From assembly GCA_004022145.1 (NCBI GenBank), contig RCNU01000006.1: a DNA stretch of 64,000 nucleotides; one strand, written 5' to 3'. A program made the translations under genes and the position numbers. Of this stretch, positions 1 to 64,000 are shown in pieces. How positions within the stretch are numbered: position 1 is the first letter of the stretch; each line of letters opens with the position of its first letter. The notes under the pieces are model-generated. The model made no database searches. It was not told the DNA's origin and saw only the letters and a list, made by a program, of their open reading frames with translations. This DNA is from Paecilomyces variotii. Lineage: Eukaryota.

Positions 1-1233
1 CTTGTTCCAGCAATCTTTACGGAGAAACAGTGAATGGCTTTAACCGCCAGTTGACCTCTGGAGGCAGCTCGGGTGGAGAAGGAGCTTTGCTAGGTTTGAA
101 CGGCAGCGTGCTTGGCCTTGGAACCGATATTGGAGGAAGTATTCGCAGTCCTGCGGCAAACAATGGCGTCTATGGTCTGCGCCCAACAGGTGGCCGGTTC
201 CCTTTCGATGGCTTGGCAGCTGCAAGAGGTGCACAGGGAATTCCTGCTGTGATGGGCCCAATGAGTACGAGTAGAGCCGGGCTGAGGTTACTGATGAAGA
301 CAGCGCTTGCTGCGAAGCCATGGCTGAAGGAAACTTCGCTCTTCCCATTTCCTTGGAGAGACCAAGAGAGTTATCTGCAAAGCGATTCAGGGAAAAAGCT
401 CAAGGTAGCCGTTATATGGGATGATGGCGTGGTTAGACCACATCCCCCAGTCACGAGAGCTCTGAAGGAGCTTGCAGATAAACTCAAGAATGTGTCAGGT
501 GTGGAAGTCGTGGATTGGAAACCATACAAGCATGACTACGGATGGGAGCGAATTGCGTCTCTGTACTACTGTGATGGAGCGCATGACGACTATGATATCC
601 TTACTGACGGTGGTGAGCCTATGCTGCCGCTCTCGGAGTTCATAATCAAGAACAATCCCTACAGGAAACGCCTTCAAATGGAAGACTTATGGGATCTGCT
701 CCAGAAGAACGAAGAATACAGAAGAGCCTATGCCAAGCAATGGAACGACACAGCTACCGGCCTCGATAGTGATGGAAATCCAGTCGGCATGGTGGATGTG
801 CTCCTTTGTCCCGTGGGTCCGGGTGCTGCACCCCCTATAAACGAGGCCAAATACTGGGGATATACAGCCCAGTGGAACCTACTGGATTATCCAGCGGCAG
901 TCTTCCCGGTTACTCGAGTCATTCCAGATGTTGATACAGTAGAATCCGATTACAAGCCAAGAAACGAGAAAGATGAACACAACTACAAACTATGTAAGGT
1001 GGCTTTCCACTGTATTGGGATAAGGCTAACTAGTTCTAGATGACCCAGAAGTATATCGTGATGCCCCTGTGTCACTGCAGCTTGTAGCCCGTCCTTTCGA
1101 CGACGAGAAGGTACGCTTTCCTGTATAAAAATTGGCACAGAATTTCTGCTTACAATGGGGTCTTTAGCTTCTCGAAGCTCTTGATTATATCCACGAACAA
1201 ACAGACTTGCCTTTCTTGTCGAGGTATACATAG
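1..1233 (+). CDS. Amidase-signature family enzyme (acetamidase/AmdS-like); 5' end lies outside the window; introns ~994-1039 and ~1111-1167
   Basis: Amidase signature motifs GGSSGGEGA and GLGTDIGGSIRSPA; YTAQWNLLDYPA; spliced C-terminus APVSLQLVARPFDDEK/LLEAL ends at TAG 1231-1233. Confidence 0.9.
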
Positions 1234-1886
1234 GGCGAGGGAGAATAACACACATAAACAATTATCGATGTCGAGCATGGTATCCCGTGTCATTAATCTC
1301 GTCCCGTTGAAGGCATCTCAGTCATATGTACCGGACCGAGGAACTTCAGAAACCTTGGGAATGGTGTATGCATTTCCTTTTCGATTAACAATAATGACCT
1401 TTTTTTTTATCACCAGATAACCTATAACTTCCACATTTAGACTTCTGTTTCAAATGATTCGTGGTAGTCACGTGATCACAGTAGGATTGAATTCGCGGTC
1501 CGTTCAGTCAGCGCCGTCTCCACGCCTGATTATCAATGGACATACTTAGTCCGGTGGCGACAACAAAGCAGGACGGCGACTACCTTCTAGTTTTTCAACC
1601 GCACATCTGCAGGTCCAGGCTGCAGTCTCTCTTTTGTCAAGGATAGTTTGTTCTGTGTTTTTTTGTCTGTACTTCGATACCCTTCTCGCAATCGGCACCT
1701 ACCTTGCTGACGTGGACGCTGCCTGTCCGCTCCGATTCGCCCTGCAAGGCTGGCGGCGAATCATTTCTTATTGCTCGCATAAGCTACTGCATTTCAATAC
1801 CCCTAGAACAGCACTCTTTGTTCTCTGTTATTGTATATACCTACATCTATTCATTGAGTTTTTTGAGTGCAGGGTGACTTTTGAGG

Positions 1887-3219
1887 ATGCGGGAGCTTGA
1901 TCCTTTGATTTCTGAATATCAACATGACAAAAGCAAGCCCCGAGAGTCCGAGGCACTCTTTACGCTCCGCAAGGTGGCTTCCCTGGTGAAGCCCATCATG
2001 CGGCAGCGAGGCTGGAGAGTTGGATTATTATGTGAAATGTACCCAAAGGAACGTCACCTTTTGGGTCTGAATTATGATCACGGGCGAAAGATATGCCTCC
2101 GACTGCGGCACCCGTCTGATGAGCGACAGTTCCTCGGTCTTGAAGAGGTCGTCGATACTATGTTGCACGAGTGAGTATCGCCCTCTCATTTTTTTATGTG
2201 TGGCGTCCTTGCTGATTTGCTGTAGACTCTGTCATAATAATATTGGGCCCCATAATAGCGAATTTCATAAGCTATGGGACCAGCTGCGTGACGAGTATAC
2301 AACGCTCAAAATCCGTGGCTATACCGGCGAAGGCTTCCTTTCGGAAGGAAAGCGTCTTGGTGGCCGGCGTATACCCATGGACGAAGCTCGGAGACTCGCT
2401 CGTGCCAATGCGGAGAAGAGACGGGGTTTGTATGCTGGCTCTGGTCAGAAAGTCGGCGGAGCTCCTGTTAAGAGGGGGGCCGATATTCGCAAAATCATCG
2501 CAGATGCTGCTCAACGACGAATCGAAGTGACTAGAGGCTGCGTCTCTGAGACCGACCAGACCTCAAAGCTTGCGGACGAAGTTTCGCAGAATGGCTTTAG
2601 AACAAAGGCTGAAGAAGAAGACGCCAATGAGCAAGCTATCATGCAAGCCTATATCGAGTTGCTCCAAGAGGAAGAACGGGAGAAATACGGCGAGTCGTAT
2701 ATCCCTCCAAGTCAAGAATTACCTGCCGGTCCTCGGACAACTCTATCGCCGCCTCCAGTTCCAGAGAGCTCAAAACCGAAGCCGCCCACACCAGCACGAT
2801 CTTCATCCACGCCTCAGGGCCCTAGTGGCCAAATATCTAATAACGCCTCATACGATCAGCCCTGGACATGTCCCATCTGCACGCTTGAGAATCCACCGGC
2901 TTATCTCTGCTGTGATGCTTGCACCACTGAGCGTCCTGTACCCTCTAGCATGAAATCCTCATCCGATTCGTCCAGTAAGGGTAAAACAGTGGAGCATCCT
3001 GGCCGGAATCCCGTTCGTCGAAATACAATAAAATCATCACCGACTGACAGATTAGTGAGACCTCGCAGCAATGCTGCTGAACTGCTCTCTTCCTTAGAGA
3101 AGGAGAGGGAGAGTAAGTCGAAGCGACCTCTGGGGTGGCTATGCCATCAATGCGGAGCCTTCATGGAATCCCAGTGGTGGACATGTTCAAGTTGTGGAAC
3201 AATGAAGCAGGTTTCGTGA
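1887..3219 (+). CDS. WSS1: WLM-domain DNA-dependent metalloprotease (Wss1-like) with two C-terminal RanBP2-type zinc fingers; intron 2171-2225
   Basis: Splicing restores the HELCH (HExxH) motif after LLGLN...KICLRLR; C-terminal WTCPICTLEN..CDAC and WLCHQC..WTCSSC fingers. Confidence 0.9.
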
Positions 3220-3582
3220 CAAAATCTTTTCATTTTGACCCGTGTTCCTATAATAGACAGACAACAGGGTCCTTCAAGTCTTTCCTAGTGCTATAGCTCT
3301 GGGATTAGCGGCATTATGATTCATGCATGATACGGAAGAAGAGGAGTTCGGGGTTTTACTGTATGTAATACAAATATAGCTTGCGATGAGAAATGCCAGT
3401 ACAACAACGATTGCTAATTCTAATATAGAATCGTCTTTTGGTTAGCCATATCCTTGCGATTCTGGTGACTATAGCCCAGAAGCATGTTGATGGTGGACTG
3501 TATTGTCACTATTCGTGTCCATTCCACTTTGAACATGATATCCACCCTCGTAGTTCCTCATCAACACCGCGACTCCACGGGA

Positions 3583-4257
3583 TTAATTCCCCTTCAATTC
3601 ATTCGCAATCTCCTGCACACTCTTCATCGCCTTCGCATTATTCTCACCCACATCCAACGACACGAGAATCCGACTAACGGCATTATACCCCGCAACCACC
3701 GCCGTCAATTCCACAATTTTCCTTTCCAACTCCTCGCCCTCAAACCCCTTCTTCAACGCATCAAACGTCTCATCCCTAACCTTCACCGAAACAGTCATCT
3801 CATCCGTGTACAAGAGAACCGCCAACTCCACCTCCCCGGCACCAGATCTCTCCAACGCCTCCTTAACATCACCATCCACTTCCTTTTCAGCCAATCGAGC
3901 CGTCGCAGCACGTTTCAACTCCATAACTGACACTTCTCTGGCATACTGGAGGACAGAAGGCGGTAGTCCCGCTTTTAGTGCCAATGGCGCATGCGCGTTC
4001 CATTCGTATACAGCATCATTTACCACAGCGATACGGCAGATGGCTAGCTCCAGCAGAGATTGCGGGACGATGGTCTTGGTTCGGAGCGCCCCGACGAAGG
4101 AGTTGTATCCGTCTGCGACGGGTGGTGTGTGTAGGAGTGCGAGATCAAGAGGGATGAGTGGGCGTGGGCGACGGCGGGCTGCGATGCGGTTGTATATCTC
4201 CGTTGTGGTGGGGTCTGAATCTTCAGGAGGTTTGGAGGGGGCGTAGGGGATGCGCAT
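3583..4257 (-). CDS. AhpD-like / carboxymuconolactone decarboxylase family protein
   Basis: Intronless 224 aa ORF with LLHTPPVADG, ELAICRIAVVNDAVYEWNAH and ELTAVVAGYNAVSR motifs typical of this fungal family. Confidence 0.8.
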   Translation of the reverse strand: MRIPYAPSKPPEDSDPTTTEIYNRIAARRRPRPLIPLDLALLHTPPVADGYNSFVGALRTKTIVPQSLLELAICRIAVVNDAVYEWNAHAPLALKAGLPPSVLQYAREVSVMELKRAATARLAEKEVDGDVKEALERSGAGEVELAVLLYTDEMTVSVKVRDETFDALKKGFEGEELERKIVELTAVVAGYNAVSRILVSLDVGENNAKAMKSVQEIANELKGN

Positions 4258-5913
4258 TTTTTTAATATCTCTGTGGTTCTTCTCGAAGGGGATTCGAAGA
4301 GGGATTGGTTGATATGGATAGGAGGGAGGAGATGACGATGCTATTAAATGGTAATAGGTTGGAATCGATTAATGATGGACGGAAGGGTGGATTTCTAGAA
4401 GAAAGGGGTTGAGTCTGAGAGAAGTTGTCTCATAACATAGATATACCGCAGGAAAGTGAAAAGGCTCTAGATTACTATTGATATTAATACCTCCTGATAG
4501 AAATCGTGGAGTTAGGTATTCAATGCGGCCAAAATGCGGAGATGGATAGCACACTAATCGCCTCAAAAGCGTAGCCGGGTAAGAAAAGAACCGGAATCAC
4601 GGTTAATCTAAGCTTTGCTTGATTCGCTTATTTGTGACTACTCAGCGAAACGGGACGAACTATGGAATAGGTAATTTTTGACATTGGAAGAGACAAGTTC
4701 AAGTACCACGTCTATATGCGAATGTGTCCATGTCATTGAATTTGTATTGGTTAATTGCAGGAGCAATGTGGAAAGTTTTGTATAGAGATAACTGGTTATA
4801 TTCCATTCTTTTTTGATAAATATAGGCGCATTATTACAATTCATCTGAGTGAGTTTTTACTGCAAAGCAAAAATCACACAAGTATCTGCGCTTTAATTAA
4901 ACATCTGTAAGTAAAAATATTCCCCGCGATTCTCACGATTGAGGGGTGTTGTAGTGGCAGCCTCACGTCTCAGGCAACACGGCAACAGGTCAGACCCAGA
5001 GGGTTAGGCGCCATGACTAAGCAGAACTCCACTCAAGCTTGAACTTTTTCCTTTTCCTCCAACTGCCGCAAAACTCATCCAAAAAAATATCTCTGAAGAT
5101 GTGTGATGGCAATTGCAACAACAACAATAATGCTCTAGATACCTGTGATAATCTCCAGGATAACTCGCATGCGATTAATTCATAACAGGTAAAGTGAATA
5201 CTTCTCTAACAACAACAAATTTACCCCCCCTTCACAATTCCTCATGATCAATTATTTCCCTTGACATTCTCGAATAAAAAAAGAAAAGAAAAGAAAAGAA
5301 AAACCCCAATATGATGAGAAACATTCTTTGAACCTCAATATTTAGGAAGAGCCGGAAGAGGATGGCAGAGAAAGATGAAAAGAACGTCTTCTCTGTCGTC
5401 GATGCTTAGAATGGTTCTGCTGATGGAGTTTATTCATGCCCGTTGTTTATCTGTTTCACTTCCCTGAGCCATTGATCTCGCCGTTCGGTCTGCGGAAGAG
5501 ACTTGTTGCTGACGGAGTTGGAATTTAGGTATATCTAGCGTCTGTTGAGCGACCGATGGCGATGGTCTTATAATGGTTATGAGTGCATGGGAACATATGG
5601 AATTGGACCGTTCACATTCACAGCACTTTGGAGTTTTGATCTTAGAGCCTCTTGGAAGGGAAGTCTGATCGCCGCTGCTATATGCTGGGCTTTGAGTAGA
5701 TCTCAAACACCACATAAAGTGTGATAGTCTATCGATGAATAGCATGGAATATAATGGTGTCTATCGAAATAAACAGAAATTCTATATTGCAAACTCGTAC
5801 TTTTTTTGACCCGCCCACTCCCAAGGATATAGAACTTTTCCAAAATGGTACATTACAAGACATAACGAAACGCCGCCAACATGCATCTGTTGCCGCAAAC
5901 TTTTATCCTCCAA

Positions 5914-8900
5914 TCAAGCAACACTAACGAATGCTCGTTTCTTGCCCGTGCCCTTTGCAGGCTGTTCATCCTCCCAGGTGTCCACATCGACATAGTCTTT
6001 CCGGGTCCGCTCCCGGACCTGTGTGCTGATGAACTGCAAAGCAGCAAGGTTGAAGCCCATCTCATCCTTCTGCCTGGCCAACACACGACGCAGTGATGCT
6101 CGGATACCGTCAAGCATAGGACGCATCATGCGGCTTGCGATGATCTGCCGGTGATGAGTCTTCAGCATGAAGAAGAGCACACGGCAAGTGAGCGGAATAT
6201 TCCACTCACGCTCCGCCCAGATGTTTAAGAAGGTGAAAAGTGCAGGCAGTTTAGAAAATGGCAGAACCAGGAGAGCGTCCTGCAGAGCAGCTGCCGGGAT
6301 CTTTTCCACCACATTGAGTAGATGTCGTTCGGCAGAGATGTTGCCCAGTGCCATGTATAGCGGGTTTCGAGCAGGGGGAGCTGCATTGGGTTGAGCAGCT
6401 TTGACTTGCTTCCATTGCCGGACAACTTCGAGATCCTCCATACCCAGGTCAAGAGCCTCGACGATCCTTTCTCCAGCCATTAAGGTGACGACTGTTTGCT
6501 TGCCCGCGTCGACTGCCTCTGCCTTTTCACCATCTTCATCTTCTTCCTGCTCGAGAGATGCTGTGAGGGTGCTTTCATACAACTCCTCAAGTTCTTTCTC
6601 TCGTTCTTCCTCGAGGAAGATCTGCTCATCAGTTTGCTGCCAGGTACGGATGCTCTTGTCATGACTGGCGCTGACGAGGAATTCCCCCGAGTGGCTCACC
6701 GCTAAAGCCCAGATCTCACCGTGGTGACCCTCCAGTTTCTGGATCTGTTCAAACTTATCGCCATCCCAGTACTTGATTACGCGGTCTTTGCTTGCACTGA
6801 AGAAGTTATGTCCGTTGCCTTCGTTGTTATTGGGAACGAAAGCGACAGCCATAATACTGTCCTGGTGTGCGAAGAATGCCTTGTGGCAGTCACCGAAATC
6901 AAGACCCCAGAGGCGCACATTCTTATCAGCGGAACAAGTGACGATCAACTTGCTGTCGTAAGATATATCCATATTCAAGACGGGGAGCTTGTGGCCGTAT
7001 AGGTTGAGGAAGAGTTTGAGAGTATCAACAAAAAACACCTTGACTGTGTTGTCCAGAAGAGATACAGCCAGAAGACGAGCGTCAGGCGAGAAGCGGAGAC
7101 TGAGGATATCATCATTGACCTTCAATGTCCTGGTGTGAACCAGCTTGAGTCGGGGTGTAGTCCGCTTGGTCCCAAGGACCTCTTCCTGAACGACTTCAAA
7201 TTTCCAGAACTTTGCTGTTTTGTCTGCACTACCCGTCACCATGGACTTGCCATCCGGGTGGACTTGCAGAGTCCAAACAGGACCATCATGAGCTTTAACA
7301 GTGTCCAGCAGAGTAGAAGACGCAATGTCGAAAACCTCCAAATCACCATTCTTGTTGCCCACAACGACGATTTTGTCTCCAGGAAGGAACGTAGAACAGA
7401 GAGAGTAACCGCACTCTAAGGTACGCAGGCAATTCTGTGTCCTCACATTCCAGATCTTTAGAGTGCCGTTTGAGGCGGAGGCCAACATTCGGTCGTCAGA
7501 ACTCAAGGCTACTGACCGAATATCTGTTCTGTGACCCGGGATATCCACCGCGAGTGTCCGCGTATAATCGTTCTCCTCTGCATCCTTCTTCTTCTTGCTG
7601 GCTGTCGCCACGTTGTAAGTTTCCAGTTGATTGTTGGTCGTGGCCGCGAGGAGCTGCAGATTACCACTTGACTTCGTAGTGATCCAGTCGAAAGATCGCA
7701 TCTTTCCACCTGTCCGGACGATGACATGAGGCACGAAAACCTCGGTCACAGGAGCAGTAGATATATCCTCAGGCTTATCTTCGGCTGGCACAACCGCTTT
7801 GTCTTCACCGGCTGCACGCTCAGCTTCCTTCTCCTTTCTTCGCTTGCGCTTCCTTGCCAGGCTCTTCTGCACCTCAGTTTCTGAGCGTATCCGCCAGATT
7901 TCAACTGCCTTTTCAGAGCCATGAACACCGATATAATCCGACCGCGGATGAAAGCGAATGCTGATAGTGCGATCCTTGCCGTTGCGATAGAACGTACCCC
8001 TCTCGGTCAAAATCCGACGATTCTCGAAGCCGGCCTTTTCTTTCGAGATTTCGATCATCGCATTCTCATCAATTGACCACACCTTAAGTTCTCCATCGTT
8101 TCCTGCTGTAATGCAGCCGCTCTGGTCGGGCGACAGGCCAAGAGCCCAGCATTCCCCATTACTCTGCGCAACGTGCGTCTCGATGCAGTGCTGTGAAGCC
8201 AGATCCCAGACTTTTATCAGAGAGTCTTTACCAGTTGTCAATAGGAATCCTCCATGGTCACTTTGCGTCGCGCCGGTGAGCTCTTCGCTGTATTCCCCCA
8301 ACGGGTTCAGGAAATGTAGAGAAGTGACCTGATCGGTGTGTCCACGAAGCTTGTACAGACCGACTTCAGCTATAAGATCCCATACTATAATATCCGTGTC
8401 CCTCGAACCACTGGCGAGTCGCACTCCAGCCTTGTCGAAGGCGAGGTGGGTGATAGCTGATTTGTGACCATTGAAAGAGATTATGATTGTCGAAATCCTT
8501 GAGTCCCATAGTCTGATGCTTCCGTCCTCGTAACTGTGCAGATAATCAGTGTATGCCCATTACAACAAATTTTCTGCGCACTTACCCAACTGCGAATATA
8601 TCTTGATCGGTCTTGCTTTGCGTGATAGCAGTAACTTCAGCGTTACAGCCTGGATCGCGCCATCTGCTGAGCAGTTCACCCTTCTTCACATCCCAGCACA
8701 GGACCTCTTCGCTTGCTCCGACTATTGCCCGTCCTGCGCCTGTTGGCCTCGCCGTCCCAAAGACATCTTCGTCTCTGGTCCAGACCGCATTGGAAGAGGC
8801 GGACGCGACGAGACCAAAGGTGTGGGAATGCTCGAATTTCCTGTGATTGTCAGTTTTCCAGAGCCATAGCGCATACTATCTGGACTGTTTTACTCACAAA

Positions 8901-8914
8901 TACGACTTGACCAT
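5914..8914 (-). CDS. DIP2: U3 snoRNP / SSU processome WD40 protein Dip2/Utp12; two short 5' introns
   Basis: Start MVKSY at 8914 followed by a GTGAGT donor; many WD40 repeats (LKLFLNLYGHKLPVL, LWGLDFGDCHKAFFAH); C-terminal Utp12 domain (LQDALLVLPF...GFNLAAL). Confidence 0.93.
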
Positions 8915-9166
8915 CTTTGAGCGCTGCGGACAAAAATTTGGAGCTTGCGCTGCGTCTGGGCAACTTTTCGTATCGATACGCCGCTAGCGCCGCAACTTCC
9001 CCGGCGTCTACGGGCAGCCACAGCGACCCGCTGAGCAGCGATACCCACACGCGGCCTGGATGACGACCGTAGACCAGCGCCAACTCCCCCAGACTGAAAC
9101 CAACATCACTGCTGCTCGCTGAGATCAAGGAAGGGGGCTCAGTGGCATGCTTGACTGTCTTTCGCC

Positions 9167-10403
9167 ATGCTTCTCCTCGACTACCAGAACGTTCTGATCC
9201 AATCCCTCCTAACGGAGCGGTTCTCCGGGTACGACCCCGCCAATCTACACATGGCTACTCGAGGCAGCAGCTAACTCCCGTTGCTAGAGGGCCCCCAGTG
9301 TCGATCGACCAGGTTGTCTCTGACTTTGACGGTGTTACCTTCCATGTTTCGACTCCCGAATCCAAGACCAAGATCCTTATCTCCATTTCTGTGAAGTGTT
9401 TCCGAGAATTGGTGCAGTATGGTGCTCAGGCGGTGTTGGAGCGGGAGTACGGTCCCTATATCGTCACTCCGGAACCGGGATATGATTTCTCGGTCCTGAT
9501 AGACCTCGAGAACCTTCCGGCTGAGGCTGAGGCGAAGGAGGAACTGATCATGCGTCTTGCTCTGCTGAAGCGGAACGCAATGGCAGCTCCGTTCGAGCGC
9601 GCATTTGATGAATTCGCCAAGCTGTCCGAAGAGGCCTCGAAATACACAACGGAAGCTGCTCCGCAGGGTGTCAGGGAAGGTGGGGAGGTCATGGCTATCC
9701 ATTACCGAGAGGAGGAAGCTATCTATATCAAGGCAAGCCACGATCGGGTCACCGTGATATTCAGCACGGTCTTCCGTGAAGAGACGGACCGTATCTTCGG
9801 AAAAGTGTTTTTGCAGGTATGAACATTCTTGTGAGTCTGCCTCAAAAGGGGTCAAACTGACAGATTCGCAGGAATTCGTCGATGCTAGGCGTCGCGTCCT
9901 CACGCTACAGAATGCGCCGCAGGTCCTCTTCCGCAGCGACCCCCCATTGGAGTTGGAGGGTATTCCAGGGCTGAAGCACGCGAACGAAGATGATATTAGC
10001 TATGTTACTTTTGGTACTACTACTATTCGATCTATTGAACTGATTCAAAGCTAACAGATGAACAGTCCTTTTCCCTCGTCACTTGACCCCCCAGCGTCGC
10101 TATGAGAACATTTCTCACATCCAAACCTTCCGTGACTATTTCCATTACCACATTAAGGCTTCAAAGGTAATATATGAACTGAGATTGTATTGGTGGCCGT
10201 GGTGCTTATTTTATCGTGTCCAGGCATACATCCACACCAGAATGCGGAAGCGAACCGCTGATTTCCTGCAAGGTAATGACGTCCTGGTTCTATTTCTTAA
10301 TCCAAGCATGCTGACCGGGCTAGTTCTCAACCGCGCACGACCCGAAAACGAGGAACGAGAGAGAAAGACGGCCAGTGGTCGTACATTCAGAGTCCAGGCT
10401 TAG
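9167..10403 (+). CDS. ARC35: Arp2/3 complex 34 kDa subunit (ARPC2/Arc35), multi-exon
   Basis: [15 protein letters not shown] start; [46 protein letters not shown] across GT..AG introns. Confidence 0.95.
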
Positions 10404-13400
10404 AGCGGATCCATATCATCCTGTTTATATTCGCAACTTGAGAGACACGGGCGCCATTTTCCTTAGAATCCAATGCGGAGAGGCCTTTAAGATGCAGCGT
10501 CTCACATTGCCAACATGTAACTGAAAACTTTCTTTGTTCGTTCTGAGAGCGCGAGAGGACATGAAGTGTACCGTCGACACTCCGGTGCAGCATGGTTGAA
10601 ACTGCTGGCTTTCTTCTCTATTAGCCTTTCGCCGATATGATAACCTGTGGTCGGGCCGCTCGCATGAATTCGAAGTCGTTTTGTCTCTATAGCCGCTGGC
10701 AGGCAGGCAATGGTTACGTCGCATCAGGGCTTGAGGAATAATGGATGTGCGATTCGCTCTCAGTGCTAGGTAGATCATCGACTTGAAAATGATAAATAAT
10801 ACTTCATAGCTATAGTGATACAATGAGATGCAACTGTGCGTCAAAGTCCGGGGTACCCCAAAGCGATATTGGGCAAGTTATGCTTAGATCAAGGATATCG
10901 CTGAAACCTGATCCTGGACAGAGTAGCAAATCCGGTCTACCCTCCATATTCTTAACCCCATCCCCGCTCATAACGGTGTTTGCCCTATCTCGATCGTGTA
11001 CGACAGTACCTTCCTTAACCGATCTGAGATACCAACCCCGTAAATCTGTGGTTGGACGCGGAATCCATCCCGGCTTATTTAGCTCCGGCAAGTCTAAGTA
11101 TCCCAGCAAGACCCAATTTTTGGATCTCATAGCTAAAGGGGTCCAGGATAGATATGCACGATACGATAGGCCTCGACAGTGATTGATAGTAAGTCTAGAT
11201 CACAAGGACCCGCTTGTGGTTTCCTTCCTTGTGCCGGAATTGCAGGTAGTCTGGGATGCAAAGTCTGGTCAGTCTCTTAAACATAAGAATGTTGATTCAA
11301 ACTAGGGGCAGTAACTGCTACGGCCGTCAGACCCATCCACTCACTCGACCAGCTTTACAATCCGGGAAGAGGAGGTTTCACGATCTGAGGGTGGGGTTGC
11401 CATACTCGAGCCAGATGCATCCGCATACTGTCCGTACTTTTGTATCGATGTATTATCCACTACAAGAAAAGGAATTGCTGGGATCATATTGGTTGCCACA
11501 GTCCTGTAAGTGATGCAGTTCATCGATGGCCGAATGCGGAGCAAGACATTCGTTGATCTACTGTGCAGGTGCTTTTAGGACGACATACAGAGTACTTCTT
11601 TATTCTCGATATGTGGACCTTTGTACTCCGGAGATAGCCCGTGCATATATTAAGACCCTTTTTTTTTCTGCAGATTAGAGCGTCACCGATAAAATGGCAC
11701 AAGTGGCAATTTTCATGGTTTAAAGGACGATCAATGCTATTGATTCAGTAAATGAGCATAGAAGAGAGCCTGTATTTGGCCATCTATGTGAGACTCCCCT
11801 CAGATACTGAAAACTGGACTGCCGATCATCCATGATTGTCAGCGTATATCATATCTGCTGGTTCCAATCACTCACATCATATCGACGGCCACTTAGAGAC
11901 GACACTCAATGGAGTCTTTCTGCCAGCTATTAAGCGTCATTTAGTCCTAATTCCCTCGGTCGGTACTTAGTCTCGCTTTATTCCCCTAGAATCTGAATAT
12001 CGCTTTCTCAGACTGCGCGTAATCCTGTATTGAAGAGTACTTTAGTCCATACTTTGTACGTCTTAGCTGTCTTAGATCGATCCCAGATGCTCGGTTCGCA
12101 ACTAAAGTGCCCCATCACGACCGAAGTCCGTGGGTAGCGAAACTTTACTTTATTTACGGGTACAAACTATAACTTTATTTTCACCTATGTATAAACTCTC
12201 ATCGAAATGCGACCATAGAGCAGTCTATACTTTTGAGAATATGGGCGTTTAACTCCTGCTTCGTAAAAGGCAAAGGATTAGTGCCCGTACTTGTTGAGTT
12301 CTCCGAAACAGATGCTACTACAACGATGGCTGGCATTTGAATCCTAGCCAGTCGTCATTCAAATTCCCCTATGGTTGGTCCCCCGGGATTTGTTTTAGGC
12401 GTTCTCAAGGCCTGCAAGAGATGGCGTGCATAGTGACTTGCATAGCGCGAACTCATCCTCTGACCGGTTATCTGACTACAAGTTCAGCGCGAAGTCGACC
12501 TTCGTGTGAAAGTCTACTTAGTACTTGCTTGGTCAGAATGAATCGCGAACACGATTAGCCTCTCTCCCAGTGGTTTGGTTCGACCCCCACGGGTTTCCTT
12601 ACCATGGCGTTACGCCTATCACATCATACGGCCTCCCATTGAATTAGTGCTAAGTCTTGGTCCCACGGCGTAGCGCTCACAAGAGGTGAGAAAGATGATC
12701 ACGAGGATTTCGCGATCCTGTGTACCTACCAGCGACGAGCACCGATAGATATTCTGAGCGATATCCTGGCAAGGATCTCGAGGTAAACTATAGGTGATGC
12801 ATGGGGCAGAAGTTTACGAGACAGATCACCCTATGACGCAAGTCGCACCCAGGGTGCTTGTGTAACTATCAGATGAACTACGCCTTACCCTGCCAGTGAG
12901 ATCTCGGTGTGACTCACCACGATCTCGGGATTGAGGCTCGTGAAAAGGGAATGTGATCTCCATGCAGGGAGAGCCAGGGAAATCCCAGCAGATATAGGTA
13001 CCCTGGTATGCTTCGGTACTCATCCGGAACTTATGCTGAACCATCCTCCTTGGAGAAAAGTATGTGTGTAGCCGTTGCTTATCTTTTTTAATATCTCTAG
13101 CTTTAGCAACGGTAAATTGTACCTGACAAAGATACATTCACCGCCGGAGTAAGCAAGTAGAGTAACACATAAGCATAGCCCCAGTCTCATCCGCAGGAAG
13201 TATCGAAACTATATTGCTCGTGCTTTTCTTCTTGCTCACCGACATAAAGTTCACGTGTAGTATGATGTGCTACGAGTCTGCCATCCAACTTTAGAGATCT
13301 TTATACGGTGTGTCTTGATTCCATGTGTTGCCACCGGGGACCCTGCAGGATTAGTGTTCGTATGTATTTGGTCGGTGGGAGTCGGAGGGTGTCTTGGTTA

Positions 13401-15124
13401 CCCGATGGATGGAATAAAGAATTGAACCTCACCAGCCGCCCACCCAGTTTTTATGAGCGGCGAACTGAGGTGAGGGTGTATAAGTAGCCACTATCGTCTC
13501 TCCGTGGCTGTTGTAGATTTCGTCATAGGTTATTCTTCCTGCAAAGGTGTGTATACCACTATTCTGCCTTCTGGGTGATCTAGGCAATTATATATAGCTG
13601 AATCTATCAAATTGGATTATTTTCTGCAGGCCTGCGCGATATCTCTGTTCAGAATTACTTGGTATTTGAGAGAAGGCAAACGTCACATGTGCCTCTTGGG
13701 TCTTCTTATCCACCCTTGCCTTCCACATCAGATATTACTTTGGGCTTCATAAAGAAAGCAGAGACACTGCTTCCGGTTGCAAGCAGTCAATCTGCTATAC
13801 CTAATCACTCATACTCCACCAATCGTCAAAAGTCCAATACACTTCACCTCTAGTGAACAGCAAGCAGAGCATTCACACAGAGGAGGCGAGCCTTGGTATT
13901 GAAACCCAGCGCCCTCAAGGCCCAGTCCTGCTTTATCAAATTACCGAAATAAGGAATTACCAGCAGGGACATTGATTCCCCACAATAGAACAAGTACGTA
14001 TACCACAAAGTGAGGGATCCTGTTCACATTCTGTTATTCAGGATGGTATTCTTAGGGTTGAGGTATTAGAACCGCGAGAGTGGCTGACCCATTGAACAGG
14101 ATACCAAGACAAGAAGAGTGTGGCACTGCGCAGTACATCTAGTCTAACCCCACGTCTAGAAGATCATCAACGGAAAGATTCAGAGGTGCATCAAGAAAGC
14201 GTTACGCTCTTGTCTGGCTTAGCCAGGTTAATCGCCGAGAAGTACGATTCAAAGATATTATTATACGACCAGCGAATTTATCGACTCCAACCACACATAT
14301 AGAGAGCCCATTTCCTTCATTCAAGGGCATTGTGTTTAGGTTCCTTGTTGTTTGAAGTGCGCTGTACTTGCCACTGTTGATCTCTCTTCTGCAGTACTTT
14401 CGTACTTTTGACCCCCGGCTTGTTATTCGGTCTATTGGAGACGCGTGAAAAGAAGCGACCGGCAAACGTGCCGGATCACCTCCAATAATAGAAGCCCTCC
14501 CCAACTTGAGACTTACAGGGAGTGACTTTGACTTCTTTTTTTACCCTGGAATCGGGACGAGGATCGCTTCCTATCACATTCTCTTTGTCCGGGGCCCCGG
14601 TTCGCGTGGGCCGCCAGGCGCGTTTTGGATTGCCTGAAATTCCAGTCAAGCTACTACCCCTTTCCTCTCCAGTGACTCTGCATTCGACTTTTTATTGTTC
14701 TTTACTTGTTGTGAATTGTTAGTCTATCTTCTGGGCTTGTGTTGGGAGTAATTTGATATTTGGCGCTTTCATTGCTTTTTATTTCTATCTATCGTTTTAT
14801 TATCTTCCTTTGAACTAGTTCCTCTGTGGAAGTAACTATTTCGTCACTGTTTCCTCTTTTACTCTTTTTTATATACACCAGAATTTCCTTTTTCTTCAAT
14901 TTCTTCAGTCAATTTCTTCAGCTTATAAGGGCTTTTCTTTTCCGTTTGGAACTGATCTGCAGCAGAGTCCTGAGACGTTTTATTTTTTCCAGGGACTATC
15001 TATACTCTGTGTGGAGACTCGACTGAAGGCGTGTTGCATCTAATTACGCCGCTTTCTCGCTGTCTGCGCTCGAATACCGCACATCCTTTTCACTTCCAGC
15101 TGTGGAGCGGAAGAAGTTGCAAGG

Positions 15125-16382
15125 ATGAAGCTAGAAGTGGACGATGCGCTTCAAAAGGGTGTAACCCTCTTGGGTCATGACAAGCCCGACCTCCTCAGAA
15201 ACATGCCTATGGAAATCATGTTTATGATCCTCTCTCATTTGAATATTTCATCGTTGGTTTCTTTTGGTGAAACTTCACGTGCGAATTATATATACCATAC
15301 GCTATGTCTGAAGCGTCTTCATATCGCCGTTTTCCAAAAGCGGCTCCATACAACTATTGCATTCATCGAGGCTACCTCAAGCACGACCGAACACTCTGGA
15401 CGATGGGGTATAGATTCTGAACACCAAGTGTCTATCGTTCTGCCCCGAAGCAATAGGGGGAAAGAGGTCGTTGGGCATAGGTCGCCATTGAGGGGCTCGC
15501 GATGGTCTGCGGAGACAAGAAGGCGAAACTGGGAGCGAGATGAGGAAAATCCACCATCTCTGAATCATACAATCCTGTCACAGAATGAGGTCTTCGCAAA
15601 TCTTCTGAGTCGATATGGTAGAAGTCTTCATGATCTTGAGTTTATGGCATATGATTTGGATGCTAGGGGTGCTGTTGCACTCGCAACTCATTGCAAGTGG
15701 AAACTTCGCCATCTGGCTCTGAGATTTGAACATCCGTACATTCGGGACGCCATTTTGTCTCGAGGATATTGGATGAAACCTGCCCCAAGCAGCACGGCTT
15801 GGAATGCGTTAATCGGCAGTGGCAGCTATGAGAAGGACATGGGACCGACAGGCCTAGAGAGTCTGGTGTTGGAGAGAGCCGGGATCACAGCCTGGCAGCT
15901 GCAAATGCTCGTGAAAAGAAACCCAAGACTGAAAGATCTGCGACTGAGAACATGCAAGGCCATCCAACTGGAGTTTTTGAATTGGCTAGGAGGGATTGAG
16001 AAAGACCCCAACGAGGGACCTAACAACGACTCAGAAGATGCCCCTGGTTCATCGCTACAAGTGCTGTGGCTCGAGAACTCTGATGAAATATCTGCGGAGA
16101 GAATAGATGCGAGTGAGAAAGTAGTCGGCCTTGAATGGATGGTAGGGATGAAGAGTTTGAAGGTATGTTCGCTTGCTCAATCTATGCTTTCGATAATCAG
16201 AAGAGAGTCCTGACTCCATCCCATAGTCCCTGTCTTTTCGTGATTGTCGACGAATAAACGCCGACATCATTGAGAAGGCAAACAAGGAAATCTGGCATAT
16301 CCCCGAGGTCTTCTTACCCTATCCCCTTGGGCCGTCCGGAGGTGGTGAGGGAACTATCGAAGTTGACCCTGCTTATATGTGA
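15125..16382 (+). CDS. F-box protein with degenerate LRR-like C-terminus; intron ~16163-16225
   Basis: N-terminal LLRNMPMEIMFMILSHLNISSLVSFGETSR (F-box-like); LESLVLE, LKDLRLRTC and LQVLWLE LRR-like segments. Confidence 0.7.
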
Positions 16383-17110
16383 TGACTTGGTGAGACTGAT
16401 TGGTTCACATGCCGAGGAATATGAATCCTGGGACTTTCCTACTTATTTCGTTGTCTTCTGGTACTATCCTCTTCCTCTCTTGTTTTAAAATTGGATGAGT
16501 TGGGGTATTTGATAATGAGACCATGCCATGTTATTATGTATATTAATTAGTATTCTATGGCTCGATTTTTGAAGTCAGAGTATCAATATTCACTTGAACC
16601 TTTTGATTGCATATTTGTATGTTCCAGGAATGTGTGGTCAATTGTATGTTTAGTGACATACGGTGCTGAAGGAGCATACCGCTGTGTGAGATTATTCACA
16701 ACAGTGATAAAGATTCACATTAGCTGTCTAATATAGTAGTAGACAGTATCTTGCCTTCAGTCTGAGATGGAAGAAGTGGTATATGCGTCCAATCCTATAG
16801 GATAAAGCCTGAATGGACATCTTAAAGTCAGGTCTTTGATAAAGGCGTTGTTTTCACTATACCCCTGCAGAGTTCCATATTGCCATATGGTGCTGGCGGA
16901 CGCCGTCAGTCATAACATTGGGACTTGCCTGGGCATCAGTGTTGAAGCAGGCCCTTCACTATTTTAACCTCACCCCAGCCGCGCAAACACTCCCTCTCTC
17001 CTCATCACACACCTCCAACTGCGGCTTGCTCTGCGGGTCAACTCATCCTGCGGCTTGAATTCGCGGCTTGAAAAGAATACACCTACAGAAGCACTGAAAA
17101 AAACCTCATC

Positions 17111-18772
17111 ATGCCTTTCCCACACAGATTTCTTCATCATCCTTTTGGCTTTTTGCCTCGCAGACAACCATCTGAAGAACACAACCATCAGAACGCGTAT
17201 CCTGACTTCCCCAATCCAAACATCAATCAGGGCCAGGAGCGTTTCTACGCACGCTATCAAGCGCACGTCCGTAGAGAGCCCGAGTCTCCTTCTCCTGAAC
17301 CTCGTTCTCCTGCCACCGACCTGGCTGCTTTTCGTTACCCTGAATCACTTGCCCCTTTCGAATCCCCTGAATCTGGACCGGTCAACTTGAGTCCAGAAGA
17401 TCGGTTGCTAGCTCTTGTGACCGGCCCTGAACGTGCTCGTGACTCTGAAATCGCAGGTCCTCACCCGTTTCCTGAACGGCCTGACAACATGATTGGACCC
17501 AATCCTCAGGGTGTCCCGTACACCATCAGCTCTGAAGAATGGTCTCTTGCTTCCAACTCTTCCAAGGATTCCCAGGGCGTTGGTGACATTCCTGAGGGAC
17601 AGCTGTCTGCTAGACTGAAGAGCGTGGTCTCAGTTTACTCGACGGTCTATGCTGTAGCTAAGACTGCTTTCACGATTTTCGAGAACTATGGAGTCGAAGT
17701 AAGTTAAGCCCCAAGTGGAGACGCGTCTTTGATACCGAGAACTGACACGGCATAGCTTGATGATACTCCTGCCGGTATCAAATTTCATATTGAACGTGCT
17801 GAAGCTGAAGTCACCAGCAACTCTATTCCTACCTTGATCAAGACCATCGAAGACTGCTATTATGTCCTGTACGCTCGCCTTGCTATCGAAATGGGCAACG
17901 TCCAGCTCTGTGCTTCCTTCAACTTGGACATCCGTCGTCTGTCTGGCCGAGACACCATGACACTTCCTGAGCCTAGTCATCTTTACCTCATCTTGCGTGC
18001 ATGCAAGGAAGTGCTTGAAGCACCGGAAGTTTGCAAAGTCCTCGATGCTGAAATCGTCAAGCAGCATCAGGAAGAATTCGTCCGTCGTGCCATGGCCGAG
18101 TTCGAGCAAAAAGAACACACTGCCAACGACTTGCTAGGCTACCGTCGCTACATGACTAGCCTGATCGAACAGGAAGATTCTGAATTCAGCAGAACCTGGC
18201 GTGGACTGAACCCCGTCTACCAGATGGCCCCAGGCGAAATCCTTGCCATGCTATCCGAGAAATATCTCTCTGTCGAGCCCGTCAAGAAAAACAGCACCCT
18301 CGCCACAAGGGACCTCCCGTTTATCGACCGCGAGCGTGTCAACCCCGACGCATGGGAGCGGGAAATAATCTTGGACAACAGACAGGCCACCTGGGCCAAA
18401 CTCGAAGGGAAGAGTGTCGGAGAGATGCGTCGCGAGGACGAGCGGCGCCCGCTCCTTGACTATGTCAAGGAGTGCAAGTGCATCTGCTTCTCGTTCTGCT
18501 CCTGCGCGACGGAGTGCACCAACAACGTTGAGCGTCTCTGTCCATGCGCTGAGCGCATGATGCGCATCCTCCTGGCCGAAGGCTCCTCGCCCAGGGACCA
18601 GGCGTTCGGGCAACGGTGCGCCGACTTGGCCGCCCTCGTTTTCGAGGGTCTGGCCTCCGTCTACCGGGGAGCCCATGGTTCAGAAATGGCCATGGAGCTC
18701 AAGTCGGCGCTGGACCTCTTCAAAAGAGAGGTCCTCAACGAGCGCCTGGCTGCCCTGGGGGCCAGAGAGTAG
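17111..18772 (+). CDS. Hypothetical fungal protein with a C-terminal Cys cluster; intron 17699-17755
   Basis: Two ORFs joined in frame by a GTAAGT..TAG intron; strong coding-like codon use; motif ECKCICFSFCSCATECTNNVERLCPCAER. Confidence 0.7.
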
Positions 18773-18780
18773 ATGTCGCC

Positions 18781-18819
18781 GGGGTGGGAAGGAGGAGGGG
18801 GAGGGGGAGGGGGAGGGGG
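18781..18819 (+). repeat. G-rich (GGGGGA)n tract, potential G-quadruplex, followed by A-tracts
   Basis: GGGGTGGGAAGGAGGAGGGGGAGGGGGAGGGGGAGGGGG just after the stop codon at 18772. Confidence 0.6.
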
Positions 18820-19360
18820 AAATCTGGGAAAAAAGAAAATATTAAAATAAAAAAAAAAAAATATCTTCAGCATGTGGTTGTTGGAGACCGATTGACCCTG
18901 TCGAGACGGGGGAACTGGCCCTAAGCTGGCTCCCCCAGTGGTAGATAGATCTTGGTCCAGACCGAAACAGGCTACATTTGTTAAAACCATCCAGTGCATC
19001 CTCGTAAGGCTCCCGTATGTATCGAGTGAGTATTGCTCTTATCGACGATAAATAAACCGGAGGATGATCGAAGTGAGATGAGCAAGGCAGGGTTGGTGGT
19101 GAAGCTGGTGGCTCACCGAGAAGGCATGTAGTTAGTTAGTTGACGTTCTCGGCCGTCTAAGTAATACTAGTAACACCTGACGAGTCACGCACGCCTCGGT
19201 GCTCGAGCCTCGTGTACGGCTTCTTCTCAGCTCCAAGGGGCGGAATCATCAGCGTTATATTATCGTCAGCATCTCCGCCGTCCTTCTTCCACCGACCTTC
19301 TTTGTTTCAGAATGCTATGAGCCCCGCCTATCGTGCGCCCGGGGTGCACTCTGAGCGGGC

Positions 19361-20607
19361 ATGCTTGTCGAGTCCATATTGTCTTCTCCGGCCCCGCGAA
19401 CCATCTTCGCCCGGAGTCCGCTGCGGATAAAGTCTTGGATATCAGCAGCATCCGTGCGACGCTATAGTGCCGTGCCTTCGTACGGCACTACAACGCCGAT
19501 TCCAGAGAATTCGCCCGATTTGCTTTTTACCTCTCCCTATCGATTCGAGACGGGATATGCCCTCTCCCCCAAACGTCCTTCACGACCGTTTCCGCCGCCA
19601 TTCCTGTCTCCACCGTCGACATCCTTCTCCGATCCTCTAACAACTCACTTTCGAGGGCAGGATAGGCGATTAACCCTCAAGGGGGATCTGATCAGAGGCT
19701 TAACAAACGGGGATGATGCCGTCCTGGTTGCCGAGAACTTCATTGGAGTCAATGACGGGGTAGGAGCCTGGGCGACGAGGCCCCATGGGCATGCAGCGTA
19801 CGGCACCCGCATGATTCTGCTATGGAATATTGACACTGACGACGGGATGTAGGTTATGGTCCAGACTCATCTTGCACTTTTGGGCTCTTGAGGTTGAGCG
19901 CGGGTCCAAGATCGCTGCTGAACCGGATCCTGTCGAATATCTACAGCGAGCCTACGAGGAGACGGTCGAAGCCACCACAAAACCCAACGAATGGGTAGGA
20001 ACAACTACCACCGTGACCGCGCTTTTACATCACACCGAAGACCCAGACCCTAAGCCGATACTATACGTGACCAACCTGGGAGACTCACAAGTTCTTGTGA
20101 TTCGTCCAGGTGAGCAGCAGCCCATATTCAAGACCACAGAACAATGGCACTGGTTCGATTGTCCTTTGCAGTTGGGTACGAACAGTAAAGATACTCCGCG
20201 CAAAGACGCGGTTCTGTCAAAAGTCGAGCTGCAGGAAAACGATATTGTGGTTGCAGTCTCCGATGGAGTCATTGATAATCTCTGGGAGCACGAAATCGTG
20301 TCGACTATCCTGAAAGCCGTAGAGAGATGGGAAGCAGGTGAAGGTGGAGAAGCGCAAGGTGACCGGACTGCTGGAGCGGGCGGTGGCATGGTCTACGCGG
20401 CTAGGGAGCTGCTGAAGGCCGCACATACAATCGCGCAAGACCCTTTCGCAGAAAGCCCCTATATGGAAAAGGCTATAGAGGAGGGTCTTACCATCGAAGG
20501 AGGTGCGTACTCATGAATCATCCATTGTTTTTCTATTCTGACTGCTGGCAGGGAAAATGGATGATATCAGTGTCGTGACGGCGCTTTGCAAGAAGCGTCC
20601 AGGCTGA
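19361..20607 (+). CDS. PTC7: PP2C-type protein phosphatase, Ptc7-like, probably mitochondrial; introns ~19798-19852 and ~20503-20551
   Basis: GDDA, GVNDGVGAW, NLGDS, QWHWFDCPLQLG, VSDGVIDNL and GGKMDDISVV motifs; Arg/Ser-rich presequence-like N-terminus. Confidence 0.88.
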
Positions 20608-21491
20608 TTAGTGAAAGATGTGTGAAGCTTCCCATGTCTTGGGAAGAAGAATATCTATACCTTCAATAGGCTAGCAACACTGGGTTGCCAAGCAGTCAGG
20701 AAACGATTGTTATCACTTGGGCTGGAGTCGCCGTTCTGCTTGTGACCATCATCTGCGGTCGCCGAACCCGCAACAGGAAATTGTATCGAGTCTTCCGAGC
20801 ACGAAGAACGCCGCTTTTGTCTAAAAAACCCACCTTTCCGAATACCCTGAAAGCTGCGTACGAACAGTAATTACATTCAGTTCCCTTATCAGGATTCAGA
20901 TAATGACAATGCGACCTCGGGTTTGCGCGCCGGAATCATCCTGAAAGGGCAGAAACCCTCATCACATCCGACCTCAGAAACACACCTACACTCAGTCAAA
21001 GGGCCAAATCCCTGTCTCGGGACCTGGAACAAGAATATTATGACTAGCGCAAGGATATGCGCTTCAAAGGCCAATGCACAGAACTTGTGTACTTTACACT
21101 CAATACCTGTATCATAATAACAGGCGGCGGGGATAGGGGGCGCATTGAAGGGATAGATAAGGATACATATAGAATCTCTTAATGATTATCTTCTATAGAT
21201 TCTGGTACGACTTGGCTTCCGCATTATACTTGATTTCGTATCGAACAAGTAATATGTATCTGATTCTTATCGCGTGATTCCTACATATGTACAGGTTTGA
21301 CTCCAGCCAAATTCGTGCACAGACCACACTTAAAGCGCGGCGCGCGGGAAAGCAAACCTTTTGCGGAGCCGGCCAAAAAAAGTTTCGGCGGCAGCAGCAA
21401 CTTCAACGTGCTCGTCCTGCCAGATTCTCTCACCTTTCATTTTATCCCTCTTCCTGTTGTCTGACGAGCTAATTCGTCAGCTGCGATCAAT

Positions 21492-22647
21492 ATGAGGGCC
21501 AAGCGGTCGAAGAAGTATCGCAAGCTCATGCACCAGTATGAGCTTACTTTCGGCTTCCGCGAGCCGTATCAAGTGCTGGGTACGTTCATCTGGGAGCTTT
21601 GAGGAAAAGCCATGGAAAGTCGGATAATTCTGTTCATATTTACTGACTTTGAACATAAAGTGGACTCGAATTTCCTTCGTGCAGTGCACTCTTTCAAGAT
21701 GGATCTCATCCCGGCCCTCGAGCGAACGGTGCAAGGGAAAGTCAAGCCTCGTACGTATATCTTTCTTCAGGAGCACTCTCCCGAATTCAGTACGGATATA
21801 GATGCTAACGGTATATTTCCTTGCGACTGCAGTTCTGACGAAATGTTCTCTGGCCGCTATCATGGCCGACTCCCCAACCAACTCGAGGACCGACAAGCCC
21901 ATCCGTCCCGCGCATCTCCCTCCGCCCACAGTCCTCCCTCTCCGCCACTGCTCTCACAACCCTGAATCTACTCCCATCGACGAAGTCGACTGTCTCATGT
22001 CTCTTCTTTCGCCTAGTCCGGATGCCAAAAAGAACAAAGAACACTACATCCTAGCGACCTCAGATCCTCCTACGCCGCACGAAGACAAAGATGCCGCCAA
22101 TTCGAAGAAGAGAAAGAGGGTAGACCCTAGCCAAGATCCTTTGCGGCGTGCCCAGTCTCTTCGTTCTGCAGCGCGCGCTATTCCTGGTGTCCCGATCATC
22201 TACGTTAAGCGTTCGGTGGTGATCTTGGAGCCTATGAGCACGTCGTCAGAGCACGTGAGAGACGGCGTTGAGAGGGATAAGTTCAAGGTTGGAATTCAGG
22301 CTACAGCGACGGGAAAGAGGAAACGAGAAGAGGAGGAGGAGGCGCAGAAGAAGGAGCGCGGATTGAAGAGGGCCAAGGGTCCGAACCCGTTGAGTGTGAA
22401 GAAGCCGAAGAAGGCAAAGGAAGACCCGTCGAAGCAGGGTCTGAAGCAGAAGAAGAGGAATGAGCAATCCAAGAACGGGGCTCCGGGAGAAGCTAATCAC
22501 AATGGTGACGGCGAAGAGAGAAGAGAGGATGGCGAAGGCGCACACAAGAAGCGCAAGAGGCGGCACAAGAGCGCGAAAACCAGCGGTGATCAACCTGGAG
22601 GACCTGAAAAGGCTGAGGCGGCCGCTCCCGCTGAAGCAACGGAATGA
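21492..22647 (+). CDS. UTP23: rRNA-processing PIN-domain protein Utp23; two 5' introns
   Basis: MRAKRSKKYRKLMHQYELTFGFREPYQVL/VDSNF; IPGVPIIYV; KGPNPLSVKKPKK motif. Confidence 0.92.
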
Positions 22648-23030
22648 TTCTGTTTAATACCGGCTTGGCTGCATCCATTTATCTAGACGGCGTTTCGGTG
22701 GAAACTTTTCATCTTGGGCATTAATGTTTCGGTCGTGTGATCACCTCTTCAATATCACTTCGGCCATAAAAGTACTGTACATACATACTAAGAGTGGAAT
22801 TCATTCACCTTCGATGATAACATGAGTGGAATCTTGGTGTGCATCCTCCTCTATCCCTCCAATAGAGGCACCTTCTCGCCCCTGTGTAATATTCGAAACT
22901 TCCTTTCCAAAAGAGAGACCATCTGAGATAACGCCTCGGAGCTCCAACCCATCAATGCGGTAATATACATACATATCCTGCTCCGTTCAGCAACCTCAAG
23001 TCCCAATCAACCAATCCATCAATCAATCAA

Positions 23031-23454
23031 TCACTGCTTCGTCTCCGCGCTTCCCGTCGCCGCACTCGTCGTATCTGCAGGAGCAACCACACCTTCCCTC
23101 ACTCTCTCTTCAGCCCAAATCTGCTCAATCCGCTTTCTATTCTCACGGGCCTTGTCGCGATTCCGTTTCGCGCGCTCATAACGCTCCGCACCTAGGCATT
23201 TGTTCACTTGAACTTTGATATCGCTGCACTGACCCATGGCTTTCCAGAGGAATCCTCGCGCGTGGCACTCGTCGAGCATGGTCATGATTTCTTCGCAGTC
23301 TGGGGGGACAAATTGGTTAGTCAGTCAGCATGGTTGATGGTTGATAACTAGTTGGAGTTTTATGTGTATTTAATAATACACAAATCAAATGACAAGGGAG
23401 ATGGGTTGGGGAAGACGTACTGGCATTTTCGGGGGTGTGTAGATGAGAATGCAT
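23031..23454 (-). CDS. CMC2: Twin CX9C cytochrome c oxidase biogenesis protein Cmc2; one intron
   Basis: Exon 1 MHSHLHTPENA; exon 2 CEEIMTMLDECH...GQCSDIKVQVNKCL (two CX9C motifs). Confidence 0.88.
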
Positions 23455-24139
23455 TTTCGGGATATGGCGTTCAACGTTCGCCTTTTTTCTCTGTTCTGGA
23501 TGGGATGGAGATGAGAATGGGTGCGAGATTGTTGGTAGAAGAGATTGGAGAGGAAGAAGAGAGTCGTGATAGAAATCGAATTACGGGTATCGATTGATGT
23601 TGTGAAATGTGTCCTGGTTGATTGATGGATTGATTGATTGATATGATTCTATCTTCAGTTCTCTCTCTCTCTCTCTCCGCTCGTCGTTCTGGTTCCGCCG
23701 CGGGATTTGGCTGACCTCCGAGAGGCCGGGGGCGGTCGATCGATCGGGCTGTCCAAAACTAACTTAGCGCCTAGTCTACTGTATTCTGCCGGGCGGAAAC
23801 GAGGTGTCGAACCACAGAAGAAAATTATTATTGTCGGTGAAACAAGAAAGAGGCGTCGCAAGAAACGCAATTTTGTTTCTTGTTCTGTTTCACTGTTTTA
23901 TTTACTCTTCCTTATAGGAAACAGAGGTCGTCTACTTGTTTTCACTTGGAGGGATAGCGGCTATACTAGACGAAAGGGTCGAGAAGTCTGCAAAGAAGTT
24001 TTTTTTTGCCGGGTCCCCCAGCCCCGCCGTTATCGAGACCCGTTTATCTAGGCGGCGCGTGCGAAAAAAGGGAAAAAAAAAGTTATTTACTCTTTCTTCA
24101 GTTTGCGGGACATCAACAGGACACCAGTAGTGTGCAGCC

Positions 24140-25848
24140 ATGTCGATGATTACGGCCACCTCCTGGGTGCGGCGCGGAGTCGCTGCCCAGTTCCCGACCA
24201 AATATGAGATCGACGAGGAGGAGATTGGTCGGATATCGAAGCTCGCGAAGATGCAGCTCGAGGAGGCCCAAGGTGACTTGAAGGCTGCGCAAGAGGAGGC
24301 TCAGGGTGAGGGTGCGACGGAGGGAAAGGAGACGGGGGATGACGATGTCATGGAAGATGATGCGGAGAAGGATGAGAAGTCGAAAAAAGAGTAGGTGGTG
24401 ATCTATTCTCTGAGCTGTGAATAGACGAAGTCATGGGATAGGAAAGGAGCTAACTAGGATATTGCTTTAGTCATGACGATGATGATGATGACCTGAAGGA
24501 GTATGATCTCGATCACTATGACAGCGATCCTGTGGATGAGGACGGTGAGGAGATCACAATGTTCGGCAATGTCAAGTCATTGGCGTACCACAAGCCCCAC
24601 GAGAAAGACCCTTACTTGGTTATCCCAGAGGGCGAAGACGAGGAGGAGCGGGAGGAGCTGCAGATTCTGCCTACGGATAACTTGCTTCTGGCCGCCAAGG
24701 TGGAGGATGAAGTGGCTCATCTGGAGGTGTATGTGTACGAGGACGAGGCCGACAATCTCTACGTCCACCACGATGTCATGCTTCCTGCCATCCCGCTCTG
24801 CGTTGAATGGCTCGACTTTCCCGTTGGACGGGGCACGGAAGGCCGCAGCACAGGCAACTTCGTCGCTGTTGGAACGATGGAGCCGGATATCGAGATCTGG
24901 GATCTTGACATTGTCGACTGCATGTACCCCAATGCTATTCTGGGCCAAGGTGGATCGGAAAACAGTGAACTGAAGAAGCCCAAAAAGAAGAAGAAGACCA
25001 AGGCAAACGACGAGTTCCACGTTGATTCCGTGCTGGCTCTGGCTGCCAACCGTCAGCACCGCAATCTGCTGGCTTCCGCATCGGCCGACAAGACCGTCAA
25101 GCTCTGGGACCTGAATACGGCCAAGTGCGCCAAGTCGTACACCCACCACACGGACAAGGTCTGCGCACTTGACTGGCATCCCCAGGAATCGACTGTCCTT
25201 TTGAGCGGCAGTTACGACCGAACCATTGTGGCTGCTGATATGCGAGCACCTGAGGCTCAGGGCGCACGATGGGGAGTCGAGTCGGACGTCGAAACTGTGC
25301 GATGGGACCTACACGACCCCAACTTCTTCTACGTCACAACGGACGGAGGAATGGTTTACCGCTACGATATCCGAAACGCGCCTGCGACCCCTCAGCAGTC
25401 CAAGGCACAGTGGTCGCTCCAGGCACACGACTCGTCTGTGTCGTCATTTGACATCAACCCCACGATTCCCGGATTCCTCGTGACAGGATCGACCGACAAG
25501 GAAGTCAAGCTTTGGAACGTTGAGAACAACAAGCCCAGCATGGTGGTATCGCGGAAACTGGACGTCGGCAAGGTCTTCTCGACCACGTTCGCGCCCGACC
25601 AGGAGGTGAGCTTCCGATTGGCCGTGGCCGGCAGCAAGGGCACTGTCCAGATCTGGGACACGTCGACCAACGGCGCGGTGCGTCGGGCGTTTGTGGGACG
25701 CATGCCGTCCTTGGAGGGCGAGGTGAAGGAGCGGATGATCGGTCTCAACCAGGACGACAGCGATTCCGACGACGACGAGGAACCCGCGGGGGAGGATGCG
25801 GGACCGGGTGGAGAGCAGGACGGATGGGAATCAATGGAAGAGGATTAA
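24140..25848 (+). CDS. PWP1: Periodic tryptophan protein Pwp1 (ribosome biogenesis WD40); one intron ~24391-24469
   Basis: MSMITATSWVRRGVA start; LYVHHDVMLPAIPLCVEW; IEIWDLD; LASASADKTVKLWDL; acidic termini. Confidence 0.93.
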
Positions 25849-28384
25849 AAAGAATATATACATAAAAAACAGAAAAAGGAAGGACACCAAAACCAAGAAA
25901 AAGGAAGGAAGGACAAACAAAATGGGATGGTTAACTAGCATTTTGAGATACCCGGTTCTGTTCGGTCAAAACACACAAAGTCTGTGGTTGTAGTAGTCAG
26001 TATGGTGAGCCGTTGAAGAAGTCGTGGATGAGTAAATTTTCGCATGGACAAATAATGGCATATATGGTATTTTACATTTCATCATACTTTAGTTCAACAG
26101 AGCCATCATTTATGAGTAGTATAGGTAAATAGGTATCATCTCTTTTATCTGAGTTTCTTCCACAATTCGTATGAAATACCTCAGAGTAGATCTCTGGAAT
26201 CGTACTAGTAGTAGGGGAAAGAAAAAAAAAAGCCAAATATCAAGAATCTCATTCTCCTATCGCGTGTCATATTATAGGGAATGGCTTAAAATGAATCAAT
26301 ATTACATAGGTAGTCTACTCTCGTCATCTCTTACCCGAAGAAGCAGCCCAATGGATCTATGTAGATAATTTGTTATTATGTATCTCACATAGTTGAACTG
26401 CACGCGATCGCGCCATGTGGTTCCCCGACATGATCGGTCCACGAGGTCGTCTCGCAGGAATGGCACCTAGAGTAGACTAATAGAGAGTATAACTATGTAC
26501 ATATCTCGGGGTTTTAGATTGACGTCAATTGGAATTTGTACAGTACGTAGAAGGAAATAATTCGAGCGGAAAGGGAGTGCCGCGTTGGATGGAGAATCTA
26601 TTCCTGGATTACTTGAGTAGGTATTTAGTCGCAAAATTTAACCAGAGCATGATGTTATGGTCCTTACAAGTGAGTTCCATTACTCCGGCGTAGGGAATAA
26701 CTACATGGATGATCTAGAGTAGAGTAACTATGATTTATGCAGTATAGAGAGAGAGAGAGAGATAACGAGATGGTTTAACGTTTCTCCGCAGGGTCGCATC
26801 TGAAACAAAGCGGAGATGAGATCGCGAGAAAGAGGGCCTGGTGGATGAGACGGAGCCCGGTCTTTTCTCCGTTGGTCCATTGCAGATCGCATCGAGGGGG
26901 TAGTGATACCCGCGACTCGAGGGAGCGCAAGGACCAGATGGACTCGATAGGAGAATTAAATTAAGTGATTGCGCACGTCACCTCTGAAACAGTGCAGGGT
27001 TCAAGGTGATGATGGATGGAGTAAATTTAGAAAGGATGAAGTTATGGTAGAATGTCCTATGGGTATACTAATAATCGACCAGAGTCGAGTACCTCGGTAA
27101 GTACTAAGTACGGAGTAGTATCGATCATGCGTGAAGTGTTCTCTCTTCCTGCAGAAGTCGAGTCAGTTGAATCGAAACAGAGCTGTTGTTTGATGGCGGG
27201 CGCACATGGCTGCATTCAAAGGCTGCCGCGTGCCCCTGGCTGTGTGCCTGGCTGGGCGCCACTACGACTGACTACACACACCGGCGTGCCAGCATCCGGG
27301 CTGGTTCCTGGCATTATTGGTTGCAGAAGGGGGAAACGTAGCATTAGTGACAGGTCAATGGTTGCCTGTGACCAGGATCATGTAGGCTAACTGGTAACTA
27401 AGTACTGTAGTAAGTATGGTACTCTCTCCCGGCTGGTAATAATAATAATTAATACCTGCAAGGTCACTGTGGGTTGCACAGGGCGCTTTAAAACAAAGCA
27501 GCTAGCTAGACGGATGGATCATAATACCATAGTGAGTGAGGTAACTACTAGGGTAACTAGGGCAAAGATGAAAAATGATGCAAGACAAGGCAAAAAGAAA
27601 AAAAGAAGAAAAAAAGAAAAAAGGCCTCATCAGAACCAGAGGTTCACCTTCTTTGCCCCCAACTCTCAACTCCACTGCAGAATTTGGCTCCGTCGCCCTA
27701 CGAGCACCTGGAGAAAAAAGAGTGGCCCTGACCCTCAGCACGACTCACGGACCGGCTGGTCTAGTCCCTAGGTTCCTTAGATGCTCCCCCATCCCGGTGG
27801 TGGCGCCTGTGCCATGGCCCAGTGGTCCCTGGGATGATATCCTTCTTCGCCTTCATCTTTTCTGCTCCCTCGCTTCCTCTCCCTTCCACCCACCCCACCG
27901 TGCCCGAGGATTCCCTCCCTCTCTTCCTCGCTGTCCCGGGTGTCGAGATCTCTTCGCGGCCTTGTACTGTACATTCATTCTCTCTGGCGCGTCCTGGTTG
28001 TCCGCTCCTTCTCTATCTATCTATCTAACTATCTATCTATCATCCCTGATTCATTCCTTCGCCTTCTCTAGCAGAAGAGCGCTTGTCCATCCCACCAGTG
28101 CTGAGCAACTGGGTATTCCGGAGGCAAAAAAAGAAACAAAACTCAAAAAACCATTCCTTCAGAAAGAAAAAGAAAGAGAAAAACACTACTGCGATTCTCT
28201 TTGCAGGGCCGCCTGTTTCCTCAACAGTGCGACAGAAGAACAGACACATCGCCAACGTCGATCGAAGACGATAAGCCGATAAGCGACATTTCGATCGATT
28301 TGCTCTCCCAGATCAGTGATCTAGGAACACAGCATCCGAAGCTGGTCTCTACCCGACGCAGATTATCTATATTCAACCAGCATC

Positions 28385-29155
28385 ATGAGTTCTTTGACCA
28401 GAGCATTCACCAAGCGCAACAAGCGCCCTGAGGTGTCTGCGCCGATGCCCTACCGCGAAGGCATTCCTCTGCCCAAGTCCGCGAGCGTTCGCCGCCCCAA
28501 GATTTCAGGACCCATGAACTTGATCTCGACGACCAACATGCTGGCCTATAATGCGCCCGACCTGCCGTCCGCGGTCTCGTCTTCGTCTTCCTCGATCCGG
28601 TCCGGTGATGAATCGGATGTGGCTCTGACCCCTAACAGCTTCGCATCACCGATTACCTCGCCCAGTATCACGTCAGACGAGACGTCCCCCCTCGGCCCGG
28701 AGCCTAACCATCTGACGTCCTACTTTCCAAAGCGGTCCGCGACAGTCAGCAGCACCCCGCGCTCGTCTACCTCGTCGACTTCCGCGGACGCACCCGCCGT
28801 GCCCAAGCGCGCGCTCTCCCACACCAAGAGATCCCACCAGGAACTCGCCCGCAAGCGATCGATGTCGCGCATGTCTCCGCCCCCCAACTCGCTGCGTGCC
28901 GTCCGCTCCAGCCAGGACTTCTTCCAGCCCATCGACTCTGCGAGTCACCCATTCAGCCGGGAGCTGGAGCAGGTCAACGAAGTGGTGGAGGACTTTGGCG
29001 GCAGTCGTGTTGTGCTCGACGAGGAGGAACAGATCCTGTTGAACAAGGGTCTGAAGAAATTCAGCGTGGAGGACTACATCACTGAGATCGAGGAGTTATA
29101 TGGCAGCATCTTCAACGACCAGTTGGGCCCCGTGAGCAGCAGTGCCTGGCTCTAA
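28385..29155 (+). CDS. Hypothetical Ser/Pro-rich fungal protein
   Basis: Intronless 256 aa ORF, GC3-rich codons, ordered-looking C-terminal block HPFSRELEQVNEVVEDFG...GLKKFSVEDY. Confidence 0.75.
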   Translation: MSSLTRAFTKRNKRPEVSAPMPYREGIPLPKSASVRRPKISGPMNLISTTNMLAYNAPDLPSAVSSSSSSIRSGDESDVALTPNSFASPITSPSITSDETSPLGPEPNHLTSYFPKRSATVSSTPRSSTSSTSADAPAVPKRALSHTKRSHQELARKRSMSRMSPPPNSLRAVRSSQDFFQPIDSASHPFSRELEQVNEVVEDFGGSRVVLDEEEQILLNKGLKKFSVEDYITEIEELYGSIFNDQLGPVSSSAWL

Positions 29156-30314
29156 GCTTTCCAGGGAGCGCTATGTTAACGTGATGTACGACAACCACTG
29201 TACCACATAACGAAATCGAGGGAACTGGTTACTTCCCGAGATGATCGACTTTCCGTTCTTGAGTCGTCTTCCTTCGTACGGGAGACGGCTCCTTCTTTTT
29301 CTTTTCGCCTTATTATTCGGATTCGTGTTACATATTGTGACATTATGACGTCCGTGGTGCAGTGACCACGGATCGACTTAGGGATATGGGATATGAACAT
29401 AGTTTATGGCAGGATGCCTGGGTGGCGATTCTCGGTTTGCTCTTTTGCTGTTCTCTCAAGGGGGTCACTGTATTGTCCTCTGGCATATGGTGACTCACTT
29501 GGCTCATGGTTTTTTTCATTCAGACGAGTCCGCTCGATCCGAATATCCTTCGTTATCTGATCATGAGTGTTTCTTTTCTTCCGTTTACGAGCGGGGGTCG
29601 TTCATAGCGTGCAGTCCACAATCTGTGGTACATATGGTATTTCCTTCCTTTTCGTTTTATGGCGTCCGTTTTATGGCGTCCGCTAGAATTAACGTATCTA
29701 CAAATGGATCTCTTTTCTCCCATCCTTGCCTACAGTCCACCAATATCAGCGTGTTAAATGATGTCTTTTTACCTCCACGACGCGTCTGTGCATAGTTCCA
29801 TATAACCCAACTAGGTAACTTAGGGTTGGATCCATCGTGACCAATGAGCGCTAGACAAGCCCGGCGCACGGACATCAATCAGCCAGTCACGGGCCCCACG
29901 GCAGAAAAAAGCTGGTCTTCTTCACCGCCCGTCGATTCTTTTTTCGCTTTTCTCTCCGCCTGCTGTGTTACCCTCCATCCATCGTGGTGCTGACGCTCGT
30001 CTGTCTGCTTCCCCTCCGTCACGAAGAGACGCGACCAATATCGATCCGGGCAGACAGACGGGGCTGATTGACAGTCAAGAGTCATCTCTTTCAACTTAAT
30101 TGAGAAACCGCTCCAGGACACTTCCCTCTCGAGTGGTAGTGTCGTCAGTGTCGTGTGCTCCCTGTGTCGACCATCATAACGCCTCCACGGTCGAGCGTTC
30201 AAGAGCGACAAAAGACCACATCCAGCCGATTCTGGACAGGAGCGGTCCTGCCAATGGAAAGATATCAGTCTTGTCCATCGAACACTGCAGAAATATCCTA
30301 CCGGTCGAGCTGAT

Positions 30315-32498
30315 ATGGTATCCCTGGCCCCCGCTTCGGGTAAGCCTGGCACGGCGACCTCGAGACCCCCCTCGAAGATGGTAGTTTCATCCCCCGCGCC
30401 AATATTGAAAACATCCAAACCCGTCGATAACGCCGCCACCACGTCTGCGGGGACGAAGCGCAAGATGTCCGAGATGGACCTTTCTTCCTCTCCACCCTCG
30501 TCCGCTGCTTCGGATGCCGGCGGCGCTGGGCCTAGCCCGAAGAAGCGTGCAAGGGTCCAGTTTGATTCTGAAGTCAAGACGCGAAGTTTGCCGCCGAATG
30601 AAAGTATGAGTGGTTCGGAGCCAGAGAAGAGTGCTGCTGTTGTTCGGGAGGAGGTGCGCAGGGCGATCCAGAGACACCTGTCGGGCGCAGATAGTGAGGC
30701 GTATGATCGAATAAAGGAGATCTTTTCGGCCGATCCCAAGAAGATGGAAGAGGATGGGTCCTTGCCTTATGGCTTGCCCTCGCATACGACGTTGAAGCAC
30801 CATCTGATGGGTTTGCTGTCCAACGTCGCGTCGCTTGATAGGAACTGTACCGGTCTGGTTCATTCAGTGTTGGATAGCGAGTGGCTTGGAAGAGACGAGT
30901 CGTATGTCAAACTCTACATTCGATTTCTCGGAAATCTTGCTGCGGCGCAAGGAGGCTATTTGGGCTCCGTGCTCAAGATGCTGGTCGGCTATCTGGGCGA
31001 AGGTAAGAGATGCTCCTCCGCCCGTGTAGTTTGTTCTAGCTGACAGCTTCGCGGCACAGTACCCAAAGGCACCGGCAAACTACCAGGCTACCCCCGCGTT
31101 AACACCGCCGAAATCTACGCCAGAGTCCATATGGCACTCCGCTACATCATGAACTTGATCCCTGCTGGAAGTGGCGCCCTGTCACCCATCCTCTCCATGC
31201 AGTTTCCCTTTGACACCGACTCCGTCAAGGCCAACGTCGCCTACACCAGGAATCTCATCAAGGTCATCGAGTATACGCCCGAACTGCAGGCAGATATCCT
31301 CGCTCTCGTCACAGAGAAGCTCGTAAAGATCGATGTGCAGATTCAAGTCGATATGGAAGACATTGAAGATGAGGCTGGAGAAGACCTAGTGCAGGATATC
31401 GCCTCGCCGGAACGGATCGCTCTGGCCGATGACGACTCGGACGCAGAGTCTGTTGCGAGCGATGATTCAATCGACGTCGACATGCGCCAGTTAAAGGCTG
31501 TCAAGGACAAGATTCACAAGCTCGACTGCATGATCGACACGCTATTCGAGTACTATGCTCCGCCTTTCACTTCGGGTTCCCTGGATGACAAAGAGAACGC
31601 CCTTGATCTCCTTCTGAGCCATTTCCAGAGCATCATCCTTCCTACGTACCGCTCTCGTCATTCCCAGTTCCTCCTCTTCCATTTCTCACAATCTTCCCCT
31701 ATCCTTGTTGACCGCTTCGCCACTACTTGCATCCAACTCATCTTCAACAAGCTACAGCCGGGTATCACACGCCAGTCTGCGGCGGCATACCTCGCAAGCT
31801 TCGTCGCACGAGGTGCTCATGTCTCCAGCGAGGTGGTGCGCGATGTGTTTGACCTTCTGGGCACGCATCTGAACAATCTACGTTCTGAGTACGAGGAGGC
31901 TTGCCGTGGTCCCGATCTTCGACGGTATGGCCCGTTCTATTCCACTGCGCAGGCATTGCTCTACATCTTCTGCTTCCGCTGGCGTGATCTTACGACGGCT
32001 GCGCTCGAGAGTGACGATGCCAGCAATCTGGATGACATCGATCTGGAGGATGTTTCCTTCCCGATGTCTATCAAGGAGATCCTCCATCAGACCATCTACT
32101 CGAAGCTGAATCCGCTAAAGGTGTGCTCTCCCGCCATTGTGTCCGAGTTCGCTCGCATTGCACACCATCTTCGCTTCCTTTATGTCTTCCCGCTCCTGGA
32201 GACGAACAAGAGACTCCGTATCTCTTCGTTCCGCAGCATCTCAGCCATGGCCGATCCCCGCTTCAGCCAGATTGAGCGGGAGACCCGAGCTGGTGATGAC
32301 GGTGGCTACCAGCTAGATGCCTACTTCCCGTTTGATCCCTACCAGCTCCCGCGAAGCCGGCGGTGGTTGGAGAACGATTATGTCGAGTGGCGCGGCATCC
32401 CTGGAGTCGATGACCGCGACGATGACTCGGACAGCGAAGCGGATGAAGGTGAGGAGGATCATGACGACGTCGTCAGCACTGATGGCGAGGATGACTGA
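30315..32498 (+). CDS. RRN3: RNA polymerase I transcription initiation factor Rrn3; intron ~31002-31059
   Basis: EKLVKIDVQIQ, ILPTYRSRHSQFLLF, AAAYLASFVARG, QALLYIFCFRW, LNPLKVC and YFPFDPYQLP motifs. Confidence 0.93.
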
Positions 32499-33706
32499 AA
32501 TGTCATCCCATCAGCAGTTCCAAGTACTCTGTTATTTTATCTATTCAACGAGTGGCCAGCGAATGCCTGGAAAAAGTCTGGTATCTTTCAAGCTTTTGTT
32601 TGTTTCGTGATTATTATTTAGCGCGGCGCCTGGAGCGATCATCTTCACACAACCTATGGCATGTGTTGAAATGTTTCCACTTTCTCTTGTTACATTACGA
32701 CCCGATGGATAGTTACATATCTATCCTGATCTGGATGAAGATGTGAAAAAAGTGCAATATTGTAGGTAGAAAAAAATGTTAAAATTTATGGATCCAAAAT
32801 ACATCTCCTAGTAAACATTATCAAATTACCCCGTCGAACAACATCCTCAGCAGTATAACCTCAATCAAATCGACATACCGAGGAAGCCCTCGCTTTCTAT
32901 TATATGTGCAGTATTTCTGGTCTTAGAGAATAGTTTATCAATTTAATACACAAGTCATCAAAAAAAAAATCAAACTGCGCTTATTTATATCTCCTATAGA
33001 TACAGGCGGGCTTCTATAAATAATAGATGTTTAACTTAAGTCTACCTCTATTTATACTGTGTATTTCCTGGATAATTATAAAGATCTAGGATCACGGAAG
33101 CAAAAGACTCTGAAAAGAAGCATGTAAAACAGAAATGTATTCTTGATTGCTTACAGTAGAGAACTAGAGGATACTGGAATCTATTAGCTATTTATGCCCC
33201 ATAGATTTACTTACTTCATCCTGATTACCTGGAGCACTGCCTCCAGACACTTATTTCGAGCATTTTTACTAATTCCCGCGTGTCTCATTTGATTCTATAT
33301 TGGTGGCTTTATGGTTTGATTACCTATCCTACCTCCCTTTCAGCGGAGTTGTATGTATGTATGTACATATAAGCCGTTTGCAGCTCGTTTCCAAAGAAGC
33401 CGTGAGCGCCGACAATAATATATATATATATTATATATTGATTATTACATGGGATAAATGATCTAAAATTATACAGATTGTCACCGGTGTTGTATGATCT
33501 GGATAGCGGAAATATGGAGTCATCATAATAAGTAAGTCATATTATCATTGCAGTCTATTGAATCGGTCTATGTGAACATTATCTGGACGGCCTCGAGCAA
33601 CAAACTGAGAAGTAAACAAGTGGTAGAGTACAACAGGGCGGCCAGAGGCGCTGAAATAGGGTATTGTGGTGAAAATGAACTGTGGAATATGCAGAGGCGA
33701 GAAGAA

Positions 33707-35053
33707 TCAGCACGAAACAGCTTGGTCAACCAAGTTCCAGAAGGCGACTTCTAGGTAACGAGAGACATCGGTTGAGCCGTCCTCTTTCAGACAGCCGTCG
33801 CCCGTACTCATCTTGATGTCTTCCCATTCCCTCCAGTGCCTATCGAATTCTTCGCCCATTCCTGATGCGTTCAGGATTTCGGATACTCTCCAATGGCAGT
33901 CTAGTAGAACTGCACTTGGCAATGGGACATCCTCTGCGCCGTTTGCTTGCTGGAGAGTTACTCTTCCCACCTTGGCAATCTCTCTTTTCACATGTCCAGA
34001 AATAGCACGGCGGTATGTCTTAGGATCGTAGATATGAGGGGTTTCCTAGATAGTTATGTAGTATACATTAGTAAGCCACACTCTTTGCATAACTATAACT
34101 AGCTAGTTAGTTAATATGTATTAGTATGAGACGTACAGTGGGGACAAAAGAAAACGCGAAGTTTCCGAAGGACTTATGGATATCATCCCTCAAAGTGATG
34201 CCATTTGACCGATCGTTGATACTCTCGATGCCCATTTTGATATGGCGGATCCCAGGAAAATACCGGAAGAGGGTCTCCCATATCTGGCTCACATCATGTG
34301 TGGAGCCCTATACTTTAATCAGCACTTGTATCTAAACTAAACAGGTACTCATTAGGCGCTATACTTACTTACCGGAGTAGGTTTCCATGAGGCTAAAGGA
34401 AATGGAATGATGTGGGTAGCATCGAGGTCTTCGCAATCGATATCATCTGGTTCTCCCATCTCCAGCCATTTGTCCCTGTCAAGGCCGTTGGTGATCACGC
34501 AACGGTGATTATCGCGACGGAGTATATCTGCACGGAACTTGTCCTGTTGCTTCTGCGGTTCTTCTTCTGGAATTGAGGCTACGATCTCGACATCTTCTTC
34601 TCTCTTGGCAATCGGAGTTCGGGAAACAGAACTGCTGCCTGCCGCTTTCACTGCATGAAAACTCAGATGGGTGAATTTTATGGTAGATATTTTGATTGAT
34701 TATTAGGAATGCCCCGCAGTGAACTTACTGGGGAATAGAAGACATGTACGAATGTTCTGGAACATGTCATATAGCATATCATCTGTTATGCTTTTAAGCA
34801 TGTCATGAGCCGCGGACTCTCGGCCCTCTTCGGGTAACCAATCGAGTAAAGCGATCATGCAGGGCTTGAGCTTCTCGTCGCCCTTCCTCGCCTTCTTACT
34901 AGAGGCAGATTCATAGCGATTGATCCGCTCTTTGGTGAGGCGGGCGAGTTCAGGCCATGTCTCTGGTGGCTCTGGCTCAACTGCTGGGTTGAGGCGGGCT
35001 GACTTCCGCCTTGGCTGAGGCGTCTCCAGCGTTGCTTTGCGCTTCGGCGGCAT
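33707..35053 (-). CDS. Fungal HNH-endonuclease domain protein; 4 exons (~35053-34729, ~34650-34372, ~34309-34137, ~34047-33707)
   Basis: RRDNHRCVITNG, ATHIIPF, NGITLRDDIHKSFGNF and LPSAVLLDCHWRVSEILNASG; canonical splice sites between the ORF pieces. Confidence 0.82.
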
Positions 35054-35388
35054 GATTAATCTAGATGGAAGAATGAAAAGGGAATTTGGAAAAGCAGGCG
35101 ATCCTCAGGATTGTTGATTGGGGGAGGTCTGGGAGCTACTAAACGCTAAGTAAGTAAAGTAAGTACTACTACGTACCATAGTTTGTGTAGGTAACCCCGC
35201 TTCAATTTGTGTTTCCAGAGTTGATAACTTAGTTAACAAAAAAAAGTTCCATTGTTGCTGACATGATACATCTAACCACAGCGTTAAGTTAAGTAGTTAT
35301 AGTTATGACACCGTGGACACGATCTTCCAATAGTTCAGCTCGTGTTCGTACACAGAACAAGGAACATCTTCCAGCTACTCTTGAGGAT

Positions 35389-36152
35389 TTAGTTGCCGCT
35401 GGTACTCGAGTTTGACATCTGGACAGCAAAGACTCCACCAAATGGACCGTTCTCATTGTTGTTGGAAACCTTGACCAGGCATAGATTGCTGATACCGTTT
35501 ATAGTGCCGGTGCAAGAGGTGCCGGCAGGGATCTCGACCGCGAATGGCTATTAATATGTTAGTCATGCTGCTCTGGATGACTTTGGGGGGGGGTTTCATG
35601 TCGTCAAGGAATACTTACATAGTCCTCATTGACGTTTTCAGCACGCTTGCTAAGAGGTTTGTACATGCGGTCCATCAACCAACGCTTCTTGTTGGGAGCC
35701 GCGATGAAGCCATTGTTGCCAGGGGGCTGAGTAGAGACAGTAGCCTGCTTGGCAGTAGACCACTTCCCAGAGGCAGATTCGTCAATCAGCGCTTCCAACG
35801 GACCGGCGCCATCAGTGGTAACGATGTGGTATGTGCCCTTGACAGACCCGCCGCTGCTGACCTGCGGCAGCGTGGAGCCTGACTGCGCCATAGCCTTGCT
35901 CAGGTCACTCAGCTGGTTGTTACCGGCCTCATCGGTGTATCCAATATCCTGATCGGTGCGGATATCTTTAGACCAGAAGACGGTCGTGTCGACCTCTGTC
36001 ATGTAGTTCGGGCCAGCTCCGGGGACAGCAGCTCCCCTGATACCGAGAGCAGTGCCATTGCCACCCTGGTCTCCGGTAACGACGGCCACCTTTCCGTGAG
36101 CTGCGACAAGGGGAGCTAGGGCTAGGGCGTAGAGGAAAGTTGAGGGGTGCAT
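35389..36152 (-). CDS. Secreted Egh16/GAS1-like (DUF3129) cell-surface protein; one intron ~35548-35618
   Basis: Signal peptide then His-Gly (AAHGKV), GGNGTALG, EVDTTVF, DGAGP; exon 2 PFAVEIPAGTSCTG..CLVKVSN..GPFGG. Confidence 0.85.
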
Positions 36153-38572
36153 TTTGTATTGATTTTTGCAGAGATTCGATTGGTTCTTGATTCAAAAAAG
36201 GTGAAAGGGTAATAATAATTGAAGATAAACTTAATGAACTTGATAATGACTGCTATATGTAGGAATGTAGTGATCCAAATAAAAAAAGAATGTCACGAAT
36301 CAATCGGACGATGAAAGAAAGAATCAGAAGGACTTGCTGTTCTGTGTGATGCTGAGCAGAAAATTGATGGATGGCATACACGATATTTATAACCTTTGAA
36401 TCACTCCCTTTCGATCTCCATCATCTTCGGTCGATGTCGCTGTCGGGTTTGTTTTACTCTAGCGCTCCATCACCATGTTTCCTAGTCAGTTTCAGCAGCA
36501 AGATTTCTAAGCCATTTCCTGCAAGCTCCTGTAAACGAAACGCCCCATTATTGATGATACTAACTGTGAGGTTTCCAGACTGGTCGAAGTAGGCGGTACT
36601 TTCCTTTACCATCATGCAGGGCGAAGTAGGTAGCCGAACGATCCGAACCCATACAGTAGGGAAGACCCATAAGGGAATGCAATAGTGCTTTCATATGTCC
36701 GTCGTTATAGAGATATCCAACCACAGCGCCACAAGACTCAATGGTGCGGTATCTCACCTATAGTCCGGCGCTGTCTCAAACAAGAATTCAGGCAAGACTT
36801 TGATTCTAGTCGGAGCTTTCACAATATCAGAGCCATTGGGGCGGTAGCTTTCTTTTCCGTCACGAGCTGTCCAAAGAAAAAGAAAGCATTCATCGCATAA
36901 ACGTTTCAACTGCACGTCCCTTCGGTTTTACCTGCAATAAGAGCTCTTCTCTTCGCTAGGCTGGCAGGTCTCTCTATCTGCTCGGATCGCGTTTCACATG
37001 ACTTGGACATGCGTGGCGTGTTGTTCTGTTTGTATTATCTCTTCCGGCGAAATAATAGATGCGAAGTTTGTTCTGGCATGTATGTCCGTTGTCGACATTT
37101 TTGAGATAGTGCATGATCTGTATGCCAATGATCGTTTCAAGTCACGCTCCAGACCCTTGCAAAGTAGAAAATTGATGGCTCCTCTCCGCCCATCCGCTCC
37201 CCTTCACCATGAAAGACCATCTGAACTGCGGCGCGTTTTGCTGTCTTCTAGACTTAAGAATATGTCCAATCTTAGGGGTACCCATGACTAGACATGTGGA
37301 TACTCCTTATGTTTTTGAGAGACAGTACAATTGATTAGTGACCTCGACTATTGTAGTCTGCAGCAGCGGGGAATACTTAGCGCGAGGACTCATTTCTTTG
37401 CATAAAATATCCAAACCCACCGCGACCGATTTATTTGTTGGACCAAAGAGTGAAGGCCATATCGATTACTGATGCGAGGCTCTCCATGTTGATGGTTGGT
37501 ATGTCTTGGTTCCATCTATTGGCGGCTTTCACGCTCGAACTTTGAGGACACAGTTTGATCTATGTGTCATGATCTCCCTATGCACGTCAAACAGTCTCGG
37601 CTACAAATGGGCTAAGGAAAGACGGATCAACAATCGGTCGGATAGAACCGAGATCGTACATACATCATCCCATAAGGATGGTGGATCCTTTTGCTCGCAA
37701 GCCAGGGAAGTCTAACCGAGAAGGTGAAACAGAATGTAACCAGCGTGTCTCTGGAGGTCAGTTTCAAATCTTTAACCGAAACACGATGTCGGACGAATGA
37801 CATGGATGTCTGCCGATATTAGTGTCTAGAGGAAACACCCGAAACAGGTCCATACTCGACAATCGGGATTGTTCTGAGAACCCCTTTGAGGTGGTTCGTA
37901 TGGAAGCATCGTTGGTGGGATACTATGAAAATTACTCGAATGGTCAAAACACCGTACTTATAGTCTAGGGGAAATTTCGGCCCAATGCATTGAGGGAGCT
38001 GCTCATGATGATCGCTTGGAACATGGCCTAGCCTCGAACTCGAGGGAAAAAAGAGAAGAAGCCCAAATTAATATGAACATAATATGGCACGTTTGGTTAT
38101 GAGATCCATTCAAGTTGACGGTACTTAACCCCTAGCAAGATTATTCAACAGCCTTACCGGAAATGGTACTTGCTTTCTGATCCGTCTATGCACAGGTTTC
38201 ATACTACCATTCTGCTAGGATCAATGTGGGAAGAGATTACGAAGAGCAATGGACTCAAGTCTTGGTTGAAAATATATTTCTCTTATGTTGGATGCTTCAT
38301 TGAGTCGTCCTAATTTACGAGACTACAATTCTTCATTTTCCATATTCAGCTGTACTCTTCGGCTCTCTTGCGCCAGTCCTTACTAAGGGGAAATGCCCAG
38401 ATTAGTCTCGCTACGATTTGTTGAGGAGCTATCAGTCCGATGTACCAGTGGAGGAAATGCCTCTCTCCATGTCATAATGGGTGCAGTCTTCCAATGATGA
38501 CCCCACATGGCCGTTTAGGCTGACATAGATATTCTATCAGCTGGCTTTCAATGTTCAACTAATATCATGGTG

Positions 38573-39780
38573 TTACATGTAGTCTCTTCCAGGCAACGGA
38601 AACTTTAGGTCTCCGTTATCACCGTTATGAAGACCATTAGGTGGTGCAGCTAGAGTTACTCTCCTCTTTTTCGCGCTCGTCTGGTGAACGCCGCGACTCA
38701 AGCTGTCCCACTCAGTTATCTCTTTCTCGGCTTTCCGGACCTTGCTTTCCAATTCCTGGTTTGATATTTCTAGCCTTTCGATCAAAAGGTGAAGCTGATC
38801 GATTTCTGCAGCCAAGGAGTGTGTGCTATCACTGTTTGCCATAAGCCGCCGAGTCAACTTCCTCGTTACATCCACTGCGAAGTCTCCGCCTTCTGCCATG
38901 AGCATGTCGAGACTCTCTCCCGCAAGCGCGGTGAATCTCAGGGCGACAAATTGCGATAGCAATTTCCTGGCCGGGTTTTGCTGTACCTTGGCGCTCGGCG
39001 TTGCGTCGTATATGATATGGACGGCATCCGCAAGGTACGAGAATAGAGATCGTGTTTCGGACTCGTCGAGAAGAATGAGAACTTGCGTAAGGCGCTGTAA
39101 GGCTAGCTGCTCAAGTTGCGGGAGCAGAAAGCGATGCGCGAAAGAGTAAACCTTTGCGTGAATAAGGATTGCAGCTCCTATGCCAACATCGGGATCCTGG
39201 GCCGTTTTGCGCACAGTACCCGCAGCGGTTTTGACACTTTCTGCGGGTAATCCGGCTTTGATACATCGGCTCAAGGGAGTTAGAGGCCGATCAGGAACAG
39301 GTTCATCGGTCTCTGAACATTCAGCAACGGTAGACTTTATATCTACCTGTTCGCTGACGCCTGCAATTGAATTAGCCGAATCGTCTCCAACCTGGGGGTT
39401 ATTTTCCACTTTTACCTTTGCGAATGTCGATATAACCTTGTTCAGACGGTAACTCATCCTCAGCAGTCGACTGTGGAGTTACATAATAATCCTGAGTGTA
39501 GAGGTAACTCAGAACGCATGCGACGGTTTGCTCATCGCAATCGGTCCAATCAAGTGTGGTCTCGCCATTGCTCCAAGATTCTTTCAGTCGAGTGTTCAAG
39601 GCGGACGAACCATGGAGCCTTAAGACACCTGGATGTACGTAGTAGTCTTTTGCATCTCCCCCGACAATGATTTTGACCGGACGTTCGGAGAATATCCTGC
39701 GTTATGTTAGACTTCGTGCACAGGAGTGGAGAAAGAAATTTTAACCTGTTCATATGGTGATGCACTACATGTGGACCCAT
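38573..39780 (-). CDS. BTB/POZ-domain protein with a C-terminal coiled coil; two introns
   Basis: Spliced reading PVKIIVGGDAKDYYVHPGVL...DEQTVACVLSYLYTQDY; LIHAKVYSFAHRFLLPQLEQLALQRL; a GTAAAA..GCAG intron joins the two ORF-track pieces in frame. Confidence 0.8.
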
Positions 39781-40586
39781 ACTTATTATTTCAGGACACA
39801 CAACGTTGCTTGTACTGTACAATAAGGCGCCGACTGTGGCAGAGGAATATCAAAATGGAAAGTAGAAATCTCGATCAGTTGTCTTTGAAAGTTCTTATGA
39901 CTCGCCAGATCACTCTCAGAGTATCATACAATCGCGCAAGTTCCTGGCTCCCCGCCAGGACAGCTCAGGTACCTAGTCAGGTCAACACGTTGTGGCCGGT
40001 GATTGGTACAGAATGCCAAACTACGGGATACCAGCCCCCTGAGTTTTCTGGCAGACAAGAAGAAATTTATGCCCTTGGCTATGAAAATATAGTCATCCCA
40101 GGACATTAATTGAACTTTTGGAGAGAGTCTGACCAAGTTTCCACGGTTGGTGGTCTGGAGGCTAGCGGCTTTGGTAGACGCGACAAACATCGAGATACTC
40201 ATTAACGCCCCCAACACTTAGATATTATACGGTAATAGTATCGAACTAGATAATCTGTTGCAAATTGGTTATCTACATGTATAATTTCGGTACAATTCTA
40301 GGGAGCTTATTTTGAAGTCGTAAAAAGGAAAGCGGTATGTTGTTGACATCTACCTAGGTAAGTAGTAGTTATGAAAAAAAAAAAAAAAATAAATAAAATA
40401 AAAATAAACATTTCGCTACCACTCAGCCATTAACATCACATGGGAAGAAACAAAGCAGCAATTAAGTTAACAAAGGTTGCTCTAATAAATTTAGATAACC
40501 GCCCTTGCACCTTGGAACTCAACTCAGTACCTACCTACCTACCTATCCAACAAAGAGATTTTCCAGACACGTTAAACGCAAACGCG

Positions 40587-40825
40587 ATGGATTTTAGCAA
40601 TATAGAACCCTCAGAAATCACATTTAAGCAGAGCCTCTCGAGTTCCAAAGGCTCTGAGGTCTTCCTCGTTGATGTGCGTGGGTAAACATGTGTGATGAAA
40701 GTGGTCAATAACTACAGGCACACCTATTGAGTGATTCGACACAATCTTGTCATTTTAAACAGCACCATGGATATGGTCGTGTCACGCCTGCGCCTGTAGA
40801 CCGCGAAACAGACATTCATCTATTG
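40587..40825 (+). pseudogene. Truncated relic of a fungal protein-kinase-like family (N-lobe only)
   Basis: MDFSNIEPSEITFKQSLSSSKGSEVFLVDVRG*TCVMKV, an intron, then HHGYGRVTPAPVDRETDIHL; in-frame TAA, then loss of frame. Confidence 0.6.
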
Positions 40826-41410
40826 CGAACTTGGCAGTGTCTATGAGAGCTAATTGATCCATACGTGTCCTGCGGATGATTGATCTCTCTGCAATTTAAT
40901 CGAGTCTATGGCAGAGACCCTTGATCACCTCTAGCTTGCAATTTAGGGTCAAAAGAGAACCTGAGACCGTACCACGACGGAGTTACACGTACGGATGGAA
41001 AGGATACCCGAAAGGTTCGATAAGAGAGAAAACGAGACATAAATACGTGGCATTCATGGAGAATACAGGGGGAAACATGAATAGCTACCAAAGCAAGAAA
41101 ACATGTAATAGGCGTAACAGACATAACAGACATAACACGGCATCACTAAACACAAATCAACCGACAACGTCAGGGGGAATAACTGGGGAATCTGGAGATT
41201 TTCGACTCAATGGAACCCATGATCCGACCAAAGAAAACAGGTAAATGTAAATGCATCACCAAACATCACGAACAATTACAGGACCAGGTCGCCTAATGTG
41301 ATCCCATCCTCTTGGGACTTTCTTCTCTTATTCTTTAGTATTGGGTATTGAAGTAGACTGACCACGTAGGACGACAGAGATGCAAATGAAAAGGGAGTTG
41401 TCCTCGGGCT

Positions 41411-44275
41411 TTAATCCTCGAAGAAATGCAGAATTGCCCGGATACCCTTGGATCCTAGTCCATGGGGAGGGTAGGCAATATACAGTGGCTCTTCGTGCGC
41501 ACCCAGCTTCAAACGGAACTCACTCTTGCGAGTCAGGTGGAACTGGCGCACAACAGCCTCATAGGTGTGCTGCAGCACCTTGACCTTTGCTCCGCTCATG
41601 TGGTGACCAGGTCGAAGGTCGGCCGTGGCACCAGCACCGAAGGTGAGCGACTTGACGCCTGCCTGGGCCGCCGTCTGGATGGCATGAGTCACGATGTACT
41701 CGATGGTTCCGTTGGGCGCCCCGGGGAAGTCGAAACTGTACTTGACCTGCATACCGCTCTGGGGCGCTAGCTGCACCAGGGCCACGAAGGAGCAGATATT
41801 TCCCTCCTTATCTGTGGCATAGAAGTACCAGCGATGCTCCGAGTCGCGCCAGGGCTGGATCTCAGAAAGATGGATCTGAGTGCCCTTGCGGTTGGCCAAC
41901 CAGTCCTGAATGCGCTTGTCGATCTTCTTGCGTACCTCCTCTGACACCATCTCGCCCTGGGGCAGCGTTGTGATCTTGACACCTTCGTTCTCTGCGTGGC
42001 GGATCTTGCGGGAGATCTCACCGTCTGATGCCGCCAGGTTGCGAGCGGGATCAACCCGCTCCTCCGCGATACAGGACAAGGTGCGCCAGCCGAGCTTTTC
42101 CCCGAGGAAATCTTCGACTTGGGGAGAGATGAGAAGCCAGATGGGTTTGAGCTTCGTCTCGCGACGGAGCCAACCCAGGAACGCGTTGATAACACGACCA
42201 TACTGGCTGGGATCACAGAGCGGATTACCCGGAATGATAGCATAGCCGTGCATCGGGATATAGGAAACGGCGGCACCGGTCACGTAGTCCCGCCAGATCT
42301 TGTAACGCTCGTCGCCCCACGAGGTGGACGTGGCATCACCATAGTTAGCGATGAGGTGCTCTAGCGGCTGTAGCTGGTTATCGTCGGTAGCTTTGGCCGC
42401 CTTGTGCTCTTTCTGCCAGGCTGGCTCCAAGGTGGACGATTCAGGGTGCCGCAGCTGGAGAATCGGCGGCTTGGGAGGGAAGCTCTTGGGGTCGCGGTGG
42501 AAGAGCGAGGCCAGACGGATGTTGCCAATCTTGAGAATCAGCATCAGCATCCGCTCCAAACCAATCCCAGCACCAGCGTGTGGAGGCGCGCCCCAGCGGA
42601 ATCCCTCGAGATAGTCCTCCATGTCCTCGGGGCGGATGCCAGCCTTGGTGATGTTCTCCTCGAGCATTTTGGGATCGTGAATACGCTGACCACCAGACAC
42701 AATTTCCTGACCACGCACGAAGATATCGAACGAGTTGGTGAAACGGGGATCCTCTGGGTCGGGCATAGTATAGAAAGGACGCGCGCCGACAGGGAACTTG
42801 TCGAGAATATAGTAGTCGGTGTGGTACTTCTCCTTGACTAGCTCTCCCAGATGGATCTCGTCCCGGGTCGACAGATCCTCGTCATCCGGCAACGGCTGGC
42901 CGTCCTCAGTGCGCCACCCGGAGTCATTGAGCATGCGAATAGCATCCGCAAAGCGGATCACAGGGGTCTCGTCCAGCCAGACCAGGTCTTCGGAGGGGAA
43001 CTGATGCTTGACCACATCAACCTCGCGGCGGTATTTCGTATACAGACCCTTGAAGATATGCTTGATGGTGGCGTCAATGGTCTCAAGCATCTCATGGTAG
43101 TGTTCGTCAATGGCCATCTCGATATCCAGACCGGTATACTCCGTCAGATGGCGATGGGTGTTGGAATTCTCGGCACGGAAGACGGCGCCAATCTCGTAGA
43201 CGCGACCAAAGTCGGATGCGATAGCCATCTGCTTGGCCAGTTGAGGACTCTGAGCCAGGAAGGCTGGGCGGCCAAAGTAGTTCAGCTGGAAGACAGAAGC
43301 ACCGGACTCGGTGGCCGAGCCCTGTAGCTTGGGAGTATGGATCTCAATGAAGTCCCGGTCATTGAGAGCCTCCCGGAAGAGTTGAGAGATACCAGACTGG
43401 ATGCGGAATATACTCTGCGACGTTGGTGTGCGCAGATCCAGAATGCGATTCGCCAGACGGGTTCGATCAGGGATGTGACTGTGGCGGCCCTCGACGCGGT
43501 CTTCCTCCTCTGTGCGGACTTCGGCCTCGTAGACGCTGAAGGGAACGGTCTCCTCACGACGGACAATGACATGCAGCTGCTCGATCTCGAGCTCGACATC
43601 GTGGATAGTACATCCCAAGACGGGCACCTCCGGGGCCCGAACGGTACCCCGAACGCGCACAATGCATCCGGTGCGCAGATGTTCCGCCCACTGGACCATG
43701 TTGACTGATGCAACACCGGGTTTCTCATGGAGGACGCCTTGGAAGGTGGTGAGCTGATGACGGAAGACAAGGAAGACGAGCTTCGCGCTCATGCGGCGAA
43801 CGATATGCAACCGCGCAGTGAACAGGATCTGCTGGCCCACAATGTCCTTGGAGACCTTGTCCAGCGGAAATCGTGCCTCCCGTGGGCGCTCCTTTGACTG
43901 CAGAAGCGGCAGATCACCGTACCGTGCCTTCATCTCTGGAGTCTCTTGGCGCGCCGCTTCTTCTTCGCGCTCGCGGCGACGATGCTCTGATTCGGAGCGC
44001 TGCTCCTCACTGAGACGGGATCTGGCCTGGCGGCGCTGCTGTCGCACCAGGCGCTTCTGCTGGTTCTTGCTGACGCCGGAACTCGAGTCATCGGACACAT
44101 CGTCTGATGAGGAAATGTAGTCCTTGTCCCGTAGAAAGCCGACAATGCTGCGACGGGGCGACGAGATGGGCGATCGCGGGCTGCCGCCACTGCTACTGTC
44201 ATCGTGCTTATTGCTCGGCGTCAGCTTGGACAAAGCACGCTTGATGGACATCTTGGCCCACAGTCCACGGGGCAT
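41411..44275 (-). CDS. erdS: Aspartyl-tRNA synthetase fused to a C-terminal DUF2156 aminoacyl-tRNA transferase: ergosteryl-aspartate synthase ErdS (start could be the second Met, MSIKRAL)
   Basis: OB-fold plus class II motifs (FLAQSPQLAKQM, FRAENSNTHRHLTEY, GAGIGLERML), then ~350 aa DUF2156/MprF-like domain (GNPLCDPSQ, APNGTIEYIV, LTFG); intronless. Confidence 0.92.
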   Translation of the reverse strand: MPRGLWAKMSIKRALSKLTPSNKHDDSSSGGSPRSPISSPRRSIVGFLRDKDYISSSDDVSDDSSSGVSKNQQKRLVRQQRRQARSRLSEEQRSESEHRRREREEEAARQETPEMKARYGDLPLLQSKERPREARFPLDKVSKDIVGQQILFTARLHIVRRMSAKLVFLVFRHQLTTFQGVLHEKPGVASVNMVQWAEHLRTGCIVRVRGTVRAPEVPVLGCTIHDVELEIEQLHVIVRREETVPFSVYEAEVRTEEEDRVEGRHSHIPDRTRLANRILDLRTPTSQSIFRIQSGISQLFREALNDRDFIEIHTPKLQGSATESGASVFQLNYFGRPAFLAQSPQLAKQMAIASDFGRVYEIGAVFRAENSNTHRHLTEYTGLDIEMAIDEHYHEMLETIDATIKHIFKGLYTKYRREVDVVKHQFPSEDLVWLDETPVIRFADAIRMLNDSGWRTEDGQPLPDDEDLSTRDEIHLGELVKEKYHTDYYILDKFPVGARPFYTMPDPEDPRFTNSFDIFVRGQEIVSGGQRIHDPKMLEENITKAGIRPEDMEDYLEGFRWGAPPHAGAGIGLERMLMLILKIGNIRLASLFHRDPKSFPPKPPILQLRHPESSTLEPAWQKEHKAAKATDDNQLQPLEHLIANYGDATSTSWGDERYKIWRDYVTGAAVSYIPMHGYAIIPGNPLCDPSQYGRVINAFLGWLRRETKLKPIWLLISPQVEDFLGEKLGWRTLSCIAEERVDPARNLAASDGEISRKIRHAENEGVKITTLPQGEMVSEEVRKKIDKRIQDWLANRKGTQIHLSEIQPWRDSEHRWYFYATDKEGNICSFVALVQLAPQSGMQVKYSFDFPGAPNGTIEYIVTHAIQTAAQAGVKSLTFGAGATADLRPGHHMSGAKVKVLQHTYEAVVRQFHLTRKSEFRLKLGAHEEPLYIAYPPHGLGSKGIRAILHFFED

Positions 44276-45590
44276 TCACACGGGATTGAGTTGCGAGGGA
44301 TATCGAAGGGTATCGAAGGGTATAAGGTATAAGAAAGATGAGAATCAACGTTGATGCGGACCGGGGACTGGAGTAGGCGGGCTCTTTATGATGTAGGAAG
44401 CGACTCTAGGGCCGGGAATAGTTAGTTAGTTAGTTAGTTAGTTGAACAGCCTTAATCAGCGAACGCAGACAATCAGGTTAACTAACTAGTTAACTAACCT
44501 AGGTACCCCTTCTCAGACGGATGTTCTAGGCAGCCGAAACCGATTTTCAGATTCGCTATCGGCCTCGGTTGCAATGCGGGCCCGACCCAGATCAACCGTT
44601 GGGAGGGAGATGGCAATAATAATAATCGTGGTGGCACAGCTTTTCTGGTGCACGATTGGAAATCAATGAACCAAAAAAAGAAAACAGAGAGGAAAGAATA
44701 TGATGCTTTGTTATTCTGGAAAATGAAGATTGTATTATTACTTATTGCGCGGGAGCAATTTGCGGTTTTATTGACTGCGTGCGGCGGGCTTTTCACAGAT
44801 GATGTCAACCACCGGCGCTTTATGTCATGAAGAGCGACAGGAACAAGCAGTAAAAGACAAGAAAAGACAAGAAAAAGAATCAGGCAAAAGCGACCGGCGG
44901 GCTTGGCGAGCAGGAAAACGAGATCGAGGCCGATACTTACTGGAAGCGGATGCAAATGAGGATAGTTAGTTAGAGCGTCCTTACCAATCAAGCCGGTTTT
45001 GGTGCAGAATGCGATGGCGGACATGCCGGATGTTGATGCGATCGATTAAGTATTATTATTATTATTATTATTATTGTATCTCAGCTTAGATACTTCCCCC
45101 TCTCCCTTTCTCTCTCTCTACTCTCTCTCTCCCCCTTCTGATGATTACTATTATTCAGAATCGATCCATTGATTGCCGCCTTCCCACTAAACAGTTACAG
45201 CTGGAACTGTTGCTATAATTAATTAATCCTTACACGACCCCGCCCACTGATTACTACAGATTGGTTTAATAGGGCTTACCGTAGTTACGCATCCAGGGAA
45301 GCACTCAATTGCATTCTGTATTCCTGGCCTGATCGACAGCCAGACGTGAGATGTAAGTACCTTTGGAAAGTCCCTTTTCCCCCCCATCCCAGACTAGTTT
45401 ATCTATCTGGATCTTTTGCCAAGGCGTGCCGGCACGTCTCTAACTCCGTCCAGTCATGTTGCCAACACGCTGACCGTCCCCAAATAATCTCCCTCCTGTC
45501 TGTCCTCAGTCTGTCTGGCCATACGAACGCTGCATTATTATTGCACCAACCTATCTTCTTCTTGCTGGGTCGTCACCTGCACAAGCGGCC
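44276..45590. promoter_or_regulatory. Shared divergent intergenic/promoter region of erdS and erdH, with (GTTA)n (~44420-44443) and (ATT)n (~45051-45075) microsatellites
   Basis: Head-to-head gene arrangement; repeats read directly from the sequence. Confidence 0.6.
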
Positions 45591-46601
45591 ATGGCCGTCG
45601 CCCGCTGGTGGCTTTACACCCAAGCCATTTTCTGGCGCTTTCTCATGCGCATTGGCATGTTCTTCCACCATGTCATCAGCCCGCGCTCTCCATCTCCAAC
45701 CTTTACGCGCAGCATTCCCTGCCAGGACAGCAGTCGGTCCATCCAGCTGCACTTCTACTGTCCCGAGGACTATGCAGACCAGCGGAAAGCCGGTCGACGG
45801 CTCCCCGTCGTCGTCAACTTCCACGGCGGAGGCTTTGCTCTAGGCCGTGCGACAGACGATGCGCGTTGGGCCCAGACGGTTGTCTGTGAGCTCGGTGCGG
45901 TTGTCGTCAGTGTCGACTATCGACTTGCTCCCGAGAATCCGTTTCCCGCCGCCGTCGACGACGGCGTCGATGCCCTGCTCCATCTTGCCAGCAACGCATC
46001 CGATCTGGGGATCGATGCTTCTCAGGTCATCCTGACCGGCTTCTCCGCTGGAGGCAACCTGGCCGTCACCGTTCCGCTCCGTCTCCGCCAGGTCCGCGGT
46101 GAGGCCCGGCCCGAGCTGCATCGGTACGAGTCGACGCAACAGCTCCTCGATGCCACCAACGAGCTCCACGTCGTGGCCATCTTCTCGTGGTATCCGATCC
46201 TCGACTTTGTGCTGCCCCGGGAACATCGTCGTGCCATGAGCATTCTCCCCGAGAAGACTCTCCCGTCCTTCTTCACGAACCTCTTCGACGAGTCCTACGT
46301 GCCCAACCGCGATGACCGCACCTCCCCCTATGCCTCACCCGCGCTGGCCACAGACCAGCTGCTGGCCGAAGCGCTACCGCACAACGTCTTCCTCTACATG
46401 TGCGAGTGGGACATGTTGCTGCGCGAAGGTCAGGTCTTTGTCCGCCGCCTCCAGGGATTAGGCAAGAAGGTGCGCGCCATGATGATCGAGAAGGTCCCGC
46501 ATGCCTGGGACAAATCGCCCAATCCGTTCCGCGATCAGGACAGCGTCAACGTGCTTTATCGCGAGGCTTGTGCGGAGATGAAGACGTTGCTAGAAAAGTA
46601 G
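45591..46601 (+). CDS. erdH: HSL-family alpha/beta hydrolase, ergosteryl-aspartate hydrolase ErdH
   Basis: NFHGGGF oxyanion motif, VDYRLAPE, GFSAGG nucleophile elbow, EWDML and VPHAWD; divergent from erdS as in the described locus. Confidence 0.85.
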   Translation: MAVARWWLYTQAIFWRFLMRIGMFFHHVISPRSPSPTFTRSIPCQDSSRSIQLHFYCPEDYADQRKAGRRLPVVVNFHGGGFALGRATDDARWAQTVVCELGAVVVSVDYRLAPENPFPAAVDDGVDALLHLASNASDLGIDASQVILTGFSAGGNLAVTVPLRLRQVRGEARPELHRYESTQQLLDATNELHVVAIFSWYPILDFVLPREHRRAMSILPEKTLPSFFTNLFDESYVPNRDDRTSPYASPALATDQLLAEALPHNVFLYMCEWDMLLREGQVFVRRLQGLGKKVRAMMIEKVPHAWDKSPNPFRDQDSVNVLYREACAEMKTLLEK

Positions 46602-47065
46602 ATTTTTCTTTTCTTTTCTTTTCTTTTCTCATTTCCGTCTTTCTACGCTCGTACCTAACTATCGCTACACGCGAGAGTTCCCTTTCTCTCTTCCAGCATC
46701 GTTCTCCCGGGTCCGAGACCCGTTCTTTCCTCACGTACATGCAGCGTCTACGAATTGATGTCTCTTCCGCGGTATATCGATGGCGTCTTTGTCTGGTTCC
46801 TTTCTCGTCTGGCGTCGGGTGTCGTTATTTGATCAAGAGCATAAGATCCAGCAACTGCTGCGGCAGGCAGCATTGCAGCATCGTCTATCTCTCTGTATGT
46901 ACATACATACTACCGCCGCCCTTGGGCCATGAGGGATGTTGCCAATAGACCTGGTATACAAGGTCGATTAATTGTCTCCTCATGTCTGTCTAGCTTATCT
47001 AGTCTGCAGTAGTGTAGTCCTAATCAGAATACAAAGTGTACATATACGAATCAATCTCGTAGCCC

Positions 47066-47095
47066 GCCATTTAGACAGTAGCCATTTAGACAGTA
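47066..47095 (+). repeat. Perfect 15-bp tandem duplication (GCCATTTAGACAGTA x2)
   Basis: Read directly from the sequence. Confidence 0.85.
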
Positions 47096-47289
47096 ATACT
47101 CCGTCATATCATTACTTGACTCGTTCATCTGAATGACTTACCATGATTCTATCTACTACTCCAATGCACGACCCATGCATAGGGCCCTGAGAACCAGGGT
47201 TCGGTTTCGGAACCGATCATACCCTTCACCGCTAACTAAGTATCCGAGGCAATAGTCAGCGAAGACTGGGGCCAAAAAAAAAAACAGAT

Positions 47290-47322
<33 letters not shown>

Positions 47323-48017
47323 GCTTCTTAACTACACACAAAGCATTATTATTACTAATTCTATAAACGCCTTATTAGTTAAGCAATAACTCATTTGTAG
47401 TTAACTAGTTAAAGCCTGGGGCCAAAAACTGCTTAGCTAAGCTTAGTCTGTTGGTTAGTTAACTATCACCACGTGATCCATGACGTCGGGAAAACGTCGG
47501 GAAGTAACTAGTTAGGTAGTGCCTGGACTAAGTAACGTCATAGTATATAATAGTTACTCTAAGCAAGAAGTTAGTAGACTTAGCGGTTGGATAATTAAAT
47601 CATTCAATCTATTGCTCTGGCCTGATTTTTTTTGTTATTCTGGGAGGATATCGAGGTCATTTAAGTCATTGCTCAATTTGGACAAGTGGGTATAATATAC
47701 CTACCTAAACTACCAGGTAACTAACTACTAAGTTAGTAGGGCATGTGTTAAAAACGGGTTCTTTTTATTTTTATCTACGATCGAGATGGACGGTTTAAGT
47801 ACGTATCCTATTCCATTGTAGATGAAGAATATATGTATATATGCGAGAAAAGAAAAAAAAAAGGTTAAAATTCATTAGGAAGTAAGTATGTTACCTCGCA
47901 AACTTATCAATTTTACCTTCAAGCTCCTCGCCTCCTACGAAGCTGTTGCAACTATAAGCAGCCTTAAGAAAAATGATAGAAAAAAAAAAAAAAAAAGGCC
48001 GATCTCCTATCCTATCC

Positions 48018-48250
48018 TTACATGTACGAGAGAGCTAGGAGAACTGTCATTTGTGGCCGTGCAGGATCGCCTCGGGCAGTCCAAGGTATAGGATGCGCAT
48101 GCAAGGTCAAGATCTCCATGCTCGTCTAACTTGCGGATAGGCACGAGCTCAACGTCGCTGATCAGGAATCCGTACCGACTGCAGTGTTGATTGATGTAGA
48201 AGTTTACCTGGCTTGGCGCCTGGAGATATTCGCACCGATTCCTGTTGGAC
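48018..48250 (-). pseudogene. Frameshifted fragment of a fungal accessory protein family with a restriction-endonuclease-like QxxxY..RYG motif
   Basis: Manual translation: EYLQAPSQVNFYINQHCSRYGFLISDVELVPIRKLDEHGDLDL, frameshift, IPWTARGDPARPQMTVLLALSYM*; absent from the ORF track. Confidence 0.65.
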
Positions 48251-48681
48251 TCTGTGGGTATTCCCGGGATATATATATATATTTTTTGACTCGGATATCA
48301 TAGGTTTACTCTTTCCACAACATGTTCTATCTCCCAGAGTATAGCACTAGATATATTCATGGTATGCTCAGGAACAAGCGAGTCAGAATTTAATGAAATG
48401 ATCGATAGAAGCCGTGACATTTTGAAGTTTGTATTAGACACATCGTACCATAAGAGTTCAGAAACCTGCGAGGTCCATGTGTGACGCTCTGAATATTCAT
48501 AGTACAGTACAAATCCAACGTCAGAATAGCCTCTCTCGCCTTTGCCACGCGCGTGATAACCTTAGTAACACAAACAGTTCTATACGGGCAGAACAATCGC
48601 CATTGATCATGGACAGATAGCATGTCTGACAGGTTGCAGAATATCAGAGAGCCGGATGACATCTGCGAATGATTTAAAACC

Positions 48682-49764
48682 TCACTTTGACCGCATCTTA
48701 TAGTCCCTACAAAGTGCTTCCTCTCTCGTGGTCAGTTCGAAACGAAATGTCTTGTCCCACGCCCTTCTGGCCGCGTAGTCAGCCAGGTAATTGCCTGGCA
48801 CATCTCGATGCGCAGGGACCCAGTGGAGTTCAACTGACACGAAAAGAGAAATCAAGACGTTTGCGAGCTCAATTACTTCCTCCACCAATATATTCGTGCC
48901 CTTCTGTTTTGCCCTTGTAAGATGCAGGATCATCCTCAATGCCTCTTTGCAATCGGAATAAATGACGAGGATTTCTTGCTCTCCGTGAGCACCGTTGGAG
49001 ATTCTCTCGACGGCCTTATCATAGGCGATCTGTAGAGCTCGAAGGATGGCCAAAAGCTCAATATCCGGACAACCCATGTCTCCATGAACTTTGTATCCTA
49101 GGATCTTCCACGAAAAAGGGGATCCTTCGTCCGTGGATTTGGACACAACTGCAACCCCGGCGGCATTTTTCCGATCCAGGTGTTGCGCAACAGAACCATC
49201 AACCCAGTATACGGTACGGTTGCGAATTCTTCCTCGTAACCTATATTCAGACAAAGCGTATGCTAAAGCCTGGATATGAGTTTGGATGATGACACTGCCC
49301 GCAAAAAGTGGAAGATCATCCTCATCGCGCAAAGACATAAGCGATGATTGTCGCGGCTGCTGTTGTCCTTCAGGATACCGATATCCATCAGGAAGTACCA
49401 TGTCGTCTAATTGAATACCATCCTTGAGAATCTGCTGGCGAATGATCTGTATTTCGTCGAGAGAACAAGCCTCTTCCAAAAGCAAAGTTTCCCGGTTCGT
49501 CGAGAACCTCGGCTTCTTGTATTTTAGTTTCGTGTTATGATCGGGAGAAATCTTTCTCTTTCTCGAAGCCCGCCTTGATGAGGAAGAGACGCTAGCTTCT
49601 GGAAAGGACCGACCTGTATCACTGTGAGTCCTAAGGGGATCGACAGTATTGACGCTGCTCTGGTCTGTCATACCTTTCACATCGGAGCGCTTGGGAACAT
49701 CTGTAGTACTAGTGTCTGGAGAGGCTGGAGTTGACGCTGATAAGACTGATGAGAGATTACCCAT
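48682..49764 (-). CDS. Stand-alone RNase H-like domain protein
   Basis: YWVDGS, AGVAVV, IELLAILRAL, IYSDC and ELHWVPAHRDVPGNYLADYAAR; all four acidic catalytic positions present; disordered N-terminus with NLS-like RKRK. Confidence 0.82.
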   Translation of the reverse strand: MGNLSSVLSASTPASPDTSTTDVPKRSDVKGMTDQSSVNTVDPLRTHSDTGRSFPEASVSSSSRRASRKRKISPDHNTKLKYKKPRFSTNRETLLLEEACSLDEIQIIRQQILKDGIQLDDMVLPDGYRYPEGQQQPRQSSLMSLRDEDDLPLFAGSVIIQTHIQALAYALSEYRLRGRIRNRTVYWVDGSVAQHLDRKNAAGVAVVSKSTDEGSPFSWKILGYKVHGDMGCPDIELLAILRALQIAYDKAVERISNGAHGEQEILVIYSDCKEALRMILHLTRAKQKGTNILVEEVIELANVLISLFVSVELHWVPAHRDVPGNYLADYAARRAWDKTFRFELTTREEALCRDYKMRSK

Positions 49765-50845
49765 GATGAGTGCAAGTAGGAAAAGGACAGTAGGACGTGG
49801 TTCAGTTAGATGAAAGAAATAAATTTGAAGATGAGAAGTAGATAGTGAGAAGGACAGTCAATAGAGTGACAAGGAGTTTCGCTTATTGTGTTTGTTCAGG
49901 AATAGGCTTAGTGACATATATGAAGATGCCTAGGGAGCAGTGTGGTGAAAGTGTTGCTGAGTTAACTACCCTTGGTACCTTCGACAGTAAGAGCGAATCC
50001 CCACTCACAGGGAAACAATCAGCCTACTCAGATGCTCTGGACTGTCTGATATCTCAGAGAAGAAGTTCCTCAAAGGCTGCCCATGTTTCCATGTTTATGT
50101 TGCTCCTTTAGAGCACATGACAAAGAAAGCGCAGCAGAGGAGAGGCCTTTAGAGTATCGACATCGTAACGCCTGTATCTCCTCCAGATAGATATAAGCCA
50201 GAAAACAGTCCCGCTTCCGTGTGACTATTTTCCTTTTCACCTTTGGAAAAGTCTCATAACTCATTTAGAGTACAGAGGCAATTACAGTTCCAGAAATATA
50301 CTACTAAACACCGGAGCCACAGAAACATTACAGCCACATTTCAGAGTCATATGACCACCGGAACAAGGGGATGTGGAATAAGTGACTCTCGCCGACAGAT
50401 TTTCACCAGGAAGATCTTATGTGATTATTAACGCGTATCGCTGCTGTCTATAATGAGCATGTACAGATGTGCTATGCTGAGGATGCGCATAACAGACTGG
50501 CGGAAAAACCGCAGCGCTAGCTCGCATAAGTCGATTGAAATGGACTGTGCTATATCGAGCATGACTGGTATAGTCGGCAGATTCGATATGATACCATTAT
50601 GGTAGGAACGAGGCTGCACCCTAAGCGATGATATTGACGACCATGTGAATACCGGAAGTCTGCGGATCGACAGGGCGGAGGACAGCTAACGTATTAAATA
50701 CGTTCCTCTCATAAAGCGTAGCAAGAGAGAAGAGTCTCTTAAGGAGATAAAAAGAAGTTCTGCATTATCTGAACCGAACAAGATATGAGTCAAATATACA
50801 TGGAAGTCGAGAATATAAATAGTCCGGAATATCGGGCTCCATCAA

Positions 50846-51648
50846 TCAATCAACATTATAAACATACTCGCGCGCGAGGAAGCCGGTGGCATTGAACGCG
50901 CGCCGTTCCGCGACAAAGTCTTTCAATTGTTCGAAATTGCGACACTGTCGAGTAACGCCGCTTCCAAGGTGGGCGTTCATTTTACCCTCGGCCGGTTCTA
51001 TAGTCGTGTCCGCAGCACAAGTGATACTTTGCTGGAGATAGTCGAAACAATGTGATAAATGAGCCGCACGGTTTTTGCCGAGGTCAAATGGTTGAATGTC
51101 GTCGGACTGTGAATAGTAGGCTCGTCGTATGACATACAGACAGTGTAGTTGATGGAAGACGGTAGGGATGGAGACTTGGGGGGCAAGACTTTCATCTTTG
51201 AAATAGCCCAGTCCGTCTGGGTTGCAGTGGGTATATGTTAGCGATCGAAGCGTAGAAGAGAGGGAGACTGCTTAGGATCAGTTCAAGACTTACTGGGAAC
51301 CAAAGAGTCCCAAATTGGTTCTGCTATCTGTCCTGCGCCCTCGCCCTGCGGTGGCTCCTCCGAAAAGGGAGTGGGATAAGTGAATTCTCCTGGGATGTTC
51401 TGCAGTGGGATGCGGGGTGCAAGGTGATTGAAAGCATGGCAATTTATGATCATGGCGTGGATGCGGATCGACAGGACTCCCGCAACAAAGCCCAGAATCG
51501 CAGCAAAAATCGTCCAGCCTGCAATCTTCCGAGTACTGGGTTCTCGTAGGGGATACATTCGTGGCGCACGAAGTCCATCCTCTAGAGTTTCATCCGATGG
51601 TGAATCGAGACGTTCATATTTTGGTGGTCTATCGTGTGCCGAAAGCAT
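50846..51648 (-). CDS. UstYa-family (DUF3328) oxidase; one intron ~51220-51292
   Basis: N-terminal TM helix, WDSLVP, exon 2 with two HxxHC motifs (FHQLHCL and HLSHCFDYLQQSITCAADTTIEP), then RQCRNFEQL. Confidence 0.88.
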
Positions 51649-52582
51649 GGCTGATGAATGCTGTATGCAGTTCTAGATGAGTATGAACAAAAAGAAAGAT
51701 GATCAATCGAGTTAACCAGAGAGAGTCTTTTGTCTGCGACATGCCCCGGTTTCGAGGGGTACAAATCTCAGTCGGAAGTTGGCCGATGCGCTGCAAGCAC
51801 CCTAATTATAGGAAACACAATTAGTCTAGGACTCTAGGCTATCTACCAGGTTCCTCACTAGTCCAGCTGTCGTTAGCTTCTTAAGAAAAAGACTTACGCA
51901 GCCTCCAAAGCATTCGGCAAGGCGGCTGTGAAACCCTAACGTCCGTAACCGACCTTAGTTTAGTGCAAGACGCGCACGCGACGGCTATCTATCCTCGATC
52001 GGGCGATATTGAAGTTTTTTTTTTGCATCCATCCAGCAATTTCTCCTACTCTTTTCCATGGTAACCTGGTCCTGTTCCTAACCGCTTCAGCGAAAGTGTC
52101 CACTATCTATCCTCTTTCATTTACGCGGCCGTTCTTGGCGTTTCTACCCCGGGATTCCAGAAAATGTTGCCCAGGCTCGAATTTGCTCAAATTGATCTCG
52201 CTCCTTTGCCAAGCCGATTCCGGTCTTATGGAGACTTTCGTGGGCATTAAAAAAAAAGATAACAGTCCTTCAGCATCTGGACGGTATATCTATGCCCTAA
52301 TCCATTTTCTGCATCCGGCCCGTTATTAAGGGCTTTAGGAGAGGGGATACGTGTCGACTCCAAGGATCGAGTGAACCCGAGTGATTCAACGGCCGGGCAA
52401 AAAATGGATGTAGAAAAAAGTGATGCTAGTAATTGAATAGCATAGGTCCCGAATCAACGAAAATAGAACAAGTAGACCTCCATTAGAAGGTCTGCTCTCT
52501 TTATAGTTCGCAGTCCTATTCATAATTGGATCGGAAATGGCCATTCATTGCACATAGTACACTTATATCCATATAATCTCAA

Positions 52583-54526
52583 CTAGGACGTCTTAGGAAG
52601 AGTTTCTCTTAACGCCCGCGGTGAGATACTCTTTACTTCACCCGTCGTCGGATCCAGCTCGAAGAGAAACTCGTCAAGTCCCACATTTCCATAGTTAGAC
52701 TGGTCTACTAGCTCCCAGGTTGAACAAGATTTGGTGAAGGGACCTGTTCCAGAACCTGCATCCGACGGTGACACGAAGATAGCTCTGAATGAAACTTGAG
52801 ATGGGGTGCGCAGCCCTGTAGGGTTAAGGTGGATGACTGGATTGGAGATACCCGAGAGAGCAGACGATGATACGACATCGAACATGTCCACGGAGTTGCT
52901 GATCCATTTATCAACTCTCAAACCGGGACCGTCATCTATGGAGATCGAGATGGAGGAATTGCTTGTCGCCGTAACAGACTCGTAGGTACCAGCATAAGTT
53001 GTGTTCGCTTCAACTTTGGCTGCCTGCTCAAGAGCAGGGAGTAGTTGTGCGGAGATGAGATTGGAGAGCACAGCAACAAGACTTGTTGTGTCATCGCCTG
53101 CAGCGAGGATCGTGAACCCTACCCCGTGGTCTGGTGACAGGGCTGTCGATGATGAATAGCTTCCAAAGTCTCCAGCTTTCGTGTACAGGTCAATCACGCG
53201 CCCGTTTCCTTGAAAGCTGTATATTTCCCACGGTGCACCCACGGAGGAGTCGATCGAGCCTGTGTGGGTGACTGGTCTCATCCATCGCCGAGTCAGGGCC
53301 GGAGAGATCAGTGTGTTATTCAGTATGGCTCGGCCGAGCGTAGTCATATCTTTCGTTGAGGAATACAGACCTCCGGCTCTATGTTGAAGATCCAACGATA
53401 CTTCTAGTCAGACAAATAAGAGAGTTTGTATAGAGAGATTCCCACTTACGGAGTTTCATCACCTGCAGGTATATTCCATCCACTTGACGTCGCATCGCCT
53501 GGAATAACTCCGTACTGATCAGGTGGTGTGGAGATGTATGATCTGGTCATGTTGAGAGGCTCGAGAATGTGTTTAGATAGCAACGACCCGTATGTATGCC
53601 CTGATATAGCTTCCAACACATACGAAAGAATCTGAATGGCAGCATTGGAATAGATCGGTGTGAACGATGTTGGAGCCATAGGATGTGTCTTCGTTATCCC
53701 TTCAAAGAACTCTGGCCAAGGCTAGCAGCTTCATGAGACGAATCCAGATGATTCATTTGTACGTACGAGACCTGTTGCACGGCGCGATGGAGCCACAAGG
53801 AGGTATTTCAGATTTTGGAAGTTGGGGAAACCCATATTTCGTCAAGGAAGGGGCGGTAAGAGACAAGTCCAGGAATCCGTCTTGATCTTCGTGTTAGAAC
53901 TATTCATGATATTTATTGTAGAAGAGGGCTACTGGAGACATCCGTATACGTATAGGAATGAACTTACAGTCTCTGCCCAGACCAGCCAGATGAGATGCTA
54001 GCTCAAGTACAGTTATATCTTCCCATCTTGTGAAATCAACTAGGACATTCCTTTCAGTGGTATTTCCAGCTGTGTTGCGGGCAGCCTTTCGCAGTTCGGG
54101 GATATATTCGGTGATCGGATTGTTGAAGTGTTTTTCACCATCAGCGATTAGGAACAAGAGAAGCGTCCAGAGCTTTGATCCACTTCCAATTCGAAATACA
54201 GTATCCTCGTCAACGGTATGTACACCACTTGAAGCGTTACTCGTTAATGGTGCAGTGTGATAATATTCAAATAGCGGGTTGGTTTTGGAAGCCGAATATA
54301 TTTGAATGGTGAAAGAGTTGGTATCGTCAAGGATAGAAGAGGCGGACGAATTCGCCGCCGCCTGGACGAGCTCATCAAGTGTCTGAGTTATATTCCGAGA
54401 TGCGATGTTGAATGCTTCTGATGTGACTGGATTGACAGCGGGTGGGAATACAGGTCCAAGAAGGGGGCAGTATTGAACTGCCTCCGCAGTGGCAAGGACG
54501 TATGAGAATAGCAAACTTCTTTTCAT
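52583..54526 (-). CDS. Secreted beta-lactamase / serine-peptidase family protein, multi-exon
   Basis: Signal peptide, CPLLGPVFP, FRIGSGSKL (SxxK), LASHLAG, PIYSN, GGLYSS, GAPWEI and YTKAGD motifs across introns. Confidence 0.87.
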
Positions 54527-54903
54527 ATTGAATTGACGGAAAATATGGATGGATTAGAACGCAGAAAGGAAGTAGAGAATTCCGATGAAGTAGCCCAATT
54601 CTATTGAGATATAGCTGTCTAAGTCAATATTTATGTCGCTTGAAACCCCCAAAGCATCCTGCGCCTGTCTATTTATATGCGAGATGCCCAATAAGATTCC
54701 ATCTAATACGAAGTATACCACAAGGCGTCCAGCTACACTACCTACTTTCTCACATGATACGTCAAAAACATCCGATTTGGCCAATCACGATACTGTTAGG
54801 ACGTTAGCGAGAAGATCTAGTCACTGAACGACACCAAGAAACCAGTGGAGGCTTAGCTCCTACTCTAGTATGGACTATGGAGTATGGAGTAATTACATGG
54901 GAC

Positions 54904-54996
54904 TAGTCTTGGCATTGAGTTGACTGAGTTGTATGTACCTACTTTCAGGCGTCCAACTTGGGGCCGAAAGTTGAACTCAACTCAATGCCAACACTA
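54904..54996. mobile_element. 93-bp MITE-like element with hAT-type TIRs
   Basis: Left TAGTCTTGGCATTGAGTTGA; right TCAACTCAATGCCAACACTA, whose reverse complement matches the left end at 19 of 20 positions; no TSD visible. Confidence 0.7.
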
Positions 54997-55120
54997 GCTA
55001 ACTATTATTCGCGGATATTTAAGGGATTAGGTAGTATATAGTGCCGGAGTTGGATATGAAGCTAGACTGTGCACATCTTATCTCTATTATCACTGCCGGA
55101 TCTACTGAATTAATTAGTTT

Positions 55121-58100
55121 TAATGTTGGCATTGAGTTAAGTCCAAGCTCAACTCGGCTCCGAGGCATGATTGGAGCTAAGGAGGCGAGAAGTAACAGGT
55201 GGGAAGTTGCCAGCACTCGACCTACCTAACTAATTACTTAGTTTCACTAGTCTAATTTCGCGTTATTAGGGGGTTGGCTAAAGGTATCCAAAGCTATATA
55301 TTAGGCTTAGCCCATTACATTAGTAGAGCAATATAAAGAATAAAATAAGTTTATAATATACTCCATAAATTAATTCCTGACCTTATTCCATCCTATGTTA
55401 TAGGGTATTAATTCGCGGCCGTAATTTTGGGCGATTTTGGCGGGCGATTGGCGCCCGACCCGGGGTCGGGCAGGATATAAGTTACCATACTAGGTTATTA
55501 TTCACCAATGATTGACCTAACTAGCTCTTACCTCCAGGGCTGAAGCTAATTATTGCTTATTCGGGCCCCCTCAGATGAGGCTCACTTCCTTTGCCACTTC
55601 AGCTCCTTAAAGTCTTTAATATTGCCTGCTAATCCTTCTCGCCCGATTTTGTCTTTGAATACAATACAGAGACTGAGGCAGCATGCGTGACACCGGAGGA
55701 GGTTTCAACGAAAGAGAGGCTAAGCGACCCAAGTACGAGCCAGGCCAGGATTTGCTGCGATCATCAGCACTGAAGGCATTTACCCATACCGACTACACAG
55801 TGGGATGGATCTGTCCACTACAGATAGAGCTTATTGCAGCTCTCGAGATGTTGGATGAGGAGCATGCAAAGCTGCCGCAGCAACCTGCGGACCACAACGT
55901 CTATCATTTGGGTAGTATTTCAGGCCATAATGTCGTTATTGCCGGGATGTGGCAGGCTGGAAATCCTACAGCCGCAACCGTCGTTGCACAGATGCGAATG
56001 ACATTTCCCAATATCCGATTTGGCCTGCTGGTTGGCATTGGAGATGGCGTCCCCGTTGTGACAGAACATGGGATGATTCGACTTGGCCATGTGGTGGTCA
56101 GTAAGCCAACAGGGCAGTCATCTGGTGCTATCCAATATGACCGTGGAAAGGCGGAAGATGGTATATTTGTGCGAACTGGCGCTTTAGCTCTGCCACCGCC
56201 AGTTCTCCTTCTGGCTGCAGATTCCCTAGGCGCCCAGCGTGCTCGTTCAAGAGAAGACCCATTGCTACAGAACATCCAACGTATTGACACCAGCCTCCCT
56301 GGGCTGCGCTGCTATAAATTCCCCGGCAACAACAAAGACTACCTTTTTCCGGCCGAATACAAACATCTTCGTCCTCGAACATCATGCGAGGCGGGTCAAT
56401 GTGACCTATCCCAACAGATTTTTCGGGATGAAGACGAGATATATGCGGCAGATAAGTGGATTACCGTTCATCGAGGCACGATCGCTTCTGGGGAGGTCGT
56501 ACTCAAGGATGCCGTGAAGCGAGATCTTCTAGGCCAAGAAAGTGGAGTTCTATGCTTTGAAATGGAAGGTGCTGGCGCATTAAGTGATTTTCCATGTCTT
56601 GTGATCCGCGGCATCTCAGACTACTGCGACTCGCATAAGAATGACGAGTGGCATGGCTTTGCTTCAGCTGCCGCGGCTGCCTACGCGAGGCAGCTCTTTT
56701 TTCACATGCCGATAGACAAGGTAAGGTAGTGAGCATAATACATTCCCAATTCCTGCACCGATACACTGACTAATTATAGAAGCTAAGTCTAGTACCTGTT
56801 GACGATCCTGGGATAAAGAGGATAGTTGGAAGAAGCGATGACGAGGAACGACACAAAATTGTCGAATGGATTTCATCAACCAATTACACAACCTCCCAAG
56901 CTGACATTCTGTCTCAAAGATGTGAAGGAACTGGACAGTGGCTACTAGACGTACCCGAATTTGGTGATTGGGTAAAGAAGAAAGGAATACTCTATTGTCC
57001 TGGCATTCCTGGAGCTGGAAAAACTACATTGGTGTCTATCGTCATCAACCATCTTCAAGAGATCTTTGCCAAGAATCAACAAGTCGTTGTTGCGTATATC
57101 TTCTGTGACTATCGAGAACAATCTAAGCAGAAGCTGAACAACATACTTGGAGCGATTTTGAAACAGCTTGTCCAGCCAATGGAAACCCTCCCAGATGATT
57201 TGAACATGTTATACAAGTCTCATCAAGCCACTGGATCAACACTGCAGAGGAATGAGCTGACCGAGCTACTCATTTCAGTCGCAAATTACTACTCTCGGGT
57301 TTATCTTGTCATCGACGCATTAGATGAATGCCCAGACTCGGATGGAACACGGAGTACATTTATATCTCATCTACTCAAACTTCAGAAAAACTGCAATGTC
57401 AATCTCCTCGCAACTTCAAGGTTCATTCCAGATATAACGGCGAGGTTCGGACATTTCCCTTCCGTGGAGGTCCGAGCTAGCGATGCAGATGTGGCGTTGT
57501 ATACAGAGGGGCGTATACATGAGTTCAACTGTGTGCGAAAAAACCCAGCACTTTCTAAGCTTGTTGTTTCATCCATTACCAAGACCTCTGATGGAATGTA
57601 GGATTGCCCTATGAAGATTAAGCCTACCTTGCGGCGGAAAATTTGGCTTACTTTATACCTAGGTTCCTCCTCGCAAAGCTCTACTTGAATTCCCTGAAAG
57701 GTGAACCCTCTGTCAAATCGATCAAATCTGCTCTCAGCAGACTCCAATCTGGGTCAGGAGCATATGATAATGCATACCAAAAGGTTATGGAGCGAATTGA
57801 GCATCAAATTGCTGGACAGGCAAGTCTTGCTAAGAGATTGTTATCGTGGCTTACTTGTGCCCGGCGCTCCCTCACTTTGACAGAGCTTCAACATGCTCTT
57901 GCTGTGGAGACTGATCAGAGCTTTTTTGATGAAGAGAATCTTCCAGACATTGAAGACATGATCTCTGTCTGCGCTGGCTTAGTGACCTATAGCGAAGAAA
58001 GCCATATAATTGCGCTGGTTCATTACACGGCAAAAGAATACTTTGAAAGAGAATGGTCTTCCTGGTTTCCCCATGCCCAGGGTAATATAGGTAGGATATG

Positions 58101-61100
58101 TGTGACCTATCTCTGCTATGACTCGTTTGAATCTGGATGTTGCGAGACATTGGAAGATTATGAAGAGAGGTGTCGTCGATATCCTCTCTACAATTATGCC
58201 GCATCGAACTGGGGTTTCCATGCACAAAGGCAACGCCTTGATCACGAGCTTGTTTTTCAATTACTGGAAAATGATAAAAAGCGAGCAGCATGTGCGCAAT
58301 CTCTGATTTGGTCCGATCATACCTACGGGATCGAGTTTTGGAAAATCCCCAAAGATACCACAGCGCTCCAGCTGACGGTCGAGTTGGGCCTTCTCTACGA
58401 AACAGAGTACCTACTAAAAAGTCACCATGATGTTAATGTCCACTCAGATTTCTTCGACACTCCGATTATAACGGCCATTAGTAGTGGCAACGAAGACTTG
58501 GTACGCCTTTTGCTCCGCCACGGGGCGTGTCCTGGCGATATGAGTGATTTTGGAGCAACTTTGGTCTCCATTTCAGCAAGCATGGGTCATGAGGCTCTCC
58601 TCGGCCTCGCCCTCGAACTGGGTGTAGATCCCGAACTTGGTGACAGGAATGACCGCAGCCCTCTCTCATATGCAGCGGAAAATGGCCACGTCAAAGCCGC
58701 TAAGATGCTGTTAGATGCAAAAGCAGATATCGAAAGAAAGGATAAATGGAATGGTAGGACACCCTTGGCCTGGGCAGCTGCCAACGGCCAACAGGCTGTT
58801 GTCCGTCTGTTACTTGAAGCAGGTGCTCGACCTGATACTAAGACCACCGGAAGTGCGATATATCACGTCGCGCGGACACCTCTTTCTCTCGCTGCCCAAA
58901 ACGGAAAGAGAGAAGTCGTGGAGCTATTACTGGAAAAAAATGTTGATCCAGACGAACCCGATGCCAACGGTCGAACGCCACTTTCGTGGGCTGCCGGGGA
59001 GGGCCATCTAGATATAGTCCGAGATCTCCTCGCCGCGGGTGCAAATATAGATCGAATGGATGCACCGAAAGATGGGTTGCTGTGTTTTGGTCGTACGCCG
59101 CTGGGATGGGCAACGCGCTCGTCCCAACAAGCTGTCGTTGAGCTTTTGCTGGAAAAGGGGGCGAATCCTAATTCATTTACTGAGGAGTCACCATTATCAA
59201 CTGCTGTCCAATCAAAAGATGCGCAGTTGGTTGAGCTGTTACTCAGATATGGAGCAGATCCCAACCCAAATAATCGTCTGCGTCATTCAGACATTCTTGG
59301 ATATGCCATTCTTGTCAAGGACAGAAGGATGCTAAGATCTCTGGTGAGATATGGGGCCCAACCTGAAGCTACTACGACTCGTGATGATGCATTATCATGG
59401 GCGGCTAGGAAAGGTCATACCTTGTTTGTCGAAATGCTTCTAGAAGAGGGTGCTGATATCAATACGAGAGACCCACAAAGTGGAGATACTCCCCTATCAT
59501 ATGCTGTGATAAACAAACACGAGGAAGTCGCTGCACTCCTAATCGAGAAGGGAGCTGGTGTTGATGTCCAAGATTGGAATAACCAAACAGCATTGTCAAA
59601 GGCAGCAAAACGAGGAACCACAAACGTGGTCACGCTCCTGCTTGAGAGAGGCGCAAATATCGGATCCAGAGATAACTTCGGCCAGACACCACTTTTTCAT
59701 GCCCTCGAGCATGGGAACGAGAGAGTCGTTGAGCTTCTACTCGAGAAAGACCCTACTCTATTCCACAGCCGCGATGAGGTTGGCCGTAGTGCTCTCTTGA
59801 TTGCTACAGAGAATCGACTGGAGGCAGTCCTGCGGCTTACTAGAGAGACCCAAGAGCATTCCGAGATACTTACTAGGGAGCTGGGAGCCGTTCTCCGCAC
59901 CATATCCTCGCCACAATACGATCTAACGCAGAGCAAGAGCAGGAAATTATTTCTATGGGCGGCTAAATATGGTCACATGGAGGTGATTGAATTTCTAGCG
60001 GGAAAAGGCATCAGTTACGTCTGCGAAGATGAGTTTGGAACAACATCTTTAAATTTGGCTGTCAGAAACAGCCAAGCTGCTGTGATCGAATTTTTACTGA
60101 AGGAAGGTATTCAGCTAAATACGGTAGATGGTTCAGGCTACGCTCCGCTTTCATGGGCTTTTATCGACAATAATGATACCATCGCTTGCTTTCTATTGTC
60201 AAAAGGTGCAGACCCTCATAAACCCGTCAAAATTAGACCAAGTCTGAATGCCGGGCGTCTGAATTCCCCTTTATTCTTGGCTGTCAGACGAGGATTCGAA
60301 AGAACTGTTAAACTCCTTCTGCAAATGGGGGCCGATCCAAACTCGTCTATCACCGTTGGGTCACAGTTTGATGTATTGTCTCTGGCACAATGTATCCCTG
60401 GGAGTGTCTTATCCACTGCTGTAGGCAATGGAAACTACAGCATCGTCGAGGCGCTCTTAGATCGCGGTATCGATAATGGTCTCTGTCATGATAGCCTTAT
60501 CTTGGCAATGCAGTTCCGCGATACGCCGCTTGTTTCTCTCATCATGCGAAAGGGAATTCGGGAAAATTGGCTAATTGAAGAATATGGACAATCTGTCTTG
60601 TTCTGTGCAGTATTTTTTGGTCATATTGATGTGGTGCAAAGCCTGCTGGATGCAGGCATGGACGCCAATACGCGGCCCACAAAGCGTTCTATTGACTTTC
60701 CCCGAAGAAATAGAAGGAGGGGGCAGCATTGGGAGCAGCGTGCGGGTGGAAATGTCACTCCATTGCGGTTTGCTGCGCAGGAGGGTCACGAGGCGGTCGT
60801 TAGAGCCCTTCTGGACAAGAAAGCGGACCTGGATGTCGGATCACCATTGCAGTGTGCAATCGATCATGGCCATGCAACAGTGGTCGAGCTCTTGTTGCAA
60901 CATGGAGCGAGGATGGATATTCAAGATCGTGGCTCTCTTCTCTTGCAAGCCGCCCGAAAAGGTCATCATGACTTGCTCAAATTTTTACTCAGAAAGGGTC
61001 TCCATTCGGAGTCAGAAGCCTCTAATAAAGGGTGCTTAGTCCTTGAAGCGGCCTCAAACAAGCATATTGATGTCGTTCGTGTTCTCCTTGAAGAGGGGAT

Positions 61101-62913
61101 AGATCCAAATTCCGTCGATAAGATCGGTCGAAATGGGTTGATATTGGCAGCAGAAAAAGGACGACCCGACATCGTGGATATTTTGCTTGATTACGGTGTT
61201 AGTGCGAAATCTGCAGATTATCTTGGACGCACTCCGTTGTTCCTCGCAGCAGTGACACGGAATGTTCCTGTTGTTAAAACTCTTCTTGAAAAAGGAAATG
61301 CGGATCCGCAAAGCACGACATGTGCTGGACGTTCCCCCCTGTCCGTGGCCCATGATTTCAAGTTTCACGAATTGATTTGGCTTCTAAACGGAAAGAAAAA
61401 CGGGAGTTCCTGTCCTGAAGAGCACAATTTAGGTACACCTGTTGATAATTACTGGATCTGCGATACTTGTGAACGCCCTCTCTCTGAGATGGAGTGTTTT
61501 TCCCGCTGTTCAATTTGTCAAAACTGCGAGTACGAAAGTCCATTGCATGTATGCATGGAGTGTGTTGCTGGGCAGTTAGGCTGCTATGATAAGTTACATA
61601 CCTTGGAGAGAGTGGTTTTAATTGAGGGTAGACCGATTACCATTGACAAAACTTCCAGGTGGCGCCAGCATACATTGCCGTTTCACCCTGCTCCTAATCT
61701 GCCACTATAAAATCAGTCTGGATTAGCCTCCTTTGAATATATCGCGACTATGTAGTACTTGAACAAACTTATGGCTCTCTGTTTCTACTCTCAGAAGACT
61801 ATACACCTAGATAAACCAGACAGGCTCTTTTGATGCAGGTTTATATAGCATCGCTTCTACTTCGTAAGCCTCAAACTGCCCCCTTTGTAGCCTGATCGTT
61901 ACCCTCAGTCATCATTACTTCTATGGTCGAGGCATTTGCCCCTATTTACCTCGAAGGAAAGAGTATTTATCGACCATTTATAAAAGGCTTTCAAAGCAAG
62001 AAATTGGCTTATAGCTCTTCCTAAGAGACTACGTGGATGATCAACTCAATTAAAGCAAGGTTTCAAGAGATCTAATCGAGAAGCAAAGAGCTACTTGAAC
62101 AGTCACTATCAAATCTGTTTTCTAAAGTTATCTATAATCTAGGTTTCTAACGACACTTTTCGAACAATAGCTAAGCTAAAAAAGCCTTACTCGATGGAGC
62201 TGAATTTATAACAAGACGCATTAGTCTTTCGAAATTAATAATAAGATATTATAGCTCTTGTTCAGCACAGACTTAGTAGGGTCACTAGAAGTATAACGTA
62301 GAGATCTTAATATTAACTAGAGAGAAAGTAAACCTAGCATGATGCTAGAGTTCATAGAGCAAAATATCCGACACCGCCACTGATAATTAGACTGCTAGTA
62401 GACTATGTAGCAAATATCACCTGCAAACATTTTGATCGAACTTACTCCCGAAGGGCTAAAGAATTCCTGGTTTTTTGGAATCGAAAACCTCCTTCTCCAC
62501 CATGTAAACTTCATCAATCAAAGGCCGTGGTAGCTTGTTTGTTGGTCGTGTGGTCTTCTCCGTCGTAGGACCGACCATACAGAATATACACTTTTATAAA
62601 AGGCAAAGTGTGGACTTTGACCAAGCAAGGGTACGTATGCTGACATGCCTTACGGGCCAAATAGAGCAAGTAAAGCGGGATAATCCATTGCTGACCATAG
62701 TTCGGAAGATGACATGGACACCTAGCATCCTATTAAGCAGCATATAATTCACAATATGTCTTCTCCAGAGTTCCTAGGGTTTTATGATTCAGATTGCCGT
62801 TATCGGCCTCGTCGAGGTGTGCCTCGGTGTCGCCTTAGATCAGAAGCCTAGAACTACTTGCTGGACCTAAACACTCGGTGCCGAGAGTTAAACTCAACTC
62901 AATGCCAACACTA
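55121..62913. mobile_element. Putative non-autonomous hAT-like (Pack-type) element of ~7.8 kb carrying an NLR gene
   Basis: TIRs TAATGTTGGCATTGAGTT (55121-55138) and AACTCAATGCCAACACTA (62896-62913), 17 of 18 complementary; flanks ATTAGTTT / ATTGATTT (degenerate 8-bp TSD); subterminal CTCGG-nn-CCGAG palindromes at both ends. Confidence 0.65.
55683..61710 (+). CDS. Fungal NLR-like protein: PNP_UDP effector - NACHT - ankyrin repeats - C-terminal ZZ-like zinc finger; introns ~56721-56779 and ~57598-57663
   Basis: DYTVGWIC, CFEME and IRGISDYCDSHKNDEW (PNP_UDP); Walker A GIPGAGKT and Walker B LVIDALDEC; GMFLLAKL; over 20 ANK repeats (GRTPLSWAA); WICDTC..CSIC..CMEC..H. Confidence 0.92.
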
Positions 62914-63657
62914 ATTGATTTAAAAGCTGTTCTACAGAGCTCAATTCCCTTACTATCGTACTGCTACGTATTTATAAAGGAGGGCTTAATTCCACGTGCC
63001 TTTATCCGTCCCCCTAATACAACTAGTGCTCGTACCTGCAGGCTCCCCTGCCAATTGAAATAAATATAGCGAATAACATAATGCCACCTAATCAGGTTCG
63101 GCTGCATGGTAGCGTTGTTAGTCTGATATATATGTGGGGATAAACTAACCTATCGCAGCTGTTATTGAATCAATATGGATGTAGATTTTGACTAGATGGG
63201 TTAAAGGCCCTAGATGAAGATCTTTGGCTATCTCAGGTCACAGCTTATGCGAACCCATTACATCTTCTTGGAAAGATCATTTACGAAGGATCTGGTGCTG
63301 TAGGAGGCACCACAGATAATACTACAGGAGGTCGTCGTGGAAATGAATCGAGTAGAGAGCCAAATTATCAGGACATTGATTCGCTGATTTGCTGTTTCCA
63401 AGTCCTATGATAGAGGAGTTATCGGCACTAGAATGAGGGGTATATAGTGAGCGCGCAACATATCTGCACTGTAGGCTCTTGGGTGTTGATAGAATGCTTG
63501 ATTCTCTAGGATCGAGCTTGAAGCTCCAAGCCATCCAAACTATCTTTCAAAGCATCTCACTATGCTCTACAGGGGTATGAAGTAGTTCTCAAATGGGGTC
63601 CTCAACATCATACCTATCAAATCCTCCCAAGGTAAGATTCGAGGCATCATGTTCTTC

Positions 63658-64000
63658 TCACTCCGCAGGCATGTCTCTTTCAAGTCCCTCCAAAACATGA
63701 CCCACAAGGACCTTCACTGCCTCGTCCGCTTTCTGTTCAAGTTCGTCGGGAACTTTGTGAACCGTGATACCTGGAGGGGCTATGACAGGAATCTCGTCCG
63801 GGGTACTACTAGTCTTTAAAATGCATTCCATTAGTACACATATGATGAGCCCATATTGACGAACATACCGGGAGGCTACTGGCATAACGTTGGAATACGC
63901 CGAGATAAGAGTCTTTGTGAGGCTCCGCACCGACCTTGTCGACCGCATCTTGGATTAATTCTTCGAACTGTCCAAGTTCATCAGTTCCATCCATGGAATT
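63658..64000 (-). CDS. Possible hypothetical or degenerate gene at the window edge
   Basis: Two short ORFs can be joined in frame by a GTATGT..AAG intron (YASSLP/TSSTPDEIPV); no recognisable domain; downstream frames contain stops. Confidence 0.3.

Follow-up and report, generated by a model that had tools for sequence, protein, structure and literature searches.

ErdS of Aspergillus fumigatus (AFUA_1g02570) has been established experimentally as an ergosteryl-aspartate (Erg-Asp) synthase (PMC7334510, PMC13219428), and Erg-Asp hydrolase activity has been proven for its partner ErdH (AFUA_1g02580) (PMC7334510). A second, canonical aspartyl-tRNA synthetase (AspRS) is described as always accompanying ErdS (PMC7334510, PMC13219428), and in A. 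fumigatus the Erg-Asp cycle is reported to influence the growth of hyphae, sporulation and germination, and probably also tolerance of stress (PMC13219428). In a window of 64,000 nucleotides of Paecilomyces variotii DNA, we find two genes that very probably are orthologues of this pair, encoding a predicted ergosteryl-3beta-O-L-aspartate synthase and a predicted Erg-Asp hydrolase. Judged from its sequence, the window carries an ordinary, intact copy of an already described fungal ErdS/ErdH pair. The first-pass annotation had read the locus in this way, and domains, orthology, named residues and gene arrangement all support that reading.

The minus strand of 41411-44275 is a single uninterrupted open reading frame (ORF), with 954 codons from the first ATG and a TAA stop at 41411-41413. 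On the plus strand, 45591-46601 is an ORF of 336 aa. The outer limits of the locus as first annotated, 41411 and 46601, are the exact ends of these ORFs, and the minus-strand fusion gene and plus-strand esterase gene do lie head to head, divergent and ∼1.3 kb apart. The spacer measures 1,315 bp (44276-45590), or 1,339 bp with Met9 (ATG at 44251), the conserved start, as the first residue of ErdS. GC content is 0.54-0.63 across both ORFs, compared to 0.34-0.49 in the spacer between them and on either side. Region 44276-45590 presumably serves as a shared bidirectional promoter and contains the 5' UTRs. It includes tandem repeats (TAGT x6 at 44419-44443 and TAT x8 at 45051-45075) and a CT run (45100-45131), and a Pfam search of the ORFs inside it returned no match.

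This divergent layout is the one described in PMC7334510 (PNAS 2020). Relatives of erdS and erdH carry consecutive locus tags in at least nine named species. We also considered 36 informative metagenome loci, each extending 4 kb or more upstream of its ErdH-like gene. In 19 of them ErdS lies upstream of that gene on the opposite strand, and no other arrangement was seen. In the remaining 17/36, the available flanks, which reach 7 kb upstream at most, contained no ErdS. The two genes are therefore often, but not always, neighbours, and there may be paralogues among the ErdH-like genes.

Both genes are covered by contigs from four RNA libraries, each of a different study. Library X10 has three overlapping contigs that together span 41098-44292 without a single difference, and no skip-type (intron-like) joints were seen in the RNA-library contigs over the two genes. 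Such contigs may contain DNA, and they give neither strand nor level. Contigs pass the erdS stop codon, and poly-T loose ends occur before 40873 (X13) and before 40877 and 41028 (X14), a weak hint, short of proof of an RNA end, of a probable 3' UTR at 40873-41410 (minus strand). Similarly, poly-A loose ends behind 47048 (X13) and 47047 (X14), from two runs of two studies, hint weakly, again short of proof of an RNA end, at a probable erdH 3' UTR at 46602-47048 (plus strand). This stretch also occurs in food and food-fermentation metatranscriptome libraries.

Translation of erdS probably begins at Met9 (ATG at 44249-44251), which would give a protein of 946 aa. The best named match of the fusion, a 946-aa P. 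variotii 'hypothetical protein', begins at this residue and is identical at 944/946 positions (99.8%). Position -3 is T for the first ATG and A for the second; the context of the first ATG is poor because of this T. Use of the ATG at 44275 would add MPRGLWAK in front of Met9, and one 86%-identical relative likewise has an in-frame ATG eight codons before the conserved start.

The minus-strand protein matches A. fumigatus (Afm) ErdS, solved by cryo-EM, from end to end, with 1708 bits for PDB 9w9f_A, 1684 for 9w9g_A and 1609 for 9w9e_A. Residues 9-954 align to residues 1-947 of 9w9f_A, which bears out the comparison with Aspergillus ErdS suggested earlier. Numbering in the three structures agrees with that of the Afm ErdS residues named in PMC13219428. 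Six named Aspergillus proteins were compared over the full length and are 74.5-76% identical; identity to ErdS of A. udagawae and A. pseudoviridinutans, close relatives of A. fumigatus, is ∼76%. Given the E-values of the domain matches reported below and the 1708-bit match to a solved 947-aa protein, chance is excluded as an explanation of these matches.

The AspRS half contains a complete class IIb catalytic core with its motifs intact. Pfam tRNA-synt_2 matches residues 271-594 (42494-43465, minus strand) over positions 3-306 of 308 in the profile (E = 2.8e-76, 257 bits). The core includes the blocks QSPQ, FRAE...RH..E and GxGIGLER, which we take to be the class II synthetase motifs (QSPQ, FRAE..RH..E and GIGLER). 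Compared with 28 unfused fungal AspRS, these blocks are mostly invariant; of the 482 columns as a whole, 148 do not vary. Residues 116-601 align to residues 5-490 of yeast AspRS (PDB 1asy; 1.6e-138). An OB-fold anticodon-binding domain (tRNA_anti-codon) is weakly matched at residues 155-236 (43568-43813, minus strand), with an E-value of 7.6e-4 and 19.8 bits, under the curated cut-off of 27. Among the best 120 matches listed in a search with the AspRS part, the closest unfused AspRS are 51-54% identical, and none comes from the same species.

Ahead of the synthetase lies a Ser/Arg/Lys-rich N-terminal extension, delimited by the 9w9f alignment (residues 9-140; 43856-44251, minus strand). In Afm ErdS, according to PMC13219428, an N-terminal helix with an xSKxxLKKxx-like motif clamps the tRNA elbow. 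The segment VSKNQQKRLVRQQRR of the extension aligns to this clamp helix (Afm residues 59-73), VSKNQQKRLV being paired with Afm LSRNQQKRLA. By hand from the alignment, five of the 10 contact residues named for Afm in that paper are identical (N62, K65, R69, S77 and E81), four are changed (R61 to K, E70 to Q, Q84 to R and H92 to R), and D87 falls at a gap.

The first-pass annotation had the AspRS continuing without a stop into a transferase of ∼350 aa. Residues 602-954 indeed follow the synthetase in one frame, and LPG_synthase_C (PF09924, formerly DUF2156) matches residues 647-935 of this C-terminal module (∼602-954), at 41471-42337 of the minus strand (E = 3.5e-15). With 56.3 bits against a cut-off of 27.5, and with tRNA-synt_2 also found, both halves of the proposed fusion are present; Pfam found no families in this protein beyond the AspRS ones and PF09924.

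We then mapped the functional residues named for Afm ErdS in PMC13219428, the structure paper of 2026, transferring Afm numbers by hand through the 9w9f alignment and counting conservation over 121 sequences. Twenty-seven of the 29 are kept. In the sterol pocket, 15/16 residues are the same as in Afm, the exception being E712, which is Gln719 here. Gln occupies this position in 10/121 orthologues, and mutation of E712 in Afm ErdS had slight effects only (PMC13219428). The residues listed there for the CCA-end pocket and catalysis (Afm W785, R789, K790, G791, Q793, H795, F913, R914 and K916) are identical at 9/9 positions (W792, R796, K797, G798, Q800, H802, F920, R921 and K923), each found in 120-121 of the 121 orthologues. 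His802 thus corresponds to Afm H795, the proposed general base, and Arg921 to Afm R914. In the positively charged, tRNA-binding alpha(+) helix between the two GNAT folds, three of four residues are kept (R756, K757 and R759, for Afm R749, K750 and R752). The fourth, R753, is replaced by His760, as it is in 44/121 orthologues; the quadruple alpha(+) mutant of Afm ErdS is reported dead in the same paper.

Relatives of the transferase part were collected with residues 600-954 among proteins of 524-1670 aa, a range that excludes free-standing forms. All of the best 120 (of 629) carry both PF09924 and PF00152, and among the matches listed the domain is 75-77% identical to fused ErdS of Aspergillus. 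One of the 120 fusion relatives listed is named ergosteryl-aspartate synthase, which justifies the earlier remark that such proteins are easily mislabelled. Other names among the matches listed are 'aspartyl-tRNA synthetase', 'nondiscriminating aspartyl-tRNA synthetase', 'Nucleic acid-binding OB-fold' and 'hypothetical protein', and many are unnamed. For the pair as a whole, most names supplied with the listed relatives are 'aspartyl-tRNA synthetase, cytoplasmic', 'lipase' or 'alpha/beta hydrolase'.

The neighbouring 336-aa protein is an HSL-type esterase, as first annotated: Abhydrolase_3 (PF07859) covers its residues 74-306 (E = 8.6e-47). Its HGGG oxyanion motif (residues 78-81) is encoded at 45822-45833, and the codons of Ser152 (in GFSAG), Asp274 and His304 lie at 46044-46046, 46410-46412 and 46500-46502, all on the plus strand. 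Over 334 residues it is 64% identical to protein P0175 of A. fumigatus Af293. Ser152/Asp274/His304 align to S153/D277/H307 of P0175, the numbering published for the triad of Afm ErdH in PMC7334510, so the proposed equivalence to Aspergillus ErdH holds. The nine motif and triad positions checked, which cover HGGG, GxSxG, Asp and His, do not vary in any of the 120 aligned sequences. The protein collection already contains an identical 336-aa sequence, and the many PDB relatives are generic esterases.

From experiments in Aspergillus and Neurospora, we infer the likely chemistry, tRNA hand-over and biological role (hyphal growth, sporulation and germination) of the pair. In the AspRS half, aspartate would be activated and loaded onto tRNA(Asp), whose charged CCA end would then swing, unreleased, into the DUF2156 (double-GNAT) domain fused to it. 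In that domain, His802 would deprotonate the ergosterol 3beta-OH and Arg921 would stabilise the transition state, yielding ergosteryl-aspartate. ErdH, a serine esterase of the HSL family with the triad Ser152/Asp274/His304, would cleave the ester between Asp and sterol, and the two enzymes would jointly set the level of modified sterol.

Might the fusion instead be a plain cytosolic AspRS for translation, with a C-terminal appendage and an unrelated lipase next door? Its AspRS motifs are intact, the majority of supplied names among the listed matches say AspRS, lipase or alpha/beta hydrolase, and Afm ErdS complements a yeast dps1 deletion, if poorly (PMC13219428). However, the appendage is a full PF09924 transferase that keeps 24/25 of the pocket and catalytic residues named there, the A. 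fumigatus orthologue is an experimental Erg-Asp synthase, and the esterase next to it is orthologous to an enzyme with proven Erg-Asp hydrolase activity. In addition, tRNA is reported to be sequestered by ErdS and a second AspRS always to be present (PMC13219428), and we regard this explanation as extremely unlikely. A switch of the transferase to another amino acid, such as glycine, with a vestigial AspRS half, has a probability close to negligible. A paralogous DUF2156 enzyme, the ergosteryl-glycine synthase ErgS, exists in Eurotiomycetes (PMC8913301), and our relatives search covered proteins of 524-1670 aa. Yet ErgS is free-standing, and the domain here is fused to an AspRS with intact catalytic motifs, is 75-77% identical to fused Aspergillus ErdS among the matches listed, and equals Afm ErdS at every CCA-pocket residue named; clade is reported to correlate with specificity (PMC8913301).

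There is a small chance that ErdS mainly aspartylates another 3beta-hydroxysterol, a precursor or derivative of ergosterol, or that ErdH acts mainly on other esters. ErdS also aspartylates cholesterol (PMC8913301), one sterol-pocket residue is changed (E712Q), and HSL-family esterases are often broad, with generic esterases among the PDB relatives noted above. Against this, the other 15 of 16 pocket residues are as in Afm, the Gln recurs in orthologues and the Afm mutation there is slight in effect, and ergosterol is the main fungal sterol (PMC7334510). It is very unlikely, and nothing in the evidence requires, that in this lineage the two in-frame starts produce two forms of ErdS and that His in place of Arg753 renders tRNA hand-over pH-sensitive; the poor context of the first ATG (T at -3) and the commonness of the His variant speak against it. 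If it were true, this heat- and stress-tolerant mould could tune ergosteryl-aspartate, unlike the Aspergillus models.

An ErdS/ErdH pair is already known, and this locus leaves knowledge of its mechanism unchanged. Its practical value lies in correcting the labels 'AspRS', 'hypothetical protein' and 'lipase', which currently conceal a use of tRNA outside translation and a cycle of sterol modification. Because the best named match is from P. variotii and the sequence is present in food metatranscriptome libraries, the pair could, by inference only, be a candidate for the study of spore germination in a food-associated mould.

Among known systems, canonical cytosolic AspRS (yeast Dps1, PDB 1asy) shares the aligned residues 116-601 and the class II blocks, but it has no transferase domain of ∼350 aa, and the Asp-tRNA it makes is released into translation. 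Bacterial MprF/aaPGS resembles the locus in its PF09924 fold, the diversion of aminoacyl-tRNA to lipid and an adjoining hydrolase gene; it differs in its N-terminal membrane domain, its use of aminoacyl-tRNA from the cellular pool and its glycerolipid targets. Here the N-terminal 600 residues are instead AspRS, and the acceptor pocket is that described for the sterol in ErdS. MprF/aaPGS identity was rejected on the Pfam matches and the 1asy alignment, by which residues 1-601 are N-terminal extension and AspRS, not a flippase domain. ErgS (PMC8913301) has a homologous DUF2156 domain, modifies the same sterol and likewise needs a charged tRNA, but it lacks a fused synthetase and draws on Gly-tRNA(Gly) produced in trans. 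The domain here shares one ORF with AspRS, and because of this fusion the protein falls outside the definition of ErgS as a free-standing DUF2156 enzyme. The closest system is that of A. fumigatus. Its ErdS is built in the same way, from an N-terminal extension, an AspRS and a double-GNAT DUF2156 domain, is of the same length (947 aa versus 946/954 here) and likewise has its gene head to head with erdH; the differences include the other genus, Gln for E712, His for R753 and a divergent Ser-rich N-terminal stretch of 60 residues. A. fumigatus ErdH likewise has PF07859, HGGG and GFSAGG motifs, equivalent triad positions, a length of 339 aa (336 here) and a common N-terminal RWWLY.QA.FWRFLMRIGMFFH segment, and it differs from the protein predicted here to have its activity in sequence divergence only.

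The gene pair is almost certainly a standard, intact ErdS/ErdH orthologue. It comprises two divergent open reading frames, called with the standard code and ATG starts: erdS, of 954 codons on the minus strand (41411..44275), and erdH, of 336 codons on the plus strand (45591..46601), separated by a gap of 1,315 bp. GC content is 0.54–0.63 across both frames, compared to 0.34–0.49 in the surroundings. In Pfam searches, the 954-aa ErdS-like product (P0001) contains a tRNA-synt_2 domain at residues 271–594 (2.8e-76) and an LPG_synthase_C domain (PF09924, the former DUF2156) at residues 647–935 (3.5e-15, exceeding the curated cut-off), along with a weak OB-fold anticodon-binding match at residues 155–236 (7.6e-4, below cut-off). 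The 336-aa ErdH-like product (P0002) matches Abhydrolase_3 (PF07859, 8.6e-47), and among solved structures its relatives belong to the HSL esterase family, one being human hormone-sensitive lipase (7.8e-22). The first-pass annotation had proposed an AspRS-DUF2156 fusion next to a divergent HSL-type esterase; frames and domains confirm this in full, and the ends of the frames coincide exactly with the limits it gave (41411–46601).

Cryo-EM structures of A. fumigatus ErdS allow a residue-level comparison. In a Protein Data Bank search, residues 1–947 of chain 9w9f_A align to P0001 residues 9–954 with no large gaps (1708 bits), and chains 9w9g_A and 9w9e_A align similarly. Every A. fumigatus ErdS residue named in the accessible text of Murayama et al. 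(Nat Commun 2026, PMC13219428) is reproduced by the PDB chain numbering. We converted this numbering to that of P0001 by hand from the alignment (+8 through A. fumigatus residue 667, +7 beyond). Fifteen of the 16 sterol-pocket residues are identical, the exception being E712 (Gln719 in P0001), as are all nine residues comprising the CCA pocket and R914. The proposed general base, H795, corresponds to His802, and three of four basic residues of the α(+) helix are retained, the exception being R753 (His760). When P0001 was aligned with 120 listed relatives, Gln occupied the E712 position in 10 of the 121 sequences and His the R753 position in 44, indicating that both differing positions are naturally variable. 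In the synthetase half, yeast AspRS (1asy) aligns with P0001 residues 116–601 (1.6e-138), and alignment with 28 unfused fungal AspRS shows that the class II blocks QSPQ, FRAE...RH..E and GIGLER are kept. Against ErdS, yeast and human AspRS score about equally (466.5 and 461.7 bits).

The start of erdS is a minor point. An upstream in-frame ATG (44273–44275, minus strand, T at −3) adds eight codons, MPRGLWAK, ahead of a second in-frame ATG encoding Met9 (44249–44251, minus strand, A at −3). A counterpart of the extension, MSRGLWAK, is present in P0004, an 86%-identical relative of P0001, and all remaining listed orthologues begin at the second ATG. Annotated relatives and the solved protein likewise start at the Met equivalent to P0001 residue 9 (MSIKRALSK...), and Met9 is the probable start of erdS.

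As for the hydrolase, P0002 and the A. fumigatus Af293 protein P0175 (339 aa) share 64% identity across 334 aligned residues, with Ser152, Asp274 and His304 of P0002 lying opposite Ser153, Asp277 and His307 of P0175. For A. fumigatus ErdH (AFUA_1g02580), Yakobov et al. (PNAS 2020, PMC7334510) give S153/D277/H307 as the triad and report that Erg-Asp hydrolase activity is lost in the S153A, D277A and H307A mutants. All 120 sequences compared (P0002 and 119 listed relatives) have the HGGG oxyanion motif, GxSxG, Asp and His without variation, and in the same set an N-terminal segment, RWWLY.QA.FWRFLMRIGMFFH, is largely conserved. An identical 336-aa sequence is present in the protein collection, and hence the single-exon erdH model agrees with existing gene calls.

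To place the fusion among its relatives, we used P0001 residues 600–954 as a query, which matched 629 proteins (candidates limited to 524–1670 aa). PF09924 and PF00152 were both present in each of the best 120 of these, with lengths of 763–973 aa. The closest among the matches listed is a 946-aa Paecilomyces variotii "hypothetical protein", identical at 944 of 946 positions (the two differences being T732S and V781I). Full-length identity to P0001 is 86% for an unnamed relative, 79% for Rasamsonia emersonii, and 74.5–76% for six named Aspergillus proteins, including those of A. flavus and A. nidulans and of two species close to A. fumigatus, A. udagawae and A. pseudoviridinutans. Just one of the best 120 fusion relatives carries the source name ergosteryl-aspartate synthase, bearing out the earlier remark that such genes are easily mislabelled. 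The PDB chains of 9w9f, 9w9g and 9w9e are themselves labelled "Aspartate--tRNA ligase, cytoplasmic". Among 120 listed relatives of P0002, two are named "putative ergosteryl-3beta-O-L-aspartate hydrolase"; other names include lipase, esterase, alpha/beta hydrolase, catalytic protein and hypothetical or uncharacterized protein, and many entries are nameless.

The synthetase half was also searched separately (P0001 residues 120–601; 42473–43918, minus strand), with a length filter that left full-length ErdS out. Unfused AspRS and ErdS-like forms, the latter shortened or partial, made up the best 120 matches. With few exceptions, the unfused, full-coverage named AspRS among them came from Basidiomycota (Cryptococcus, Kwoniella, Rhodotorula, Schizophyllum and others), at 51–54% identity; these 120 matches included no canonical AspRS from the same species or from any other ascomycete. 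From these sequence comparisons, the ErdS synthetase half may be closer to ancestral Dikarya AspRS than ascomycete housekeeping copies are.

According to PMC7334510, A. fumigatus, A. oryzae and N. crassa carry erdS and erdH at a single locus as divergent units; the same holds for the majority of the fungi surveyed there, and some cases are "interspaced". Consecutive erdS and erdH locus tags were found in nine named species: Rasamsonia emersonii, Talaromyces atroroseus, Thermoascus crustaceus, Aspergillus nanangensis and five Penicillium (desertorum, hispanicum, herquei, verhagenii and sp. IBT 31633x). In A. tanneri, the two tags are nine apart. We then scanned metagenomes with an ErdH alignment and obtained 80 loci; in 36 of these, 4 kb or more of sequence preceded the ErdH-like gene. 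An ErdS homologue (AspRS and DUF2156 parts) lay upstream on the opposite strand in 19 of the 36, a count that includes two pairs of exact duplicates, and no locus of the 36 had ErdS in any other arrangement. The remaining 17 (L010, L015, L024, L025, L032, L042, L048–L050, L054–L056, L058, L064, L066, L077 and L078) had no ErdS in their flanks, and their ErdH best-segment identities were 38–55%. These may represent unlinked erdH lineages or a paralogous esterase family. Adjacency of erdS and erdH is thus frequent and orientation-specific, and it is not universal.

The spacer (44276–45590) measures 1.3 kb, compared to 0.6–0.85 kb in the closest metagenome loci (L001, L002 and L004; rough values, between tblastn matches), and contains tandem repeats (TAGT x6, TAT x8 and a CT run). 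Its 8-mers were counted across 16 spacers taken from the 19 ErdS-positive metagenome loci, with 200 shuffles as the control. Four 8-mers occurred in at least six loci (shuffle mean 1.6, maximum 7) and two in at least seven (mean 0.6, maximum 4), neither being in excess. With counts inside the shuffle range, a conserved promoter element is unsupported. Frames within or beside the spacer (44497–45024, minus; 45223–45840, plus; 46316–46945, plus) gave no Pfam match at E ≤ 0.1 and were treated as non-coding.

Of the words sampled from 41000–47000, half or more are present in each of seven runs on record as RNA. We aligned contigs from four of these runs, from four studies; such contigs indicate presence in RNA libraries rather than strand, level or true ends, and could derive from DNA. 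In X10, a single-organism transcriptome, three overlapping contigs tile 41098–44292 with no differences, covering the entire erdS frame, and two more lie within erdH (45504–45671 and 45707–46594); bins 44712–45413 are without cover. Short, low-depth contigs from the RNA libraries fall within the spacer at 44499–44689, 44788–45041 and 45187–45346. No skip-type (intron) joints were reported in erdS or erdH in contigs of the four runs; the three joints in all belong to the "opposite strands" type, and each comes from one contig. Possible 3′ ends ∼0.4–0.5 kb past the erdS and erdH stops are hinted at by poly-T in loose ends before 40873/40877 and 41028 and by poly-A in those behind 47047/47048. 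Neither the uncovered bins nor the contig stops at 44292 (X10), 44302 (X13) and 44405 (X14) are usable as evidence of transcript ends, and an X1 contig spanning both genes could be DNA and does not demonstrate that they share one transcript. We discounted an X14 poly-A loose end behind 44700 because a genomic A-run (44673–44680) adjoins it. In the interval 46755–47048, one X14 contig has a poly-T loose end before 46755; this single contig from one run suggests that an RNA from the minus strand ends within the probable erdH 3′ UTR, i.e. convergent overlapping transcription.

A tRNA scan, meant to reveal any linked tRNA(Asp) gene, found no tRNA genes in the entire window. By Pfam, the neighbours include a WDR3/Utp12 protein (5917–8559, minus), RRN3 (31044–32495, plus), an Egh16-like protein (35607–36191, minus) and a beta-lactamase-fold serine hydrolase in two frames, probably with an intron (52586–54553, minus), an ordinary fungal chromosomal context. 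A 391-codon frame (48685–49857, minus) has a long Ser-rich N-terminal part ahead of a lone RNase H domain (residues 214–366; PF00075, 5.7e-08); Pfam reported no reverse transcriptase or integrase domain in it. A 1,362-codon frame (57622–61707, plus) is nearly all ankyrin repeats; close to its start lies a GPI inositol-deacylase winged-helix domain. It is presumably similar to the repeat arm found in fungal NLR-like proteins.

Having observed the architecture, residue conservation, arrangement and RNA-library presence of the pair, we infer its mechanism from the published experiments on the orthologues. The AspRS half would charge tRNA(Asp), with the N-terminal helix and α(+) helix predicted to grip the tRNA as its CCA end passes into the transferase pocket. 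There, His802 would activate the sterol 3β-OH and Arg921 would stabilise the transition state. Ergosteryl-3beta-O-L-aspartate would then be released from ErdS, and ErdH would hydrolyse it via Ser152/Asp274/His304.

We found no literature on Paecilomyces ErdS, only a paper on another fungus; the species may already be among those in the supplementary 98-orthologue alignment of PMC13219428 or the supplementary species lists of PMC7334510. The first-pass annotation was right both in its interpretation and in stating that the pair is not new. The ErdS/ErdH system is already known, having been described in 2020 (PMC7334510), extended in 2022 with ErgS, a free-standing DUF2156 ergosteryl-glycine synthase (PMC8913301), and followed in 2026 by the structure of ErdS (PMC13219428).

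Follow-up and report, generated by a model that had tools for sequence, protein, structure and literature searches.

Fungal NLR repertoires turn over fast, and giant Starship elements are, to our knowledge, the sole vehicles documented so far for whole NLR genes. In plants, Pack-MULEs usually hold gene fragments, are multi-copy and have TSDs of 9–10 bp. The terminal consensus of hAT elements is (T/C)A(A/G)NG, and mimp is a TA-flanked fungal MITE derived from Tc1/mariner. According to excerpts of one study (PMC11162782), Starships span tens to hundreds of kilobases, have a tyrosine-recombinase captain and carry NLRs as 'auxiliary' genes, and the genus concerned is rich in them. A precedent for gene capture by a smaller element, described in excerpts of a second study (PMC6710886), comes from Pseudocercospora fijiensis and related Dothideomycetes, in which fungal hAT elements of about 9.5 kb with 20-bp TIRs and 8-bp TSDs hold a captured host gene, histone H3. 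These elements have a hAT transposase domain, hundreds of copies and identical TSDs, and all captured histone H3 copies are inactivated by RIP.

Here we describe a 7,793-bp segment, in a 64-kb window (the whole stretch of DNA analysed, to which all positions refer), in which an intact NLR gene lies between two opposed inverted ends. Like the histone H3 elements as excerpted, it is a candidate fungal TIR element (7.8 versus about 9.5 kb) with TIRs of about 20 bp, an 8-bp flank repeat and a host gene inside; unlike them, it is known from one copy, has an imperfect flank repeat, no transposase in the ORFs scanned and no evidence of movement, and its intact cargo fills the whole interior. As in plant Pack-MULEs and transduplicating TIR elements, host-derived DNA lies between non-autonomous ends that enclose no recognized transposase, but here this DNA is a complete 6-kb gene plus the non-coding DNA on either side of it, in one known copy. 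The segment resembles Starships, as far as the excerpts describe them, in being a proposed vehicle that places NLR genes in fungal genomes, and differs from them in its length of 7.8 kb and in the lack of a captain among the 28 of 33 large window ORFs scanned.

Results

The segment is bounded at 55121 and 62913 (Table 1). Recomputation reproduced the first-pass annotation of these ends: the left end TAATGTTGGCATTGAGTT and the reverse-complemented right end TAGTGTTGGCATTGAGTT are complementary at 17 of 18 positions. An inverted-repeat search recovered the pair over 23 nt at 91%, and a gapped alignment extends the inverted similarity to 44 nt at about 80%, with one gap of 4 nt. The 15-nt core of the ends occurs four times in the window, against 0.18 expected, and none of 100 shuffles contained four or more; the four ends of this family known within the window all lie inside 8 kb. 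As the earlier annotation held, each end also carries a subterminal CTCGGnnCCGAG palindrome; it is absent from the rest of the window. Its exact form, CTCGGNNCCGAG, has just two copies in the 64 kb, one near each end in subterminal position (55153 and 62874), against 0.10 expected per window, and 1 of 100 shuffles contained at least two.

Table 1 Positions of the features at the NLR locus and the evidence for each.
Feature	Positions	Strand	Evidence
Beta-lactamase family gene, left neighbour, outside the candidate element	52583-54526	-	Pfam Beta-lactamase on two ORFs; ORF list
MITE1, complete family member of 94 bp	54904-54997		Arm complementarity, alignment, fold
Left flanking 8-mer ATTAGTTT, candidate TSD	55113-55120		6/8 match to right 8-mer
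Left end: 18-20 nt TIR and palindrome CTCGGCTCCGAG (55153-55164)	55121-55171	+	Inverted-repeat alignment, palindrome count
Interior 5' non-coding DNA, presumed NLR promoter and leader	55172-55682	+	ORFs without Pfam match; no repeat elsewhere in window
NLR gene, three exons, intact, 1,967 aa	55683-61710	+	Open coding sequence, Pfam, public annotation P0001
Interior 3' non-coding DNA	61711-62853	+	ORFs without Pfam match; no left-type TIR
Right end: TIR and palindrome CTCGGTGCCGAG (62874-62885)	62854-62913	-	Homologous to right arm of MITE1
Right flanking 8-mer ATTGATTT, candidate TSD	62914-62921		Match to left 8-mer

The two flanking 8-mers, ATTAGTTT and ATTGATTT, are equal at 6 of 8 positions and differ at the other two by A/G; counting the terminal TA of the right end as well raises the match to 8 of 10. 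Among 2,000,000 random 8-mer pairs, the probability of a match of at least 6/8 was 0.0045 window-wide and 0.017 among AT-rich 8-mers, falling to 0.0006 and 0.0025, respectively, when mismatches were limited to transitions. On their sequence, the flanks look like a decayed 8-bp duplication. Duplications of 9 or 10 bp (Mutator-like) and of 3 bp (PIF-like) were rejected, as the boundaries that they need spoil the symmetry of the TIRs. The termini of this pair, TAATG and TAGTG, fit the (T/C)A(A/G)NG type.

The first-pass annotation had allowed that the two TIRs might belong to independent insertions, each with its own partner. Neither end has a nearer partner in the interior, where the best inner TIR match (11–13/20) is at the null level obtained from 300 random 1.06-kb stretches; a left-type TIR was not found in the 3' non-coding interior, and no other repeat linking the interior with its flanks or with the rest of the window rose above background.

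The NLR gene is the sole content found between the ends. Its exons (55683–56720, 56780–57597 and 57663–61710) form an open frame with one terminal stop, and Pfam places in it an N-terminal, nucleoside-phosphorylase-like PNP_UDP domain (PNP_UDP_1, E = 2.6e-08), a NACHT/NPHP3_N NTPase (NPHP3_N, E = 4.7e-39; NACHT, E = 1.4e-06) and about 14 ankyrin stretches (Ank_2, E = 7.8e-157). A single open gene thus combines NACHT, C-terminal repeats and an N-terminal effector-type domain, as is required of an NLR. The intact PNP_UDP, NACHT and ankyrin gene of the earlier annotation is therefore upheld apart from its ZZ domain, for which Pfam gave no match on exon 3 (E ≤ 0.01) or on the last 119 aa (E ≤ 10). 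The domains follow the order seen in other fungal PNP_UDP NACHT-ankyrin NLRs, an architecture common to hundreds of Pezizomycotina homologues, and the only oddity seen is a Cys-rich C-terminal tail that falls in no class. This tail is spliced out in the public gene model and, as a query, retrieved only two distant proteins (54% and 45%).

The first 1,845 aa are 100% identical to P0001, a Paecilomyces variotii hypothetical protein. We found 455 proteins that match the NLR at E ≤ 1e-20; among the best 120 listed, only two exceed 62% identity, and these are allelic forms (100% and 86–88%), both named as the same species. The number of ankyrin repeats differs among alleles. The best non-allelic protein among the same 120 of 455 matches is 62% identical, and they include no second copy or close paralogue of the NLR. 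A missing paralogue is explicable, because no donor copy would remain if it had been lost or if movement was by cut-and-paste.

Across the NLR span, TpA/ApT is 0.61, (CpA+TpG)/(ApC+GpT) is 1.44 and the composite RIP index is −0.83; by the thresholds for RIP indices used here, a RIP signature is absent. The canonical TpG>TpA context accounts for only one of the two changes inferred in the candidate TSDs and for one of the two left-end G>A differences. The flank similarity noted in the first-pass annotation therefore holds, but its explanation of the G>A changes by RIP appears ad hoc, given this index and the half of the changes that lie outside TpG.

A further member of the family, which the earlier annotation overlooked, sits in the promoter region of the gene to the left, 124 bp upstream of the claimed left end. 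This 94-bp copy, MITE1, has arms (54903–54923 and 54977–54997) that are 95% complementary, folds into a hairpin of −23.5 kcal/mol (z −6.0) and, over its positions 36–93, is 82% alike to 62854–62913. Its termini are TAGTC and TAGTG and its flanks CATGGGAC and GCTAACTA, with TA on either side; with boundaries scanned within 3 nt, no pair of 8-mers with at most two mismatches surrounds it. Because MITE1 has TA flanks and lacks an 8-bp duplication, the case for a hAT element and for a TSD is weaker than in the first reading. A TA-duplicating family is equally possible, because TA borders all three end pairs, and this TA could just as well be the opening dinucleotide of hAT-type termini. If the family does duplicate TA, then the match between the flanks of the big pair is a coincidence and nothing binds the two ends to one event. 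By description only, MITE1 can be set beside mimp-type MITEs, being a short hairpin with TA either side in a promoter region; the big pair, in contrast, shows an 8-bp flank repeat that would be unexpected from a TA-duplicating family.

No transposase domain was found by Pfam in any ORF scanned in the window or the segment, in agreement with the earlier annotation of the interior; the scan covered 28 of the 33 window ORFs of at least 180 aa, nine smaller ORFs in or beside the segment and the C-terminal 119 aa of the NLR. The beta-lactamase family neighbour is transcribed away from the NLR, the neighbour on the right lies beyond about 63650, and positions 1–47 kb of the window hold housekeeping genes, among them those for WDR3/Utp12, ARPC2, UTP23, RRN3 and lysyl-tRNA synthetase. 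With these neighbours and no captain-like domain in the 28 of 33 large ORFs, we rejected the possibility that, within the 64-kb window, the NLR is Starship cargo. The 22-nt end pattern had no match in a metagenome scan. Two metagenome loci recovered with the two-TIR pattern (L001 and L002) are unrelated, consisting of 71-nt hairpins in ACGGT-type tandem repeats with different termini. These scans thus yielded neither a further copy of the family nor an autonomous partner. A full-text literature search with the TIR core and its reverse complement returned no paper, and in the literature on fungal NLRs and TIR elements only Starship work was relevant.

We compared the locus with four other assemblies: X18, X10 (a lineage about 5% diverged), X5 (which bears another species label) and X9; the comparison, which misses copies less than 85% alike, yielded 929 differences. 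The left end is in place in three of the four (X18, X10 and X5), whose contigs run through MITE1 and the left end, and the right end is in place in X18 and X10 among the pieces listed. X9 is represented by four short pieces (34–422 nt), all inside the NLR, and is uninformative on the ends. The empty site anticipated by the first-pass annotation, with a single ATTGGTTT-like 8-mer, was seen in none of the four assemblies, and neither was presence/absence polymorphism of the ends. None of the six joints listed for these assemblies spans 55121–62913, and none of the 12 loose ends listed, of 13, falls at either boundary. In X10, likeness to the window breaks off at 55171 and the strongly diverged part extends from there to about 60448, with 487 and 903 unmatched letters adjoining 55171 and 58399; because of this span, the variation does not track the boundaries of the element. 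The claim that the NLR was captured and moved thus found no support, with no empty site or joint in four assemblies and no second NLR copy among the protein matches listed.

Discussion

A single TIR-bounded unit that encloses the NLR is a fair reading of this locus, because the ends belong to one repeat family, stand in correct opposition, have no nearer partners, share a palindrome found nowhere else in the window and are flanked by 8-mers that resemble a decayed duplication. Our judgement is evenly balanced on the fuller statement that a single TIR element, old, fixed and non-autonomous, makes up the 7,793-bp segment and has the NLR as its interior. In structure alone, a host gene does lie between the ends of what would be one element, as in Pack-type elements; in the limited sample compared, no empty site, polymorphism or further copy indicates that the composite transposed. 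A gene-carrying transposon is accordingly a candidate only, and we think it unlikely that the NLR was transported as a unit with the ends. What the analysis shows is the ends, their palindromes, the similarity of the flanks, an intact gene and its conserved position; joint insertion of the two ends, the superfamily and any movement of the NLR are inferred.

If the segment is one element, both ends would come from a low-copy inverted-repeat family with TIRs of 18–20 nt, inverted similarity that extends over about 44 nt, and a palindrome in subterminal position, the last of which may be a putative transposase-binding site. The TA(A/G)TG termini, together with a decayed 8-bp direct repeat, would suggest hAT-type cut-and-paste insertion, and the interior would consist of one intact NLR gene together with the non-coding DNA on its 5' and 3' sides. 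The NLR could have arrived with the ends as a Pack-type cargo element, or it could have been copied by repair synthesis into a small resident element that was immobile thereafter. In the most specific version, a hAT-like non-autonomous element took up the complete NLR with its promoter and transposed as a 7.8-kb unit into a housekeeping region, MITE1 being an internally deleted derivative that hopped locally; we would put only modest weight on this whole sequence of events, which seems to us improbable. Whichever the route, the unit would today be an ordinary chromosomal locus, at the same position in every relative sampled, and its NLR probably evolves as fungal NLRs do elsewhere, its ankyrin repeats being hypervariable and its alleles deeply diverged.

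The ends may instead be unrelated leftovers of two separate copies that lost their inner halves around an always-resident NLR, in a TA-duplicating family (Tc1/mariner-like MITEs) whose flank match arose by chance in AT-rich DNA. This is the rival that fares best, and we consider it somewhat doubtful. That the family inserted repeatedly or hopped locally here is proved by its complete third copy, MITE1, only 124 bp away, and this copy has TA flanks and no 8-bp duplication. The right end also resembles the right arm of MITE1 (82% over 60 nt) more closely than it does the left end (80% over 44 nt, including the 4-nt gap), the NLR and the ends occupy the same place in all informative relatives with only allelic kin among the matches listed, and the chance of the flank match, up to 0.017, does not yet allow for free choice of boundary and length. 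However, two independent truncations of exactly the inner half would be required, with inner partners gone without trace, in addition to the coincidence at the flanks, and the exact palindrome kept at only these two ends stays unexplained.

A second rival holds that the repeats were never mobile, being hairpin motifs or remnants of small local inverted duplications around the NLR, such as palindromes that have a regulatory role or are prone to recombination. Consistent with this, the known ends number only four and lie within 8 kb of one another, no copy outside the locus appeared in the collections searched or in the literature, and no presence polymorphism was seen in the assemblies compared. 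Yet the termini agree with the form TA(A/G)NG expected of hAT ends, the 94-bp unit is MITE-like in its size, its hairpin and its promoter-proximal position, and the flank repeat is left unexplained; moreover, the arms of the family are only about 82% alike, and copies below 85% would escape the assembly comparison. We regard this reading as very unlikely.

Least probable of all, and in our view barely tenable, is an active or recently active Pack-hAT family that spreads NLRs across fungal genomes and whose TIR and TSD differences were made by RIP: the structure is compatible and RIP is experimentally active, according to excerpts of PMC6300479, in the species named by the best protein matches, but the insertion is older than a split of about 5% divergence and than the separation from another species label, the NLR is single-copy apart from alleles among the 120 of 455 matches listed, its span is free of a RIP signature, the canonical context accounts for just half of the changes in the TSDs and in the left end, and a duplicated 7.8-kb unit should not survive intact in a RIP-proficient genome.

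The locus, which we regard as a well-formed candidate for a single element with an NLR as its interior, mainly records a possible past event rather than an ongoing process, because it is old, fixed and single-copy. If a small cut-and-paste element did carry a complete NLR here, fungi would have a second route for the reshuffling of immune receptors, much simpler than the first, in which small transposons relocate them independently of Starships. Gene capture by TIR transposons, of which histone H3 is the known fungal case, would then extend to a large multi-domain gene, and one that stays intact in a RIP-proficient genome.

The enclosed NLR gene

The interior of the segment holds one gene, which encodes an open protein with the Pfam domains PNP_UDP_1, NPHP3_N/NACHT and ankyrin repeats (see table). 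Residues 1–1,845 are identical to the public P0001 (a Paecilomyces variotii hypothetical protein according to its source), in whose model a predicted intron that follows the last of these residues removes the Cys-rich C-terminal tail. This tail is common to two distant proteins (54% and 45%) and matched no Pfam family. The ZZ domain assigned to this gene by the first-pass annotation was not recovered: Pfam gave no ZZ match at E ≤ 0.01, nor in the C-terminal 119 residues when the cutoff was relaxed to E ≤ 10. The reported lack of a transposase inside the segment held, with no such domain in 28 of the 33 window ORFs of at least 180 aa or in nine smaller ORFs in or beside the segment.

Searching public proteins with the non-repeat part of the NLR after the NACHT domain gave 455 matches at E ≤ 1e-20. 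Among the 120 listed, two exceeded 62% identity: P0001 (100%) and P0002 (86% in the query region, 88% overall), the latter almost identical in its N-terminal half and variable in the repeat region. Since both are named as the same species by their sources, we regard them as alleles, with no close paralogue among those listed; P0002 is a third allelic form of the NLR.

Features of the segment and its surroundings
Feature	Position	Details
NLR-bearing segment	55121-62913	7,793 bp
NLR exons	55683-56720, 56780-57597, 57663-61710	GT-AG introns of 59 and 65 nt; 1,967 aa
Cys-rich NLR tail	61351-61707	
Palindrome CTCGGNNCCGAG	55153, 62874	32 and 28 nt inward of the segment termini
Complete 94-bp family member	54904-54997	124 bp upstream of the left end
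Inverted pair	55264-55284, 62999-63019	21 nt, 86%; first arm inside the segment, second outside
RNase H-domain ORF	48682-49857 (-)	391 aa; 5.7e-08
AT-rich island	47001-48000	GC 36%
Sequence just right of the right end	62931-63278	~350 bp; recurs in run X18
Short piece	63489-63525	37 nt; matches other contigs of runs X10 and X18

Segment ends and a nearby family copy

The left terminus at 55121 reads TAATGTTGGCATTGAGTT and the terminus at 62913 is the reverse complement of TAGTGTTGGCATTGAGTT, with agreement at 17 of 18 positions. The repeat search paired these ends over 23 nt at 91%, and a gapped comparison gave inverted similarity over 44 nt at 80%. The 15-nt core of the terminal inverted repeat (TIR) has four copies across the 64 kb of the window, where 0.18 would be expected, a count reached in 0 of 100 shuffles, and the subterminal palindrome has exactly two (0.10 expected). 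The flanking 8-mers, ATTAGTTT and ATTGATTT, are identical at six of eight positions, both mismatches being A/G, and the direct repeat becomes 8/10 on inclusion of the right end's final TA. In two million random pairs, a match of at least 6/8 had a probability of 0.0045 for any window 8-mers and 0.017 for AT-rich 8-mers, or 0.0006 and 0.0025, respectively, with mismatches restricted to transitions. The coordinates and sequence features of the first-pass annotation were correct, the ZZ domain excepted. The 21-nt inverted pair that straddles the right boundary is probably due to chance.

That annotation did not include a further, complete copy of this inverted-repeat family, 94 bp long, which lies in the promoter region of a beta-lactamase-family gene. 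It folds into a hairpin (z = -6.0) with 21-nt arms that are 95% complementary, and its right arm is 82% alike to 62854-62913 over 60 nt. The 8-mers on either side of it, CATGGGAC and GCTAACTA, show no relation; with all boundaries within 3 nt scanned, every 8-mer pair had more than two mismatches, and the matches were TA, CTA and CTAG only. All three end pairs have TA at their borders: hAT-type termini would begin with these two bases, whereas a Tc1/mariner-type family would produce them as its target duplication. In the latter case the similar 8-bp flanks of the segment would be coincidental, and there would be nothing to link its two widely spaced ends to one insertion event. The ends may belong either to hAT or to a TA-duplicating family.

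One unit or two remnants

We give roughly even chances to the segment being a single bounded unit. Its ends are in the correct mutual orientation, they alone keep the exact palindrome, and the sequence on either side is reminiscent of an 8-bp duplication that has decayed. Neither end has a nearer partner: the best ungapped interior match to the appropriate TIR type, 11–13 of 20, equals the null distribution. That the two ends are independent remnants of separate family copies is possible but doubtful. The 94-bp copy shows that the family arrived in the neighbourhood more than once, and this sole complete copy lacks an 8-bp duplication; however, independent copies would require two truncations, each removing precisely the inner half, together with the flank coincidence.

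The locus in other lineages

Part of 54500-63500 was present in 18 rows of public runs, and six runs with one species label contained 0.93–1.00 of its sampled words. Four runs (X18, X10, X5 and X9) were compared over 50000-64000 at a likeness of at least 85%, a threshold below which family copies elsewhere in these genomes would be missed (the known arms are 82% alike). X18 is colinear throughout, its contigs covering 54360-60047 and 61595-63998, so that both segment ends are in place, and the 94-bp copy is present as well. X10, of the same species label, differs by ~5% in the flanks (247 other letters over 50000-54719). One of its contigs spans the left flank, the 94-bp copy and the left end as far as 55171, after which come 487 letters unlike the window; a second is unbroken between 60448 and 63998, right end included, and lacks two large blocks of ankyrin repeats (58468-59435 and 59614-60448), with 903 unmatched letters ahead of 58399. 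The 5' half of the locus is less than 85% alike, against 94–95% for the flanks and 3' part. The region of strong divergence (55171 to ~60448) does not match the segment boundary on the right and looks like ordinary NLR allelic divergence; in X10 the locus is conserved but its NLR allele has diverged deeply. In X5, which carries another species label, a 638-nt contig over 54555-55199 places the 94-bp copy and the left end; most of the NLR is present, with divergence of 5.5–9.1% there versus 1.6–3.7% in the left flank. X9 gave four short pieces, all within the NLR gene.

None of six listed joints in these four runs spanned 55121-62913 as an empty site would, and none of twelve listed loose ends fell at either segment boundary. 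With the left end in place in X18, X10 and X5 and the right end in X18 and X10, the arrangement is older than these lineages, none of which showed an empty site. The arrangement is old and fixed, and these comparisons lend no support to the proposed transport of the NLR.

Several differences lie nearby. In X10, 45 bp of intergenic region at 54719-54765 are replaced by 12 other letters. X18 has a 78-letter replacement at 62978-63009 and a second copy of 62931-63278 ~4 kb on, past the window end (~85–88%), which suggests a local repeat or structural variant adjoining the segment. Loose ends start at 63482-63489 in X5, X10 and X18, and the 37-nt piece there may be a short dispersed repeat or breakpoint.

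RIP and the wider neighbourhood

RIP is described as experimentally active in the species named by the sources of P0001 and P0002 (PMC6300479). Dinucleotide indices gave no RIP signature over the NLR span (TpA/ApT 0.61, (CpA+TpG)/(ApC+GpT) 1.44, composite -0.83). The composite of non-coding parts was 0.07 and 0.15 inside the segment and -0.03 outside, values we take to be borderline alike. RIP had been proposed behind the G>A flank changes; the NLR is without signature, and ordinary transitions explain the two mismatches equally well. That the 6-kb ORF is intact speaks against duplication of the unit through a sexual cycle. Elsewhere, the AT-rich island is RIP-like (1.34, 0.78 and 0.56 for the same indices) and may be a RIP-degraded repeat relic.

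Housekeeping genes occupy 1–47 kb (amidase, WLM protein, WDR3/Utp12, ARPC2, UTP23, RRN3 and lysyl-tRNA synthetase), and the left neighbour, the beta-lactamase-family gene, is transcribed away from the NLR. The RNase H-domain ORF may encode a cellular RNase H or may be what is left of a retroelement. Two metagenome contigs (L001 10690-10780 and L002 690-780) hold a 90-nt hairpin, nearly the same in the two, with ACGGTAGACGGTGGACGGT-type tandem repeats to its left and right; the 13-nt core that it has in common with the TIR is a chance match, and we rejected both contigs as unrelated to the family. A search of full-text literature found no paper with the TIR strings.

Discussion

Fungal hAT elements described as capturing histone H3 are ~9.5 kb long, with 20-bp TIRs and 8-bp TSDs, in hundreds of copies, all RIP-inactivated (PMC6710886), and NLRs are listed among Starship auxiliary genes (PMC11162782). 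Unlike these, the present locus would be single and transposase-less, its interior one intact large gene. A Starship context was rejected within the 64-kb window, which is core chromosome with housekeeping genes over 1–47 kb.

The original observation is confirmed, less the ZZ domain and amended by the nearby 94-bp copy. A Pack-hAT interpretation is a reasonable, unproven candidate; in its strong form, a Pack-hAT that moved a whole NLR, we judge it improbable. Most likely, the segment is a single non-autonomous element of ancient origin, made up today of two ends and the NLR, which would either have ridden in with the ends or have been acquired in place.
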